Below, in pieces: positions 1-64,000 of a DNA stretch of 64,000 nt. How positions within the stretch are numbered: position 1 is the first letter of the stretch; every line of letters begins with the position of its first letter. The notes below the pieces were generated by a model. The model saw only the letters and a list, made by a program, of their open reading frames with translations, was not told the origin of the DNA and did not search any database. The DNA lies in contig NC_134482.1 in NCBI RefSeq assembly GCF_964194025.1, positions 37,448,001 to 37,512,000 on the forward strand. Reading direction: 5' to 3'. Origin of the DNA: Convolutriloba macropyga. Lineage: Eukaryota. Made by a program: the position numbers and the translations under genes.

Positions 1-872
1 TGATGAAAAAAATTCGAAATTTGAAAATTTGATCACAAAGTTTAAGCCAAAAAAACTTCAATCAAACAACTCAGCAGCCTTCTATCTTTGCCGGTACCTA
101 TAACATTCTACCATTTGAAATTTTACCTAATTTTAAATTCTTTTTTTTGAAATTGTGCTAAATTTTAGCAAAAATTATTGAAAATGTGAATATAAACTTT
201 CGAATAATCACAAAACTTGAATCCTCAATAACACACTGTAAAAATCAAAAATCGAAACAATATTTTTTATTCCATATTCTAGTTTGTACGTGCTTTTTAA
301 TGTTATCACTCATAACTCTCTACGATGAATATATCGATCGGCCAAAATTGTCGTAAAAAAGACCCATTTGAGTATATAGTTCCTCCCTCCCCACCAAAAT
401 GGGGGTCGGAACAAATGTTCAAGGAAACTTTTGCACGCAATTTGCCAATGCTAAATAAATGAAGGAAGCGTTTAGGTTACAATAAACCTCATGAATTTTA
501 GATATCTTCAGATATTTACAATAAAGTTGTAAAATCCGCTTTATTTTTAGAAATAAATCATATGTATTTTACTTTTGAAAGCCTTGGTAAAAATATATAC
601 GATAAACGCGCAAATGTTTTTTAACATGATTGGATTCTCTTTAAGTTACACACATATACTCCAAGTTTTGAAAAAATGTCAAGATTTCGCGAAAAAAAGG
701 CAGCAATCTTACAAAATTTTGAAAAACTGTGAAAGGAGTTCTTACTATACGGATCTAAATCTAGCTAAAAAAATTTCAAAAACCAGAAAAAAAAGTAAGT
801 TAACACTTTTTGCATATACGTTCTTAATAATGAAAATAATAATAGTAGTAGTGAAAATGCCGGTATTTTAAC

Positions 873-2722
873 GCCATGGCCTTTTTTAGGTATACTTTTC
901 GAAAACTTGTGAAATCTTTTGAAAATTTTGTTTCTCGTGGTTGGCAAAGACTTGTAATTTTTTTGTGAATTTGGTGTTGTGAGAGTGTTGGAACTTGTAA
1001 AATATTTGCAAAAAATTTGGTGTGGTAAATGAGTGAAACTTGTAAAATTTTTTGAAAATTTTGCAATTTTTTTTAAAAATTCTGAATCCTTTTTCTAGTC
1101 TATTGAGACTAATGAAGGGCTGAAAATCGAAAGTGACAAAACTGATGGAATACTGAGGTAAGGGAGGAAAAATATAGTTAAAATGTGATAAGTTTTCGTT
1201 CCAAGGTAAGAAACTTAATAGTTTTACGAGTCTGAGACCGCACAAGTGGCATTAATTTTATGGTTTTTATTTCCCATATGTTTGAATTAACAAGCAAGTG
1301 CGAAGTAATGAAATTTGAAGTTTGTTGATTTTCAAGCCTGGAGAAAAGTTTTAGGTAGAGTTTCGAACTGAAAATAGTGCATGAGAATCAATAGGGGACA
1401 AAATATCCTAAAAATTGACTGAAAAAAAAAGAAGAAATTGGGGTTTAAAACTTGTCTGAAAATTGGTTAAAAAAGTGATTTTATCGCTCCATTATTCTGT
1501 CGCAAAATGCTTGATATGGGAGCCAATTGAGTTATGGTAAAATTACGGGTTGAAAATAGTTTGAATGGAGCGCTCAAGGTGTATTTTTGAAGACATTTTG
1601 CGTCAAAAACAGACAAAATTTTGAAAAAAAAAGTGCAAAAATTGCTGTTTTGTGGTAATAAAAAGTTTAAAAAATTGTTTTTCGCCGCCAATAAGCAGTT
1701 TTAAACAATTTAAAAGCTGTTAAAAGATGGTGGGAGAAAAACTGTTGAGGAATCGGTTTTATTTTAAATAATATTTAGTGATAATTTGTACTTAAACTTT
1801 TTGTATTTTTTGATGAAAAAAGGCCAAAAATGTGCAGGAATTAGTAGTTTCTGAGGTAAGAATGTAGAATAAAATGTTCTATGGTAGTTATAAGGGGTTG
1901 GACAACAAAGTTTTATAAGTTGAAAGTTTGCTCGAACAATTAAAAAAGAGTAATTGGGTGTTGTTTGCATGTTACTTTTTGTTCTATTTTTGATATTTTT
2001 CGGCAAATTTTGACAAAAAAGTGAAAAAATTGAGGTTTCTTGAGCAAAGAATGTAAAATAAAGTAATATTTCTTGTTGAAACGCAATTTGCAAAGAAATT
2101 TTGTCCTTTAACAGCTTGGCGAAACAAATAATAGTGACTAATTATGTGCTGAATATATGTTTTTTTGTTAATTTTTATAATTTTTAGTTAAAACTATCAC
2201 TATTTTGCGAACCAAATGTTATAAAAGAACTTTATGCTGAAATAGCTGACGTAAAATTGTACAGTGGTCACTTTAATTATTTGCGCTGAAATTGTGGATA
2301 AAAAAAGGTTAGAGATTAAGAACAAAAAAAAGGAATGATTTTAACAATTTTGCCGGCGATGAACCCATTTATGTTTCTATGCATACTTTTTTGAAACTTG
2401 AGTATGACTTCATGTATGACTTCATTACATGGTACTCAGAACTTGGGTGTGGCAACCATAAAGGTAGGATGAGTTTGAGTTTGAGTTCTATTTTTAGCAT
2501 ATCTGTGAAATCAACCATGTAGAGCCAAGTGAGGAAAATTGCTCTTAAATAGTTTTTTTGGTATTGCATTTTCCTTGCGATTCAATTCCAAGAAAAGCCG
2601 CATTTCTTAAATTCATCTTACAGCGTATTCATACCATTAAGAGTTTATTTCTTGTCCACAACGGAAAGAAAGTTATGACTGAAAATCTTTCCTTTCACGA
2701 TAATAGTGACTTTTACCACGAA
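873..2722 (+). repeat. Left long inverted repeat (TIR-like, ~1.85 kb) of the Polinton-like element
   Basis: Collinear reverse-complement match to 14666-16496 throughout (e.g. tctgaatcctttttctagtctattgagactaatgaagg at ~1081 vs ~16250-16290; ...gacttttaccacgaa at 2722 vs 14666). Roughly 85-90% identity by eye. Confidence 0.9.
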
Positions 2723-3040
2723 ATTTCGTGCTCTAGCAAACGAATTGTTGTTGCTTCAGTAAAAACATACGAAACAACGGGAGCCTATTTTACTCTAAGA
2801 CTCTTCAAAAAAGATTCCGGGGAATTCTGTTTAAACCAAAGAATAACTCTCTCAGCTGCTGAATTCGATCTTCTCGGCCAGAAATTGAAAACGATTCAAG
2901 ATCTATCGTCTCGAGGAACTGCAATGAAAAGTAAACGAAGGAAACGATCTGGTTGTGAAAGTGATCTCGAAGATCTTGAAGAAAAACCTCATTGCGAAAG
3001 TAGAGGAGCAAAAAAATTACGACAAAAAAATAACAAATAA
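2675..3040 (+). CDS. Putative PC4-like ssDNA-binding protein (121 aa)
   Basis: Open ORF from ATG 2675. The pattern KRIVVASVKTY..GAYFTLRLFKKDSGEF..NQRITLSAAEFDLL resembles the PC4 fold (beta-sheet followed by a GISL..EQW-type helix). Basic and acidic low-complexity tail. Confidence 0.55.
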   Translation: MTENLSFHDNSDFYHEISCSSKRIVVASVKTYETTGAYFTLRLFKKDSGEFCLNQRITLSAAEFDLLGQKLKTIQDLSSRGTAMKSKRRKRSGCESDLEDLEEKPHCESRGAKKLRQKNNK

Positions 3041-3045
3041 AGCAA

Positions 3046-3387
3046 GTGAAAGTGACAAAGAAATTAATTAGCAAAATGGTGGAGGCAATGGTTGAGCGCA
3101 CACCGGAATATTTTCGCCAGTTTGCTAATCAGTGTCGTTATTTTATATGTCGATTTGAGCCTATATTTGACCATACCGTAACCAAGAACTTTGCCTGCAG
3201 CTTGCATATGAATGACAATTTTTGTAAAGTACCTGGATCTCATTATCATGTAATTGCCTCCAATGATCAACTTCCTGATTCTTTCAAGTCTACAGCATCC
3301 AAACCATTCATTATACCTGGTCTCTTCACCTGTTTCAAACTACTTATTAAAACAAACTTAACAAATAAAGTTTTTGTGGAGAAATAA
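3046..3387 (+). CDS. Hypothetical viral protein with HUH-like motif (SLH..D....PGSHYHVI)
   Basis: Open 113-aa ORF (first ATG 3076) directly after the PC4-like ORF; His-hydrophobic-His motif HYH followed by hydrophobic residues. Confidence 0.45.
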   Translation: MKVTKKLISKMVEAMVERTPEYFRQFANQCRYFICRFEPIFDHTVTKNFACSLHMNDNFCKVPGSHYHVIASNDQLPDSFKSTASKPFIIPGLFTCFKLLIKTNLTNKVFVEK

Positions 3388-3677
3388 TGAACAAAACTGA
3401 CGAAGCGGTGAACTACAACGAGAAACACCTATTGAACTTTGCAAACTCTAAGAGAAAACTACCTAACGTTGATTGTGTTTTCACCAATAGTCTTCAAAAT
3501 CAAACTGAGTTTTTGCCTACTTGTACGGTTGATAGATATTATAGTATTTATAATGGTGGCCTGTACGGTGAGTTTTCCAAAATACTTGATATAATAAATA
3601 GTGGCTATGTTTGTTTGGATGTTGACAATAGTTTGATAATGATAAATTTTAATATGGAATCGAAATCTTCTAAATAA
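3387..3677 (+). CDS. Hypothetical protein, possibly a frameshifted continuation of 3046-3387
   Basis: ATG overlaps the previous stop (TAATG); 96 aa; lies between the HUH-like ORF and the convergent protease gene. Confidence 0.35.
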   Translation: MNKTDEAVNYNEKHLLNFANSKRKLPNVDCVFTNSLQNQTEFLPTCTVDRYYSIYNGGLYGEFSKILDIINSGYVCLDVDNSLIMINFNMESKSSK

Positions 3678-3737
3678 AAATTTTGTTCTTTGTTGTCTTT
3701 GAAGAAATAATTGAGCAAAAATTTTAAATTAAAAATG

Positions 3738-4155
3738 TTAGAGCATATAATTAGCAAAGCGTAGCAAATCATTATCGTTCATATTCAAAAATAAAGGATA
3801 TTCGTAACCAAACAGCACATGTAAAATATAAATGCAAAAAAGTCCACTGAGTTTTGAGTTTTGATTTTGAATTGGCTTAAGTTTGAGTACTTGAGTTAAT
3901 TCATTGTAAAACTGTACCATACGGTAATACAGAATTTGGTAGTTTTGTATAGGGATTCCAAGCGGGTCAGCCAAATAAACTTTGTTTTTTGTGAAACAAA
4001 AGAACCATCAAATGACTTCCTTCATATTGCGCTGTTGAAGCATTAACTACAAAAAATCCCCGCCTTGTTAATTTTGGGAAATTATCTGCTGCAAAAACTC
4101 CATTAAAATAATATTTCAAATGTTTACATTTTCCCAACAAATAGCGTATTTTATC
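3738..4155 (-). pseudogene. Adenain-like (adenovirus-type) cysteine maturation protease, copy A
   Basis: FNGVFAADNFP, NAST..EGSH, LADPLG, IQNQNSKLSGLFCIY. Catalytic Cys reads as Ser. N-terminus lost by a deletion fusing it to the capsid gene. Confidence 0.85.
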
Positions 4156-4156
4156 A

Positions 4157-5301
4157 CTATGCCTCTTGCGTTGAAGTTAAATGAAAAGCTAGCATAAAGT
4201 GATTGGGATAATTGTCCAGAGTTATGCCATGCCCACCTTTGTCAAGAAAAGCTGGGGCTTCTAGAGTATTGAAGTAAATTCAGTGGTTAAAAGTTGTTGA
4301 GACCGGAGTTCCAACAATAGGTTGACCAATTCTATAGACAACAATCTGGTTCAAATTGAATTTCTGGCAGTGAAAAAAATTAATGCGATTAGTTCCAAGG
4401 TATGCTTGATTTGTTGCCATTGCAATTATCATACGTTGAGCAAATACTTTCGAGAAAATCTCCTCATGGCTCCAACTTCTTATTCCAGTTGTAGTTAAAA
4501 AATTTCGTGGCAATACTTCTGTATAGCGATACACGGCAGGTGTTTTTAGTAGAGTTTTCTCAATTGCCGTCAAAACAAGATCCGCTATTGTCATTTTTCT
4601 AAGCTAGAGATTAGCTTCAATTATTTTAACTTTGTAATGTTTGTTTGACTCTGAAATTACAGCAAAACCATTTGTAGACCTTCTAAAGGAAATTCGCAGG
4701 TTAACACCATTAAGTAGGTCTTATCACAAGTTAAAATATCACTCACCGGCTTTCTAATAAAATAGTTTTCCTGAGAATTATCAACAAGAGCTTTTCTGGC
4801 CAATACGCCGTCCGCGCGACCGTCGCTGCCATCAATTTTAGCTGGCTTATCCTCGTAATAATATCCCTGACAAGCTAGCTATGTTGTTTTTTGCAGTTTT
4901 TTCTGAAGAAAATTCTGTTTCAATGAATGCTTTGTGCGCATAATTTCCTCTTGTGTTGGAAATTTTAACACCGTTAGCAGATACAGTGCATTCTGAAAAT
5001 AAAGAATGTAATGCATTGTTGCTTAAGTATGGCGTATCGGTATTTGCAGCGTCAGTTCCTGTTCTTAAATTGCCGTCATTGTTCCGGGAGTTTTTGCATT
5101 TAATTTCAAGGAGAAGTTTTTTTAATTCTATAAAATTGTTCCTATTACCCAACAGTTCAAACTCAAGCATTGGACCATCCGGGGAATATGATGGCCCGTT
5201 TTTAGAGTAAACGCATTGTCAAAAGTAATAAGCAGAGGCTGTTTTTCAAACAAATCAAGTGTGGTGTGTGCTGCCTCTGCGGACAGCAAATTAGTAATCA
5301 T
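4157..5301 (-). pseudogene. Polinton/adintovirus major capsid protein (double jelly-roll), copy A
   Basis: MITNLLSAEAAHTTLDLFEKQP...GPMLEFELLG...NNALHSLFSECTVSANG...YAHKAFIET, then RRMIIAM..N.AYLGT...F.K.NLNQIVVYRNGQP. Frameshifts, stops and C-terminal deletion. Confidence 0.88.
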
Positions 5302-5590
5302 TTTGAACTTCAGAAAAGAAATTTGACCGACTTCTCGTCAAAGGATTCTTCTTACAAATGCCTTGTTTTGGCTTTTCACCGTTGGTTTTTAATTTACGCA
5401 TTCTTCCTGTTTTTGATCTGCCCACTTGTTTTCTTACAGTTTTTTGCACAGTCGAACTTTTGTGCTTGTTATGGAGACTTTTTCTTTGTAACTACATCTA
5501 CCAGCTCAGGAGTTGCTTGAACAATTAGTTCACGTCCAATCTTTTTGGCTACAGTCCAGAGAAACTTTCTTGCAATAATTCCTTCGTTTT
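5292..5590 (-). pseudogene. Basic core-like protein remnant upstream of major capsid, copy A
   Basis: ARKFLWTVAKKIGRELIVQATPEL.DVVTKKKSP..TVRKQVG...RSRSNFFS; K/R-rich, in the position of the Polinton core-like gene; 5' part deleted. Confidence 0.55.
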
Positions 5591-5599
5591 TACCAAAAA

Positions 5600-5980
5600 A
5601 TAGGGATAAAACTCTATTGATTTTGTTAAATTGATAGACAAAATGAGGAAATCCTGTAGCTGTTTTTAAGGATCTGAAAAGATGGTCAGGGTTTTCATAG
5701 GAACCAATTCCAATGATAGCTCGTTCTTCTCCGTATGGTCTGGGACAGCATCAAATGGAATATTTTCCTCATAAAACTTAAGGCCCTCAGAAAAAATTAT
5801 CTTCAAATCACTTTTGTTCACTTGTTTTATTTTTGCCGGGATGTTTTCACTTAGTGCAACTCGCCAATCCCCCTCCAAATTAATTTCTTTATTGAAATAA
5901 TTTTTGAATGAGGACAACGTGTTTTGAGGAAAAATATTCAATGATGCTGGTGAAAATAAGTGAACCGTGAATTCTATCAT
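5600..5980 (-). pseudogene. Minor capsid (penton-like) protein, N-terminal remnant, copy A
   Basis: FTVHLFSPASLNIFPQNTLSSFKNYFNKEINLEGDWRVALSE matches the typical Polinton minor-capsid N-terminus; truncated. Confidence 0.8.
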
Positions 5981-6007
5981 GTTTTGTTATATAACTACTA
6001 TTGTCTC

Positions 6008-6508
6008 TAAATTTTGACCAACTCTAACTCATAAAATTTTCCTTTGACTGGCTCCTGGGATGCGTCAATGAGACTACAAGTAGGGGGATTTGTTGTAGGT
6101 ATATCGTAAATCTCGAAAACTTTGTTGGTAAATGTTTGCTTGTATCCTTTTCTAAAAGGAAGATCCGCTTTTGATATTCGCACAAAGTCCCCAAAGTAAA
6201 ATTTTGGTCGACGAAATAGTTTTGCTGCGTATTAAAAATTAATGATATCAAGTAAGGAACGTCTTTCTTTGTCATTTTATTGGGCGCCAATTTCGTTACT
6301 CTGTTGACTCTAGAGAAAATGGTTTGTACAAAGCTCTGCAATTGATTAATATACGAGTATGTTCATTTGTTCTCTAAACACTATATCAAATTCTTGAGCG
6401 ATCGCATATTTCTATCCGCAAATGCTGAATTGTTCTTGCTGAAAGTTTTATAAACTTCAATATCTTTTTTCTGACAAAGAGTGCTGAAGGAGCCCTTAAT
6501 TTCTGTAC
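6008..6508 (-). pseudogene. Integrase C-terminal half (duplicated fragment)
   Basis: Near-identical copy of 8735-9238. Confidence 0.85.
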
Positions 6509-6522
6509 CATAATCGTAACCA

Positions 6523-6884
6523 GATATTCGTAACCAAACAGCACATGTAAAATATAAATGCAAAAAAATCCACAGAGTTTTGAGTTTCAATTTTGAATTG
6601 GCTTAAGTTTGAGTACTTGAGTTAATTAATTGTAAAACTGTACCATACGATAATACAGAATTTGGTAGTTTTGTATAGGGATTCCAAGCGGGTCAGCCAA
6701 ATAAACTTTGTTTTTTTTGCGAAACAAAAGAACCATCCAATGACTTCCTTCATATTTCGCTGTTGAAGCATTAACTACAAAAAATCCCCGCCTTGTTAAT
6801 TTTGGGAAATTATCTGCTGCAAAAACTCCATTAAAATAATATTTCAAATGTGTACATTTTCCCAACAAATAGCGTATTTTATCA
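6523..6884 (-). pseudogene. Adenain-like cysteine protease, copy B (truncated at duplication junction)
   Basis: ORF 6626-6868 has GSHW and LADPLG; the following segment encodes KLCGFFC out of frame after a stop. Confidence 0.85.
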
Positions 6885-8029
6885 CTATGCCTCTTGCGTT
6901 GAAGTTAAATGAAAAGCTAGCATAAAGTGATTGGGATAATTGTCCAGAGTTATGCCATGCCCACCTTTGTCAAGAAAAGCTGGGGCTTCTAGAGTATTGA
7001 AGTAAATGCAGTGGTTAAAAGTTGTTGAGACCGGAGTTCCAACAATAGGTTGACCATTTCTATAGACAACAATCTGGTTCAAATTGAATTTCTGGCAGTT
7101 AAAAAAATTAATGCGATTAGTTCCAAGGTATGCTTGATTTGTTGCCATTGCAATTATCATACGTCGAGCAAATACTTTCGAGAAAATCTCCTCATGGCTC
7201 CAACTTCTTATTCCAGTTGTAGTTAAAAAAGTTCGTGGCAATACTTCTGTATAGCGATACACGGCAGGTGTTTTTAGTAGAGTTTTCTCAATTGCCGTCA
7301 AAACAAGATCCGCTATTGTCATTTTTCTAAGCTAGAGATTAGCTTCAATTATTTTAACTTTGTAATGTTTGTTTGACTCTGAAATTACAGCAAAACCATT
7401 TGTAGACCTTCTAAAGGAAATTCGCTGGGTAACACCATTAAGTAGGTCTTATCACAAGTTAAAATATCACTCAGCGGCTTTCTAATAAAATAGTTTTCCT
7501 GAGAATTATCAACAAGAGCTTTTCTGGCCAATACGTCGTCCGCGCGACCGTCGGTGCCATCAATTTTAGCTGGCTTATCCTCGTAATAATATCCCTGACA
7601 AGCTAGCTATGTTGTTTTTTGCAGTTTTTTCTGAAGAAAATTCTGTTTCAATGAATGCTTTGTGCGCATAATTTCCTCTTGGGTTGGAAATTTTAACACC
7701 GTTAGCAGATACAGTGCATTCTGAAAATAAAGAATGTAATGCATTGTTGCTTAAGTATGGCGTATCGGTATTTGCAGCGTCAGTTCCTGTTCTTAAATTG
7801 CCGTCATTGTTCCGGGAGTTTTTGCATTTAATTTCAAGGAGAAGTTTTTGTAATTCTATGAAATTGTTCCTATTACCCAAAAGTTCAAACTCAAGCATTG
7901 GACCATCCGGGGAATATGATGGCCCGTTTTTAGAGTAAACGCATTGTCAAAAGTAATAAGCAGAGGCTGTTTTTCAAACAAATCAAGTGTGGTGTGTGCT
8001 GCCTCTGCGGACAGCAAATTAGTAATCAC
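6885..8029 (-). pseudogene. Polinton/adintovirus major capsid protein, copy B
   Basis: ORF fragments 7575-7898 and 6885-7322, ending ...GHGITLDNYPNHFMLAFHLTSTQEA; frameshifted. Confidence 0.88.
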
Positions 8030-8317
8030 TTTGAACTTCAGAAAAGAAATTTGACCGACTTCTCGTCAAAGGATTCTTCTTACAAATGCCTTGTTTTGGC
8101 TTTTCACCGTTGGTTTTTAATTTACGCATTCTTCCTGTTTTTGATCTGCCCACTTGTTTTCTTACAGTTTTTTGCACAGTCAACTTTTTTGCTTGTTATG
8201 GAGACTTTTTCTTTGTAACTACATCTTCCAGCTCAGGAGTTGCTTGAACAATTAGTTCACGTCCAATCTTTTTGGCTACAGTCCAAAGAAACTTTCTTGC
8301 AATAATTCCTTCGTTTT
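8020..8317 (-). pseudogene. Basic core-like protein remnant, copy B
   Basis: Duplicate of 5292-5590. Confidence 0.55.
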
Positions 8318-8329
8318 TACCAAAAAATA

Positions 8330-8707
8330 GGGATAAAACTCTATTGATTTTGTTAAATTGATAGACAAAATGAGGAAATCCTGTAGCTGTTTTTAAGGAT
8401 CTGAAAAGATGGTCAGGGTTTTCATAGGAACCAATTCCAATGATAGCTCGTTCTTCTCCGTATGGTCTGGGACAGCATCAAATGGAATATTTTCCTCATA
8501 AAACTTAAGGCCCTCAGAAAAAATTATCTTCAAATCACTTTTGTTCACTTGTTTTATTTTTGCCGGGATGTTTTCACTTAGTGCAACTCGCCAATCCCCC
8601 TCCAAATTAATTTCTTTATTGAAATAATTTTTGAATGAGGACAACGTGTTTTGAGGAAAAATATTCAATGATGCTGGTGAAAATAAGTGAACCGTGAATT
8701 CTATCAT
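8330..8707 (-). pseudogene. Minor capsid (penton-like) protein, N-terminal remnant, copy B
   Basis: Translation identical to 5666-5980. Confidence 0.8.
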
Positions 8708-8734
8708 GTTTTGTTATATAACTACTATTGTCTC

Positions 8735-9650
8735 TAAATTTTGACCAACTCTAACTCATAAAATTTTCCTTTGACTGGCTCCTGGGATGCGTCAATGAGA
8801 CTACAAGTAGGGGGATTTGTTGTAGGTATATCGTAAATCTCGAAAACTTTGTTGGTAAATGTTTGCTTGTATCCTTTTCTAAAAGGAAGATCCGCTTTTG
8901 ATATTCGCACAAAGTCCCCAAAGTAAAATTTTGGTCGACGAAATGGTTTTGCTGCGTATTAAAAATTAATGATATCAAGTAAGGAACGTATTTCTTTGTC
9001 ATTTTATTGGGCGCCAATTTCGTTACTCTGTTGACTCTAGAGAAAATGGTTTGTACAAAGCTCTGCAATTGATTAATATACGAGTATGTCCATTTGTCCT
9101 CTAAACACTTGTATATCAAATTCTAGAGCGATCGTATATTTCTATCCGCAAATGCTGATTTTTTCTTGCTGAAAGTTTTATAAACTTCAATATCTTTTTT
9201 CTGACAAAGAGTGCTGAAGGAGCCCTTAATTTCTGTACTAGCATCTACCCACACGTTTATAGGTTGCTTGTTTTTTATCATTTTCTTAAACGCATCTGCT
9301 GTTGTTGTGGCGTACTTTGATTTTAAGTGTTCGACTCGTAGATAACGTGAAAGACAGTCCACCGCAACCAACAAATATTTTACATCTTTGTTCTCTTTTG
9401 CAAATTTATCCACATAGGCCAATTCTAGCGACCAAATCTCGTTTATGTCGTAAGCAATAGCTTTCAGTGTTGAAAATCTTTTTCTATATTTCTTATGCTT
9501 TGTGTGGGCATTTTTACCCTCTAGAAGCAACTTCACTTTACTTGGTTTCAATTTTGTGCTTTTTGTCGATTTTTACGCTTCCGTACCCTGTGGGACGTTT
9601 CGTATACTTTAACTCAAGCAATTTTTTCTCATCCCTCAAAAGATTCCCGG
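8735..9650 (-). pseudogene. Retroviral-like (rve, c-integrase) DDE integrase of Polinton type
   Basis: YTK.PTGYGSV, AHTKHKKYRKRF, WSLELAYVD, YLLVAVDCLSRY, VWVDASTE, KSAFADRNIRSL, then KF.FGDFVRISK..PFRKGYKQTFT and GKFYELEL. First Asp reads as Glu and catalytic Glu as Asp; stops and frameshifts present. Confidence 0.93.
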
Positions 9651-10210
9651 TTTTTCTCCTCTTGCTGAGTTTTGTCTTCCTTTGAGGTTCCGAAACCACT
9701 TCCGGCGTCTGAGGATTCCTCTGTAAGTAATTGACTGGTTTCTTCGTGCTTGGTTCTTCTTGGCGCAAAATTTTCTCTTTCTTTTTTGTTTAGTAACCCT
9801 TTGAGTTCTTTTCCGGATAAAAATATCAGCATTACTGTTGATCACCAAATCTTCTTTTATGTTTAAGGCCTCTAGAATTTTGATATAATCTGGATTACTT
9901 AGTTTTTTAGTTAGTTGCTGCAAATCATGGAGAAAAATAGGGACATTTATTCCTGTCGCTGTTCCGTCAACAATTAAATTTTGATTTTCGTCTATAACGA
10001 CGTTTTTTGATTCTTTAATGAGGTTAACTGTTTTTTTCGTCCTGGTAAGTTTTCATTTGTTAGCATACGGTTCAAAAACGAAAGATGAGCACCTCTATGC
10101 TGAACTCTCGGATCATTTAGAAATTATCATTTAAAATTTGGGAAGAAAATGGTTGCTCCTCATAAACTGATTTTTGGGAATCAAAATAAACTCTTCAGCA
10201 GTTCACATTG
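9636..10210 (-). pseudogene. Conserved uncharacterised Polinton protein upstream of integrase
   Basis: LIVDGTATGINVPIFLHDLQQLTKKLSNPDYIKILEALNI..DLVIN resembles the conserved ORF found between ATPase and integrase; disrupted 5' part. Confidence 0.5.
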
Positions 10211-10211
10211 C

Positions 10212-10490
10212 TCAACTCAAATGGATGAAACAAAATTTAATATTGAGCTGAATCAGTTCAAAACCGGGTTTTGTTAGAAAAAGTGCTCGTCGTTTATCCG
10301 TCGATGAATTTTTCTTGAGAACGCTTTCAAATATGTGTCTCTAATCTTCTAAGTCTCTTACTTTCACTCTAACGTGGACCAGTAAAACATTGAGAAGACA
10401 TTCACATAAAACCAGTATAACATCACTATCACAACTACGGAAATATTTCCTTAACTCGTTTGGCTGCAAATGTACAATTTGCTTCAGTTT
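10212..10490 (-). pseudogene. Small conserved Polinton protein (CECxLNVL motif) downstream of ATPase
   Basis: Manual translation: ELRKYFRSCDSDVILVLCECLLNVLLVHV...*...KRRALFLTKPGFELI, with one internal stop. Confidence 0.55.
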
Positions 10491-11150
10491 AGATAATTTT
10501 TTCTCTTTCATTGTTTAGTGGAGTTGTTTTTGCTTTATCAGATGGAAGATAAAAAACTGTAGGACCTGGCTCAGTAATATTTGAACAGTATCGTAAACAA
10601 TCAGAATTTTTTGGAACTAGATCTATAAGCAAATTTCCAAACGATTCTTTTGTTGCCAGTTGATAGCACTGTTTTAAAAATTTAACAAGGTTCAACTACT
10701 TGCCTAAAAAATCAATTTGTTGAATGTCGCGAGCTGATTTGAACAAAATGATGTGTGTTGTGTTAAAGTCTATTGTACGAGACCACTTGCTCTGTTGATA
10801 AAGGTTGTGCTTTATAGGAATAACTTTAATATTTTTGTGACGCCCTGCAGTGGTCAGTTTAACAAAATCATTGTCATTGTAAATTTCTTCGCACGAGTCG
10901 TCTATTATCAGAAGACAGTTTGCAAGGCTTTTCAAAAATTCTAAATTGCCGTTTTTGTTAAAGGTAACACCAAGTCTTTTCTCCAATTTGATGTATTTTT
11001 GTTGCAATTCTCTGTATAAGAAAATAATTTTGCTAAATTTTGGGAAAAATGTGTTTCCACTCAGCATTTTGAAAATTAACTCTGGTTTGCCGCCACCTGA
11101 AGAACTACAACGGCCATGAAGACCCTATCTTGTGTAGATACAATTTTATT
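10489..11150 (-). pseudogene. A32/FtsK-HerA-type genome packaging ATPase
   Basis: Degenerate Walker A (AVV-SSGGGKPEL, frameshifted), Walker B LLIIDDS, GRHKNIKVI..HNLYQQSKWSRTIDFNTTHIILFKSARD.QQI, then FGNLLIDLVP...LRYCSNI; in-frame stop at 10696. Confidence 0.92.
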
Positions 11151-11509
11151 CAAAGTCTTGGATTCGGTAAAATTTAACCAACTAAACTAGACAAAATTGA
11201 TATCCAAGATGATGTTTCTTCACAATTTGGTTTTAAAATGGTTAATTTAACAATACAAAATGATATCAGCCGTAAAACAACAAACATTTGCAAAAAAAAT
11301 ACAACTTCTGACCGTGACAACGTTGTTTGATTGCAAAATTGCCATGACGATTTGCTGCTACTTTCTTTTTTCAAAATAACTTTCTTCGACAACAGCGTCA
11401 ACTTGATCAACTGTTACTCCCTACATGTCGACACAAAAAAAATTTTTTAAAAAAGTTTATTGAGAAAAAAGTCACTCTACATAAAACAATTCATAGCAAT
11501 TGAACTCGG

Positions 11510-11950
11510 TTAAAAATGTTTCATCTGAACCATAAAGCTCTCCAAGAGTCTCCCAGTTTTGTCATAATGAAATATTTTGTGAACTCTTTCTTCCTTCACC
11601 AAGTTCTGAATCTCCTTTGGCAGTGAAGGATTGTTCTTGTCAATTTCTTCACCAACAGGGTGTTTCGACATCAGTAAGAGTCTCGGAGGACAGACTCTGG
11701 GTTGAATTTTTGACATTCTGCATTTCCACTGAAAAAATGGTTCAATATAATATACTAAATGAGTGAATGATCGAATTTTGTCCTCAGTCAGCAACAATTT
11801 TACTTTTCCCTGTAAAAATTGGTTTCCGGTTTTTTTTATGGTTTCGTCTTTGGAAACTGAAAGACTCAGATTCCCGTCCCCCGTAATCAAAGCGCAAATT
11901 GTTGAACTCGGTGACAAGGGTGCTTCCACTTTCGTCAATTCCTCTCTCAT
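11510..11950 (-). CDS. Hypothetical element protein, possibly a chimera of frames
   Basis: 146-aa open frame co-oriented with the viral block; no recognised motif. Confidence 0.25.
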   Translation of the reverse strand: MREELTKVEAPLSPSSTICALITGDGNLSLSVSKDETIKKTGNQFLQGKVKLLLTEDKIRSFTHLVYYIEPFFQWKCRMSKIQPRVCPPRLLLMSKHPVGEEIDKNNPSLPKEIQNLVKEERVHKIFHYDKTGRLLESFMVQMKHF

Positions 11951-12427
11951 TTGTTAACCAGTTGAAATAGAAAATGGCTTTTTCTTTTGCACATGGTTTG
12001 TTGAAAATGTTTTTGCTCTTTGAATGATTTTGACAGTTTTGTGTAAAGTAGTTCACAGATATGGAAGGACACGCGAGTGAATTCAGATCAATGATAGAGC
12101 ACTCAAGCAAATCTAACAAAATTTTATTTTATCCCCTCCCTTAGCGTAGAATATTGCACCCGGATTCCTAAAGCGAACGTTTTGAATTATTTGCGTAAGA
12201 TAAATGTAGGGATAGTTTCCTGTGTCCCGCTCAATGCCGAGCAAAATTCCAGTCAATCAACTGAAGGATTGCTTTTATTGAGTTGTTAACTCACTATAAC
12301 TTGGAGGTAAAAAAGAGACGCAGTCAAGATAGTCCTCAGTGCAAAAACCAAGTTCTTTAACAAAAAAATTTTCCTTTCTGTGACGAAACCCTTCAACGTC
12401 TAACACAACTGTTTTGATGCTCATCAT
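11945..12427 (-). pseudogene. DEDD/DnaQ-like (Maelstrom-like) nuclease-fold protein of Polinton-type elements
   Basis: MSIKTVVLDVEGFRH..FFVKELG...SFLPPSYSEL..*..S*LT..LLGIERDTGNYPY...IFYAKG.DK / IIDLNSLACPS...CQNH...PCAKEKA..YFNWL; two stops and one frameshift. Confidence 0.6.
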
Positions 12428-12429
12428 TC

Positions 12430-12919
12430 CAATAAATGATAAATTGATGGAAGAAAAACCTTTATATATAATCAAAACAATATTTGCGACAAATGTCCGC
12501 TTTAACAGTTGCTGCTTTTCTACGGAAGCGTATAAGAATAACCAGTTCCTTGGTTGTATCTTTCGTATATAAATCCCCTGAGTCGTGTAAAACAGCGTGC
12601 AAACGTAAATATCTTGAGATTTTAAGTATTTATCTACTGAAGAAATATCTACGCCAATAATACCACAGTAGGGCCTCAACTTTAGCGCTTTATCAAAATC
12701 AAACGCTTCAGTTTCACTAAAAAATTCACTTGTAGCCAGAAAATAATTTAACCTTACACTGTTGTTTGGGTATATTGATGAAACCGATAAATAATTTTCG
12801 TGGGATTTGTTCAAACAGTTTCTGCAAACAATTGGCTCTCCAAGACGCATACCTTCTTTTCGCAAGCCTGGCCGCGCATTAAAATGATTGGAAATATAAG
12901 AAAGTGGGTTATTGTTCAT
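12430..12919 (-). CDS. Hypothetical element protein with CxxC (CRNC)
   Basis: 5' part of ORF 12275-12949; probably a separate gene that now reads into the nuclease-like gene. Confidence 0.35.
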
Positions 12920-13095
12920 TGCGTTGGGAAAACAATTTATTAACAACAAACAAAATGGGATTTGATTTATTAAACATATACCTAACCTTGATACTACATA
13001 AGCAAATTATTTTGAAACAGTTTCAAGATAAGGAGGCAATAAAAAATGTTCCTGGCATATGCTGGGCTTAGTTTGTATGTATCTTCATAAATAGT

Positions 13096-13236
13096 NNNNN
13101 NNNNNNNNNNNNNNNNNNNNNNNNNNNNNNNNNNNNNNNNNNNNNNNNNNNNNNNNNNNNNNNNNNNNNNNNNNNNNNNNNNNNNNNNNNNNNNNNNNNN
13201 NNNNNNNNNNNNNNNNNNNNNNNNNNNNNNNNNNNN
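13096..13236. other. Assembly gap (141 N)
   Basis: Run of N. Confidence 1.
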
Positions 13237-13896
13237 CGTTTTACTGTTGATTATCGTTGATAAGAAAGTAATAAATACGTTTGAGTGGTTTGCACACTCA
13301 AAGGTAGCGTAAAAACATTGAGGTCAAGTTTTGTTCCAAAGCATAATAAAACCGTGAGTGTAACAAAACACTATTGCGAGAACACATGTTAAAAACCAGA
13401 CCTTAACCAACCCTAAAGCTTTATATATCTTTTGATCTACATAGCATTCGTCATATCAACGCTGTTTGGTACTTGAACAACATACTTCACTCATTAATTG
13501 CTCTAGATAAGAAAGTAATAAAATTGGGTGTGAACAAGCGACATAGCTAACTCGGAAAGATTGGAAAGGTTAACCGAATAGTATACTGAGGTACAACTAA
13601 AATACATGAATTTTAGTGTATTGAACTTGTCTGTAAGAGCAAATTGAATAACTTTTTACAACAATAACGGAAGGAATTGATTGAGCACGCCTTAGTTTAA
13701 AATTATACATGAAATCTTAAATTCCTAATTTTTGCTTTAACTTTCATTTGTTCAAGTCCAAATTTTATTTAGCAGAACTGTTCCTGGATTCTGACAACAG
13801 ATTTTTTTGTTCAATTTGATTACCAAATTCTACCATAACCAAAGAAAATAATTCTAATGTCTCCTCTAGCCATCATTCTAAAGGCGGAATAGACTC

Positions 13897-13990
13897 CTGA
13901 CAGCTTATGAAATGCTTAAAAATGACAGCTCATGAAATGCTTAAAAATGACAGCTCAAAAATGAATGCCTATGAAATGTCAGCTCCCAAA
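13897..13990 (+). repeat. Short ~25-bp tandem repeat (tgacagctcatgaaatgcttaaaaa)
   Basis: Two full copies plus degenerate copies overlapping the start of ORF 13965. Confidence 0.75.
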
Positions 13991-14510
13991 TGCTTATGAG
14001 ACTTACAGAAAGCAGACTGTTATCGTTGTACAGCAGGACTATCAGTTAGATGAATGGGTTACAGTAAATCACATGGCTGTGCTCATTGTGATTTTTGATT
14101 TTATTCAGTCATTTCGATTTCAGAAGGGCCTTATGAAAGGAGCTCATTACTTGCTGGATTTTGTAACGTCTTATGTCATTGAGTTTGTATTCGACACAGA
14201 CACATTTGACGATGAAGTTCGAAAAAATTTTTACGATTATGACGTGAAAGAAATCCCGCTGTATGAAAATCAAGAAGGGTACTGGAGAGATCTTGATCTG
14301 TTTGAAAGCATTTGGAGAATGAAACCAGATATTGAGGGCCCAGAAACTTTTAGCGAACCAGCAACACCTGCCATGGTTCATGACACAATTGCCTGTACAC
14401 CTGAAAACACACCAGGTGATTTTTCGAGCAGTGGAAGCCTTGTGACTCCACCCTTGAGCAAGTGTTTTGCACGAAAGAAACGAAAAATCGATCTCAATTA
14501 TGAAAACTAA
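13965..14510 (+). CDS. Hypothetical acidic protein with TP motifs and C-terminal NLS-like RKKRK
   Basis: 181-aa open frame with biased, protein-like composition next to the right inverted repeat. Confidence 0.5.
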   Translation: MPMKCQLPNAYETYRKQTVIVVQQDYQLDEWVTVNHMAVLIVIFDFIQSFRFQKGLMKGAHYLLDFVTSYVIEFVFDTDTFDDEVRKNFYDYDVKEIPLYENQEGYWRDLDLFESIWRMKPDIEGPETFSEPATPAMVHDTIACTPENTPGDFSSSGSLVTPPLSKCFARKKRKIDLNYEN

Positions 14511-14665
14511 ATCAAACTATTCCTTCGTTGAAATTGTTTGTTGTGTGTGTGTGACATTCTTTTGTGAAGCTGACTTTATAGAATTTGAATATTTTATAAT
14601 TGAATTCTCAGATCTTTCAGCTCGTTTCAAGTATCAAACTCTAGCAAAAAAAGCACTTCATATTA

Positions 14666-16496
14666 TTCGTGGTAAAAGTCACTATTATCGTGAAACGAAA
14701 ATTTTTCGGTCATAACTTTGTTTCCGTTGTGGAAAAGAAATACTCTCTTAATGGTATAAACACGCTGTAAAAGGAATTTAAGAAATGCGGCTTGCTTTGA
14801 ATTGAATCGCAAAGAAAATGCAATATCAATAAAACTATTTAAGAGCAATTTTCCTCACTTTGGCTTTACCTGGTCGATTTCACAGATCTGCTAAAAATAG
14901 AACCTAAACTCAAACTCAGCCTACTTTTATGGTTGCCACACCCAAGTTTTGTCTACCATGAAGTCAAGTCACACATAAACGCTTCAAAGAAGTTTTCATA
15001 GATGGGTTAATCGCCGGCAAAGTTGTTAAAATCATTCCTTTTTTGTTCTTAATCTCTCACACTTTTTTAACCACAATTTCAGCGCAAAAAACTAAACTGA
15101 CCTCGTACACTGAAAACTGTAAAAATAGACGTCAGCTGTTTCAGCCGAATGTTCTTTTATAACATTTGGTTAGGTAAATAGTGATAGTTTTAACTAAAAA
15201 ATATAAAAATAAACAAAAAGAACATTTATTCAGCACCCAATTAATCCCTATTATTTGTTTCGCCTAGCTGTTAAAGGACAAAGTTTCATTGCAAATTGCG
15301 TTTCAACACGAAACATTAATTATTCTACTTTCTTCAATCAAGAAACATCAATTTTTTCACTTTTTTGTCAAAAATTGCCGAAAAATATCAAAACCTGAAC
15401 AAAAAGTGACATGCAAACAACACTCAATTATTCTTTATTATTTGTTCGAGCAAACTTTCACCTTATGAAAATTTGTTGTCCACTCCCTTAAAACTACCAT
15501 AGAACATTTTATTCTTCCTTCTTACCTCAGAAACTGCTAATTTCTGCAGGCCCTTGTCATCTAAAAATACAAAAAATGTAAGTAAAAGTTATCACTAAAT
15601 AATATTTAATATAAACCCGATTCCTCAAAAGTTTTTCTCTTGACATATTTTAACAGTTTTTAAATTGTAAAAAAAGGCTTATTGGCGGCGAAAAACATTT
15701 TTTTTTAAAAACTTTTTACTACCAAAAAACAGCAATTTTTGCTTTTTTTCAAAATTTTGTCTGTTTTTGACGCAAAATTGCTTCAAAAATACACCTAGCG
15801 CTCCATTCAAGCTATTTTCAACCCGTAATTTCACAAAAATTCAAGTGGCCTCCATATCAAGGCTTTCGAGACCTAATAATGGATTGATAAAATCACTTTT
15901 TTAACCAATTTTCAAACAAGTTTTAAACCCCAATTTCTTCTATGTTTCAGTCAATTTTCAGGATATTTTGTCCACTATTCATTCTCATGCGCTATTTTCA
16001 ATTCGAAACTCTGCTTAAAACATTTCTCCAGGCTTGAAACTCAACAAACTTCATATTTCAATACTTCGCACTTGCTAGTTAATTCAAACATATGGGCAAT
16101 AAAACCTATAAAATCAATACCACTTGTGCGGACTCGGACTCACAAAACTATTAAATTTCTTACATTGGAACAAAAACTTATCAAATTTTATATATCTTTT
16201 TCTTCCCTTACCTCAGTATTCCATCAGGTTAGTCACTTTCGATTTTTAGTCCTTCATTAGTCTCATTAGACTAGAAAAAAGATTCAGAATTTGAAAAAAA
16301 ATTTGCTAAATTTTCGAATAATTTTACAAGTTTCACTCATTCACCGCACCAAAATTATTTCCAAAAATTTTACAAGTTCCAGCGCTCTCAGAACATCAAA
16401 TTCACAAAAAATTTACAAGTCTTTGCCTACCACGAGAAAAAAAGTTTTCGAAAAATTTTACAAATTTTTGAACAGGATATCTAAAAAATGCCATGC
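14666..16496 (-). repeat. Right long inverted repeat (TIR-like); outermost AGTAGT terminus not retained
   Basis: Reverse complement of 873-2722. Similarity stops at ...aaaatgccatg (~16495). No ACTACT end or 6-bp TSD seen. Confidence 0.88.
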
Positions 16497-19400
16497 CGGT
16501 ATTGTAACGGGGGGGGGGGGGGGAATAGTGCGAAAACCTGTTCTACACTCAACATTCATACTCGGCCCATGACCTGTGTTTGAATGATTTGGTACTGTCC
16601 ACTCCAATTTGGGATAGGTCGTAGTGTCCTCCTCTAGAGGTTTTTATGCTCCAAGACATTTTTAAGAAGCAACCTTAGGTAATCATTATCTTTCGATAAG
16701 CGATAAGGAGTGAGGTTGAGGTACAATTCATAAATTAACAAGCGAAGAAATTGCTATTCTTTCAAAAAAATTTCTCAAGGATAATTTAAAGTAACAATTT
16801 CAAAATGTTTTCCGGCTTTCTCATTTCTCAAATTTTCAAACACATCGAAATAGTTCTTAATCATATGTTTTACAGTAGATAATTGCAAAAAAATTTATTG
16901 TTAATATTAAACTTTGTAATGCGTTGAAAAATTGTGAAATAAGTGAAAAATCCTTTCCGAAAATCTTCTAACCAGAAACATGTTATTGAGTGATGTCCCA
17001 ATGCTAATTGAGAGAGTATTTAGGTTACAAATGAGCTCATTAGTTTTTAGCTATCTTTATTTTTTCACCTTAACATTAGTGAACTTCTAGGAAGAGAAAC
17101 CGTTTTGACATTTTCGCTTGTAAAAATTTCAGATGCTCAGTTTCTCTAGAACTAAGCCCAGTGAAAGTCATTGTTTTTAGACGATTTTTAAAGTTTACCG
17201 CAAAATACATAAAAAATTTTGTCCTTTTTTTTCTAAATTGGCATTCTGACCAAGTAGATAAGGTAGTTTGGCTACCAAATTGTTCTTTATATTGGCCTGT
17301 TTGTCTTCATAATTTACAGAAAAGATATTCGACTGTTTTTTAAGATGCCTCGGCAAAACAGATGGCAGTTGTACTTTTAATATTTTTTTCTCCACTAAGA
17401 TGGTGTAAATCAGATATAAAACTTTAATAATCTAATTAATTATGATTTTAAATTATATCATGTAGGAAGGTCAATAAGATTCAAGGTCCTGAGAAGAAAT
17501 TGAACATAGCAAAAGTCAACTTGTACTTCTGTCAATTTTTTGTAATCAAAAAAGGTCAAGTGTTATCTTTTCTTTGTTTCTTGATTTTTTTGCTTCTTTA
17601 TAAATTAATATAAAATTTTGTTTTTTTTTGTTAGGAGGCAAAAGTTAAGATGGGATTCACATGAAACAGAGTGTCCCAATTTTTTATTTTAACGCCAATC
17701 ACAGATGCCGTGCATTAACTTGCCAAACTGTTTTGTGCGCAAAAGAAAAAAGTTAATAACGAAAATAATAAGGGAAAAGTTCCTCTGCCAGATGAAAAAA
17801 ATTGCTTCAACCTCTCTAATGAATGATTATCTGAACAACTCGTCAAAACACTTTGGATACAGATTTTTGGTCAAAATCTTCGTAATATACCGTTTTAATC
17901 TGAACATTTTTGGATTTTCAGGAAAAAAAAGTCTAGAAGATTTGATTTAAAAAAAATTTGGAACTTTTTACTCTGATTTTAATTTTCAAGCTCATCACAT
18001 AAGTTTCAAAATTTTATTTGTGGTTCCTCGGAAAACGTTGCCCTGTCTGCTGAAGTAAGTTTCACTAAATTTTCCTGTACTTTAGTTAAAGTTGCATTAC
18101 ATTACTTTCATATAAATGAGTAGGTAGATTTAAACAATGATTTCAATGCATATGACCAATAAAATTCTAGTTAAAATGCTCGAGGTTGATAATGATATAA
18201 AATCTAGAAATTGAAATTTTTATTGCCATTATAATTTATCGGAAATATTTTTTCCCATTCAAACGAACTATATAAATGGAAGTTCAGTTGCATTGCTGTT
18301 CACCAGGTCACATTTGAAAGACGTTAAAAAAATGGCATTTGATGAGATCTCTTTCAAACAAAAAACTTTGAACGAAAGTCAACCTTTTACATGCTCTCGT
18401 TTGATTTGCAACACTTGAACAATAAAAACAAAGATGTAACTTTCACAACCAAAATGAGAATAAAAGGATTAAATTCGATTGAAAAATCAATCAATTTTTC
18501 TCCTGACCATTCATGAAATGTAGTTTCTTCATTTCTCTCTCCACATGTTTTGATTAAAAACAACCTTGTCAACATAATTGCAGGTAGATCGAGCATTTGG
18601 ACAGAAATGGATAATTATGAGGTAACAAGAAACTAAGATTTGCTGACACTAAATCGAAAAATTATTTGGACATGAAATATAGTGTGAAGAAAAGTAATTT
18701 TGCTAAACTGTTTTTTTTCAATCCACACCTCGAAATCCCTCTTTGAAGCTTCTCTAGAAATTTAATACTTTGGTTCCCACAGACATTGAGTGGAAATTTT
18801 TTATATTCAAAGAATTGTCTTATACTCGAGAGCCGTAAATCAAATAAAACAACAAACATTAATCACGGCGAAAATTCAATGTCTATTTTCTAGAAAAACC
18901 CTTAAAACAAAGGCGAAGAAGAAAAAAAACAGAAAAAATCAAATCTGAAAAATTTCATTTATATCTGATCAGAAAAAACTTGATAAGTTGTTTCCTGGTC
19001 TTATTCGTGGCCTGCCGCGAATGAGACCAGGTAACAAAAAAATGCTCAACTTGACAATTTGGGTTTTTTTTTGTCAAATTAATCAATGTCATGAGAACCC
19101 AACTTTAGGCAAAGTAAAAACAGAAAGCGCAATATGAAAACACTAACTTTATGTTTTTGAAAATGTAAAACATATAATTTTAATTAGAAGAATTTGAAAC
19201 CTCGTAGTATCAAAGCTAACAATTCTAGATTTGCAAAGAAAGTCGCATTGAAAAAATTTAATTTCATTAGACAGAGCATGTGACCGTCCTTTGCTTAGCA
19301 TAAATACATGGCGAAAGAAACGAGAAGTGGCAGGAAAAATATTTTCTAGAATCTATATTTTCTAGAACACCTACTTTTCAAACTCATAGCGACCATAAGC

Positions 19401-21349
19401 TTTGTAAAACAAAAAACTAGATGGAATGAGTTTGAATTCCATTGGAAGTCAATTTGACTTTTCATCAAACAGACTGGGCAACACGTATGACAATTTTCGT
19501 TTTTGTTTTGAATTGTTAGGTTATAATCAATTTTTTGTCAAAGGAAATCTTAAAACTGCTCCGTTTTTTGTTTCGTACGAAAACATTGAGATCTTTCATT
19601 ATGGAAAAACACGTCAAACGACTATGAAAAGAACGACGAAACAGGCAAAATAAAAAAACCAAGCGAGAAAAACTTGTCTAGTTTGTTAAAATTGAAATCT
19701 ATGCTAAAACATTGGATATATTCCACAACGCCTGCACCCATTAAAGTTATTTTTTGTATTTTGCCCAGCAATTACTAGCATGATGTGACGGAAAAACAAG
19801 TAAAATCTCAAAAACGGAAAATGAACAAATGTCCAAAAATTGAGAACTCAATCTGTCAAAGCTAAACAACAAGACAAAAAAATTCAAAGTGACAGAAATG
19901 AGGAAAAAAGTGCAGAGCTCAAATAGTTGCAAGACTTAACCTTTTTTTTTGGGAACCAGTCTTTTTGAAGAAAAAGCAACCAAAAGAATTCGAACAAAAA
20001 ATCCAGAGGGATATATTTGAGTTAACTTGTAACTCCTGTGGACCTGTAGTATGTGAGACTAAGTCTTAAGACTGCAAAATATAAAAAAATACTTGCAGAC
20101 CTCAGAATTTCATAATCAAATTTAATCTAACGCAGAGTTGAAGCCATAGGAGCCATTTGAAACATAAAACGTGTTCATTGGCACTCACCTTCATTGAATA
20201 TATAATGGTCTTTAGTAAACATACAAAAAAAAACAAAAAACGCAAAAATTATTAAAAAAATAGAGTGTACCCCTATATAATCTGAATAAATTATGGTTTG
20301 TAAAAATACTCGATTAGACATATACAAGCCTTGCTATTGCTGCGCGTCCATCAAACACATGTAATAGTGTCAATTGTGGCGGAGCATTTCCATAAAAACA
20401 GGAGTACAATTTACCCTTTATGGGACTTGAGAAGGTTGCGTTTGAAGTTTTTGAAGATTTACTGCAAATGCAACAAAGTGGACTAAAATTTTTTTCGATT
20501 TCATTTTTGATTTAAAATGTCTGATTTTTGAAAATTTGTATCAAGATTTCAGCCAAAAATTTGGATCCAACCATTCAACAACGCTCCTCTGTCCTTAAAT
20601 GTAAAACTAATAACCCATCAAACAATTGTAACTAATATGTAGCAAAATCGACGAAAACAAATTTGGAAAATGTGAACAAAGCAGCCGAAATCAGTAAAAT
20701 GTCCACGAAACTTTAAACCTCGACGGAAAGAACCAAATTCAATCCAAAAAGTTTTTAATTATATATTCTACGCTGGAGGGTTTGCTAATGATAGCTTTAT
20801 CAACTCTCTACCATGAATATATATCGATCGGCCAAATTTATGACTCAACAAAAAACCAGTTGAGCATATTATCACCCCCCCCCCGCGCTGTGGTGGGTCG
20901 GAACAATTACTCATTCTCTTTCCTGCAACCAACGGTACACAACAACATGCAGTGAAAGTGGGAGAGGGTTGACTTTAAGGAAAATCTAGTAATTTAAGCA
21001 GAAATTTAGTCTCATTTTCTAAAATTTTGACAAAATTTCAGTGTCAATAAGGTCATTTTGAAACGACGTGTCGATAAATAGATAAACAAACCAAACAAAC
21101 ATTAAAACAAATATCCAGAACTTGAAGCAACAAGGATAACCATTGTTGTAAATAACCATCGCTTTCTCCTATGTTATAAGACACGTTTATAAATGCAGTT
21201 TTGAAGGATATTAAATATCACTGAAAGAACTAAGTCGAAAATAATTACCAAAACAGTGAACAATTACAAATGACACGTCGCCATATAATAAAAAATTTGT
21301 GAATTGTTATATTACAGTCGATTTTTGCCCTATTTTACTACAAAAAACA

Positions 21350-21806
21350 ATGAAAGCTAACTTGATACTTTGGATCGAAATTATACTGTTTAGCGTTTTT
21401 ATTAGTTTAACTTCGCAAGCTGTTTTCAAAGTGAAATTGCACAAGGGATGTGCAAAATCTCCGCAAGGATGTCCGAAAAAGGAAAAAGAAGAGAGAACAG
21501 ACAACAGGAAAACTGGCAACTCTGGAATCAAATCCTTCCTCAGAACCCAAGTTGAGCATCAAACGATGGTACTATCAGCACAGAGCACAAATGATAGTTA
21601 CTATTATTACAACAGTTTTGACACCAGAGAACGGACTTCATTCAACGAGGCCTTGAAGAATTATATTAATGTAAGACTTGCGTTATACATATTGCAATTA
21701 ATAGGATGTAGAATGAATAGAGTGCTGAAAAAAATTTAGCTCTATTTAGCTCTATTTGAACCTGCTCAAGATAGAATCCCATCCAAAAATTATTTTTCCG
21801 ACATCA

Positions 21807-21872
<66 letters not shown>

Positions 21873-24800
21873 GTGTGTGTGTATCAAATTGTTTTGTTGT
21901 AAAGTATATTACTGTTTTTTTTGTAGAAGAGTCGCAATGAAAAGGCTAATTTTCCTCTCCTCGGGAATTTTAAAAGCAGGAAGAATCAAATTTTATTGGA
22001 GCGCTGTGTTTATTACTGTTTTTAGTTCAAGTTTTCACAAACAATAAAGTCCATTTAACAATTGATGCCCTTTCAACATATTTTCGATTTCAGGAAGTAC
22101 TGCATGCTGTATATGGTTTGAATACTGTGTTTTCTAATATGTTTGTTGAAATTTATAGTTTTCACTTTATTTGCCGCCTTAATCGTTGCCCCATGAATTC
22201 GTGACAAAATTTAACATTGAGATCTTTATAAAGTTATGTGATCCTTTCTAATGCATCGAGTTTATTACAAATGGCTGTTACGCCTTTTAAGAAAATTTTT
22301 ACAAAAAGTATAAGAGAATAAAAAATTTTTAAAATTAAAATTTTAGAAAGATGAAAAAAAGGAGAAACTTAACAACTTATAGTTTGATCCCACAGATGAC
22401 AGATCCTAAATTTGCTCTACTGAAACAAAAAGTAGTATATTGGGAGAATTTATCTTTGACCAATGGTTATATTTCTTTGAAAATACGAGGATTCAAAAAA
22501 CATTCCGATTTTTGATTAAAGTTCATAATTGTGGATCTTTTTTGTCATTTAATCACTGTGATGACGAGTCACCATTAGCGTTTAAACTTTTTGCAGAAAC
22601 CTAACTGTTTCCACGGCTTCGACATATTCTTTGCGCACTTTTATTTGCAATTCTTTGTTCTTGCCGGTCTCTGTTTTCCTTTTTTGGAATCGTAAAATTT
22701 GTTTTGTCGTAAACTTTGATGTCTGCCTTTTGAGGTTTAGGTTTATAAAAAGAATCTTTTTGTTTCAAAGCGTAGGTTTTTAATGAGTAATATAAATAAC
22801 GTTAATATAAAAATAGTTTTCTTGAAAATTGGTTTATTTATTTAATTCTGTATACCTGTTCAAAACGTATAAACTGTTTGCGAACTCAGATTGTGCGAAC
22901 CGAAATTGAAACGAGATAAAGTTAATCACAATCAAAACTGAAATTGAACAGCCTATTTTCAAGAATTCGACACATGTCGCAGTTTTAGTAGAACTTTTTT
23001 TGTTGACTTTATTTTTTGATCCATTTGTAGTCACATGAAAATCGCTGATTAACTTCAGGTCTCGTTAGCTTCATCTTGAGTTGGATTTGCAATTTTGTTT
23101 CTGATGTCATTTGAAAGCCAATGGGTAGCTTTTGCAGATCGTTGTGTTGTTTGTTGCAAAAAGTTATCAGTATATTTTTAAATTTACCAAGCTTTTTCTG
23201 ATTTTTGTCAATCTGTAGTTTTTTGTCGGCATCGATGATGTAACCGGTGCTTTGTGACCTGGACACCAAGAGTATTCATAAAAATCTGGTGAGTGGTTTA
23301 TGTTTGAGTTTCTTTTTGTCGTCTTTTCACATATCCCTTCATTAACAAGTCCCATTGAATTGACCCAGGTGAATTTATATAGTTTTTCATTTAAAATCTG
23401 GTGTAAATAATATGAAAGTCAACTGGATTAGAAATGTATAAAACTAAATTAATAGGTAATCATTTCACAGCTTTCAACGCTTTGTGATTTTGTTAAGGGT
23501 TTTCATACTTTTTTTGTGTTGCTGTAACTGTTGTCATTTTTCGCCCTGCCCAATCGCTTAGTCTCACTTGGTCTTCTTGGTCAGACAGGTCTTCTTGGTT
23601 TTCTTTTTGTGTAATTTTTACAGCATTTTTAATTTTTTATTTTCTATTTAAAAGTAGTGGTTGTTTTAGGTTCTAAAGGTGTTTGATCTCAAAAAAATCA
23701 ATACCTTTGAGATTTGCTCCCTTCGCTACCTGTTGACTTGTTACCTAGCCCCTTGAAGACGAATCCCGTCTGTTAAAGACAAGTAAATTGTGGGGTCTAG
23801 GTTTGATGGTACTTTTTCTTTGTTACTAAATGCTTTAAGAAATTATATATTGAGCTTTTGCCGTTTTCATCTTTTGGTTTTGATCTTTTTGCATTTGTAT
23901 TATTCCGTAGTTGTAAACTTTCTAGGTTTTAGGAGAGCTGTTGTTCGACATGATTATTAAGTCGTTTGGGTTTTCAATCTTGTTTGCTCGTATATTCAGT
24001 TTCGAACTTCTCTTCATCTCATAGACAATGATAAAAAAATTGGATGAGCTGGGTCGTCACATCAGCATTTTTCAAACAAAACTACAGAGCCTCTTTGTCG
24101 ATCTCTTTTTACAACCTCCTAGATTGATCCAGAATAGATGAAAACAGAGTTTCGTTTTGTTGAAAACTTTTGTTTGCTTTCAGTAAGCTCTGATAAAAGC
24201 TGAAAATAATCGACTTCTGATCCAAAACTATCTGCAGTCTCTCATGCGCTTTAAGAGCTTTTTTCTGTTCTTATATATGAAAAAGTCAATACCAACAGAC
24301 GTCTTTCGTTCGTTGAAAGTCTTGAAGAAGGCGAAGGAACAAAAAGAGTGGAAAAAAATTTCGCAAAATTGAAATTTTTATCCAGTCCAAGTTTAACTCT
24401 TTTTCGCCAATCAGTCAGCTTCAAAACATCTGTCTTTTGTTTTGAAATTTTTTTTTTGTTCAGAAAGATCAATTTTTCTTTCTTTTTCCCAAAACTTATT
24501 TATAGGAATTTGTTAATCTTGTCACTCAATCAAATCTAATTTTTATTTCTCCAACCTAAGAAATTTTGAATATCTTTTGAAAAACGATTACTTGCGCTCT
24601 ACTTTTAACTGCTCCTTTAAAAGAGAATGCCAGTGTGGATTTTTTCAAGGAGTTAGTGACTTTTTAGATTTTTGCAGAAGCAGTAGCTATAGGCATCAAT
24701 GGAAACTCAAAAAAAATCTGTAAATCCAAGCAATTTTTAAATTCTGATGCGTTTTGTCTATTCGCCAAAAGCGTTTTATATTTCCAAGCCAGGCTTACAA

Positions 24801-27800
24801 CTGTTGCGCAACCAAAACCTGTTGAAACATATATTAGCATATGTTTTTAGTTCTTCAATTTTTTTAAAACTCAATTTGAAGCATGGGTGCTGGCAAAATA
24901 AATTGAGCGAACCATATAAATTGAAGCTCTTTATTAATTTTTTGTTTTTATGAGCAAGTGAATGGCAACGGATGTTTTCAAAAAAAATTGTTAAAACTAA
25001 ACAAATTGTTCAACAAAACAAAAGAGCATCAGTAAATGCTTTTGATTATAAATGAGTCACTTTTAAGCTTAAGTTTTCAATAAAATGTGTGGGCTAATTT
25101 CTATCACGACAAACATTCACTTAACGATATTTTTTGGACTAAAAATTTTGTTTCTTGATTTTCCGATATAGAAATTTCAAACAAGGCTTTACTTTTTAAA
25201 AAAAGTATCCAAATTTTGCCATTAAAAGTCTTAAATCAATTTCTTATAGCTGTATTTAAGAGCACACTCTTACAATGATTAGTTACAGATTTTGAAAGAA
25301 TGCAAATAGTTTTTGAAATTGCACCAGAAACTTATTGAAATAAACGGCAACAGTTTCTCTATTCTAGAGATTCCAATTAAACGGGATTGTGATTCACACT
25401 AACGCTGATAAACAAGACATTTTCAGATCAATTTCTAGAGTCAAGCAGCGAAAACAAAATTATTTTACTAGACTCATTCAATTGAAACAACAATTTCTCT
25501 CGTCAGACTCTACAGCAATTCTTTCTGTACTTTGTTACAGTAAGTCGTTACCTCTGTCTTCTTTTGAATTTATATGAAAGCTTTCGTTTAGTTTCTTTTT
25601 TAATTGAAAAATTAAAGAAAAATGAGTCGCAGGATACAAGATCTTCTTCAATTGAGACAGTTTTTGAGAGAGGATCTTACTAACTATATTCTTGATACGA
25701 AAAGAAAAATAGATTCAACCAAAGATAATAAATAGACAGATTTTCAGTTCACAACCAAGATAGCGAAAATTTATATAAAATCGAAATAAAACAGAATGAG
25801 TGAATACCTAAAATCGAATTCAAAAAAGACATTAATTAGTTCTCAATGTTTACACAGTTAGATAGTTACTTGAACAAACTTATGTTGCATTAACGGGCAC
25901 TCAAGTTGCTATCAAGCTTACCAAAAGTTAGTCATTGGAATTAAGCAACTAAAGAACAATTGGGATGTAGTTGTTGGTAGAACAGTAGTGAAAAAAATTT
26001 GCGGCATGGGAAACTGCAGCGAGACTAAGAATTGTTCAGTTCATCTTCCTTCGTTGGCCCATAAGGAAATCAAATTAAAATTTTTCCCAAATTTAAAACG
26101 CAAACAGTTTGAATAAAACAATGATTTTCAATTTTTTATATGAAGCTTATAATTTAGTGTAGTTTGGGATATAAATCAGAATTTTTTTTTAGCTGAGCGT
26201 GGAGAAGCAGAATGTGTGAGCTGAATTTAGAAATCCAAATTGCAATTATGTTTCTGAATATCAGTTTTATTCCTTTAAAGCCCAATAATTTTGAAGTGGA
26301 GAATCCTTCAAAACACACAAGGGGTTTTTTGTGAAAGTCTTCTTCTTCGAATCAAATTAAGATCATATTTGCTTTCATCGGTTTTAAGCTGGAAAACATA
26401 ATTATTTCGGTGAAATGAGAATCTACGATCTCACAAACGCGCTTCTTTAGTGCCATGTTTTAAAATCGATATATATTTTTGTTTTCATACGAGGAATATA
26501 TGTGATTTTTTCCGTTCCATACCAGGTTCGTATATATGAGCTTTTTTTGTTTCATACTGGGATCAATTATGATTTCTTTGGTCTCATAAAAAAGTCATGT
26601 GTTTTTAAGAGTTTAATCTTACATTTCATGAATGGTCTGTCTAAGATATTTTGGATTTCACGCTGGAGCCATATATAAAAACTTGGATTTGTGACAAGGA
26701 TTGTGTATCATTTCTTTGGTTTCATACCAGGGTTGTACCAAAAAATCGAGTATGGTCAGTATGAAACAATATATGATCCTTGAAAGCAATCACAGAAATT
26801 TCAACATGGGTCGCCGTTTTTTCCATGGTGAAATACATTGATTGGTGAAAACTTATTGATTGAAGAGAGAAAGACAATACAGCCCATCTCGAAATGAATG
26901 GGGTCGGAACAAAGATAATCCCGACACCGTTTTTCAGTCTTTTCGTTTCAAGTAATGTCATCTATAGCAATCAGCTGATATACTTGAAGGAAAAATTTTT
27001 GTCAATTCTTGAATGAACTTTCAAAAATAAATAATTAGAAACTTTTCCATGCTTTAGCTCTCTTCGACAAAACTATTTACTTAGAGGTCGCTAATTTTCA
27101 CGTTTTTTGAACAAAAAATAATTCTTCGGTTTTAATCTGATTTGAGGGAGATTGTTATTGACAACACAATAAATTATCCAGATATAGATACTGCAATAAT
27201 TGACATTCCCGCCAACCACATAGGCTGAGGTCTCAGATTAATTCATTTTGGTCCAGACCAAAGATGAATTCACGAGGGCCCAAAATTACATAGCCCAGAA
27301 ACATTGAAAAAAAAAGAAGACTGAACTTGTTTGAACGAAAGTCAGGAGATCACATGAAGGTCTGGGTACAGACACATTCCGTTTTGGAGGGTCTGGACAT
27401 ACTTGGTTTTGGGTCTGGACCTCAGTTTTATCACGGTTCCGTTTTTTTACGTTCACGGTACCGCTATAAGTGTTCAAATTTATGTAGTTTTTCCGTCTAC
27501 AGGTGCAGTATTTTGGAGACGTAAAGATAGGAAGCCCCCCTCAGAACTTCACAGTGGTGTTCGATACTGGATCCTCTGATATCTGGATACCATCTCTGGC
27601 ATCTCCCGTCTCGTGTCTGGAATGCAAGCTGCACACCCAGTTTGACAGGATGCACTCATCCAGTTTCAAATGGGGTGGAAGAAAAGTGATTATCATCTTC
27701 AGGAAGTTTTTCCTAGGAGATTATATTTTACTTTTCCCGTTATCCCCATTGGCCCCACTCTTACATCTTTTTATTGCTGTAAAATAGGGGATGAAATAAA

Positions 27801-30800
27801 AAAAGCCCCATCATAACTTCTCATAGACCCCCCGCTCTCACTTTTTTTTGGGTGGATTTCTATAGGCGAGGGAGTATTTTCCAGTTGGTTCTTTTTGGGG
27901 GTGTGTTCAACACGGGTATCGAAAGAATTTTCCATTAGTTTCCACGTTGAGGTGCCCTCCGGAAGTGACCTTTGATCAGACCAAGTCCAACGCACACGGT
28001 GCGTTTCCAAACCAAAATTACAGGATCTGGAAAAAAACAAAAAAATTCAAAAAAAAATCCGCACGAAATGCTCTCTGATCAGACCCAATTGCGCTCAAAA
28101 TCTCCTCTGATCAGATTAATGTGCGCTTCAATCCGCCTCTGATCAGACCATTACCATCCTGAAGTGACCTCTGATCGTACCATACCCAGACCGAATTGAC
28201 CTCTGATCATACCATTCCCCGACTGAAGTGACTTCTGATCATACCATTCCCAGACCTAAGTGACCTCTGATCATACCATTGCCAGACCGAAGTGACCTCT
28301 GATCATGCTATTGTGAGCTCGAACCAAATCCTACCGAGAGATGTTGGCTCTGTCAAGAGGCAACAAAAAGCAGCGTTCTGATCGCAGACACATCTAGAGT
28401 CTGATGGCTTTGATCAGAACCAAAGAGTTCCAGCTGATCGAAAATGCGGGTTCCCTTAAAAGATTTTTTGACTAACTGTAGAACACGACGCTTTATATAG
28501 AAAACCGTCTAATTTCATCCATCGAGATCGAAATATGCACTATCTTTAGCAATAATTTTAGAGAGGTGTTTTCTTTAGATAAATTTAGATATTTTTATGA
28601 AATGAATATATATTAAAACAAAATTGCGTCTTTCCCATTATAACCCCCCCCCCTCCCCAGCTTAGTGGTCAGATAACCCATAGCCCCCCTCCCAATCATG
28701 GTAATTATACCATAATGGGGGGCTATAATTTCATTGGGGCTATAATGGGAAAGACCCACAAAATTAAAGACATTGGTACATAGTGAAAACCATGGACTGA
28801 TCAGACTATTTCGATCGCAATTGAGTCTGATCAGAAGTCATTTCGAGCGCATAATAGTCTGATCAGGTGTGAATTTTGCGCGCAGAATAGTCTTGATCAG
28901 AAGTGATTATGAGCACACAATCGTGTGGACTATGGTCTGGGTTTGTTCTGGGCCAAGCTTGCACGATCGTCTGGTAATGAACTGATTTCGGTCTCATCAG
29001 ATGTCATTTCCGTCTGGAAATGTCTGATTAGAGATAGTTTCGAGCACACTTGGAGCGCACATGGTGTTTCGATCGCACTTTAGTCTGATCAGAGGATTGT
29101 TTGGTCTGGGAGGGTTTGATCAGAGGTTACTTTCGCCTGGAGCGGTCTCTTCCGGATGGCACCTCAACCGGAGTTTCCTTTTGGAGTTTTGCGAGCCATT
29201 TTTTCACAGCAGTCGAAATTCGTTAAAATTTTTAGGAGTGAAATCCGAACTTAGATTTTATTTAGATATACATCTGTCCTTTTAAATGATTAGTGTTATT
29301 ACTGGGTTAAACGATAGTATAATGGTATTAATTCGTTTAGACTATAATTTAGAATGAAAGCATAAGAGGAAATGAACGGATATGGAGACAATTAAGAAGC
29401 TTTTATGAGTCTTAAATCAGGTTACACAGAAATCATGACATCATGATATGTCATGACATCATGACATCATGACATAAATTTCCAAATCTATTTTGTACAA
29501 ACTGTTTTTCGTATATCTCTAATTGTACCTGACTATATTACCTTATAAATATTGACTGTCTAAATACTGACTATATGACCTCCAGAACTGGCATTTCTTC
29601 AGGTCCAGATCCAGTACGTCCAGGGTATCATCCGTGGACTCCTCAATCAAGACAAAGTTTGCGTGGGCGAAGTGTGTGTGAAGAGACAACCTTTTGTAGA
29701 GACACTCAGCATAACGAACATGAACGACAATGAGTTCGATGGGGTTTTTGGTCTCGCCTTCCCCTCACTTTCGGCGAACCATGGAGATACCTGGATTCTA
29801 AAAGCCTACAAGACGGGAGTGATTGACAGACCAGTGTTCGCTTTCTACCTCAACGAGTGAGAAATCAATTGTGATAAGATATACACGAAACTTACTCTTT
29901 TCTGGTCTCGTATCACAAACAACAGTTGATATTTCGTCTTTTCCGGTTGCATATCACAATCAATAGTTTGACATTTTGAAACCTTTCACCGTTATATTGT
30001 AATGGATTGACATGCCTTAACGATTTTGCTGAAAAGTCCGTAATCAACTCACACGTTTGCATGAAACACACATTAAGCCATTGAAAAAAACTTGAAGTCC
30101 AATGTCAGATATATAACTCCGTGGCAATGGGAGAGTATAAATATTAATGAATGAATAGAAATAACTGAAGTGAAAAAAAATTAGATCAAGAAAACTTAAA
30201 GTCTCTGCATGACAGGCATCCATACCTAAGATAATGAGAATTGTTGATAGTCGAAAAAGATTGGTATGTTATTTTAGAAATCAGTAAAAATTGGTCTCTT
30301 GCCTCCCAAACCCACGGGTTCCTTACTCTAGTGGTCGCACCCCTTCTCAAGCAGAAAAATTCTCATCTTGCATGATCTGATAAGTCATCTTGGAAAACAA
30401 AGGTTCACATGCAACCTTTTCTATTGTACAAAATTTGATAACAAAACTTGGGCGACAAAAATTTTCTCAAAAACGAGAACTTTTTCTGCGCAATATTGCA
30501 GAAGACGAAACCGGATTATAAAAAATCTTTGTTCTCATGCTTAGTGTTCGATCTGAAGGTAAACAAGAATTTTTGTAGTGTAAGGGAGGTATTTGGAAGA
30601 GCCTTTGTATTTGGCAAAATGTTTCAGTGGCCAGAAACATTTGTGTTTTATACAGATCGAGGTTTTTTTTGTCCTCGTTTTTGGCGCAGACCATTTATGA
30701 ACGTACACAGAGGTGCATTCAAACATACGAGGATTTTTCTAAACACTATAAAAGCACCCGCACTTATGGTTGAGGCAAAATGGTCTCACCAAACTATAAA

Positions 30801-33800
30801 GAACCACGTTCTCCAACATAACAAGCCATTTTCTACACCCGAGAAAACTGTTTTTACAGGCAAGCTAAAAGCCGACCATCAACTTTTAAAAAGTTTTTGC
30901 ACCACCAAAACAAATAATAGGGTAGAACGTAACACTTCGACCTGCCTAGACCAATGTTTTTTTTTGTACATAAATAAGACAAAACTTTTGATATGAAAAA
31001 AAAAAATTGAGCCCGTTTAAAATTTCTGAAGCCTTTTCGTAAACATGAAGCAATGACTGGGTCATGATTTTATTGTGTCGTTCCTTCACTTCAACGAGCC
31101 ATAGTCTGATTAAAATCTCATTTTTGTCTGGACAGGTTTTTTATAAGAACATTTGAACGAGAGCATGATCACGGAAACAAGAGTTTCCATGTTCATGTGG
31201 TGCTCGTTCAAATGTTCTTATAAAAAACCTGTCCAGTCAAAAATGTGATATTATTCAGACTATGGCTAGTTCAAGTGAAGGAACGACACAATGAAGATAG
31301 AAAAAAATCATGATCCAGTCTTTGCCTCATGTTTACGAAAAGGCTTAAGAAATATTAAAAAAAGGCCCGAAACGAAGTCTGGATCATTGGTAATTTCGGT
31401 ATCCCTGGGTATTTCCATAATCAAAAATGGTTAGGATAAATAATTTCACAAAATGCTTTTGAACGAGGACCTCATTCTCTGTTTACTTGTTGCAGCGGCT
31501 GTGCTGCAAATAATCCGATACCTCATTTTCTAATTCTGAACACAAAAAGCAAGCTGTTTGCATCCAGAGAAATGAGAAAAAAATTGCTAAAGACTTAGTT
31601 TATAATTCTGAAATCTTGTTGAATGAGTTTAAATATTATGGTTTGCAAACTGAAAAGTTCCTTGTGACACTCTGAAGGCGTTGGGTAATTTAGCTACTGC
31701 TTCGGGCAGAAGCAAGCCAATGCTCACTAAAATTATGAAAAATCAACTGACCAAAAGTATCTTTTTCAGTATCATCTGTTAATTTTTTAGTGAACGCAGA
31801 TGGCATTCGACAGAAATTTAACCGTGAACATAAGGAAAAATTAGATCTTTTATAAGTAAGAAAAAGACGTAAGGCAGAAGGTTTCTTGCAATATTTAGGA
31901 ACAAAAGATTGTCAGTCATAACATGTTCATATTCAAAAAGCGGCCTAAATTGAATCATGATCGTTTTGGTAGACATCAATAAATTCCCATTTAAAGTGAA
32001 AAAAAAAACAATTGAGCCCAATCAGGTATAGTTCAAATAAATTATCATTTTTGTCAGTAGCGTTTTATTTTAGTTTTGCCCTTGGCCCCAAAGAAAACAG
32101 CCAGTTGGTGATTGGGGGTAGCGACCCCTCACTCTACAAAGAGCCCTTCACTCGGTTGCCAGTGACCTCCTTCGCATTCTGGCAGGTCAATTTGGACTCT
32201 GTCTCCGTCGGCTCCCTATATGAAAGTTAGCAAACACAGCATTTACACAAAAAACTTTCCGCACTGGTCCATCTAAATGTTTTCGATTTTTTAATTTTTT
32301 TTGTGAAATTTTCTATTCCATTTTAATTACGCGAAGCTCTTTTTTTCTCGAGACCAAGTCTGAAAATGATGTACCTATCCTAGAAAGATATAAGATATAA
32401 GTGGTACCATATAAGATCCCTTGGAACGCAGAATTCAAAAACGTAGCATGCAATCTTTTCTATTAAATTCAATGAAACTCAAATTAAAATCAACAAATAG
32501 TGGTGAATGCTTTGAGAGCGGTGAAAATAATCCACCGCTAAAAACCGCAAACTGCACAAAGTTAAATGAGCACAAGTTTCTAGCGAAGCAAAATTTAAAT
32601 GAAACTATGTGATATTTTAGAAGAAAGCGTTATTAAAAATCCACCACTTTTACAACAAAAGTCACTGAATTGCGCACATAGCTGCAGTAGTGGAAGAAAA
32701 GATTGTTTTTTTTTTTAAAAAAAAACAGTTATCTGTTTATGATTACTGTTAGCCAATTCTATTCCATGAGTACTAGTGACAGTTCCAATTGGCTTTCTAA
32801 ATAGTTTCAAGGAAACATATTTAGTTTTTTAGTTGAAAGATTATGGTCGTTTTGACTTTTAAAAATTTATGTTTTTAAAATAAACCATCGATTTTTGAGC
32901 TTTGAGACTTTTTTCTCTTTTTTGGTAGACTTGTAGCTAAAGTTAATAAAAACATGTCGCACAGTGTCTCTAATGTTCTAATGAATTAAACTTTATAATT
33001 TGCGGTTTGTTCGCGAAAGGCACAGTTGAACACATTGGAATTATTGTTGTTCACAATAACCATCAATTGGACGCAATTGACGATTTTTCGCAAAATATTT
33101 GAATAATTTTTGACTGTATCGTTATTTGTCTGTTTTTTTTTGTCGGTGTATTTAGACTTACTTTCTACAAATTAACTTTGATGTCCCTTTTGGTCCACCT
33201 TTTAACCAGTCTCATTAGTTAAAGGTCGCATTTCAATTTATTGGAAATTTTTCACAGAATTTTTTAGTAAAAGAAATTTATAGTTTACCAAAAGGGGTGT
33301 CTTTAAAGCCTCTGCACCAATTGAGATCAAAACTCAATTAGATTCAAACTAAAAACTTTTCGGTAGAAAAAGATAGATATTCATCAGATTGCAGTTGCGT
33401 TTAAGCGAAAAAAGTTTTCAAAAACAGTATATTTTAATCGGAACAAGGACTTACCCAAATCATTTCAAACTCATAATCAGACATCCATTTTTTCATAAAA
33501 TGAAAATGGTCTGAAAAAATCACCTAAAGAACCACTAACCTCAAGTCAATTTGTTGCTAAAAATCACTAAATGTTTTGAGGTTAGTATTCGGAAGATGCG
33601 CAGTTATCACCGGTGAAATTTTTGTTTTCAGCGCTTCCCGTTGGTAGCGGTGAAATATTTTCTATCACAGCTTAAGCGGTGAAAATAAACAATTCGCTGC
33701 TACTACTACAAAATTTCAACGCATTTGTTCCCCATAACGTTTATTGAATCTGAAATTATTTCACAAGAAACATTTTTGAAGTGAATGACAGATGGCGAAG

Positions 33801-35585
33801 TGGAATAAGAAGTTGTTGACATGCGGGAGGTGAAAGGTTCGAACCCGTATACGGCAGTTTCCGTTTGTAAGAATTCCGGTGAATGCGGTGAAAATAAAAA
33901 TTTCACCGCTATAAACCGCAAATCTTAAAAAAATTCACAGCTAAAAACAGATAGGCGCACAAAATTTCACCGCGTTCATCGCTAAAAGATCCGGGCGCTT
34001 TGCGTTTAATTTTTTTTTCACCGTTGTTCACCGCAACTCTACAGTATTACATTATTATTTCGACAAGAACTCGACTCGGGAATTATCTGTCGCTTTGTTT
34101 CCATTACGTTTGTTTTTTTTTCTGCAGATGGAACAGTGCTGTGTGGGTTCGGGTGCTATGCAGTTCTGGACAGTGGGACCTCTCTCGTGGTGGGACCACC
34201 TAATGACGTCATCAAACTGGTTGAAACCATCGGGGCCAATATGACTGGTAAGTATACGTGCGTTCAGTACTTAGCGAAACGAAACTTGATAGCCTTGATA
34301 AGAAACACTTGATCCACTATAATCTTGCGAAGATCTTGCAATGATACATGTCAAGATAATATCAAGATATGTACGAAGCTATTTGCATTGATGTTAAGAA
34401 AATTTTTTTCTATTTATGTTTAGATGAGTTTGGGATCTACTCAATGGATTGTTCTCGAAAACATCCGACTGAAGAGGAAAAACGACCTGAAAACAACATA
34501 GTTTTTGTGTTCAAAGGCAGAGAGTTCGTTCTGGAACCCAAGGATTACATTATAGGCAAATGTTTTACTATAACTGATTCAAATTATGAGAAAAAAAATT
34601 AGTTGCAGAAAATCAAAAACTAAGTAGCCAATATCGAACAGAATTCTGATCAAAATTGCTGTTCATGGGGTTAATCAGACCTGAAATGCTGAAAATACCA
34701 TTACATTTAAATCTGCTGAAAATATCATTACAAGTTGAAATTGTTTTTTTTTCAAGAGTAAGAACGATCCTCTTAACGTGGTTCGTTTCAATTACTTTCC
34801 GAGAAGACAAGTCAAGATTGAAAAACACGTGTCTGAACTCATAAGAGAAAATGATCTTTGCGTTCATAGGAATTTAAAATTTCACTTTTTCTTAAACATT
34901 TTTCGACGTCCATCTTGCAAGATCTTGCTAGTTTCTTGCAAGATAGGCGTCCGGATCTTGCATCTTGCAAGATAAGCGTCGGAGTTCGTCTAGGGATATG
35001 CAAAATGTTCTAATTCGATGCAAAACGTTGCAAGATTTTTGCACGTTTCTCATATCTTTTTGTCAAAATTTCTTTCCAGGCCTTTTAAGCGCATTCTAAA
35101 TTTGTATAATATTACCATACGTTCGTTTCATCGAAGGTTCCAATCACAAGAATCTTCCCAAACAGAATTGATAACTCCCAATTTTAAATGTCTCAGAATC
35201 ATAAAGCTCAAAAACCGTAGAAGAGGTGCACTTGGCCTCATTTCACCAAAACAGCAAACTTTTTGCCGATTTTTGAATATTGCTTCTTTTAATGATAAAT
35301 TTTTGCAATTTTGTTTTCCCTGTTCATTGCATCCTGTTCGTTGTTTTACCTGTACAAAACTATCTTCCCCTTTTCCCAAGATTGGAATCAGTTATTACGT
35401 ATCGCCTTTCCCTAGAGTACAATGGCGAGTGTATGTTGGGATTCAGTGTCATCCCAGCCACTGCTTCCCTGGGAGAACCCTGGATATTGGGGGATGTGTT
35501 CATGCGCAAATATTACACAGAGTTCGACTTGGGAAAAATGCAGATTTCTCTGGCAGAGGCAAATGTTGAAGAATATTCTTCGTGA
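21350..35585 (+). CDS. Pepsin-family A1 (cathepsin D/E-like) aspartic protease, copy 1, 443 aa; exons 21350-21670, 27503-27685, 29603-29856, 32074-32225, 34128-34247, 34424-34555, 35416-35585
   Basis: Signal peptide; [88 protein letters not shown]. Splice phases 0,0,2,1,1,1 join to 1332 nt with no internal stop; intron 6 is GC-AG. Confidence 0.95.
21811..21882. repeat. (GT)n microsatellite
   Basis: Direct observation. Confidence 0.98.
28135..28310. repeat. 32-bp minisatellite (gaagtgacctctgatcataccattcccagacc), ~5 units
   Basis: tgatc cores at a 32-bp period. Confidence 0.9.
28626..28757. mobile_element. MITE with GGGTCTTTCCCATTAT TIRs and 8-bp TSD ACAAAATT
   Basis: TSD at 28618-28625 and 28758-28765; GG termini plus 8-bp TSD suggest Merlin or hAT type. 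Confidence 0.85.
31015..31360. repeat. ~350-bp near-perfect palindrome/hairpin in intron 3 of copy 1
   Basis: Arms such as ctggacaggttttttataagaacatttgaacgag / ctcgttcaaatgttcttataaaaaacctgtccag; centre ggaaac-aaga-gtttcc at ~31180. Confidence 0.92.
33786..33857 (+). pseudogene. tRNA-like / SINE-head Pol III promoter (degenerate)
   Basis: A-box TGGCGAAGTGG at 33793-33803 and B-box GGTTCGAACCC at 33836-33846 with tRNA-like spacing; no intact cloverleaf. Confidence 0.55.
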
Positions 35586-36630
35586 ATTTGAAACAAATAT
35601 CAATAACTGTTCTGATTAAGAGAATTATGTTCATTTTCCTCTCAAATTACAGTTGGTTTAAATTATGGAATTGAGAGGCATGTTTGAGGGAAAAAAGATT
35701 GAATTGAGTTCAATTTCCGCTCACAAGTTATGCTCTTCCCAAAGCGAAAACAAAAGTTTATCTTGTATTATTATTTTAACCGCATCGCAGGATTTTTCAA
35801 AAACAAAGTTAATCTCGCAATATTTTTACAGGAATCTTTTAAATCTTTTAAGGCTAACTTTACCTTGCAAGAACTTGCATTATAATAACTGTCTTGAAAG
35901 ATCTAGCAAGAATAACTTTAATTTTCGACGCGGGTTGTCTTTCGCTCAAAATGTGCTTAATTCGGAAATTTTGTTTGATAATTCTTTATCTTGAGTAAGC
36001 GTTCGCGCACACATTTTGTTTCAATGGAAAAGGAACACATTTGATTTATAGATTGAACTATTTAAGTGAACCAGTATTCTCTATCAATTCAAGGATTCTG
36101 TTATATTTTTGTCAAAACAAAGTAATTAAACAGATTTTAATAGTTGTGGTTTCGAAAGATGATTCGCTACCCCGATCGAAGCTGAATAGTTATGGTGTAA
36201 TAAGTTATCAGCTCTTGCACAAAAATAATTCCGCCCTGGTTATAAATTTATCTCGTAAAATGTGATAACATAAAGTTTTTTTTTTTGGTTTGAAGATAAA
36301 CATGCAATTTCACAATTTATGAACATTAAACTTATAAGATCAAGTCAGATCAAGACTTGTAAAATTCGTATCGAACCTATCAGATAAAGTCAACGGCATC
36401 GAAGTCAGCATATAAAATACAATTTATTGTTGAATTTTGTTAATTACGCAGTCAGAAGGACTTTTCTCCAGTTTTTGTCCAGATCAATAACAGTGGCCTT
36501 AAAATTCACGGAAAATTGGCAAAATTTATGTAAAGTTTACGATGTTTGCCAACTATACCAGTTGTTTTTTTTCAATGGGAACTTACCATAAAATAAAAAA
36601 AACTCCTGGTATGAAAATAATATTGTTTTT

Positions 36631-37098
36631 CCTGCATTGAGACACCAGAGTAGATCATAACCAGACCAGAGTCCCTCCAGAGTAAGAGAACAGTCAAATC
36701 TGGGTTTACACTTCGCAAAGTTTATCCCAGAATTGGTCCTCTCTGTCGCTAGTATTCAAAGAGTTGAGCCCAGATTAGAACTACACTGGAGTTGATCTAG
36801 ACAGAATTGACCGCAGAGTAAGTCTAATCTAGAGTTGACAATTGATTAGATTTTCCCTACATTTAATGACTTCGAGTCAGCTCTGTCAAGGATAGTCTAG
36901 AATAAGATTACACTGGGATCTCTGCTTTCAAAGGGTACCCACCTACATCTATTTGCGAGGTACTCTGTCAAGCGAAAATTGACCTCATCAGATTTTGAAC
37001 TAGTTCTGATGTCACTAAATTCCAGTTCCGAGCTGCTTTGGCGATAAGGTACGGGTTAGGAATAAATTTTTGTTCAACTACTCTGTGATGCCAGCAGG
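36631..37098. mobile_element. Possible non-autonomous TIR element (CCTGC...CAGAGTAG ends; AGAGT/ACTCT-rich interior)
   Basis: cctgcattgagacaccagagtag vs reverse complement of ctactctgtgatgccagcagg; counterpart at ~41170-41660. Confidence 0.4.
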
Positions 37099-37970
37099 TG
37101 CCAATAATTTGCGAGTTATTTCGAAAGAAATTGAAATTTAAGTCTAATTCTAAATCTTAAGTCTGTTCATATTGCTTACATTAACATTTATTCTGTAAGG
37201 CATGAAATTTTATAGAGTAAATTTTGGTAGGATATGTTTAAAATTGAATTTTCATATCTGAATCAAAAAATTTCAAACTCGCCTAGAAATGATTTTCCGA
37301 AAACTTTTGCACGAATTCTGAAGAATGGGAGAAAATAAATTTTGCTTTTTAAAGTAAATATCAGCATTGCTTAAAGAAATCCACGAAAAAATAACACATT
37401 TCAGTAGCCGGTTCTTCATCAAAGTTCAAAAATTAGAGAACACAGTTTACAAAATGGCATCTCAATACAAAAAACTTACCATCATGTTATAAGTGAATGG
37501 TCGTGCTAATAATGAGTTGTCATGTCATCATGTAATTTAAAAAAATTGTTAACAGTGATTGCTAAAACGAACACTCATCCTTTCAGGGTAATTTAGGTGG
37601 ATTGATGAGTTAGAGAGCAGATTAATCAGGGCCTTTAAGGCGAAAGAAATCACAAGAATTGTATTTTCTTGTGAGACAGTGCTCATTAGACTCATTAGTC
37701 ATGATCTTTTCACATTGCAAGATGTTAACCTTATAATCTTTCCCCACAAAATCAGACAGGTTTGTCCTGCCAAAATTGTGAGTTATTAGTAGAAAAACAC
37801 CATAACGACAACTCTTAATCCAGTTAGTCTTTATACTGATTAGACGTATCCGAAGAAAATAGGAGATGCTTAAGTGCTATGAATAAATCATTGTAGCAGT
37901 TCCTCAAAAAACAACAACAGATTTTGTTTTTGAAGTTATATTGAAATTGCTAACTAAACCTTGAGTTCAA

Positions 37971-39201
37971 CCCGGATCGAGGAGGACTCTGAAAAATATG
38001 CAAGATAAGCGGTGAAAAGTTGTTTTTCTTCTAACCGCAAACTTTGCGGTGAAGTGCGGTGAATGCGGTGAAATTATGTAATTTCACCGCTAGAGTAAGC
38101 AGTGAGCTCACAAAAATTTCACAAATTTCACCGGTAAAGTATCTAAGTGGCAAATGAGCTGATTTCACCGCATTCACCGCATTTCACTTCAGAATTATAC
38201 GAAATTTGCGGTGAAGAAAAAATAATTTTTTCCTATTGTTCCTATTGTTGATGTTACAAAAATTCACCGCTTCCTAGCGTTGATCCTACAAAAATTCACC
38301 GCTTCCTAGCGTTGATCTTACAAAATTTCATTGCTTGTCTTACGTAATTTCATCACCTTTAATGCGAGATTTTTCAAAAAATCTACACTCTCCTTCGAAA
38401 AATTCGTTGATCCTAGCGTTGATCCTACAAAAATTCACCGCTTCCTAGCGTTGATCTTACAAAATTTCATTGCTTGTCTTACGTAATTCCATCACCTTTA
38501 ATGCGAGATTTTTCAAAAAATCTACACTCTCCTTCGAAAAATTCGCTTTTTTCTCCTCCCAAATAAGAAAACTCTGAAAAAATTGGGGGGATTCTCAGTC
38601 AATTCCCCCCAAAGATCTTGCATCATTTTGGGGGTAATGGGGGAGGGATTTAATTCAATGCAAGAGTGGGGTGTTAGGAGAGTAAAGTGATATAAGTGAT
38701 GTAAAGTGGCGTAAGAAGTGAGATAAGGTGAATTCACTTCTTTTCTCACATATTTTTGACAGTTTTTTCCAAGCGGTGATTTTATGTAATTTCAACACAA
38801 TCACTGCTGATCGCAAATAATTTTTACACTTTTTTCTAGGCGCTAAAACTATGTAAATTCACCACTAACTTAAGCGGAAATTTCTGTAATTTCGCCGCCT
38901 TCCCTGCGTATCTCACACAAATTTGTCGCTTTTTTCTATGCGGTGAAATTTCACCACTAGGTTAAGCTTTGATTTTATGTAATTCCATTGCATTTGCAGT
39001 TTATCTCACATAATTTGGACAGTTTTTAAAGCAGTAAATTTATGTAATTTCACCACTACAAGGCGATAAATTTTATTTCGACGAATTCACCGCCTGATTT
39101 ATTTAATTTCACTGCATTCCCCGCTTATCTTATAATGTTTTCCTCATTCACTGATTATCTTGCATTTTTTTGCGTTGCAGGACGGTGACCCTCGACCCGG
39201 G
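37971..39201. mobile_element. Non-autonomous DNA transposon with CCCGG TIRs and GCGGTGAA/TTCACCGC subterminal repeats (CMC/EnSpm-like)
   Basis: cccggatcgagg...tgcaagataa inverted at ttatcttgca...cctcgacccggg; AA on both flanks; internal ~140-bp tandem duplication at 38270-38545. Confidence 0.6.
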
Positions 39202-39541
39202 AATACAAGCAAATTCTGACTAGAATGGTCCAACCAGTTACAGTTTTCTTGAATGTCATCGGGAACACATCAAGTACTCCCGCCTGGCAATGGACACTCG
39301 TATCTTATGATCTGCAGAGTGCAGTTTTTGTGTTCCTCTGCTAGAGAGTGTAACCTGCTTTTTTGTCTACAGTCTACACGTTTTGTATATGATAGCGAAG
39401 AACCAATAAGTTATTGGAGGAGAACAATTTTGAAAACTAATCTGCTCCCTTGACATAAATCATCATCGCGGCTCTCTTCACATAAATCAGGGATAATTGA
39501 ACTTTGTGGAGGGCAGACTAGTGTAGAGAAGACATCATCCC

Positions 39542-39741
39542 NNNNNNNNNNNNNNNNNNNNNNNNNNNNNNNNNNNNNNNNNNNNNNNNNNNNNNNNNNN
39601 NNNNNNNNNNNNNNNNNNNNNNNNNNNNNNNNNNNNNNNNNNNNNNNNNNNNNNNNNNNNNNNNNNNNNNNNNNNNNNNNNNNNNNNNNNNNNNNNNNNN
39701 NNNNNNNNNNNNNNNNNNNNNNNNNNNNNNNNNNNNNNNNN
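39542..39741. other. Assembly gap (exactly 200 N, typical fixed-size scaffolding join)
   Basis: Run of N. Confidence 1.
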
Positions 39742-42688
39742 GGGGAACTGACTAAAAATTCCCCCGATTATTTTGAGAGTTTTCGTTATTGAATGGAGAG
39801 AAAAAAAGAATTTTTCAAAGAACTTTTTGAAAAATCTCGCATTAAAAGTGATGAAGTTATACAAGACAAGCCATGAACTTTTGTAAGATCAAAGCTCGGA
39901 GGCGATGAATTTTTGTAGGATCAACGCTAGGAAGCGGTGAATTTTTGTAAGATCAACAATAGGAAGCGGTATTTTTTGTAAGATTGACGCAAAATATTAT
40001 ATATATCTTTTAAATAAGATAAGCAATGAAAAATTTCTTCTTCATCACCGCAAATTTCTTACATAATTGTGAACTGAAATGCGGTGAACGCAATGAAATT
40101 ATGTAATTTATTACATACATACTTCAGTGGTAAAATGAGGGGAATAAAAGTAGGTCCACCGCTTTGCTAGCAATGAAATTACATAATTTCTCAACTTTTA
40201 CCGCAATTCACCACAAAAAAATTTGAAATTTTTCTGTGAAAGAAAACATCTTTTCACAAACTATCTTGCATGTTTTTCAGTTTTTTTTCACGACCCAGGC
40301 TGAGTTCAAAGTTTAATTAGCAAAATCAATATAACTTCAAAAACAAAATCTATTGGTGTTTTTTGGGGAACTGCTACAATGATTTGTTCATAGCACTTAA
40401 GCATCTCCTATTTTCTTAGAATACGTTTAATCAGTATAAAGAGAAACTGGATTAGAAGTTGTCGTTATGGTGTTCGTCTAGTAAAAACTCACAATTTTTG
40501 CAGAAAAACCTGTTTGATTTTAAGGGAAAAATTATAAGGTTAATGTCCCATGTGAAAATATTATGAAAAATAAGTCCACTAAGCATTGTCTCACAAAAAA
40601 ATACTACTCTTGTGATTTCTTTCACCTTAAAGGCCAAGATTCATCTGCTCACTAGCGCATCAATCCACTTAAATTCCCTGAAAAGATGAGAACTTTGTGT
40701 ACGTTTTAACAATCACTGTCAACTTTTTTTTAAAAAAATGCATGATGGCATGTCAATTCTTTATTATCACGGCCTTTCACTTATAACATGATGGTAGGTT
40801 TTTTTGTATCAAGATGCCTTATTGCAAACCGCGTTTTCTAATTTTTGAACTTCGATGAAGAACAGGCTACGGAAATGTGGTTTTTTCCTAGATTTCTTTA
40901 AGCAATGCTGATATTTACTTTAAAAAGTTATTTTCTCCCATTCTTCAGAATTTGTTCAAGATAAGTTTTTTGGAAAATACTTTCTAGGTGAGTTTGAAAT
41001 TTTCGATTCAGATATGAAAAATCAATTTTTAGACTTGTCCTACCAAAACTTACTCGATAAAATTTCATGCCTTACAGAAAAAATATTTTTTTAAGCAATA
41101 TGACCAGACTTAAGATTTAGAATTAGACTTAGATTTCATTTTTTTTCGAAGTAATTCGCTGATTGTTGGCAACTGCTGGCATCACAGAGTAGTTGAACAA
41201 AAAATAAAATTATTCCTAGCCCGTATCTTATCTCCAAAGCAGATCAGAACTGGAACATAGTTAATTCAGAACTGGATCAAAAACTGATGAGGTCAATTTT
41301 CGCTTGACAGAGTACCTCGAGAGTAGAAGTAGGTGGTTACCCATGAAAGCAGAGATCCCAGTGTAACCATATTCTAGACTATCCTTGACAGAGCTGACTG
41401 CAAGTCATTAGAAGTAGGGAAAATCTAATCAATTGTCAACTCTATCGAGGTCAACTCTAGATTAGACTTACTCTGCGGTCAATTCTGTCAGGATCAACTC
41501 CACTGTAGTTCTAATCTGGGCTCAACTCTTTGAATACTAGCGACAGAGAAGACCAATTCTGGGAAAAACTTTGCGAAGTGTCAACCCAGATTTGACTGTT
41601 CTCATACTCTGGAGGGACTCTGGTCGGGTTATGATCTACTCTGGTGTCTCAGTGCAGGAAAAACAAAGTTATTTTCATACCTACAGGATTTTTATAATTT
41701 TATTGTAAGTTCCCATTGAAAAAAAACAACCGGTTTAGTTGGCAAACATCGTAAACTTTACATAAATTTTGCCAATTTTCCGTGAATTTTAAGGCCACTG
41801 TTATTGATCTGGACAAAAACTGTGGAGAAAAGTCCTTCTGACTGCGTAATTAACAAAATTCAACAATAAATTGTATTTTATTTGCTGATTTTGATGCCGT
41901 TGACTTTATCTGATAGGATCGATACGAATTTTACAAGTCTTGATCTGACTTGATCTTATAAGTTTAATGTTCATAAATTGTGAAATTGCATGTTTATCTT
42001 CAAACCAAAAAAAACGTTATGTTATCACATTTTAAGAGATAAATTTATAACCAGGGCGGAATTATTTTTGTGCAAGAGCTGATAACTTATCAAACCATAA
42101 CTATTCAGCTTCGATCGCGGTAGCGAATCATCTTTCGAAACCACAACTGTTAAAATCTGTTTAATTACTTTGTTTTGACAAAAATATAACAGAATCCTTG
42201 AATTGATAGAGAATACTGGTTCACTTAAATAGTTCAATTTTTTAATCAAATGTGTTCCTTTTCCATTGAAACAAAATGTCTGCGCGAACGCTTACTCATG
42301 ATAAAGAATTATCAAACAAAATTTCCGAATTGAGCACATTTTGAGCGAAAAACAACCCGCGTCGAAAACTAAAGTTATTCTTGCTAGATCTTTCAAGACA
42401 GTTATTATAATGCAAGTTCTTGCAAGGTAAAGTTAGCCTTAAAATATTCCTGTAAAAATATTGCAAGATTAACTTTTTTCGGAAGAATCCTACGTTGCGG
42501 TCACAATAATAATAATACAAGATACACTTTTGTTTTCGATTTGGGAAGAACATAATTTGTGAGCACAATTCCATCTTGATTCCCTTAACATGCATCCCAT
42601 TCCCATAAATTAAACCAACTGTAATTTGAGAGGAAAATGAACGTAATACTCGAAATAATCAGCACAACTATTTAAAATTGTTTGAATT

Positions 42689-43910
42689 TCAGGAAGAATA
42701 TTCTTCAACATTGGCCTCTGCCAGAGAAATCTGCATTTTTCCCAAGTCGAACTCTGTGTAATATTTGCGCATGAATACATCCCCCAATATCCAGGGTTCT
42801 CCCAGGGAAGCAGTGGCTGGGATGACACTGAATCCCAACATACACTCACCATTGTACTCTGGGAAAAAGATGATGCGTAATAACTGATTCCAATCTTGGG
42901 AAAATGGGAAAGAAGTTCTTTGAAGGAAAATGTACGAACCAGGTGGGAAAATGAAATCGCAATATTTTATCGGATCTTTTCCGTTTGTGCCCCCCCCCCC
43001 CTCAAGCTTAGTGGGCGCATATTATTTGCAACCCCCCCCCCCCCCGACGCACGTGCCATATTTATACATACTGATTTACTATGTAATGGCACGTGCTCTG
43101 TAACTGGGGGGCACATAACGTACTGGGGGTGGGGGGGGGCAGAAACGGAAAAGATCCATTTTTATCATTTAATGAAACAACGTCTAAAAATTGGCAAAAA
43201 GTTTTGGTAAAATGAGGCAAAGCGCACCACTTCTATGGTTTTTGAAGTTTATGATTCTGCGACATTTTAAATTGAGAGTTATCAATCCTGTTTGTAATGA
43301 TTCTTGTGATTAAAACCTTCTATGAAACGAACGTATGGTAATATTATACAAATTTAGAATGCTTAAAAGACCTGGAAAGAAACTTTGACAAAAAGATATG
43401 AGAAACGTGCCAAAATCTTGCAACGTTTTGCATCGAATTAGAACGTTTTGCATGTAATTTTCGCTCCTGGCGTGTCTTCACGCAAAATAATTGGATCGAA
43501 CCACGTTAAGAGGATCGTTCTTACTTTTGAAAAAAAAACAATTTGAACGTGTAATGATATTTTCAGCAGATTTAAATGTAATGGTATTTTCAGCATTTCA
43601 GGTCTGATTAACCCTATGAACAGCAATTTTGATCAGAATTCGGTTCGATATTGGCTACTTAGTTTTTGTTTTCTGCAACTAATTTTTTCTCTTAATTTGA
43701 ATCAGTTATAGTAAAACATTTGCCTATAATGTAATCCTTGGGTTCCAGAACAAACTCTCTGCCTTTGAACACAAAAACTATGTTGTTTTCAGGTCGTTTT
43801 TCCTCTTCAGTCGGATGTTTTCGAGAACAATCCATTGAGTAGATCCCAAACTCATCTAAACATAAATAGAAAAAAATATATTCTTAAAAGCAATGCAAAG
43901 AGATATTTAT

Positions 43911-43955
<45 letters not shown>

Positions 43956-46900
43956 GTGTCTTAATAAGATCTTGCCATGTAATATTGCAAGATCTTGGCA
44001 AGATTATAATGGATTAATTGTTTCTTATCAATGCTATCACGTTTCGTTTCACTGGGTAGATATTGAACGCAGGTATACTTACCAGTCATATTGGCCCCGA
44101 TGGTTTCAACCAGTTTGATGACGTCATTAGGCGGTCCAACCACTAGAGAGGTACCACTGTCCAGAACTGCATAGCACCCGAAGCCACACAGCACTGTTCC
44201 ATCTGCAGCAGAAAAAAAACAAACGTAATGGAAACAAAGCGACAGATGATTCCCGGGTCGAGTTCTTGTCGAAATTATAATATAATAATGTAGAGTTGCG
44301 GTGAAAAGCGGTGAAAAAAAATAATTTTAATCGCAAAGCGCCCGGATCTTTTAGCGATTAACGCGGTGAAATTTTGTGCGCCTATCGGTTTTTAGCTGTG
44401 AATTTTTTCAAGATTTGCGGTTTTTAGAGGTAAATTTTTGTACGATTTGCAGTTTTTATTTTCATCGTTTCACCGGAGTTGTTCACCGAAACTGCCGTAT
44501 AAGGGTTCGAACCTCTCACCTCCAGCATCTCAACAACTTCTTATTCCACTTCGCCATCTGTCATTCACTTCAAAAATATTTCTTGTGAAAAAAGATCAGA
44601 TTCAATAAACTTTATGGGGAAAAAATGCGTTGAAATTTTGTAGTAGAAGCAGTGAATTGTTTATTTTCACCGCTTAAGCTGTGATAAAAAAAAGTATTTC
44701 ACCGCTACCAACGGGAAGACCTGAACACAAAAACTTCACCGGTGAAAGCTGCGAATTTTCCGAATACTCACCTCAAAACATTTAGTGATTTTTAGCAACC
44801 AATTGACCTGAGATTAATGGTTCTTTGAGGTAATTTTTTTTCTGACCACTTTTAATTATGAAAATATGGATCTCTGTTTATGAGTTTGAAATGATTTGGG
44901 TAAGTTCTTGTTCCGATTAAAATATGCTGTTTTTGAAAACTATTATTCGCTTAAACGCAACTGAAATCTGAAGAATATCTAACTTTTTCTACCGAGAAGT
45001 CTTTAGTTTGAATCTAAAGGAGTTTTGATCTCATTTGGTGCAGAGGCTTTAAAAAACCCCTTTTTGTAAATTATATACTTCTTTACTAAAAAATTCCGTG
45101 AAAAAATTTCCAATAAATTGAAATGCGACCTTTAACTAATGAGAATGGTTAAAAGGTGGACCAAGAGGAACATCATTGTTTAAATGTAAAAAGAAAGTCT
45201 AAATGCGACTACAAAAAAACCGACAAATAGCGACACAGTCAAAAATTATTCCAATATTTTGCGAAAAACCGTCAATTGTGTTCAATTGATGGTTTTAGGA
45301 ACAACAATAATTTCAATGTGTTCAATTGTGCCTTTTGGGGAACAAACCGCAAATAATAAAGTTTAATTCATTAGAGAGACTATACGGCCTGTTTTTATTA
45401 ACTTTAGCTACAAGTCTACCAAAAAAGAGAAAAAAGTCTCGAAGCTCAAAAATCCATGGTTTATTTTGAAAACATAAATTTTTAAAAGTCAAAACGACCA
45501 TAACCTTTCGACTAAAAAACTAAATATGTTTCCTTGAAGCTACTTAGAAAGCCAATTGGAACTGTCACTAGTACTCATGGAATAGAATTGACTAACAGTA
45601 ATCATAAACAGAAAATTTTTTTTTAAAAAAAAAACGATCTTTTCAACTACTGCAGCTATGTGCGCAATTCAGTGAATTTTGTTGTAAAAGCGGTGGATTT
45701 TTATTAACGCTTTCAACGCTTTCTTCTAAAATATCACATAGTTTCATTTAAAATTTGCTTCGCCAGAAACTTGTGCTCATTTAACTTTGCGCAGTTTGCG
45801 GTTTTTATCGGTGGATTATTTTCACCGCTCCAAAGCATACGCATTTTATTTTAATTTGAATTTGAATGAATTTAATTGGCTAGAAAAGATTGTATATTAC
45901 GTCTTTGAACTCTGCGTTCCAAAGACTCTCATGCGGTACCACTTGTATCTTTCTAGGATAAGTACATCATTTTCAGACTTGATCTGGAGAAAAAAGAGCC
46001 TCGCGTAATTGGCCCACTTCTAAAGAAATGAAATAAAAAATCTTCTTAAAAAATTGAAAACCCGAAAACATTCGGATGAAACAGTGCGGAAAGTATTGTG
46101 GGGAAATGCCTTGTTTGCTAACTTTCATATAGGGATCCGACAGAGACAGAGTCCAAGTTGACCTGCCAGAATGCGAAGGAGGTCACAGGTAACCGAGTGA
46201 AAGGCTCTTTGTAGAGTGAGGGGTCGCTACCCCCAATCACCAACTGGCTGTTCTCTTTGGGACCAAGGGCAAAACTAAAATCAAATGGTATTGACAAAAA
46301 TAATAATTTAATTTAATTATACATGATTGGGTACAATTGCTTTTTTTGCTTAAAATGGGAAATTATTGATGCCTACAAACACATAATCATGATTAAATTT
46401 AGGCCGCGCTTTCTGAATCTGAATATGTCTGGCAACCTTTTCTTCCAAAATATTGCAAAAACACTTCTGTTTTTTTCTTTCTTATAAAAGATATAATTTT
46501 GTTTTTGGCCGCATAATTAGAAAATGAGGTATCAGATTAATTGCAGCAAAACTGATGCGAGTAACCGGAGAATGAGGTCCTCGCTTAAACTCAATTAATC
46601 AAATTACTTATCCAAACAATTTTTGATTATAGAATTACCCCAAAGATACCGAAATTACCAATGACCAAGACTTCGGTTCGATTAAGAGTTTCGGCGCGTT
46701 CATATGCTCCGTTTCATAAAAAACCTGTTCATACGAAAATGAGATATATTTCAGATTTTGGAGATATATTTCAAGTGATGCAAAGACGCAAGAAGACAGA
46801 ATAACATCATGATCCAGTATTTGCCTCATGTTTCTGAAAAGGATCAAGAAATTTAAAAACGCCCACAATAATGTTTTTTAAATCAAAGTTTTGTCTTATT

Positions 46901-49900
46901 CCTGTACAATTGATACATGGGTCTAGTCAGTTGAAAATTGTTATGTTGTACCATATTAGTTGTTTTGTGGTGCAAAAATTTTAACACGTTCATGCAATTT
47001 TGAAACCATGATAATTCCTGATGAACAAAAAAGTTTAGCAGTTCTTGCTGTACTGCATGTTGCTGACCATAGAAAACTCACTTGGAAATATTAATTTTTC
47101 TGGCAATTTTGTAAATGGTTTTTCAATAAAGTTCTTCTTCTTCTTCAATGGGCCTTTAGCTCGCCTATAATGACAATTTTTCTCGGGCGCAGAAGATGGC
47201 TCGTTTATGTAAGAGATAGTGGCGCGTCTATATTGCAGAGTTTTGTGCGTATTTGGAAGTGATTATGGCTCATCTAAGTGCGAACTTTGGCTCAACTGCA
47301 AGGTCTCGTGCATTTATAGTGCTCGTTAAAAAGATTCTGCGCCTTGCATGCTTGAACGCACCATACCCCCTGCGTACGTTCATAAATGGTATGCGTCAAA
47401 AAAAGAAGAAGCGAAAACTTCCTAAAAAATCTTGTTTTCCTTCAGATACAACACTAAAAATGAAAACAAAAATTCTTTCATTATCCGGTTTGTCTTTTCC
47501 AATATTGCGCAATGAATAATCTTATTTTTTGAGAATTTTTTTGTCATCCGAACTTTCTTATCAAATATTAGACAATAGAAAAGGGTGTATCAGCACCTTT
47601 CTTTCGCACGATGACTTATCAGATCAAGCAAGGTATAAAACGTCTCAAGGGATAACTAAATCGTCACGAGCAAATTTGCCCGATCTGTGTAACTGTTGTT
47701 CGTTTTTCCTACGTTAATACTTTGAAAAAGGATCAATTTTGCAACAATTGGATACTTTAGTGAAAAAAAAAAACAGTGCAAATCGAAGGGAATTGCGCGA
47801 CCCGTGTTTGCAAAGGTATCCAAATTTTAACCGCTAAATTGAGTTACGAGCTGTGAATCCTATCTTTCCAGCGCTGTGTACCTCGAATCTGTCCAATTTA
47901 TCTATACCTTTTTCGCACCCAATGTATCTCAAATTTGTATAAATGTATCAAACTTTGTTGCAATGAATGTATTTACAATCCGCATTTAAACCTAATTGAT
48001 TGCACGTTTTTGAGACTGTAGAAGTAGGTTGACTCCTTAATAATTGATAGCAATGAACCAGCTAAAAGTGGTTTCCAGGTTAATAAAATACCATTTCGTA
48101 TCAACTTCATGGTTTTTCATGCTTTTATTTAAACTCAGTCATCATCATTTTGAGATAATTTTCTGAAAACTTGAATTAAAACTTAAGTTCTGATAAATCT
48201 TTTAGTTTCACTTTAGAAATATCTTAAAAAAACAATTAACTGATATTCTCGGTCGTTGCCTCACTATTCCTTCGTGGCCATCAGGCCTTCATTTGTATTC
48301 AGGCGTCATTGTTTTCACATAACACTATTAAATTTGAAAAAAAACTAATTTCCGAAATATCCCAAGGTTTCAATAAAGGATAAAGCAGAAAGAAATTACC
48401 ATCAACAGAGATTTTTGATCGTCGCCCTGCTAAATCAGCAATTTTTTTCATCTTTAAAACAAAAGTTTTGCCTCTAGCAAGCTTATAACTCCTCTTGTTC
48501 GTCCTTAACAAGATAATTAGGGTAGAGGACTACATGTGAATTGATTACTGTTTTTATTACAAAGTTCAATTTAATGAGGAATTCGCAATTGCTATTATCA
48601 AATTAATTTGTGAATTTGAGTTTAGGGAATATTATTGTCGTCTATTTACAAGTTTAGAGGTGTCTAACCAATTTTATTGAAAAAATCCGCAATTCTGCGT
48701 CTGGTTCAGATGTTCATTATTTTTTTTCCAAAAAATTCCTCTGTTTTGCAACTATTTTTGGCGTCTATTTACAAATTTACTGTGTCTAATATGTCTAATG
48801 TGTCTAATAAAATTTGATACAATACTTTGTTGCGTCTATTTACAGGTTTACGGGCGTCTAATAATTTTTTGCGTCTATTTTTATGTTTACAGCTTTCTAT
48901 TATTTTTTCCGATCTACTGTTTTAGCTCCACCCCAATGCTGTTGCGCCCCTGATTACAATTTATATGTTTTTATATAACACGTTGCCATATAAAAAATAG
49001 CACGTGCGCTTGGGGGCGCATAAGAAAAAAACCCATGGGGGTGTTCAAACAGAATAGATCTCTTTTGTTTAAATCATCCGTCCATTCTGCTCTATTTTCT
49101 CTCCCCTCTGTCTCTCTCTCTCTCTCTCTCTAAATAATAGTTCAGGAAGCAGCTATTTACAGATGCTTACAGATATTTACAAAACTACCACAAATAAAAA
49201 CATAATCGTCGTGTCAATAATTCTACTTTTAAGTCACTTTGAAATGTTTTAATAACTTTTGAAAGCTCAATTAATAAAGCTTCAAATCACTTTGCATGCT
49301 CAATTAATAAAGCTTTCTGCACTAAAGCGCGCGTTTGATTAGGCTAAATCCCGGATTAGAGATACTTTTTTTGCGAAAAATGGATACCTAATATGAGCGA
49401 AAACCCGCTACAAGACTTGTCCCCTTTTTTACATTTTTAAAGTATCTCAGTTTCGCAGAAAAGGCTAAACCCCGATTTGCGAAAAGCAAAATACAAAGCT
49501 TGTCTCCCATTTTTATATTTGATGGATTTTTTTCGCGCGACTTTTACTAAGGTGGAAACTTTGGCTCATACCTCTGAGTCGTAATGTAAAAAATCTGCGG
49601 AGTGCGACAACTAGAGCAAGGGGTCTCTGGGGCAGGGAGGCAAGAGACCAATTTATACTGATTTCTAATATAAAATACCAATCCTTTTTCAGCAATCAAC
49701 AATTCTCATTTTCAAAAGACCTGACCCTTGTCAAAAACTTTATGTGCATTTACTGCAACCATATGTGTTGATTGAGGACTTTTAGGTAGAATCAAAAAGG
49801 CTTGGCAATCCATTAACAATTTTAAAATAACTGCGAAAGGTTTGAAAATATCATTACACCGCAGAGGTATACCCCAAAATTTCCACATTAGTAAAATTGG

Positions 49901-52900
49901 CTCGAAAATTAGATACATACATTGAACGAAATTAGGAGACATCCTTTGTATCTTACTTTTGGCAAAAGGGGTTCCTCCAATTTTGCAAAAGACAAGAAAA
50001 TTCGGATCGAAAAGTAGGTTACAAGTCTTGTAGCCCGTTTCCGCTCAATTTAGGTATCTATTATTCGCATTAAAAGTATCTCAAATAGTATCAAAAATAG
50101 GTTATAAGGTTTGTACTTGTATTTCGCGGCTAGGATTAGGACACTTTTGCGAACACAGTTTGCTAATTTCCCTTCCCTTTTGCCGGTTTCTGCTAAAGTA
50201 GCTATTCCGCAATTTTGTTCCATTTTCAATGTATTAACATAGTAAAAACGAACACGCGATACACGCATCGGGCATATCTGCCCGTGACGATTTGGGTATA
50301 CCTCTGCGGTTTAATGTCAACATTTTTGATGATACGAAACCAGAAAAGAGTAAGTTTCGTGTATATCTTATCAGAATTGATTTCTCACTCGTTGAGGTAG
50401 AAAGCGAACACTGGTCTGTCAATCACACCCGTCTTGTAGGCTTTCAGAATCCATGTATCCCCGTGGTTGGCAGAAAGCGAGGGGAAGGCGAGACCAAAAA
50501 CCCCATCGAACTCATTGTCGTTCATGTTCGTTATGCTCAGTGTCTCTACAAAAGGTTGTCTCTTCACACACACTTCGCCCACGCAAACTTTGTCTTGATT
50601 GAGGAGTCCACGGATGATACCCTGGACGTACTGGATCTGGACCTGGAGAAATGCCAGTTCTGGAGGTCATATAGTCAGTATTTAGACAGTCAATATTTAT
50701 AAGGTAATATAGTCAGGTACAATTAGAGATATACGAAAAACAGTTTGTACAAAATAGATTTGGAAATTTATGTCATGATGTCATGATGTCATGATTTCTG
50801 TGTAACCTGATTTAAGACTCATAAAAGCTTCTTAATTGTCTCCATATCCGTTCATTTCCTCTTATGCTTTCATTCTAGTTATTAGTCTAAACGAATTAAT
50901 ACCATTATACTATTGTTTAACCCAGTACTAACACTAATCATTTAAGAGGACAGATGTATATCTAAATAAAATCTAAGTTCGGATTTCACTCCTAAAAATT
51001 TTAACGAATTTCGACTGCTGTGAAAAAAAAGGCTCGCAATATTCCAAAAGGAATCGCCAGTTGAGGTGCCATCTGGAAGAGACCGCTCCAGGTGAAAGTA
51101 ACCTCTGATCAGACCCTCCCAGACCAAACAATCCTCTGATCAGGCTTAAGTGCGATCGAAACACCATGTGCGCTCCAAGTGTGCTCGAAACTATCTCTAA
51201 TCAGACCTTTCCAGACAGAAATGACATCTGATGAGACCGAAATCAGTTAATTACCAGACGATTGTGCAAGCATGGCCCAGAACAAACCCAGACCGTAGTC
51301 CAGACGATTGTTCGCTCATAATCACTTCTGATCAGACTATTCTGCGCGCAAAATTCACACCTGATCAGACTATTATGCGCTCGAAATGACTTCTGATCAG
51401 ACTCAATTGCGATCGAAATAGTCGGATCAGTCCATGGTTTTCACTATGAACGAATGTCTTTAATTTTGTGGGTCTTTCCCATTATAGCCCCAAAGAAATT
51501 ATAGCCCCCCATTATGGTATCATTACCATGTTTGGGAGGGGGGCTATAGGTTATCTGACCACTAAGCTGGGGGGGAGCCATAATGGGAAAGACCCAATTT
51601 TGTTTTAATAAATTCATTTCACAAAAATTGATGCTTGAATTATTAAATTTATCTAAAGAAAACACCTCTCTAAAATTATTGCTAAAGATTAAAAAAAACC
51701 GAGCTGCTGAGAAAAATATTATTTTGTACACCATTAGTGCATATTTCGAACCCGATGGATGAAATCAGACGGCTTTCCATATAAAGCATCGTGTTCTACA
51801 GTTAGTCAAAATTTCTTTTAAGGGAACCCGCATTTTCGATCAGCTGGAACTCTTTGGTTCTGATCAAAGCCATCAGACTCTAGATGTGTCTGCGACCAGA
51901 ATGCTGCTTTTTGTTGCCTCTTGACAGAGCCAACATCTCTCGGTAGGATTTGGTTCGAGCGCACAATAGTATGATCAGAGGTCACTTCGGTCTGGCAATG
52001 GTATGATCAGAGGTCACTTCGGTCTGGGAATGGTATGATCAGAGGTCACTTCAGTCGTGGAATGGTATGATCAGAGGTCAATTCGGTCTGGGTATGGTAC
52101 GATCAGAGGTCACTTCGGTCTGGGAATGGTATGATCAGAGGTCACTTCAGTCGTGGAATGGTATGATCAGAGGTCAATTCGGTCTGGGTATGGTACGATC
52201 AGAGGTCACTTCAGGATGGAAATGGTCCGATCAGAGGCGGATTGAAGCGCACATTAGTCTGGTCAGAGGAGATTTTGAGCGCAATTGGGTCTGATCAGAG
52301 AGCATTTCGTGCGGAATTTTTTTTTGGAAATTTTTTGTTTTTTTTTCCAGATCCTGTAATTTTGGTTTGGAAACGCACCGTGTGCGTTGGACTTGGTCTG
52401 ATCAAAGGTCACTTCCGGAGGGCACCTCAACGTGGAAACTAATGGAAAATTCTTTCGATACCCGTGTTGAACACACCCCCAAAAAGAACCAAATGGAAAA
52501 TACTCCCTCGCCTATAGAAATCCACCAAAACAAAGTGAGAGCGGGGGGTCTATGAGAAGTTATGATGGGGCTTTTTTATTTCATCCCCTATTTTACAACA
52601 ATAAAAAGATGTAAGAGTGGGAACCAATGGGGGAAACGGGAAAAGTAAAATTTAATCTCCTATTAAAAACTTCCTGAAGATGATAATCACTTTTCTTCCA
52701 CCCCATTTGAAACTGGAGGAGTGCATCCTGTCAAACTGGGTGTGCAGCTTGCATTCCAGACACGAGACGGGAGATGCCAGAGATGGTATCCAGATATCAG
52801 AGGATCCAGTATCGAACACCACTGTGAAGTTCTGAGGGGGGCTTCCTATCTTTACGTCTCCAAAATACTGCACCTGTAGACGGAAAAACTACATGAATTT

Positions 52901-55900
52901 GAGCACTTATAGCGTAGCCATGAACGTAAAAAACGGAAAGTTGACAAAACTGAGGTCCAGACCGAAATCAAGTATGCCAGAACCTCCCAAACGTAATGTG
53001 TCTGTATCCAGACTTTCATGTGGTCTCCAGACTTTCGTTCAGACGTCGTGCTATTTTCGATGTTTCCAAGCTAGGTAATTTTGGCCCCTCGTGCATTCAT
53101 CTTCGGTCTGGACATAATTGAACTTGTCTGAGACCTCAACCTGTGTGAGTGGCGGAAAGATTTATTTGTAGTAACTAAATCTGGTTAATTTATCGTGTTA
53201 TCAATAACATTCTCCCTCAAATCTGATAACTAACGACAAAGTAATTTTTTCATAAAACATAAAAACTAGCAGCGTCTAGGTAAATAGTTTTCTCGAAGAG
53301 AGCCCATGAAAAAGATTCTAATTATTTATATAATCCTTTTATCAAATCCAAACTTTCATATATGATGACCCTAGCATGAAATCTAAGAAATCATTGATCA
53401 GCCATCCATGAAACGTAAGATGCAATGCTTAAAAAATGTATGATGTTTGTATGAGATGAAATAAATTATATTTGATCCTAGTATGAAACCAAAAAAATTG
53501 ATACGATCCTGATATGAAACTAAAACATCATTTATGATCCTTCTATGAAAAGAAAAAAATCGCATTGATTTTGATGGATGGCACTGAAGAAGTGAATGTT
53601 TGTCACGATAGAAATTAGTCCAACAGATTTGATAAAACCAACTTTAGCTGAAAAGTAACTGGATTTTTCTCAAAAATTATGAACATCAAAAATTTTTACT
53701 GAGTTTCCGGTGTTTTCTGGAATTTTATTATTCTCAATTTTTTAATTAAAACAAAAACCTAATAAAATGCTTCATTATTTTTAATTCTCGCAATTTATTT
53801 CGCCAGCATCAACGCTTCAGATTGAGTACTAAGTAATTAGAAGATCTAGAAACATTGTAATAAATGTTTCAGCAGGACTTAGTTGTAATTGTAAGCTCAA
53901 CTTGGAGATATAGATTGAATTAAGCAAATCGGCAGATTGCATCAGCAACTAAAAAACTGTTATAAGTTACAGATTGTTTACGAGTTTCTATTGATTATTG
54001 AAAAGTTATTGCCTCTGAAAAATATGTATTAAAGAAACTCAACCTCTTTCAATGAATTGATAAAGGCATTACTTTGACAGGAGTTGTTAAATATATTAGC
54101 GCAAGGACTTTGTTTTTTAAAAATTATTTTGTAGGTTTGAGAAACCAAATTTAGAGACAAGCGAGTGATATGATTGGCAAATTCTGAAAAAATAGTTTTG
54201 TAAAAGTTTTTTTCAACATTTGACTTTTCTGAGCAGCAAGTAGATTTTCAAAACGTAAATAAAAATATTTTGAAGCTGATTGATTGAGGAAAAAGATGTA
54301 AATTTGTTCTGAATGTCAACTCACATTTAAAAATTTCAATCTAGCTGAATTTATCACTCATTTTGCACTCTCGCTTTCTTAGCGACTTTCAGCGAATGAG
54401 AGAACTTCTGTTGGTGTTTGTTTTTTTTGTCATATATCAGCGAAGAATGATTGGTCTTAAAGCGCATGAGAGACTGCAGATAGTTTTGGATCAGAAGTCA
54501 TTTTTTTAGCCTATATCAGAGTTCACTGAAAGCAAACTAAAGTTCTCAACAAAGTACAACGCTATTTTCGCCTTGTTTGGAACAGTCTAGGAGGCTCTAA
54601 CAACAGAGCAACAGAGAGGTTCGATATTTGTGTTTGCATCTAATGTCAGGGAAGGTTGATCCATATTTTTGATGAGAGACGTTCGAATGAGAGACGTTCA
54701 CCAAATGAAGAGACGTTCGAAACAAAATATTTGAGCGAAAAAGATTAGAAACCCAAACTATTTAATAAATTAAATAAAATACTGGCGTACTAAAGCACTC
54801 GTGAGAACTGCTAATATCAAGACTACGGAATAAAACAAACAGTAAATGAAACCAAAAGAAAAAACTTCAAAAACGGCAAAAACTCAATTTATAAATTCTT
54901 AAAACACTTATTATTAAAGTCAAAGTACCATCATATAAAAACTAAACGCCACAATTTACTTGTCTTTGACTAGGAAGCAGATGGGACTTGTCCTTAAGGG
55001 TCTAAGTAACAAATCAACAAGTAGAAAAGAGAGCAAAACTTAAAAAAAGTTTTTGACAACAAATACATTAGAAGGTTAAAGGAACCACTAACTTCTATTT
55101 AAAAATTACTCTATATAATTACATACAATTGAGAAGACATTGGGGTCAGTCGTTGAGACTAAGTCATTGGACAGGAGAAAGAAAATGACAACAGATACAG
55201 AAACAAACAAAAAAGAAAACATTTTGCAGAACCACAAAATTCTGAAACTATCAATACCATTACTTATTAACTAAGTGTTATACATTTTTAATTCAGTTAT
55301 TATACAGAATATTTAAATGAAAATATAACTGAAAGTCTACAAGGTCACTTGGGTTTAAATCAATGGGAGCAGTTATTAAAGGGAAACTTTTCTCAGCCAA
55401 ATTTTTTGAATATTCCTGGTGTCCGAATCAGAAATCGGCTGTATCATCGAAACCAGCAAAATGTTACAGTTTCTTTTTCAAAAAATGAGCAGGGCCTAAC
55501 AATGATGGCAACAAGTTATAAGTTGACAAAAAGAGAAAAAAAAATGTTATGTGCCAAAAATTTCTGAACATCTTTTGAAACAAATATTACAACGATCTGC
55601 AAAAACGTTTAATTGGCTTTCAACTGAAATAAAAAAATCAAATATAACTCAATAGGAAGCTAATGAGACCGATAATTATTCAGAACTTTTCTGCGACTGC
55701 AAATAAATCAACAAATCAAAGCAAAAGAAGACATTTAACAATAACAGCGAAATGCGTCGAAATCTTTTTAAAAATGTTAAGTTATAATGTTGTGTTGCTG
55801 ATAATTTTATCTCGTTTCAATGTCATTTCATGATAATGTGACTTCAAAAAAGGTTAAAAGAGTTGTAACAATCTTACAAAAATAAACATAAAAACAATTT

Positions 55901-57556
55901 GTTAAGAAAACGCATTCTATCGTTTGTTAAGAAAACGCGTCTATAGTCATTAGCTTAGGCTTTGAATATAAAGAAATTCATACATAATTTTTTCAACTCA
56001 AAAAGCAGGCATTAAGATTTGTTGATAACCTATATGTTTTATGATCCCAACAAAGACGGGCAAAAATGTCGAAACCGTAAAAACAATTAATTGGATTTTT
56101 TGCAAAACGTTTGAGTTTTGTTTCAATGAATTTTTTTGAGACGCCAATGGGAACATTGCTGTGATAAAGCGACAGAAAAGAGCCACAATAATGAACAGCA
56201 ACTAAAACAAGCGAACATTTATATGAACAAAATTTTCTAAGAAATAAAATCAATAGCTAAATAATAACTTCTCTAGTTAGACTAATTTTTTTCAGTTGGA
56301 ATCAATATAGGAGCTGTTGTCCTTTGAACCAGGCTAAAATATCCGTGGGACCAAGCTATAATTTACTATTAACTTTTGTTCTTTTCAGTTTTGTTTTGAA
56401 TTATTTACTGTTTTTTTTTTATTTTTTTCCCTTATCTCTTTTGCAAAAATATTTCCTCAAAGTCGCATTAGCCATTTAGAATAAAATGACTGCAATAGAA
56501 ACGTTCACTCATAAAGATAACTTTATTGGGACTCAAAGTGCTCTTTCAATTTTGACACGGGTCATGGGGCAACAAATAATGCAAAATAAAGTGAAAACTA
56601 AAAAGATTCATAAAATATCTTAGAAAACAGGGTATTGAAGCCTTAAACAGCATGCGGTACTCCCTGAAAACAAAATATGTTAAATGGGCATTAGATAAAC
56701 ATAATTGGGTTTTGTAGTTTTTGCGAAATCTTGACTAGAAAACATTTAATAAAAACTGCGGTCCAATAGAGTTCGAATCTTCTTGTAAAATCCCCGAAGA
56801 GAGAAAAACTAGCCTTTTTATTGCTGCATCTTCTATAAATAACCAGTATTTTGTATATATGTTAGCGTAAAATAAACTTTGAAATAGCAATTTAATAATT
56901 ATAAAATACCAAAATATGACGCTAAAAGTGAACAAACAAAATGGCAAATGATCTCAAAACTTAAGCCTCGGTAAATCCAGGAAAAAAAAACAAAAATCAA
57001 ATATGTCTCAAATTCAGATTCTGTTCTTTGTAAAAATTCCACTCACAGCTCTCTACAATGATTATGTCGATCGACCAAAACTTACTGAACAAAGGAAACC
57101 CTGTTGAGCAAATAGTCCCCCCCCCCCCCCACTATTTGATGTTGGAACAAAAATTTTTGCGTGAAATTTTAACTTGGGTTTGTTTAAGTAGAAAAAAACT
57201 TCGGAGCTAAAATCTGTTAAACACTCAGGACTTACATTAATATAATTCTTCAGGGCCTCGTTGAATGAAGTCCGCTCTTTGGTGTCAAAACTGTTATAAT
57301 AATAGTAACTATCATTTGTGCTCTGTGCCGATAATACCATTGTTTGATGCTCAACTTGGGTTCTGAGGAAGGATTTGATGCCAGAGTTGCCAGTTTTCCT
57401 GTTGTCTGTTTTCTCTTCTTTTTCTTTTTTGGGACATCCTTGAGGAGATTTTGCGCATCCCTTGTGTAATTTTACTTTGAAAACAGCTTGTGAAGTTAAA
57501 CTAATCAAAACGCTAAACAGTATAATTTCGATACAAATTATCAAGTTAGCTTTCAT
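42689..57556 (-). CDS. Pepsin-family A1 (cathepsin D/E-like) aspartic protease, copy 2, 443 aa; exons 57556-57236, 52873-52691, 50642-50389, 46274-46123, 44202-44083, 43855-43724, 42858-42689
   Basis: Same exon lengths, phases and catalytic DTG/DSG motifs as copy 1; differences mostly synonymous, with a few replacements in exon 1. Confidence 0.95.
42972..43157. mobile_element. MITE with GGATCTTTTCCGTTT TIRs, present only in the right arm (intron 6)
   Basis: TIRs run into poly-C/poly-G; flanks attttatc / atttttatc; empty site at ~35293 in the left arm. Confidence 0.85.
43912..43952. repeat. (TA)n microsatellite
   Basis: Direct observation; absent from the left arm. Confidence 0.97.
44492..44563 (-). 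pseudogene. tRNA-like / SINE-head counterpart in the right arm
   Basis: A and B boxes both conserved on the minus strand. Confidence 0.55.
49857..50311. mobile_element. MITE-like insertion with CCGCAGAGGTATACCC TIRs, right arm only
   Basis: TIRs at 49859 and ~50294-50309, TA just outside both; absent at the matching left-arm site (~29930-29970); related fragments at ~47650-47830 and ~49390-49500. Confidence 0.6.
51470..51595. mobile_element. Counterpart MITE in the right arm (TSD AATTTTGT)
   Basis: Perfect 16-bp TIRs gggtctttcccattat and TSD at 51462-51469 and 51596-51603. Confidence 0.85.
51970..52237. repeat. 32-bp minisatellite, ~8 units including a 96-bp three-unit duplication
   Basis: Cores at 51972, 52004, 52036, 52068, 52100, 52132, 52164, 52196, 52228. 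Confidence 0.92.
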
Positions 57557-59786
57557 ACTTTTTTGTAGTAAAATAGAGCAAAAATCGACTGCAATATCAA
57601 CAATTCACAAATTTTTTTTTATATGCCAACGTGTCATTTGTTCTTGTTCAATGTTTTGTAATATTGTCGACTTAGTTCTCACAGTGATATTTAATAGCCT
57701 TCAAAACTGCAATCGTAAACGTGTTTTAAAGCATACGAGAAAGCAATGGTTGTTTACAACAATGTTTATCCTTGTTGCTTCAAGTTCTGGATATTTGCCT
57801 TACTGTTTGTTTGGTTTGTTTACCTATTTCTCGACACGCCGTTTCAAAATGACCTTATTGACACAAATTGACACAAAAATTTTGTCAAAATATTAGAAAA
57901 TGCAACTGAATTTCTGCTACAATCAGTAGATTTTCCTTAAAATCAACCCTCTCCCACTTTCACTGCAAGATTGTTGTGTACCGGTGGTTAAAAAGAGAAT
58001 TTGTAATTGTTCGACCAACCTTAGCGGGGGAGGAACAATATGTTCAACAGGTTTTTTCGACGAGTCATAATTTTGTCCGATATATATTCATCGTAGAGAG
58101 TTGCGAGTGGCATCATTAGCAAACTCTCCAGCGTAGAAAATATAATTAGAGAGATTTTATTTTGATTTTGGTTATTTTTGTCGAGGTTTAAATTTTCGTG
58201 AACATTTTTCTGATTTCCGTTGTTTCATATTTTCCAAATTTGGTTTCGTCGATTTCGCTATTGATTAGTTAAAATTGATAACGACAGTTTTATTAGTTTT
58301 ACATGTATAGATATAAGAGTGTTGTTGAACGGTTTGTTTAAATTTTTGGGTAAATTTTTGTTTAAGTTTTTCCAAAAGCAGACTTTTTACTAAAAACATG
58401 GCACCAAAATTGAATTTTAACCAACTTTGTTTAAATTTGCAGGAAAAGCAATTCTAGAAACCTCAAAAGCAACCTTCTCAAAACCAAAGAGTTTTAATAG
58501 TACTTCCATTTCTTATGAGAGGGCTTTAAATTTCAATTCTTGCTGTTTTGTTGCAGGTTTAATTCATTTAACTAATTTAAACTATTGGTAATTTTTGATA
58601 TCATGATCTCTGATGTCAGATTATCTAATTCACCAGCGTTTGAAGCAAGTACTTGTGTTTGATGGATGAGCAGCAATAGCAAGACTAGTATATGTCTAGT
58701 TGAATTCTTTACCAAACAAAAATCCTTCGGATTATATTGATGCGCTGTTTTAATTTAAGAAAAGCTATTATCGCTTTTTTGTTTCTTTTTATGTATATTA
58801 AAGACTATTAAAAATTGAAAGTGAAGTTCGATTAACTTATTTTATTTTTCTTATGCAAATTTCATACTCATATGAATTCAACACTGCGTTAGAGTAAAAT
58901 TGATTACGAAAGTTTCAGGTCTGCAAATACTTGTTTTTATTTTGCAGTCTTATGACTTAGTCTCATATTCTACTGGTCCACGGGAGTTGCAAGCTAATTT
59001 AAATATATCTCACTGGAATTTTTAGTCATATCTTTTTGTTTGCTATGACTTTTAAAAAGTTGTTCTCAAAAAAGTTTTTACGCTCTCCTCAATTGGAAAA
59101 AAACTTCAGCTCCCCTCATTTCTGTTTTTTTATTATTATTATATTGTTCTTTGGCTTTGACAGTAAGAGTTCTCATTTTTTGGATATTTGCCTGTTTTCC
59201 CTTTTTGAGTTCGAATTTGATTTTTTTTTCACATTATACCTGTGATGGCAGGTCAAATAACACAATAACTTTGTTGAGAGTAGGCGCAATGGGATATATC
59301 TTTTGCTTTTGGAATGATTTTAATTTTAACAAATTAGACGATGCTACCTTGCACGCAATTTAATTTTTTTTTATTTTGCCGGTTTTTGTCGTTTGATTTG
59401 CACTCGTGTGACATTTTCTGCATGATGAATGATCTCATCGGTTTCGTACGAATTAATAAGCGAACCTATTTGGAATTTCTTTTGACAGCTATGGGTTTCC
59501 ATAATTTCAAAACTAATTAGTTGAAAAAAATTCTATTAAAATGAGCCTATTAATTTCAAATATAAACCAAAGTTTTTTTTACGTGTTGCCCAGTGTCGCT
59601 AATCAAAAGTCCAATTGACTTCCCATGGAATTAAAATTTATTTCATCTAGTTGTATTGTTTTTTAATGCTCATGGTCGTTATGACTTCACTTCAAAAGTA
59701 CATGAAGAAAGTACATGACTCCAATAGAACGGTCACATGCTCTTTCTACTGAAATAAGATTTTTCCTATGCGGCTTTTTGCTTCAT

Positions 59787-59921
59787 TTCTAGAGTTGTTG
59801 GCATTGATACTACGATTTTTCTTATTCTTTCATTTTAAATATATATTTTCACATTTCTAGAGTTGTTGGCATTGATACTACGATTTTTCTTATTTTTTCA
59901 TTTTAAATATATATTTTCACA
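59787..59921. repeat. ~67-bp tandem duplication
   Basis: tttctagagttgttggcattgatactacgatttttc...atattttcaca occurs twice. Confidence 0.9.
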
Positions 59922-60310
59922 ATCATAAATTTTTTTTCATATTCCCGTTTTTATTTTTCAATTTGCTCAAAAGTTGTTTTTCAAAAATTTGGTTGATTTT
60001 CTTTTTTTTTGTTTAGTGTTTCGTTTAGTGTTTCGCGTTTAAAGCATTTTGTTTCAGTCATACAACAAATCTCTCTTATAAATTTCTGCTCGAAAACGGT
60101 TTAAATAAACTTTGAAACAACAGAAAAGGTCTATTCTTGTCAACCGCTGACCTTTTGCACGAAACGGGGACAAAATATATTTCACATCAATAACCAGGGT
60201 ATACAGTGGACCAAAGTCCCTAAACTGAAAGAGTGTGAAATGAATTTAGGTTCAGGTCCCAAAACGCAAAGCCAAAACAACCTCTAATAAGAGCTAATCC
60301 CTGTGTTCAC

Positions 60311-61158
60311 TTCTGATCATAACATCTCCAGCCTTTTTAACTGATATGTATTTCGAGCCTTGAGCATGGAACAATTGGGAACAATGTAATTTGAGCCATG
60401 GAAAATTTTGAGTCAAGGAACGTGGATTGATCAGAAGTTGTTTGTGTTCGGGACCTCAGCGTAGAAAATCAAAATGAAGAAAAGGTATTTTAATGCTTAC
60501 ATTACGTTAAAAATACATTTGCTCACACGCAGTGTTACTACCGAGTCAACTTTACAGGGTAAAGGTAGCAGTTTTAGTCCAGTGTAGACAAAAAATTAAC
60601 CTTGAAAAGGTCAGTTTGTTTTGTGAGTTCTAATCACGAAATCAATCCGGATCAACCAATCATTTTGATTGCGCATCAGGCCGGATAATGCTCAATGGTC
60701 TGAATTTGGTCTGATCAGAAGACAATTTGTACTGAGACAATCTGACTCACAGGTCGTCTTTGAACCTCGAACTGGGAGTTGCTTTTGTTCATTAATAATA
60801 TTCATTACAATCAAAATTTTTACCTATTTTCTAAGACCTGGAATGTGTGTGTCTAGTTTAAAGAGAATTCGACTTATCATCAGCGTCTTCTGTTACACAA
60901 ATATAAAAAAAAATACATTTTTTTGCAGTCCGGTTGATACCCGGACTAAATTCAATTCTGATCACAACATCTCCAGACATATTAACTGATATGTATTGTG
61001 AGCCTGGAACATGGAACATTTGGGAAAATTGTATTTTGATCCATGGAACATTTTAAGCCATGAAACGTGATTTGATCAGAAGTTGTTTGTGTTCGGGACC
61101 CCAGCATGGAAAGCTAGAATGAAAAAAAAGGTGTTTAATGCTTCTATTACGTTAAAAA
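60311..61158. repeat. Pair of ~205-bp direct repeats (60311-60512, 60956-61158)
   Basis: tctgatca(t/c)aacatctccag...tgatcagaagttgtttgtgttcgggacc...attacgttaaaaa occurs twice. Confidence 0.8.

Positions 61159-64000: not shown

Follow-up and report, generated by a model that had tools for sequence, protein, structure and literature searches.

The window analysed here is a 64,000-nt stretch of the Convolutriloba macropyga genome (NC_134482.1). It contains a decayed Polinton with 2-kb inverted repeats, 13 genes and a 2.7-kb internal duplication, with the following features:

844..2722, + strand: left terminal inverted repeat, starting AGTAGTAGT; the family's terminal hairpin is deleted here, and the repeat ends within the PC4-like gene
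2591..3040, + strand: PC4-like gene remnant (label of the first-pass annotation), common to PolB-bearing relatives
3058..3677, + strand: o200, predicted HUH/origin-binding fold; HxH kept, frameshifted here; present in PolB-bearing relatives
3741..4158, - strand: adenain-type protease remnant; second, partial copy at 6524-6886
3797..9245, no strand: tandem duplication of a 2.73-kb unit (3797-6515 and 6523-9245)
4160..5337, - strand: putative major capsid protein remnant, duplicate
6888..8065, - strand: putative major capsid protein remnant (441 aa in sisters)
8022..8339, - strand: o132 remnant, small basic core-protein-like ORF; duplicate at 5294-5612
8304..8713, - strand: putative minor capsid protein remnant with a ~570-bp deletion; duplicate at 5577-5986
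8703..9786, - strand: rve integrase remnant; 3' part duplicated at 5976-6539
9635..10211, - strand: o228 remnant, conserved ORF
10441..11219, - strand: A32/FtsK-type packaging ATPase remnant
11153..11456, - strand: o91 remnant, small hydrophobic ORF
11802..12499, - strand: 209-aa ORF with a DxE motif and no match in PDB
12427..12862, - strand: o143 remnant, conserved ORF
13096..13236, no strand: N stretch in a non-coding spacer; the corresponding stretch measures 63-83 bp in 14 sisters
13857..14510, + strand: R195 ORF, N-terminal domain weakly PC4/PUR-like; the right repeat follows directly
14666..16523, - strand: right terminal inverted repeat, with codons 1-44 of the PC4-like gene in inverted copy; ~45 bp missing at the tip

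The left terminus at 844 agrees with the first-pass annotation, while the right end, previously set at 16496, extends to approximately 16523. Substitutions between the two repeat arms amount to 11.3%. Because the last ~45 bp of the right tip are missing, this copy has no target duplication. The two tandem units are 98.5% alike, and contigs spanned the duplication junction in two of four runs, both from one sample; the duplication is younger than the insertion. All 13 genes of the family set were mapped to the window. The 12 genes tallied are all broken, the minor capsid gene being partly lost to its deletion, and the major capsid protein (MCP) gene, outside the tally, is broken too. The element is dead, one of many copies of a Polinton lineage without a polymerase gene.

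The remnants in the window matched rve (E 4e-6), Peptidase_C5 (adenain, E 0.004) and the A32 ATPase (E 0.055), and a well-preserved sister gave matches above the Pfam cut-off for all three (PF00665, E 2e-9; PF00770, E 4e-7; PF04665, E 1e-5). The putative capsid ORFs (441 and 287 aa) are ~60% conserved in PolB-bearing relatives; they had no Pfam match, and their labels rest on position and on the first-pass annotation. A scan of IMG/VR with the MCP gave eight candidates, and none of these was confirmed. The original observation, of a Polinton with morphogenesis and integrase genes and no visible protein-primed DNA polymerase B (pPolB), was confirmed by these remnants and by negative PolB searches.

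pPolB is described as the defining gene of Polintons in PMC5499653. The window was queried with 10 PF03175-type PolBs from the same genome, one C-family PolB and four D-family PolB-arm ORFs, and no pPolB was found in the whole 64 kb (best E 0.43). Neither tblastn nor permissive blastn detected a PolB remnant within the long repeats. Four accounts of the absence had been offered. Concealment in the gap at 13096-13236 is not supported, since sisters are colinear on both sides and the homologous interval was 63-83 bp in 14/14 measured, which leaves no room for pPolB under the N stretch. Deletion in this copy only finds no support in the 31 related copies read from the C. macropyga genome, all of which likewise lack pPolB; the search of full-length relatives, proposed as the test that could overturn the reading, found none in the full-length sisters. 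A replacement module formed by the PC4-like and HUH-like genes is weak: both occupy the same position in every complete PolB-bearing relative read, and they are therefore not polymerase replacements. Use of a helper is the best supported of the four. The DNA_pol_B_2 search that had been recommended would by itself miss the likely helper, a 923-aa D-family ORF without a PF03175 match at E 0.01.

No substitute replicase (helicase, PolA or primase-helicase) was found among the 13 ORFs of the PolB-less family, whose sole P-loop protein is the A32 ATPase. Every one of these ORFs has an orthologue in PolB-bearing relatives and there is no extra ORF; families C, D, F and G carry the other 13 genes, identically ordered, with R195 upstream of pPolB.

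The PolB-less family inserts whole elements and duplicates 6 bp of the target. Among copies of its E1 type with both ends read, the duplication was perfect in 14/17 and had one mismatch in the other 3/17. Divergence between repeats ranges from 0.1 to 14% across PolB-less copies. All genes of the family are under purifying selection, with a dN/dS of 0.14 for changes common to copies versus 0.84 for private ones; for five genes not shared with family D, the values were 0.16 and 0.81, respectively.

PolB-less copies carry three termini, each matching a PolB-bearing family over the terminal 90-180 bp: E1 matches family D, E2 family F and E3 family G. As E1-E3 have one integrase type, and E2 and E3 one o200 type, while their termini differ, the choice of terminus goes with the foreign PolB family. 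The copies are monophyletic for o200 (100/99), the protease (100/99) and the MCP C-terminus (99). R195 does not recover them as a single clade (24% of bootstrap trees). Monophyly was rejected for the integrase (p-AU 1.6e-7) and o91-ATPase (2e-53), and E3 joined G at 100/100 in both trees. Core genes have been exchanged repeatedly between PolB-less copies and families D and G; the cores of a young E1 and a young D copy are 94-100% identical. The trees, poorly resolved at the root, give no direction for the transfer between E and D. Every family F copy read is degraded, and these copies seem to predate the youngest of E2. The hairpins of the F and G termini are ~80% alike, and with such likeness the pairing of satellite and helper may not be strict. 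PF03175-type families A and B (12 elements read) were rejected as parent or helper, with integrases ~30% identical and no MCP or DNA match. The hairpin-less C families (11 read; MCP ~62%, different termini) were rejected as helper. An apparent origin of the E2 repeat from the R195-PolB spacer was also rejected, the match being an E2 end inside a PolB-only chimera.

The PolB-less lineage is probably a satellite Polinton that forms capsids but depends on a helper, with full-size sister Polintons supplying pPolB in trans. A satellite would be excised in a cell where the helper family is active, and the helper pPolB, with its fused terminal protein (pPolB carries one according to PMC11161782), would prime at the common AGTAGT-hairpin end. 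Once amplified, the satellite would use its own capsid for packaging and its own integrase for integration. It may have originated by inversion of the central block relative to the R195-PolB arm; the 2-kb repeats would have formed as an inverted copy of the opposite end overwrote the PolB arm. The common termini and core could also reflect ectopic gene conversion among integrated copies, or could be a by-product of co-infection without dependence.

A self-sufficient element, in which host polymerases act with the hairpin and the HUH-like o200 in parvovirus-type rolling-hairpin replication and pPolB is dispensable, is unlikely but fares best among the rivals. In E1 and D, AGTAGT is followed by a hairpin with a 27-bp stem (z -5.8 and -6.9), which two C families lack. 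Of the paired hairpin-type ends, 43/63 are short (<=15 kb), versus 1/33 in the hairpin-less C1/C2, and only the hairpin-ended clade has lost PolB. A pLDDT 55 model of o200 is in keeping with the earlier call of an HUH-like fold: its top matches were domains of HUH Reps and origin-binding proteins (Z 3.0-4.2; best RepB, Z 4.2, rmsd 3.8, 89 aligned). R195 gave weak PC4/PUR-like matches (Z ~4), and the PC4 label had no Pfam or PDB match by sequence. Across 11 o200 sequences H56 and H58 are invariant; however, no invariant Tyr was found in helix 83-92, as placed from the pLDDT 55 model, where Phe87 is invariant, and the sole invariant Tyr (residue 178) lies outside the domain. The hairpin is internal, 13 nt from the free AGTAGT end, and the 13 ORFs include no helicase. 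o200 is present in all complete PolB-bearing relatives, is among the loosest of the family genes (dN/dS 0.25) and is the same in E2 and E3 despite their different termini. Self-sufficiency would also leave the capture of three helpers' termini unexplained.

An unrelated larger DNA virus might instead serve as helper in a virophage-like manner, the sharing with sister Polintons being a by-product of co-infection; PMC11296320 describes PLVs that depend on giant viruses. This is improbable, since such elements usually keep their own replicase or primase-helicase (PMC11296320) and protein-primed ends require a terminal protein. Cut-and-paste movement, in which the integrase excises and reinserts the element and host repair raises copy number with no amplification step, would account for the intact integrase, long inverted repeats and 6-bp duplications of the family. 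It is very improbable, because selection on the capsid, protease and ATPase genes (dN/dS 0.07-0.12) points to amplified genomes being packaged, and the termini follow the PolB families and not the integrase. A recent, passively amplified deletion derivative of a normal Polinton is the least credible reading and already largely refuted: the core of a young E1 copy is 94-100% identical to that of a young D copy, and recent polB-less derivatives are known in insects (bioRxiv 10.1101/2025.02.07.637071), but the arm proteins are just 42-55% identical to those of D, the E-type arms form their own clade under selection with long stems (0.39-0.69 changes per site), and no PolB-bearing element with such arms was present among the 31 copies read.

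A reciprocal PolB-only family, without integrase and capsid, shares a single junction at five loci, and had perfect target duplications in three of the four copies read. As these copies inserted with target duplications though lacking an integrase, trans supply works among these elements. In one of them PolB is cut short and an inverted copy of the other end stands in its place. We consider it conceivable, at somewhat below even odds, that the satellite lineage lost pPolB once, long ago, persists by capturing the termini of successive helpers, and together with the PolB-only family constitutes a naturally bipartite Polinton.

Polintons are defined as self-synthesizing, and a lineage that persists without a polymerase, its virion module under selection, would mean that trans supply between Polintons happens. 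The authors of bioRxiv 10.1101/2025.02.07.637071 ask how polB-lacking insect polintons get mobilised; the polymerase-less lineage would provide an answer. Surveys seeded with PolB overlook a class that outnumbers its helpers here, as the share of short hairpin-type ends indicates. The capture of three termini singles out the ~100-bp end as the probable replication origin, and origin specificity in Polintons thereby becomes open to testing. A route to segmented genomes is suggested by the PolB-only partner and, if true, the bipartite Polinton would be a snapshot of a segmented DNA virus arising via mutual complementation. Literature searches outside subscription journals and bioRxiv supplements listed no work describing Polintons that are satellites or bipartite; the supplements of bioRxiv 10.1101/2025.02.07.637071 may bear on novelty.

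The family resembles animal Polintons/Mavericks (adintoviruses), as characterised in PMC8097293 and PMC8502044, in its AGTAGT termini, inverted repeats, 6-bp target duplication, rve integrase, A32 ATPase, adenain, putative capsid genes and purifying selection on the core. It differs from them in lacking pPolB, in 2-kb repeats that end inside a gene and in having R195 at the other end. Tlr1 elements retain an rve integrase. Tlr1 and PLVs likewise have a morphogenesis module without canonical pPolB but, unlike the PolB-less family, encode another replicase or helicase (PMC11161782). pPolB2-type Polintons with an HNH insertion (PMC10748475) compare with the likely helpers and not with the PolB-less element: families C, D, F and G have an Endonuclease VII-like motif in pPolB (PF02945, E 0.003 in the C family), and the pPolB genes of D, F and G have intron-like spacers. 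The polB-lacking insect polintons are also mobile and flanked by inverted repeats, and are few, recent and highly similar to complete elements, with LINE or Gypsy cargo (bioRxiv 10.1101/2025.02.07.637071). By comparison, the C. macropyga family is a deep clade of dozens of copies under selection, with no cargo and three captured termini. Short non-autonomous Polinton-N elements are not known to keep a selected virion module. Capsid-encoding satellites such as adeno-associated virus, STNV and capsid-forming PICIs have their own capsid and common origins with a helper that supplies the missing step. Unlike in those systems, the proposed helper and satellite here are sister Polintons that recombine.

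The first-pass annotation had described the element in the window as a Polinton with no visible pPolB, and this absence holds: 15 PolB-type queries from the same genome, searched against the whole 64 kb, gave a best E of 0.43. The element and the exons of tandem host genes lie as follows:
844 to ~16523: PolB-less element of terminus type E1, left end AGTAGTAGT
21260-21739: exon, tandem host aspartyl-protease (cathepsin D-like) gene
34994-35569: exon, same gene type
42610-44326: exon(s), same gene type
57062-57604: exon, same gene type
PF00026 matches fall at 42689-43021 and 43961-44326, and a second N stretch (200 N, 39542-39741) lies beyond the element. The inverted repeats (1.9 kb each) differ at 11.3% of sites, the left end has lost its terminal hairpin by deletion, and remnants of 13 genes were mapped, every one broken. 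The junction of a 2.73-kb tandem duplication (copies 98.5% alike) is spanned by contigs in two of four runs, both from the same sample, which may be the assembly's own source.

A search of this animal genome (1.18 Gb) with the capsid gene gave 40 scored matches among 1015 candidates. Thirty-one related copies were read and typed by terminus as E1 (21, window included), E2 (6) or E3 (4), with one end unread in three E1 and two E2/E3 copies. None of the 31 carries pPolB, which speaks against a deletion confined to the window copy; the full-length copies read are without it too. Nor is there support for a gene hidden under the element's N stretch, as had been suggested: the homologous interval is 63-83 bp in all 14 sisters measured. 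E1 copies are typically 12.3-14.15 kb long; where both ends were read, the 6-bp target duplication is perfect in 14 of 17 and has one mismatch in three. In eight E2/E3 copies checked, the duplication is perfect in four, has one mismatch in two and is missing in two. Repeats diverge by 0.12%-14% across 12 E1 copies, a range indicating that E1 insertion continued in waves, and all 12 tallied genes are stop-free in 3 of the 21 E1 copies.

Matches to the E1 terminal 18-mer (first 100 of 153) revealed a second size class of ~17.4 kb. Nine of ten such elements read belong to a pPolB-bearing family, D; the tenth is an E1 carrying a duplication. D and E1 have the outer ~90 bp in common, hairpin included (z -6.9 and -5.8, respectively). 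Likewise, E2 has the termini of family F and E3 those of family G. The D pPolB is broken at fixed places by GT...AG spacers (L133:4483-4593 and ~7165-7350; likewise L134, L136, L138 and L140), which from their sequence are likely spliceosomal introns; by layout, the F and G genes are interrupted similarly. A 923-aa D pPolB ORF (L138:2213-4981) has no PF03175 match at E 0.01, so Pfam-based surveys would overlook the family. In the C family (11 elements), all 13 genes are present in unchanged order with MCP identity of ~62%, pPolB adjoins the R195 ORF, repeats are 90-170 bp and termini are unlike those of the PolB-less family; no terminal hairpin was found in the two C families examined. A comparable pPolB break lies close to the 3' end in C families, and one C element lies 2.1 kb from an E1 copy (L044:2553 to L096:9432). 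Two PF03175-type families (12 elements read), tried as helper or parent, proved remote, only ~30% alike in integrase; these families, A and B (L060-L095), have other termini (AGTAGT/AGTAAT). The genome holds many Polinton lineages (3891 and 6655 PolB candidates).

The PolB-less lineage is probably a capsid-forming satellite that is replicated by a helper's pPolB and packages and integrates itself. The helper's pPolB, which comprises the terminal protein (PMC11161782), would prime at the end common to helper and satellite, and the satellite would carry out its own packaging and integration. Against this reading, replication has been observed for no element, and F copies seem older than the youngest E2 copies. 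The main rival, replication by host polymerases from the terminal hairpin, appears unlikely, although PolB loss is restricted to hairpin-ended families. With size as a proxy for PolB absence and copies non-independent, ends paired within 15 kb numbered 19/32 for D type and 1/33 for hairpin-less C1/C2 among matches listed, 4/6 for F and 20/25 for G.

PolB-less copies form a single clade in trees of o200, the annotation's HUH-like ORF (support 100/99, stem 0.69; flagged for long branches), the protease (100/99, stem 0.39) and, in a quick tree, the MCP C-terminus (99). They were not recovered as one clade with R195, and 2-9 of 22 rows are absent from the arm-gene trees, depending on the gene. E2 and E3 arms are the same (85-94% DNA identity), as is the integrase type across E1, E2 and E3. 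Between D and E1, a core of 5 kb spanning the 209-aa ORF through o132 is 94-100% identical; for protease, o200, PC4-like and R195 the identity is 42-55%. The cores of F and G are for the most part 65-81% alike. D and PolB-less copies intermingle in the core trees, old copies grouping with old ones and young with young ones, and the MCP 5' part separates them at 100/100. Integrase (p-AU 1.6e-7) and o91-ATPase (p-AU 2e-53), where E3 groups with G at 100/100, both reject monophyly of PolB-less copies (25 rows). Conversion among integrated copies could mimic such core and terminus exchange, which also counts against the satellite reading. Element ends also occur in tandem arrays spaced ~2 kb apart (C9:3009705-3018585, five E2 termini; C16:48033422-48036996, three E1 motifs).

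The PC4-like and HUH-like ORFs had been proposed as a replacement replication module, an idea abandoned because both occur in every complete PolB-bearing relative. The PC4 label found no support at sequence level. The HUH assignment stands in part: the weak o200 model (pLDDT 55) best matches Rep domains of the HUH type and origin-binding domains (RepB: Z 4.2, rmsd 3.8, 89 aligned), with matches to parvovirus and CRESS proteins at E 0.006 and weaker. HxH is retained, but the helix expected to carry it has no invariant Tyr, which suggests origin binding without nicking.

A reciprocal, PolB-only class was also found:
L168/L169, L188/L189, L192/L193, L196/L197, L214: PolB-only family
The four elements read contain an E2 end, protease stub, PC4-like gene, R195 and F-type pPolB, and no ATPase, integrase or capsid genes. 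Their junctions are identical; this junction occurs at five loci and a variant at two further loci. The 6-bp duplications are perfect in three of four, the fourth having no left tip, and insertion without an own integrase implies supply in trans. In one (L192:4262 to L193:5712), flanked by matching target duplications, the opposite end has been copied in inverted orientation over 1.1 kb and takes the place of the missing part of a truncated pPolB. The PolB-less family's long repeats terminate within the PC4-like gene, and such a replacement would be the kind of event able to yield them.

Selection was assessed on E1 variants in up to 20 copies, with one natural copy as reference and intermediate-count variants excluded. 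dN/dS was 0.84 (1987 N, 627 S) for variants private to a single copy and 0.14 (160 N, 300 S) for those in at least three (Fisher p 1e-64). For the five genes with alleles not common to helper D (PC4-like, o200, protease, MCP and R195), the values were 0.81 and 0.16. This contrast shows that the genes for the lineage's own virion, and its accessory genes, have stayed functional though it has no polymerase.

No satellite or bipartite Polinton was found in the literature searched, nor a PolB-less family in the available portions of PMC8502044, PMC10748475, PMC11131425 and PMC3014272. Insect polintons lacking polB are described with TE cargo, their mobilisation left open by the authors (preprint 10.1101/2025.02.07.637071), and modules are reported to be exchanged across Polinton-related viruses (10.64898/2026.10.13.758929; PMC11296320). 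In vertebrates, intact Mavericks are described as having eight genes and 6-bp duplications and as being under purifying selection (PMC8097293). The PolB-less lineage is most probably a satellite of sister Polintons; lacking the pPolB that, with integrase, defines a Polinton (PMC5499653), it is Polinton-like in packaging and integration.
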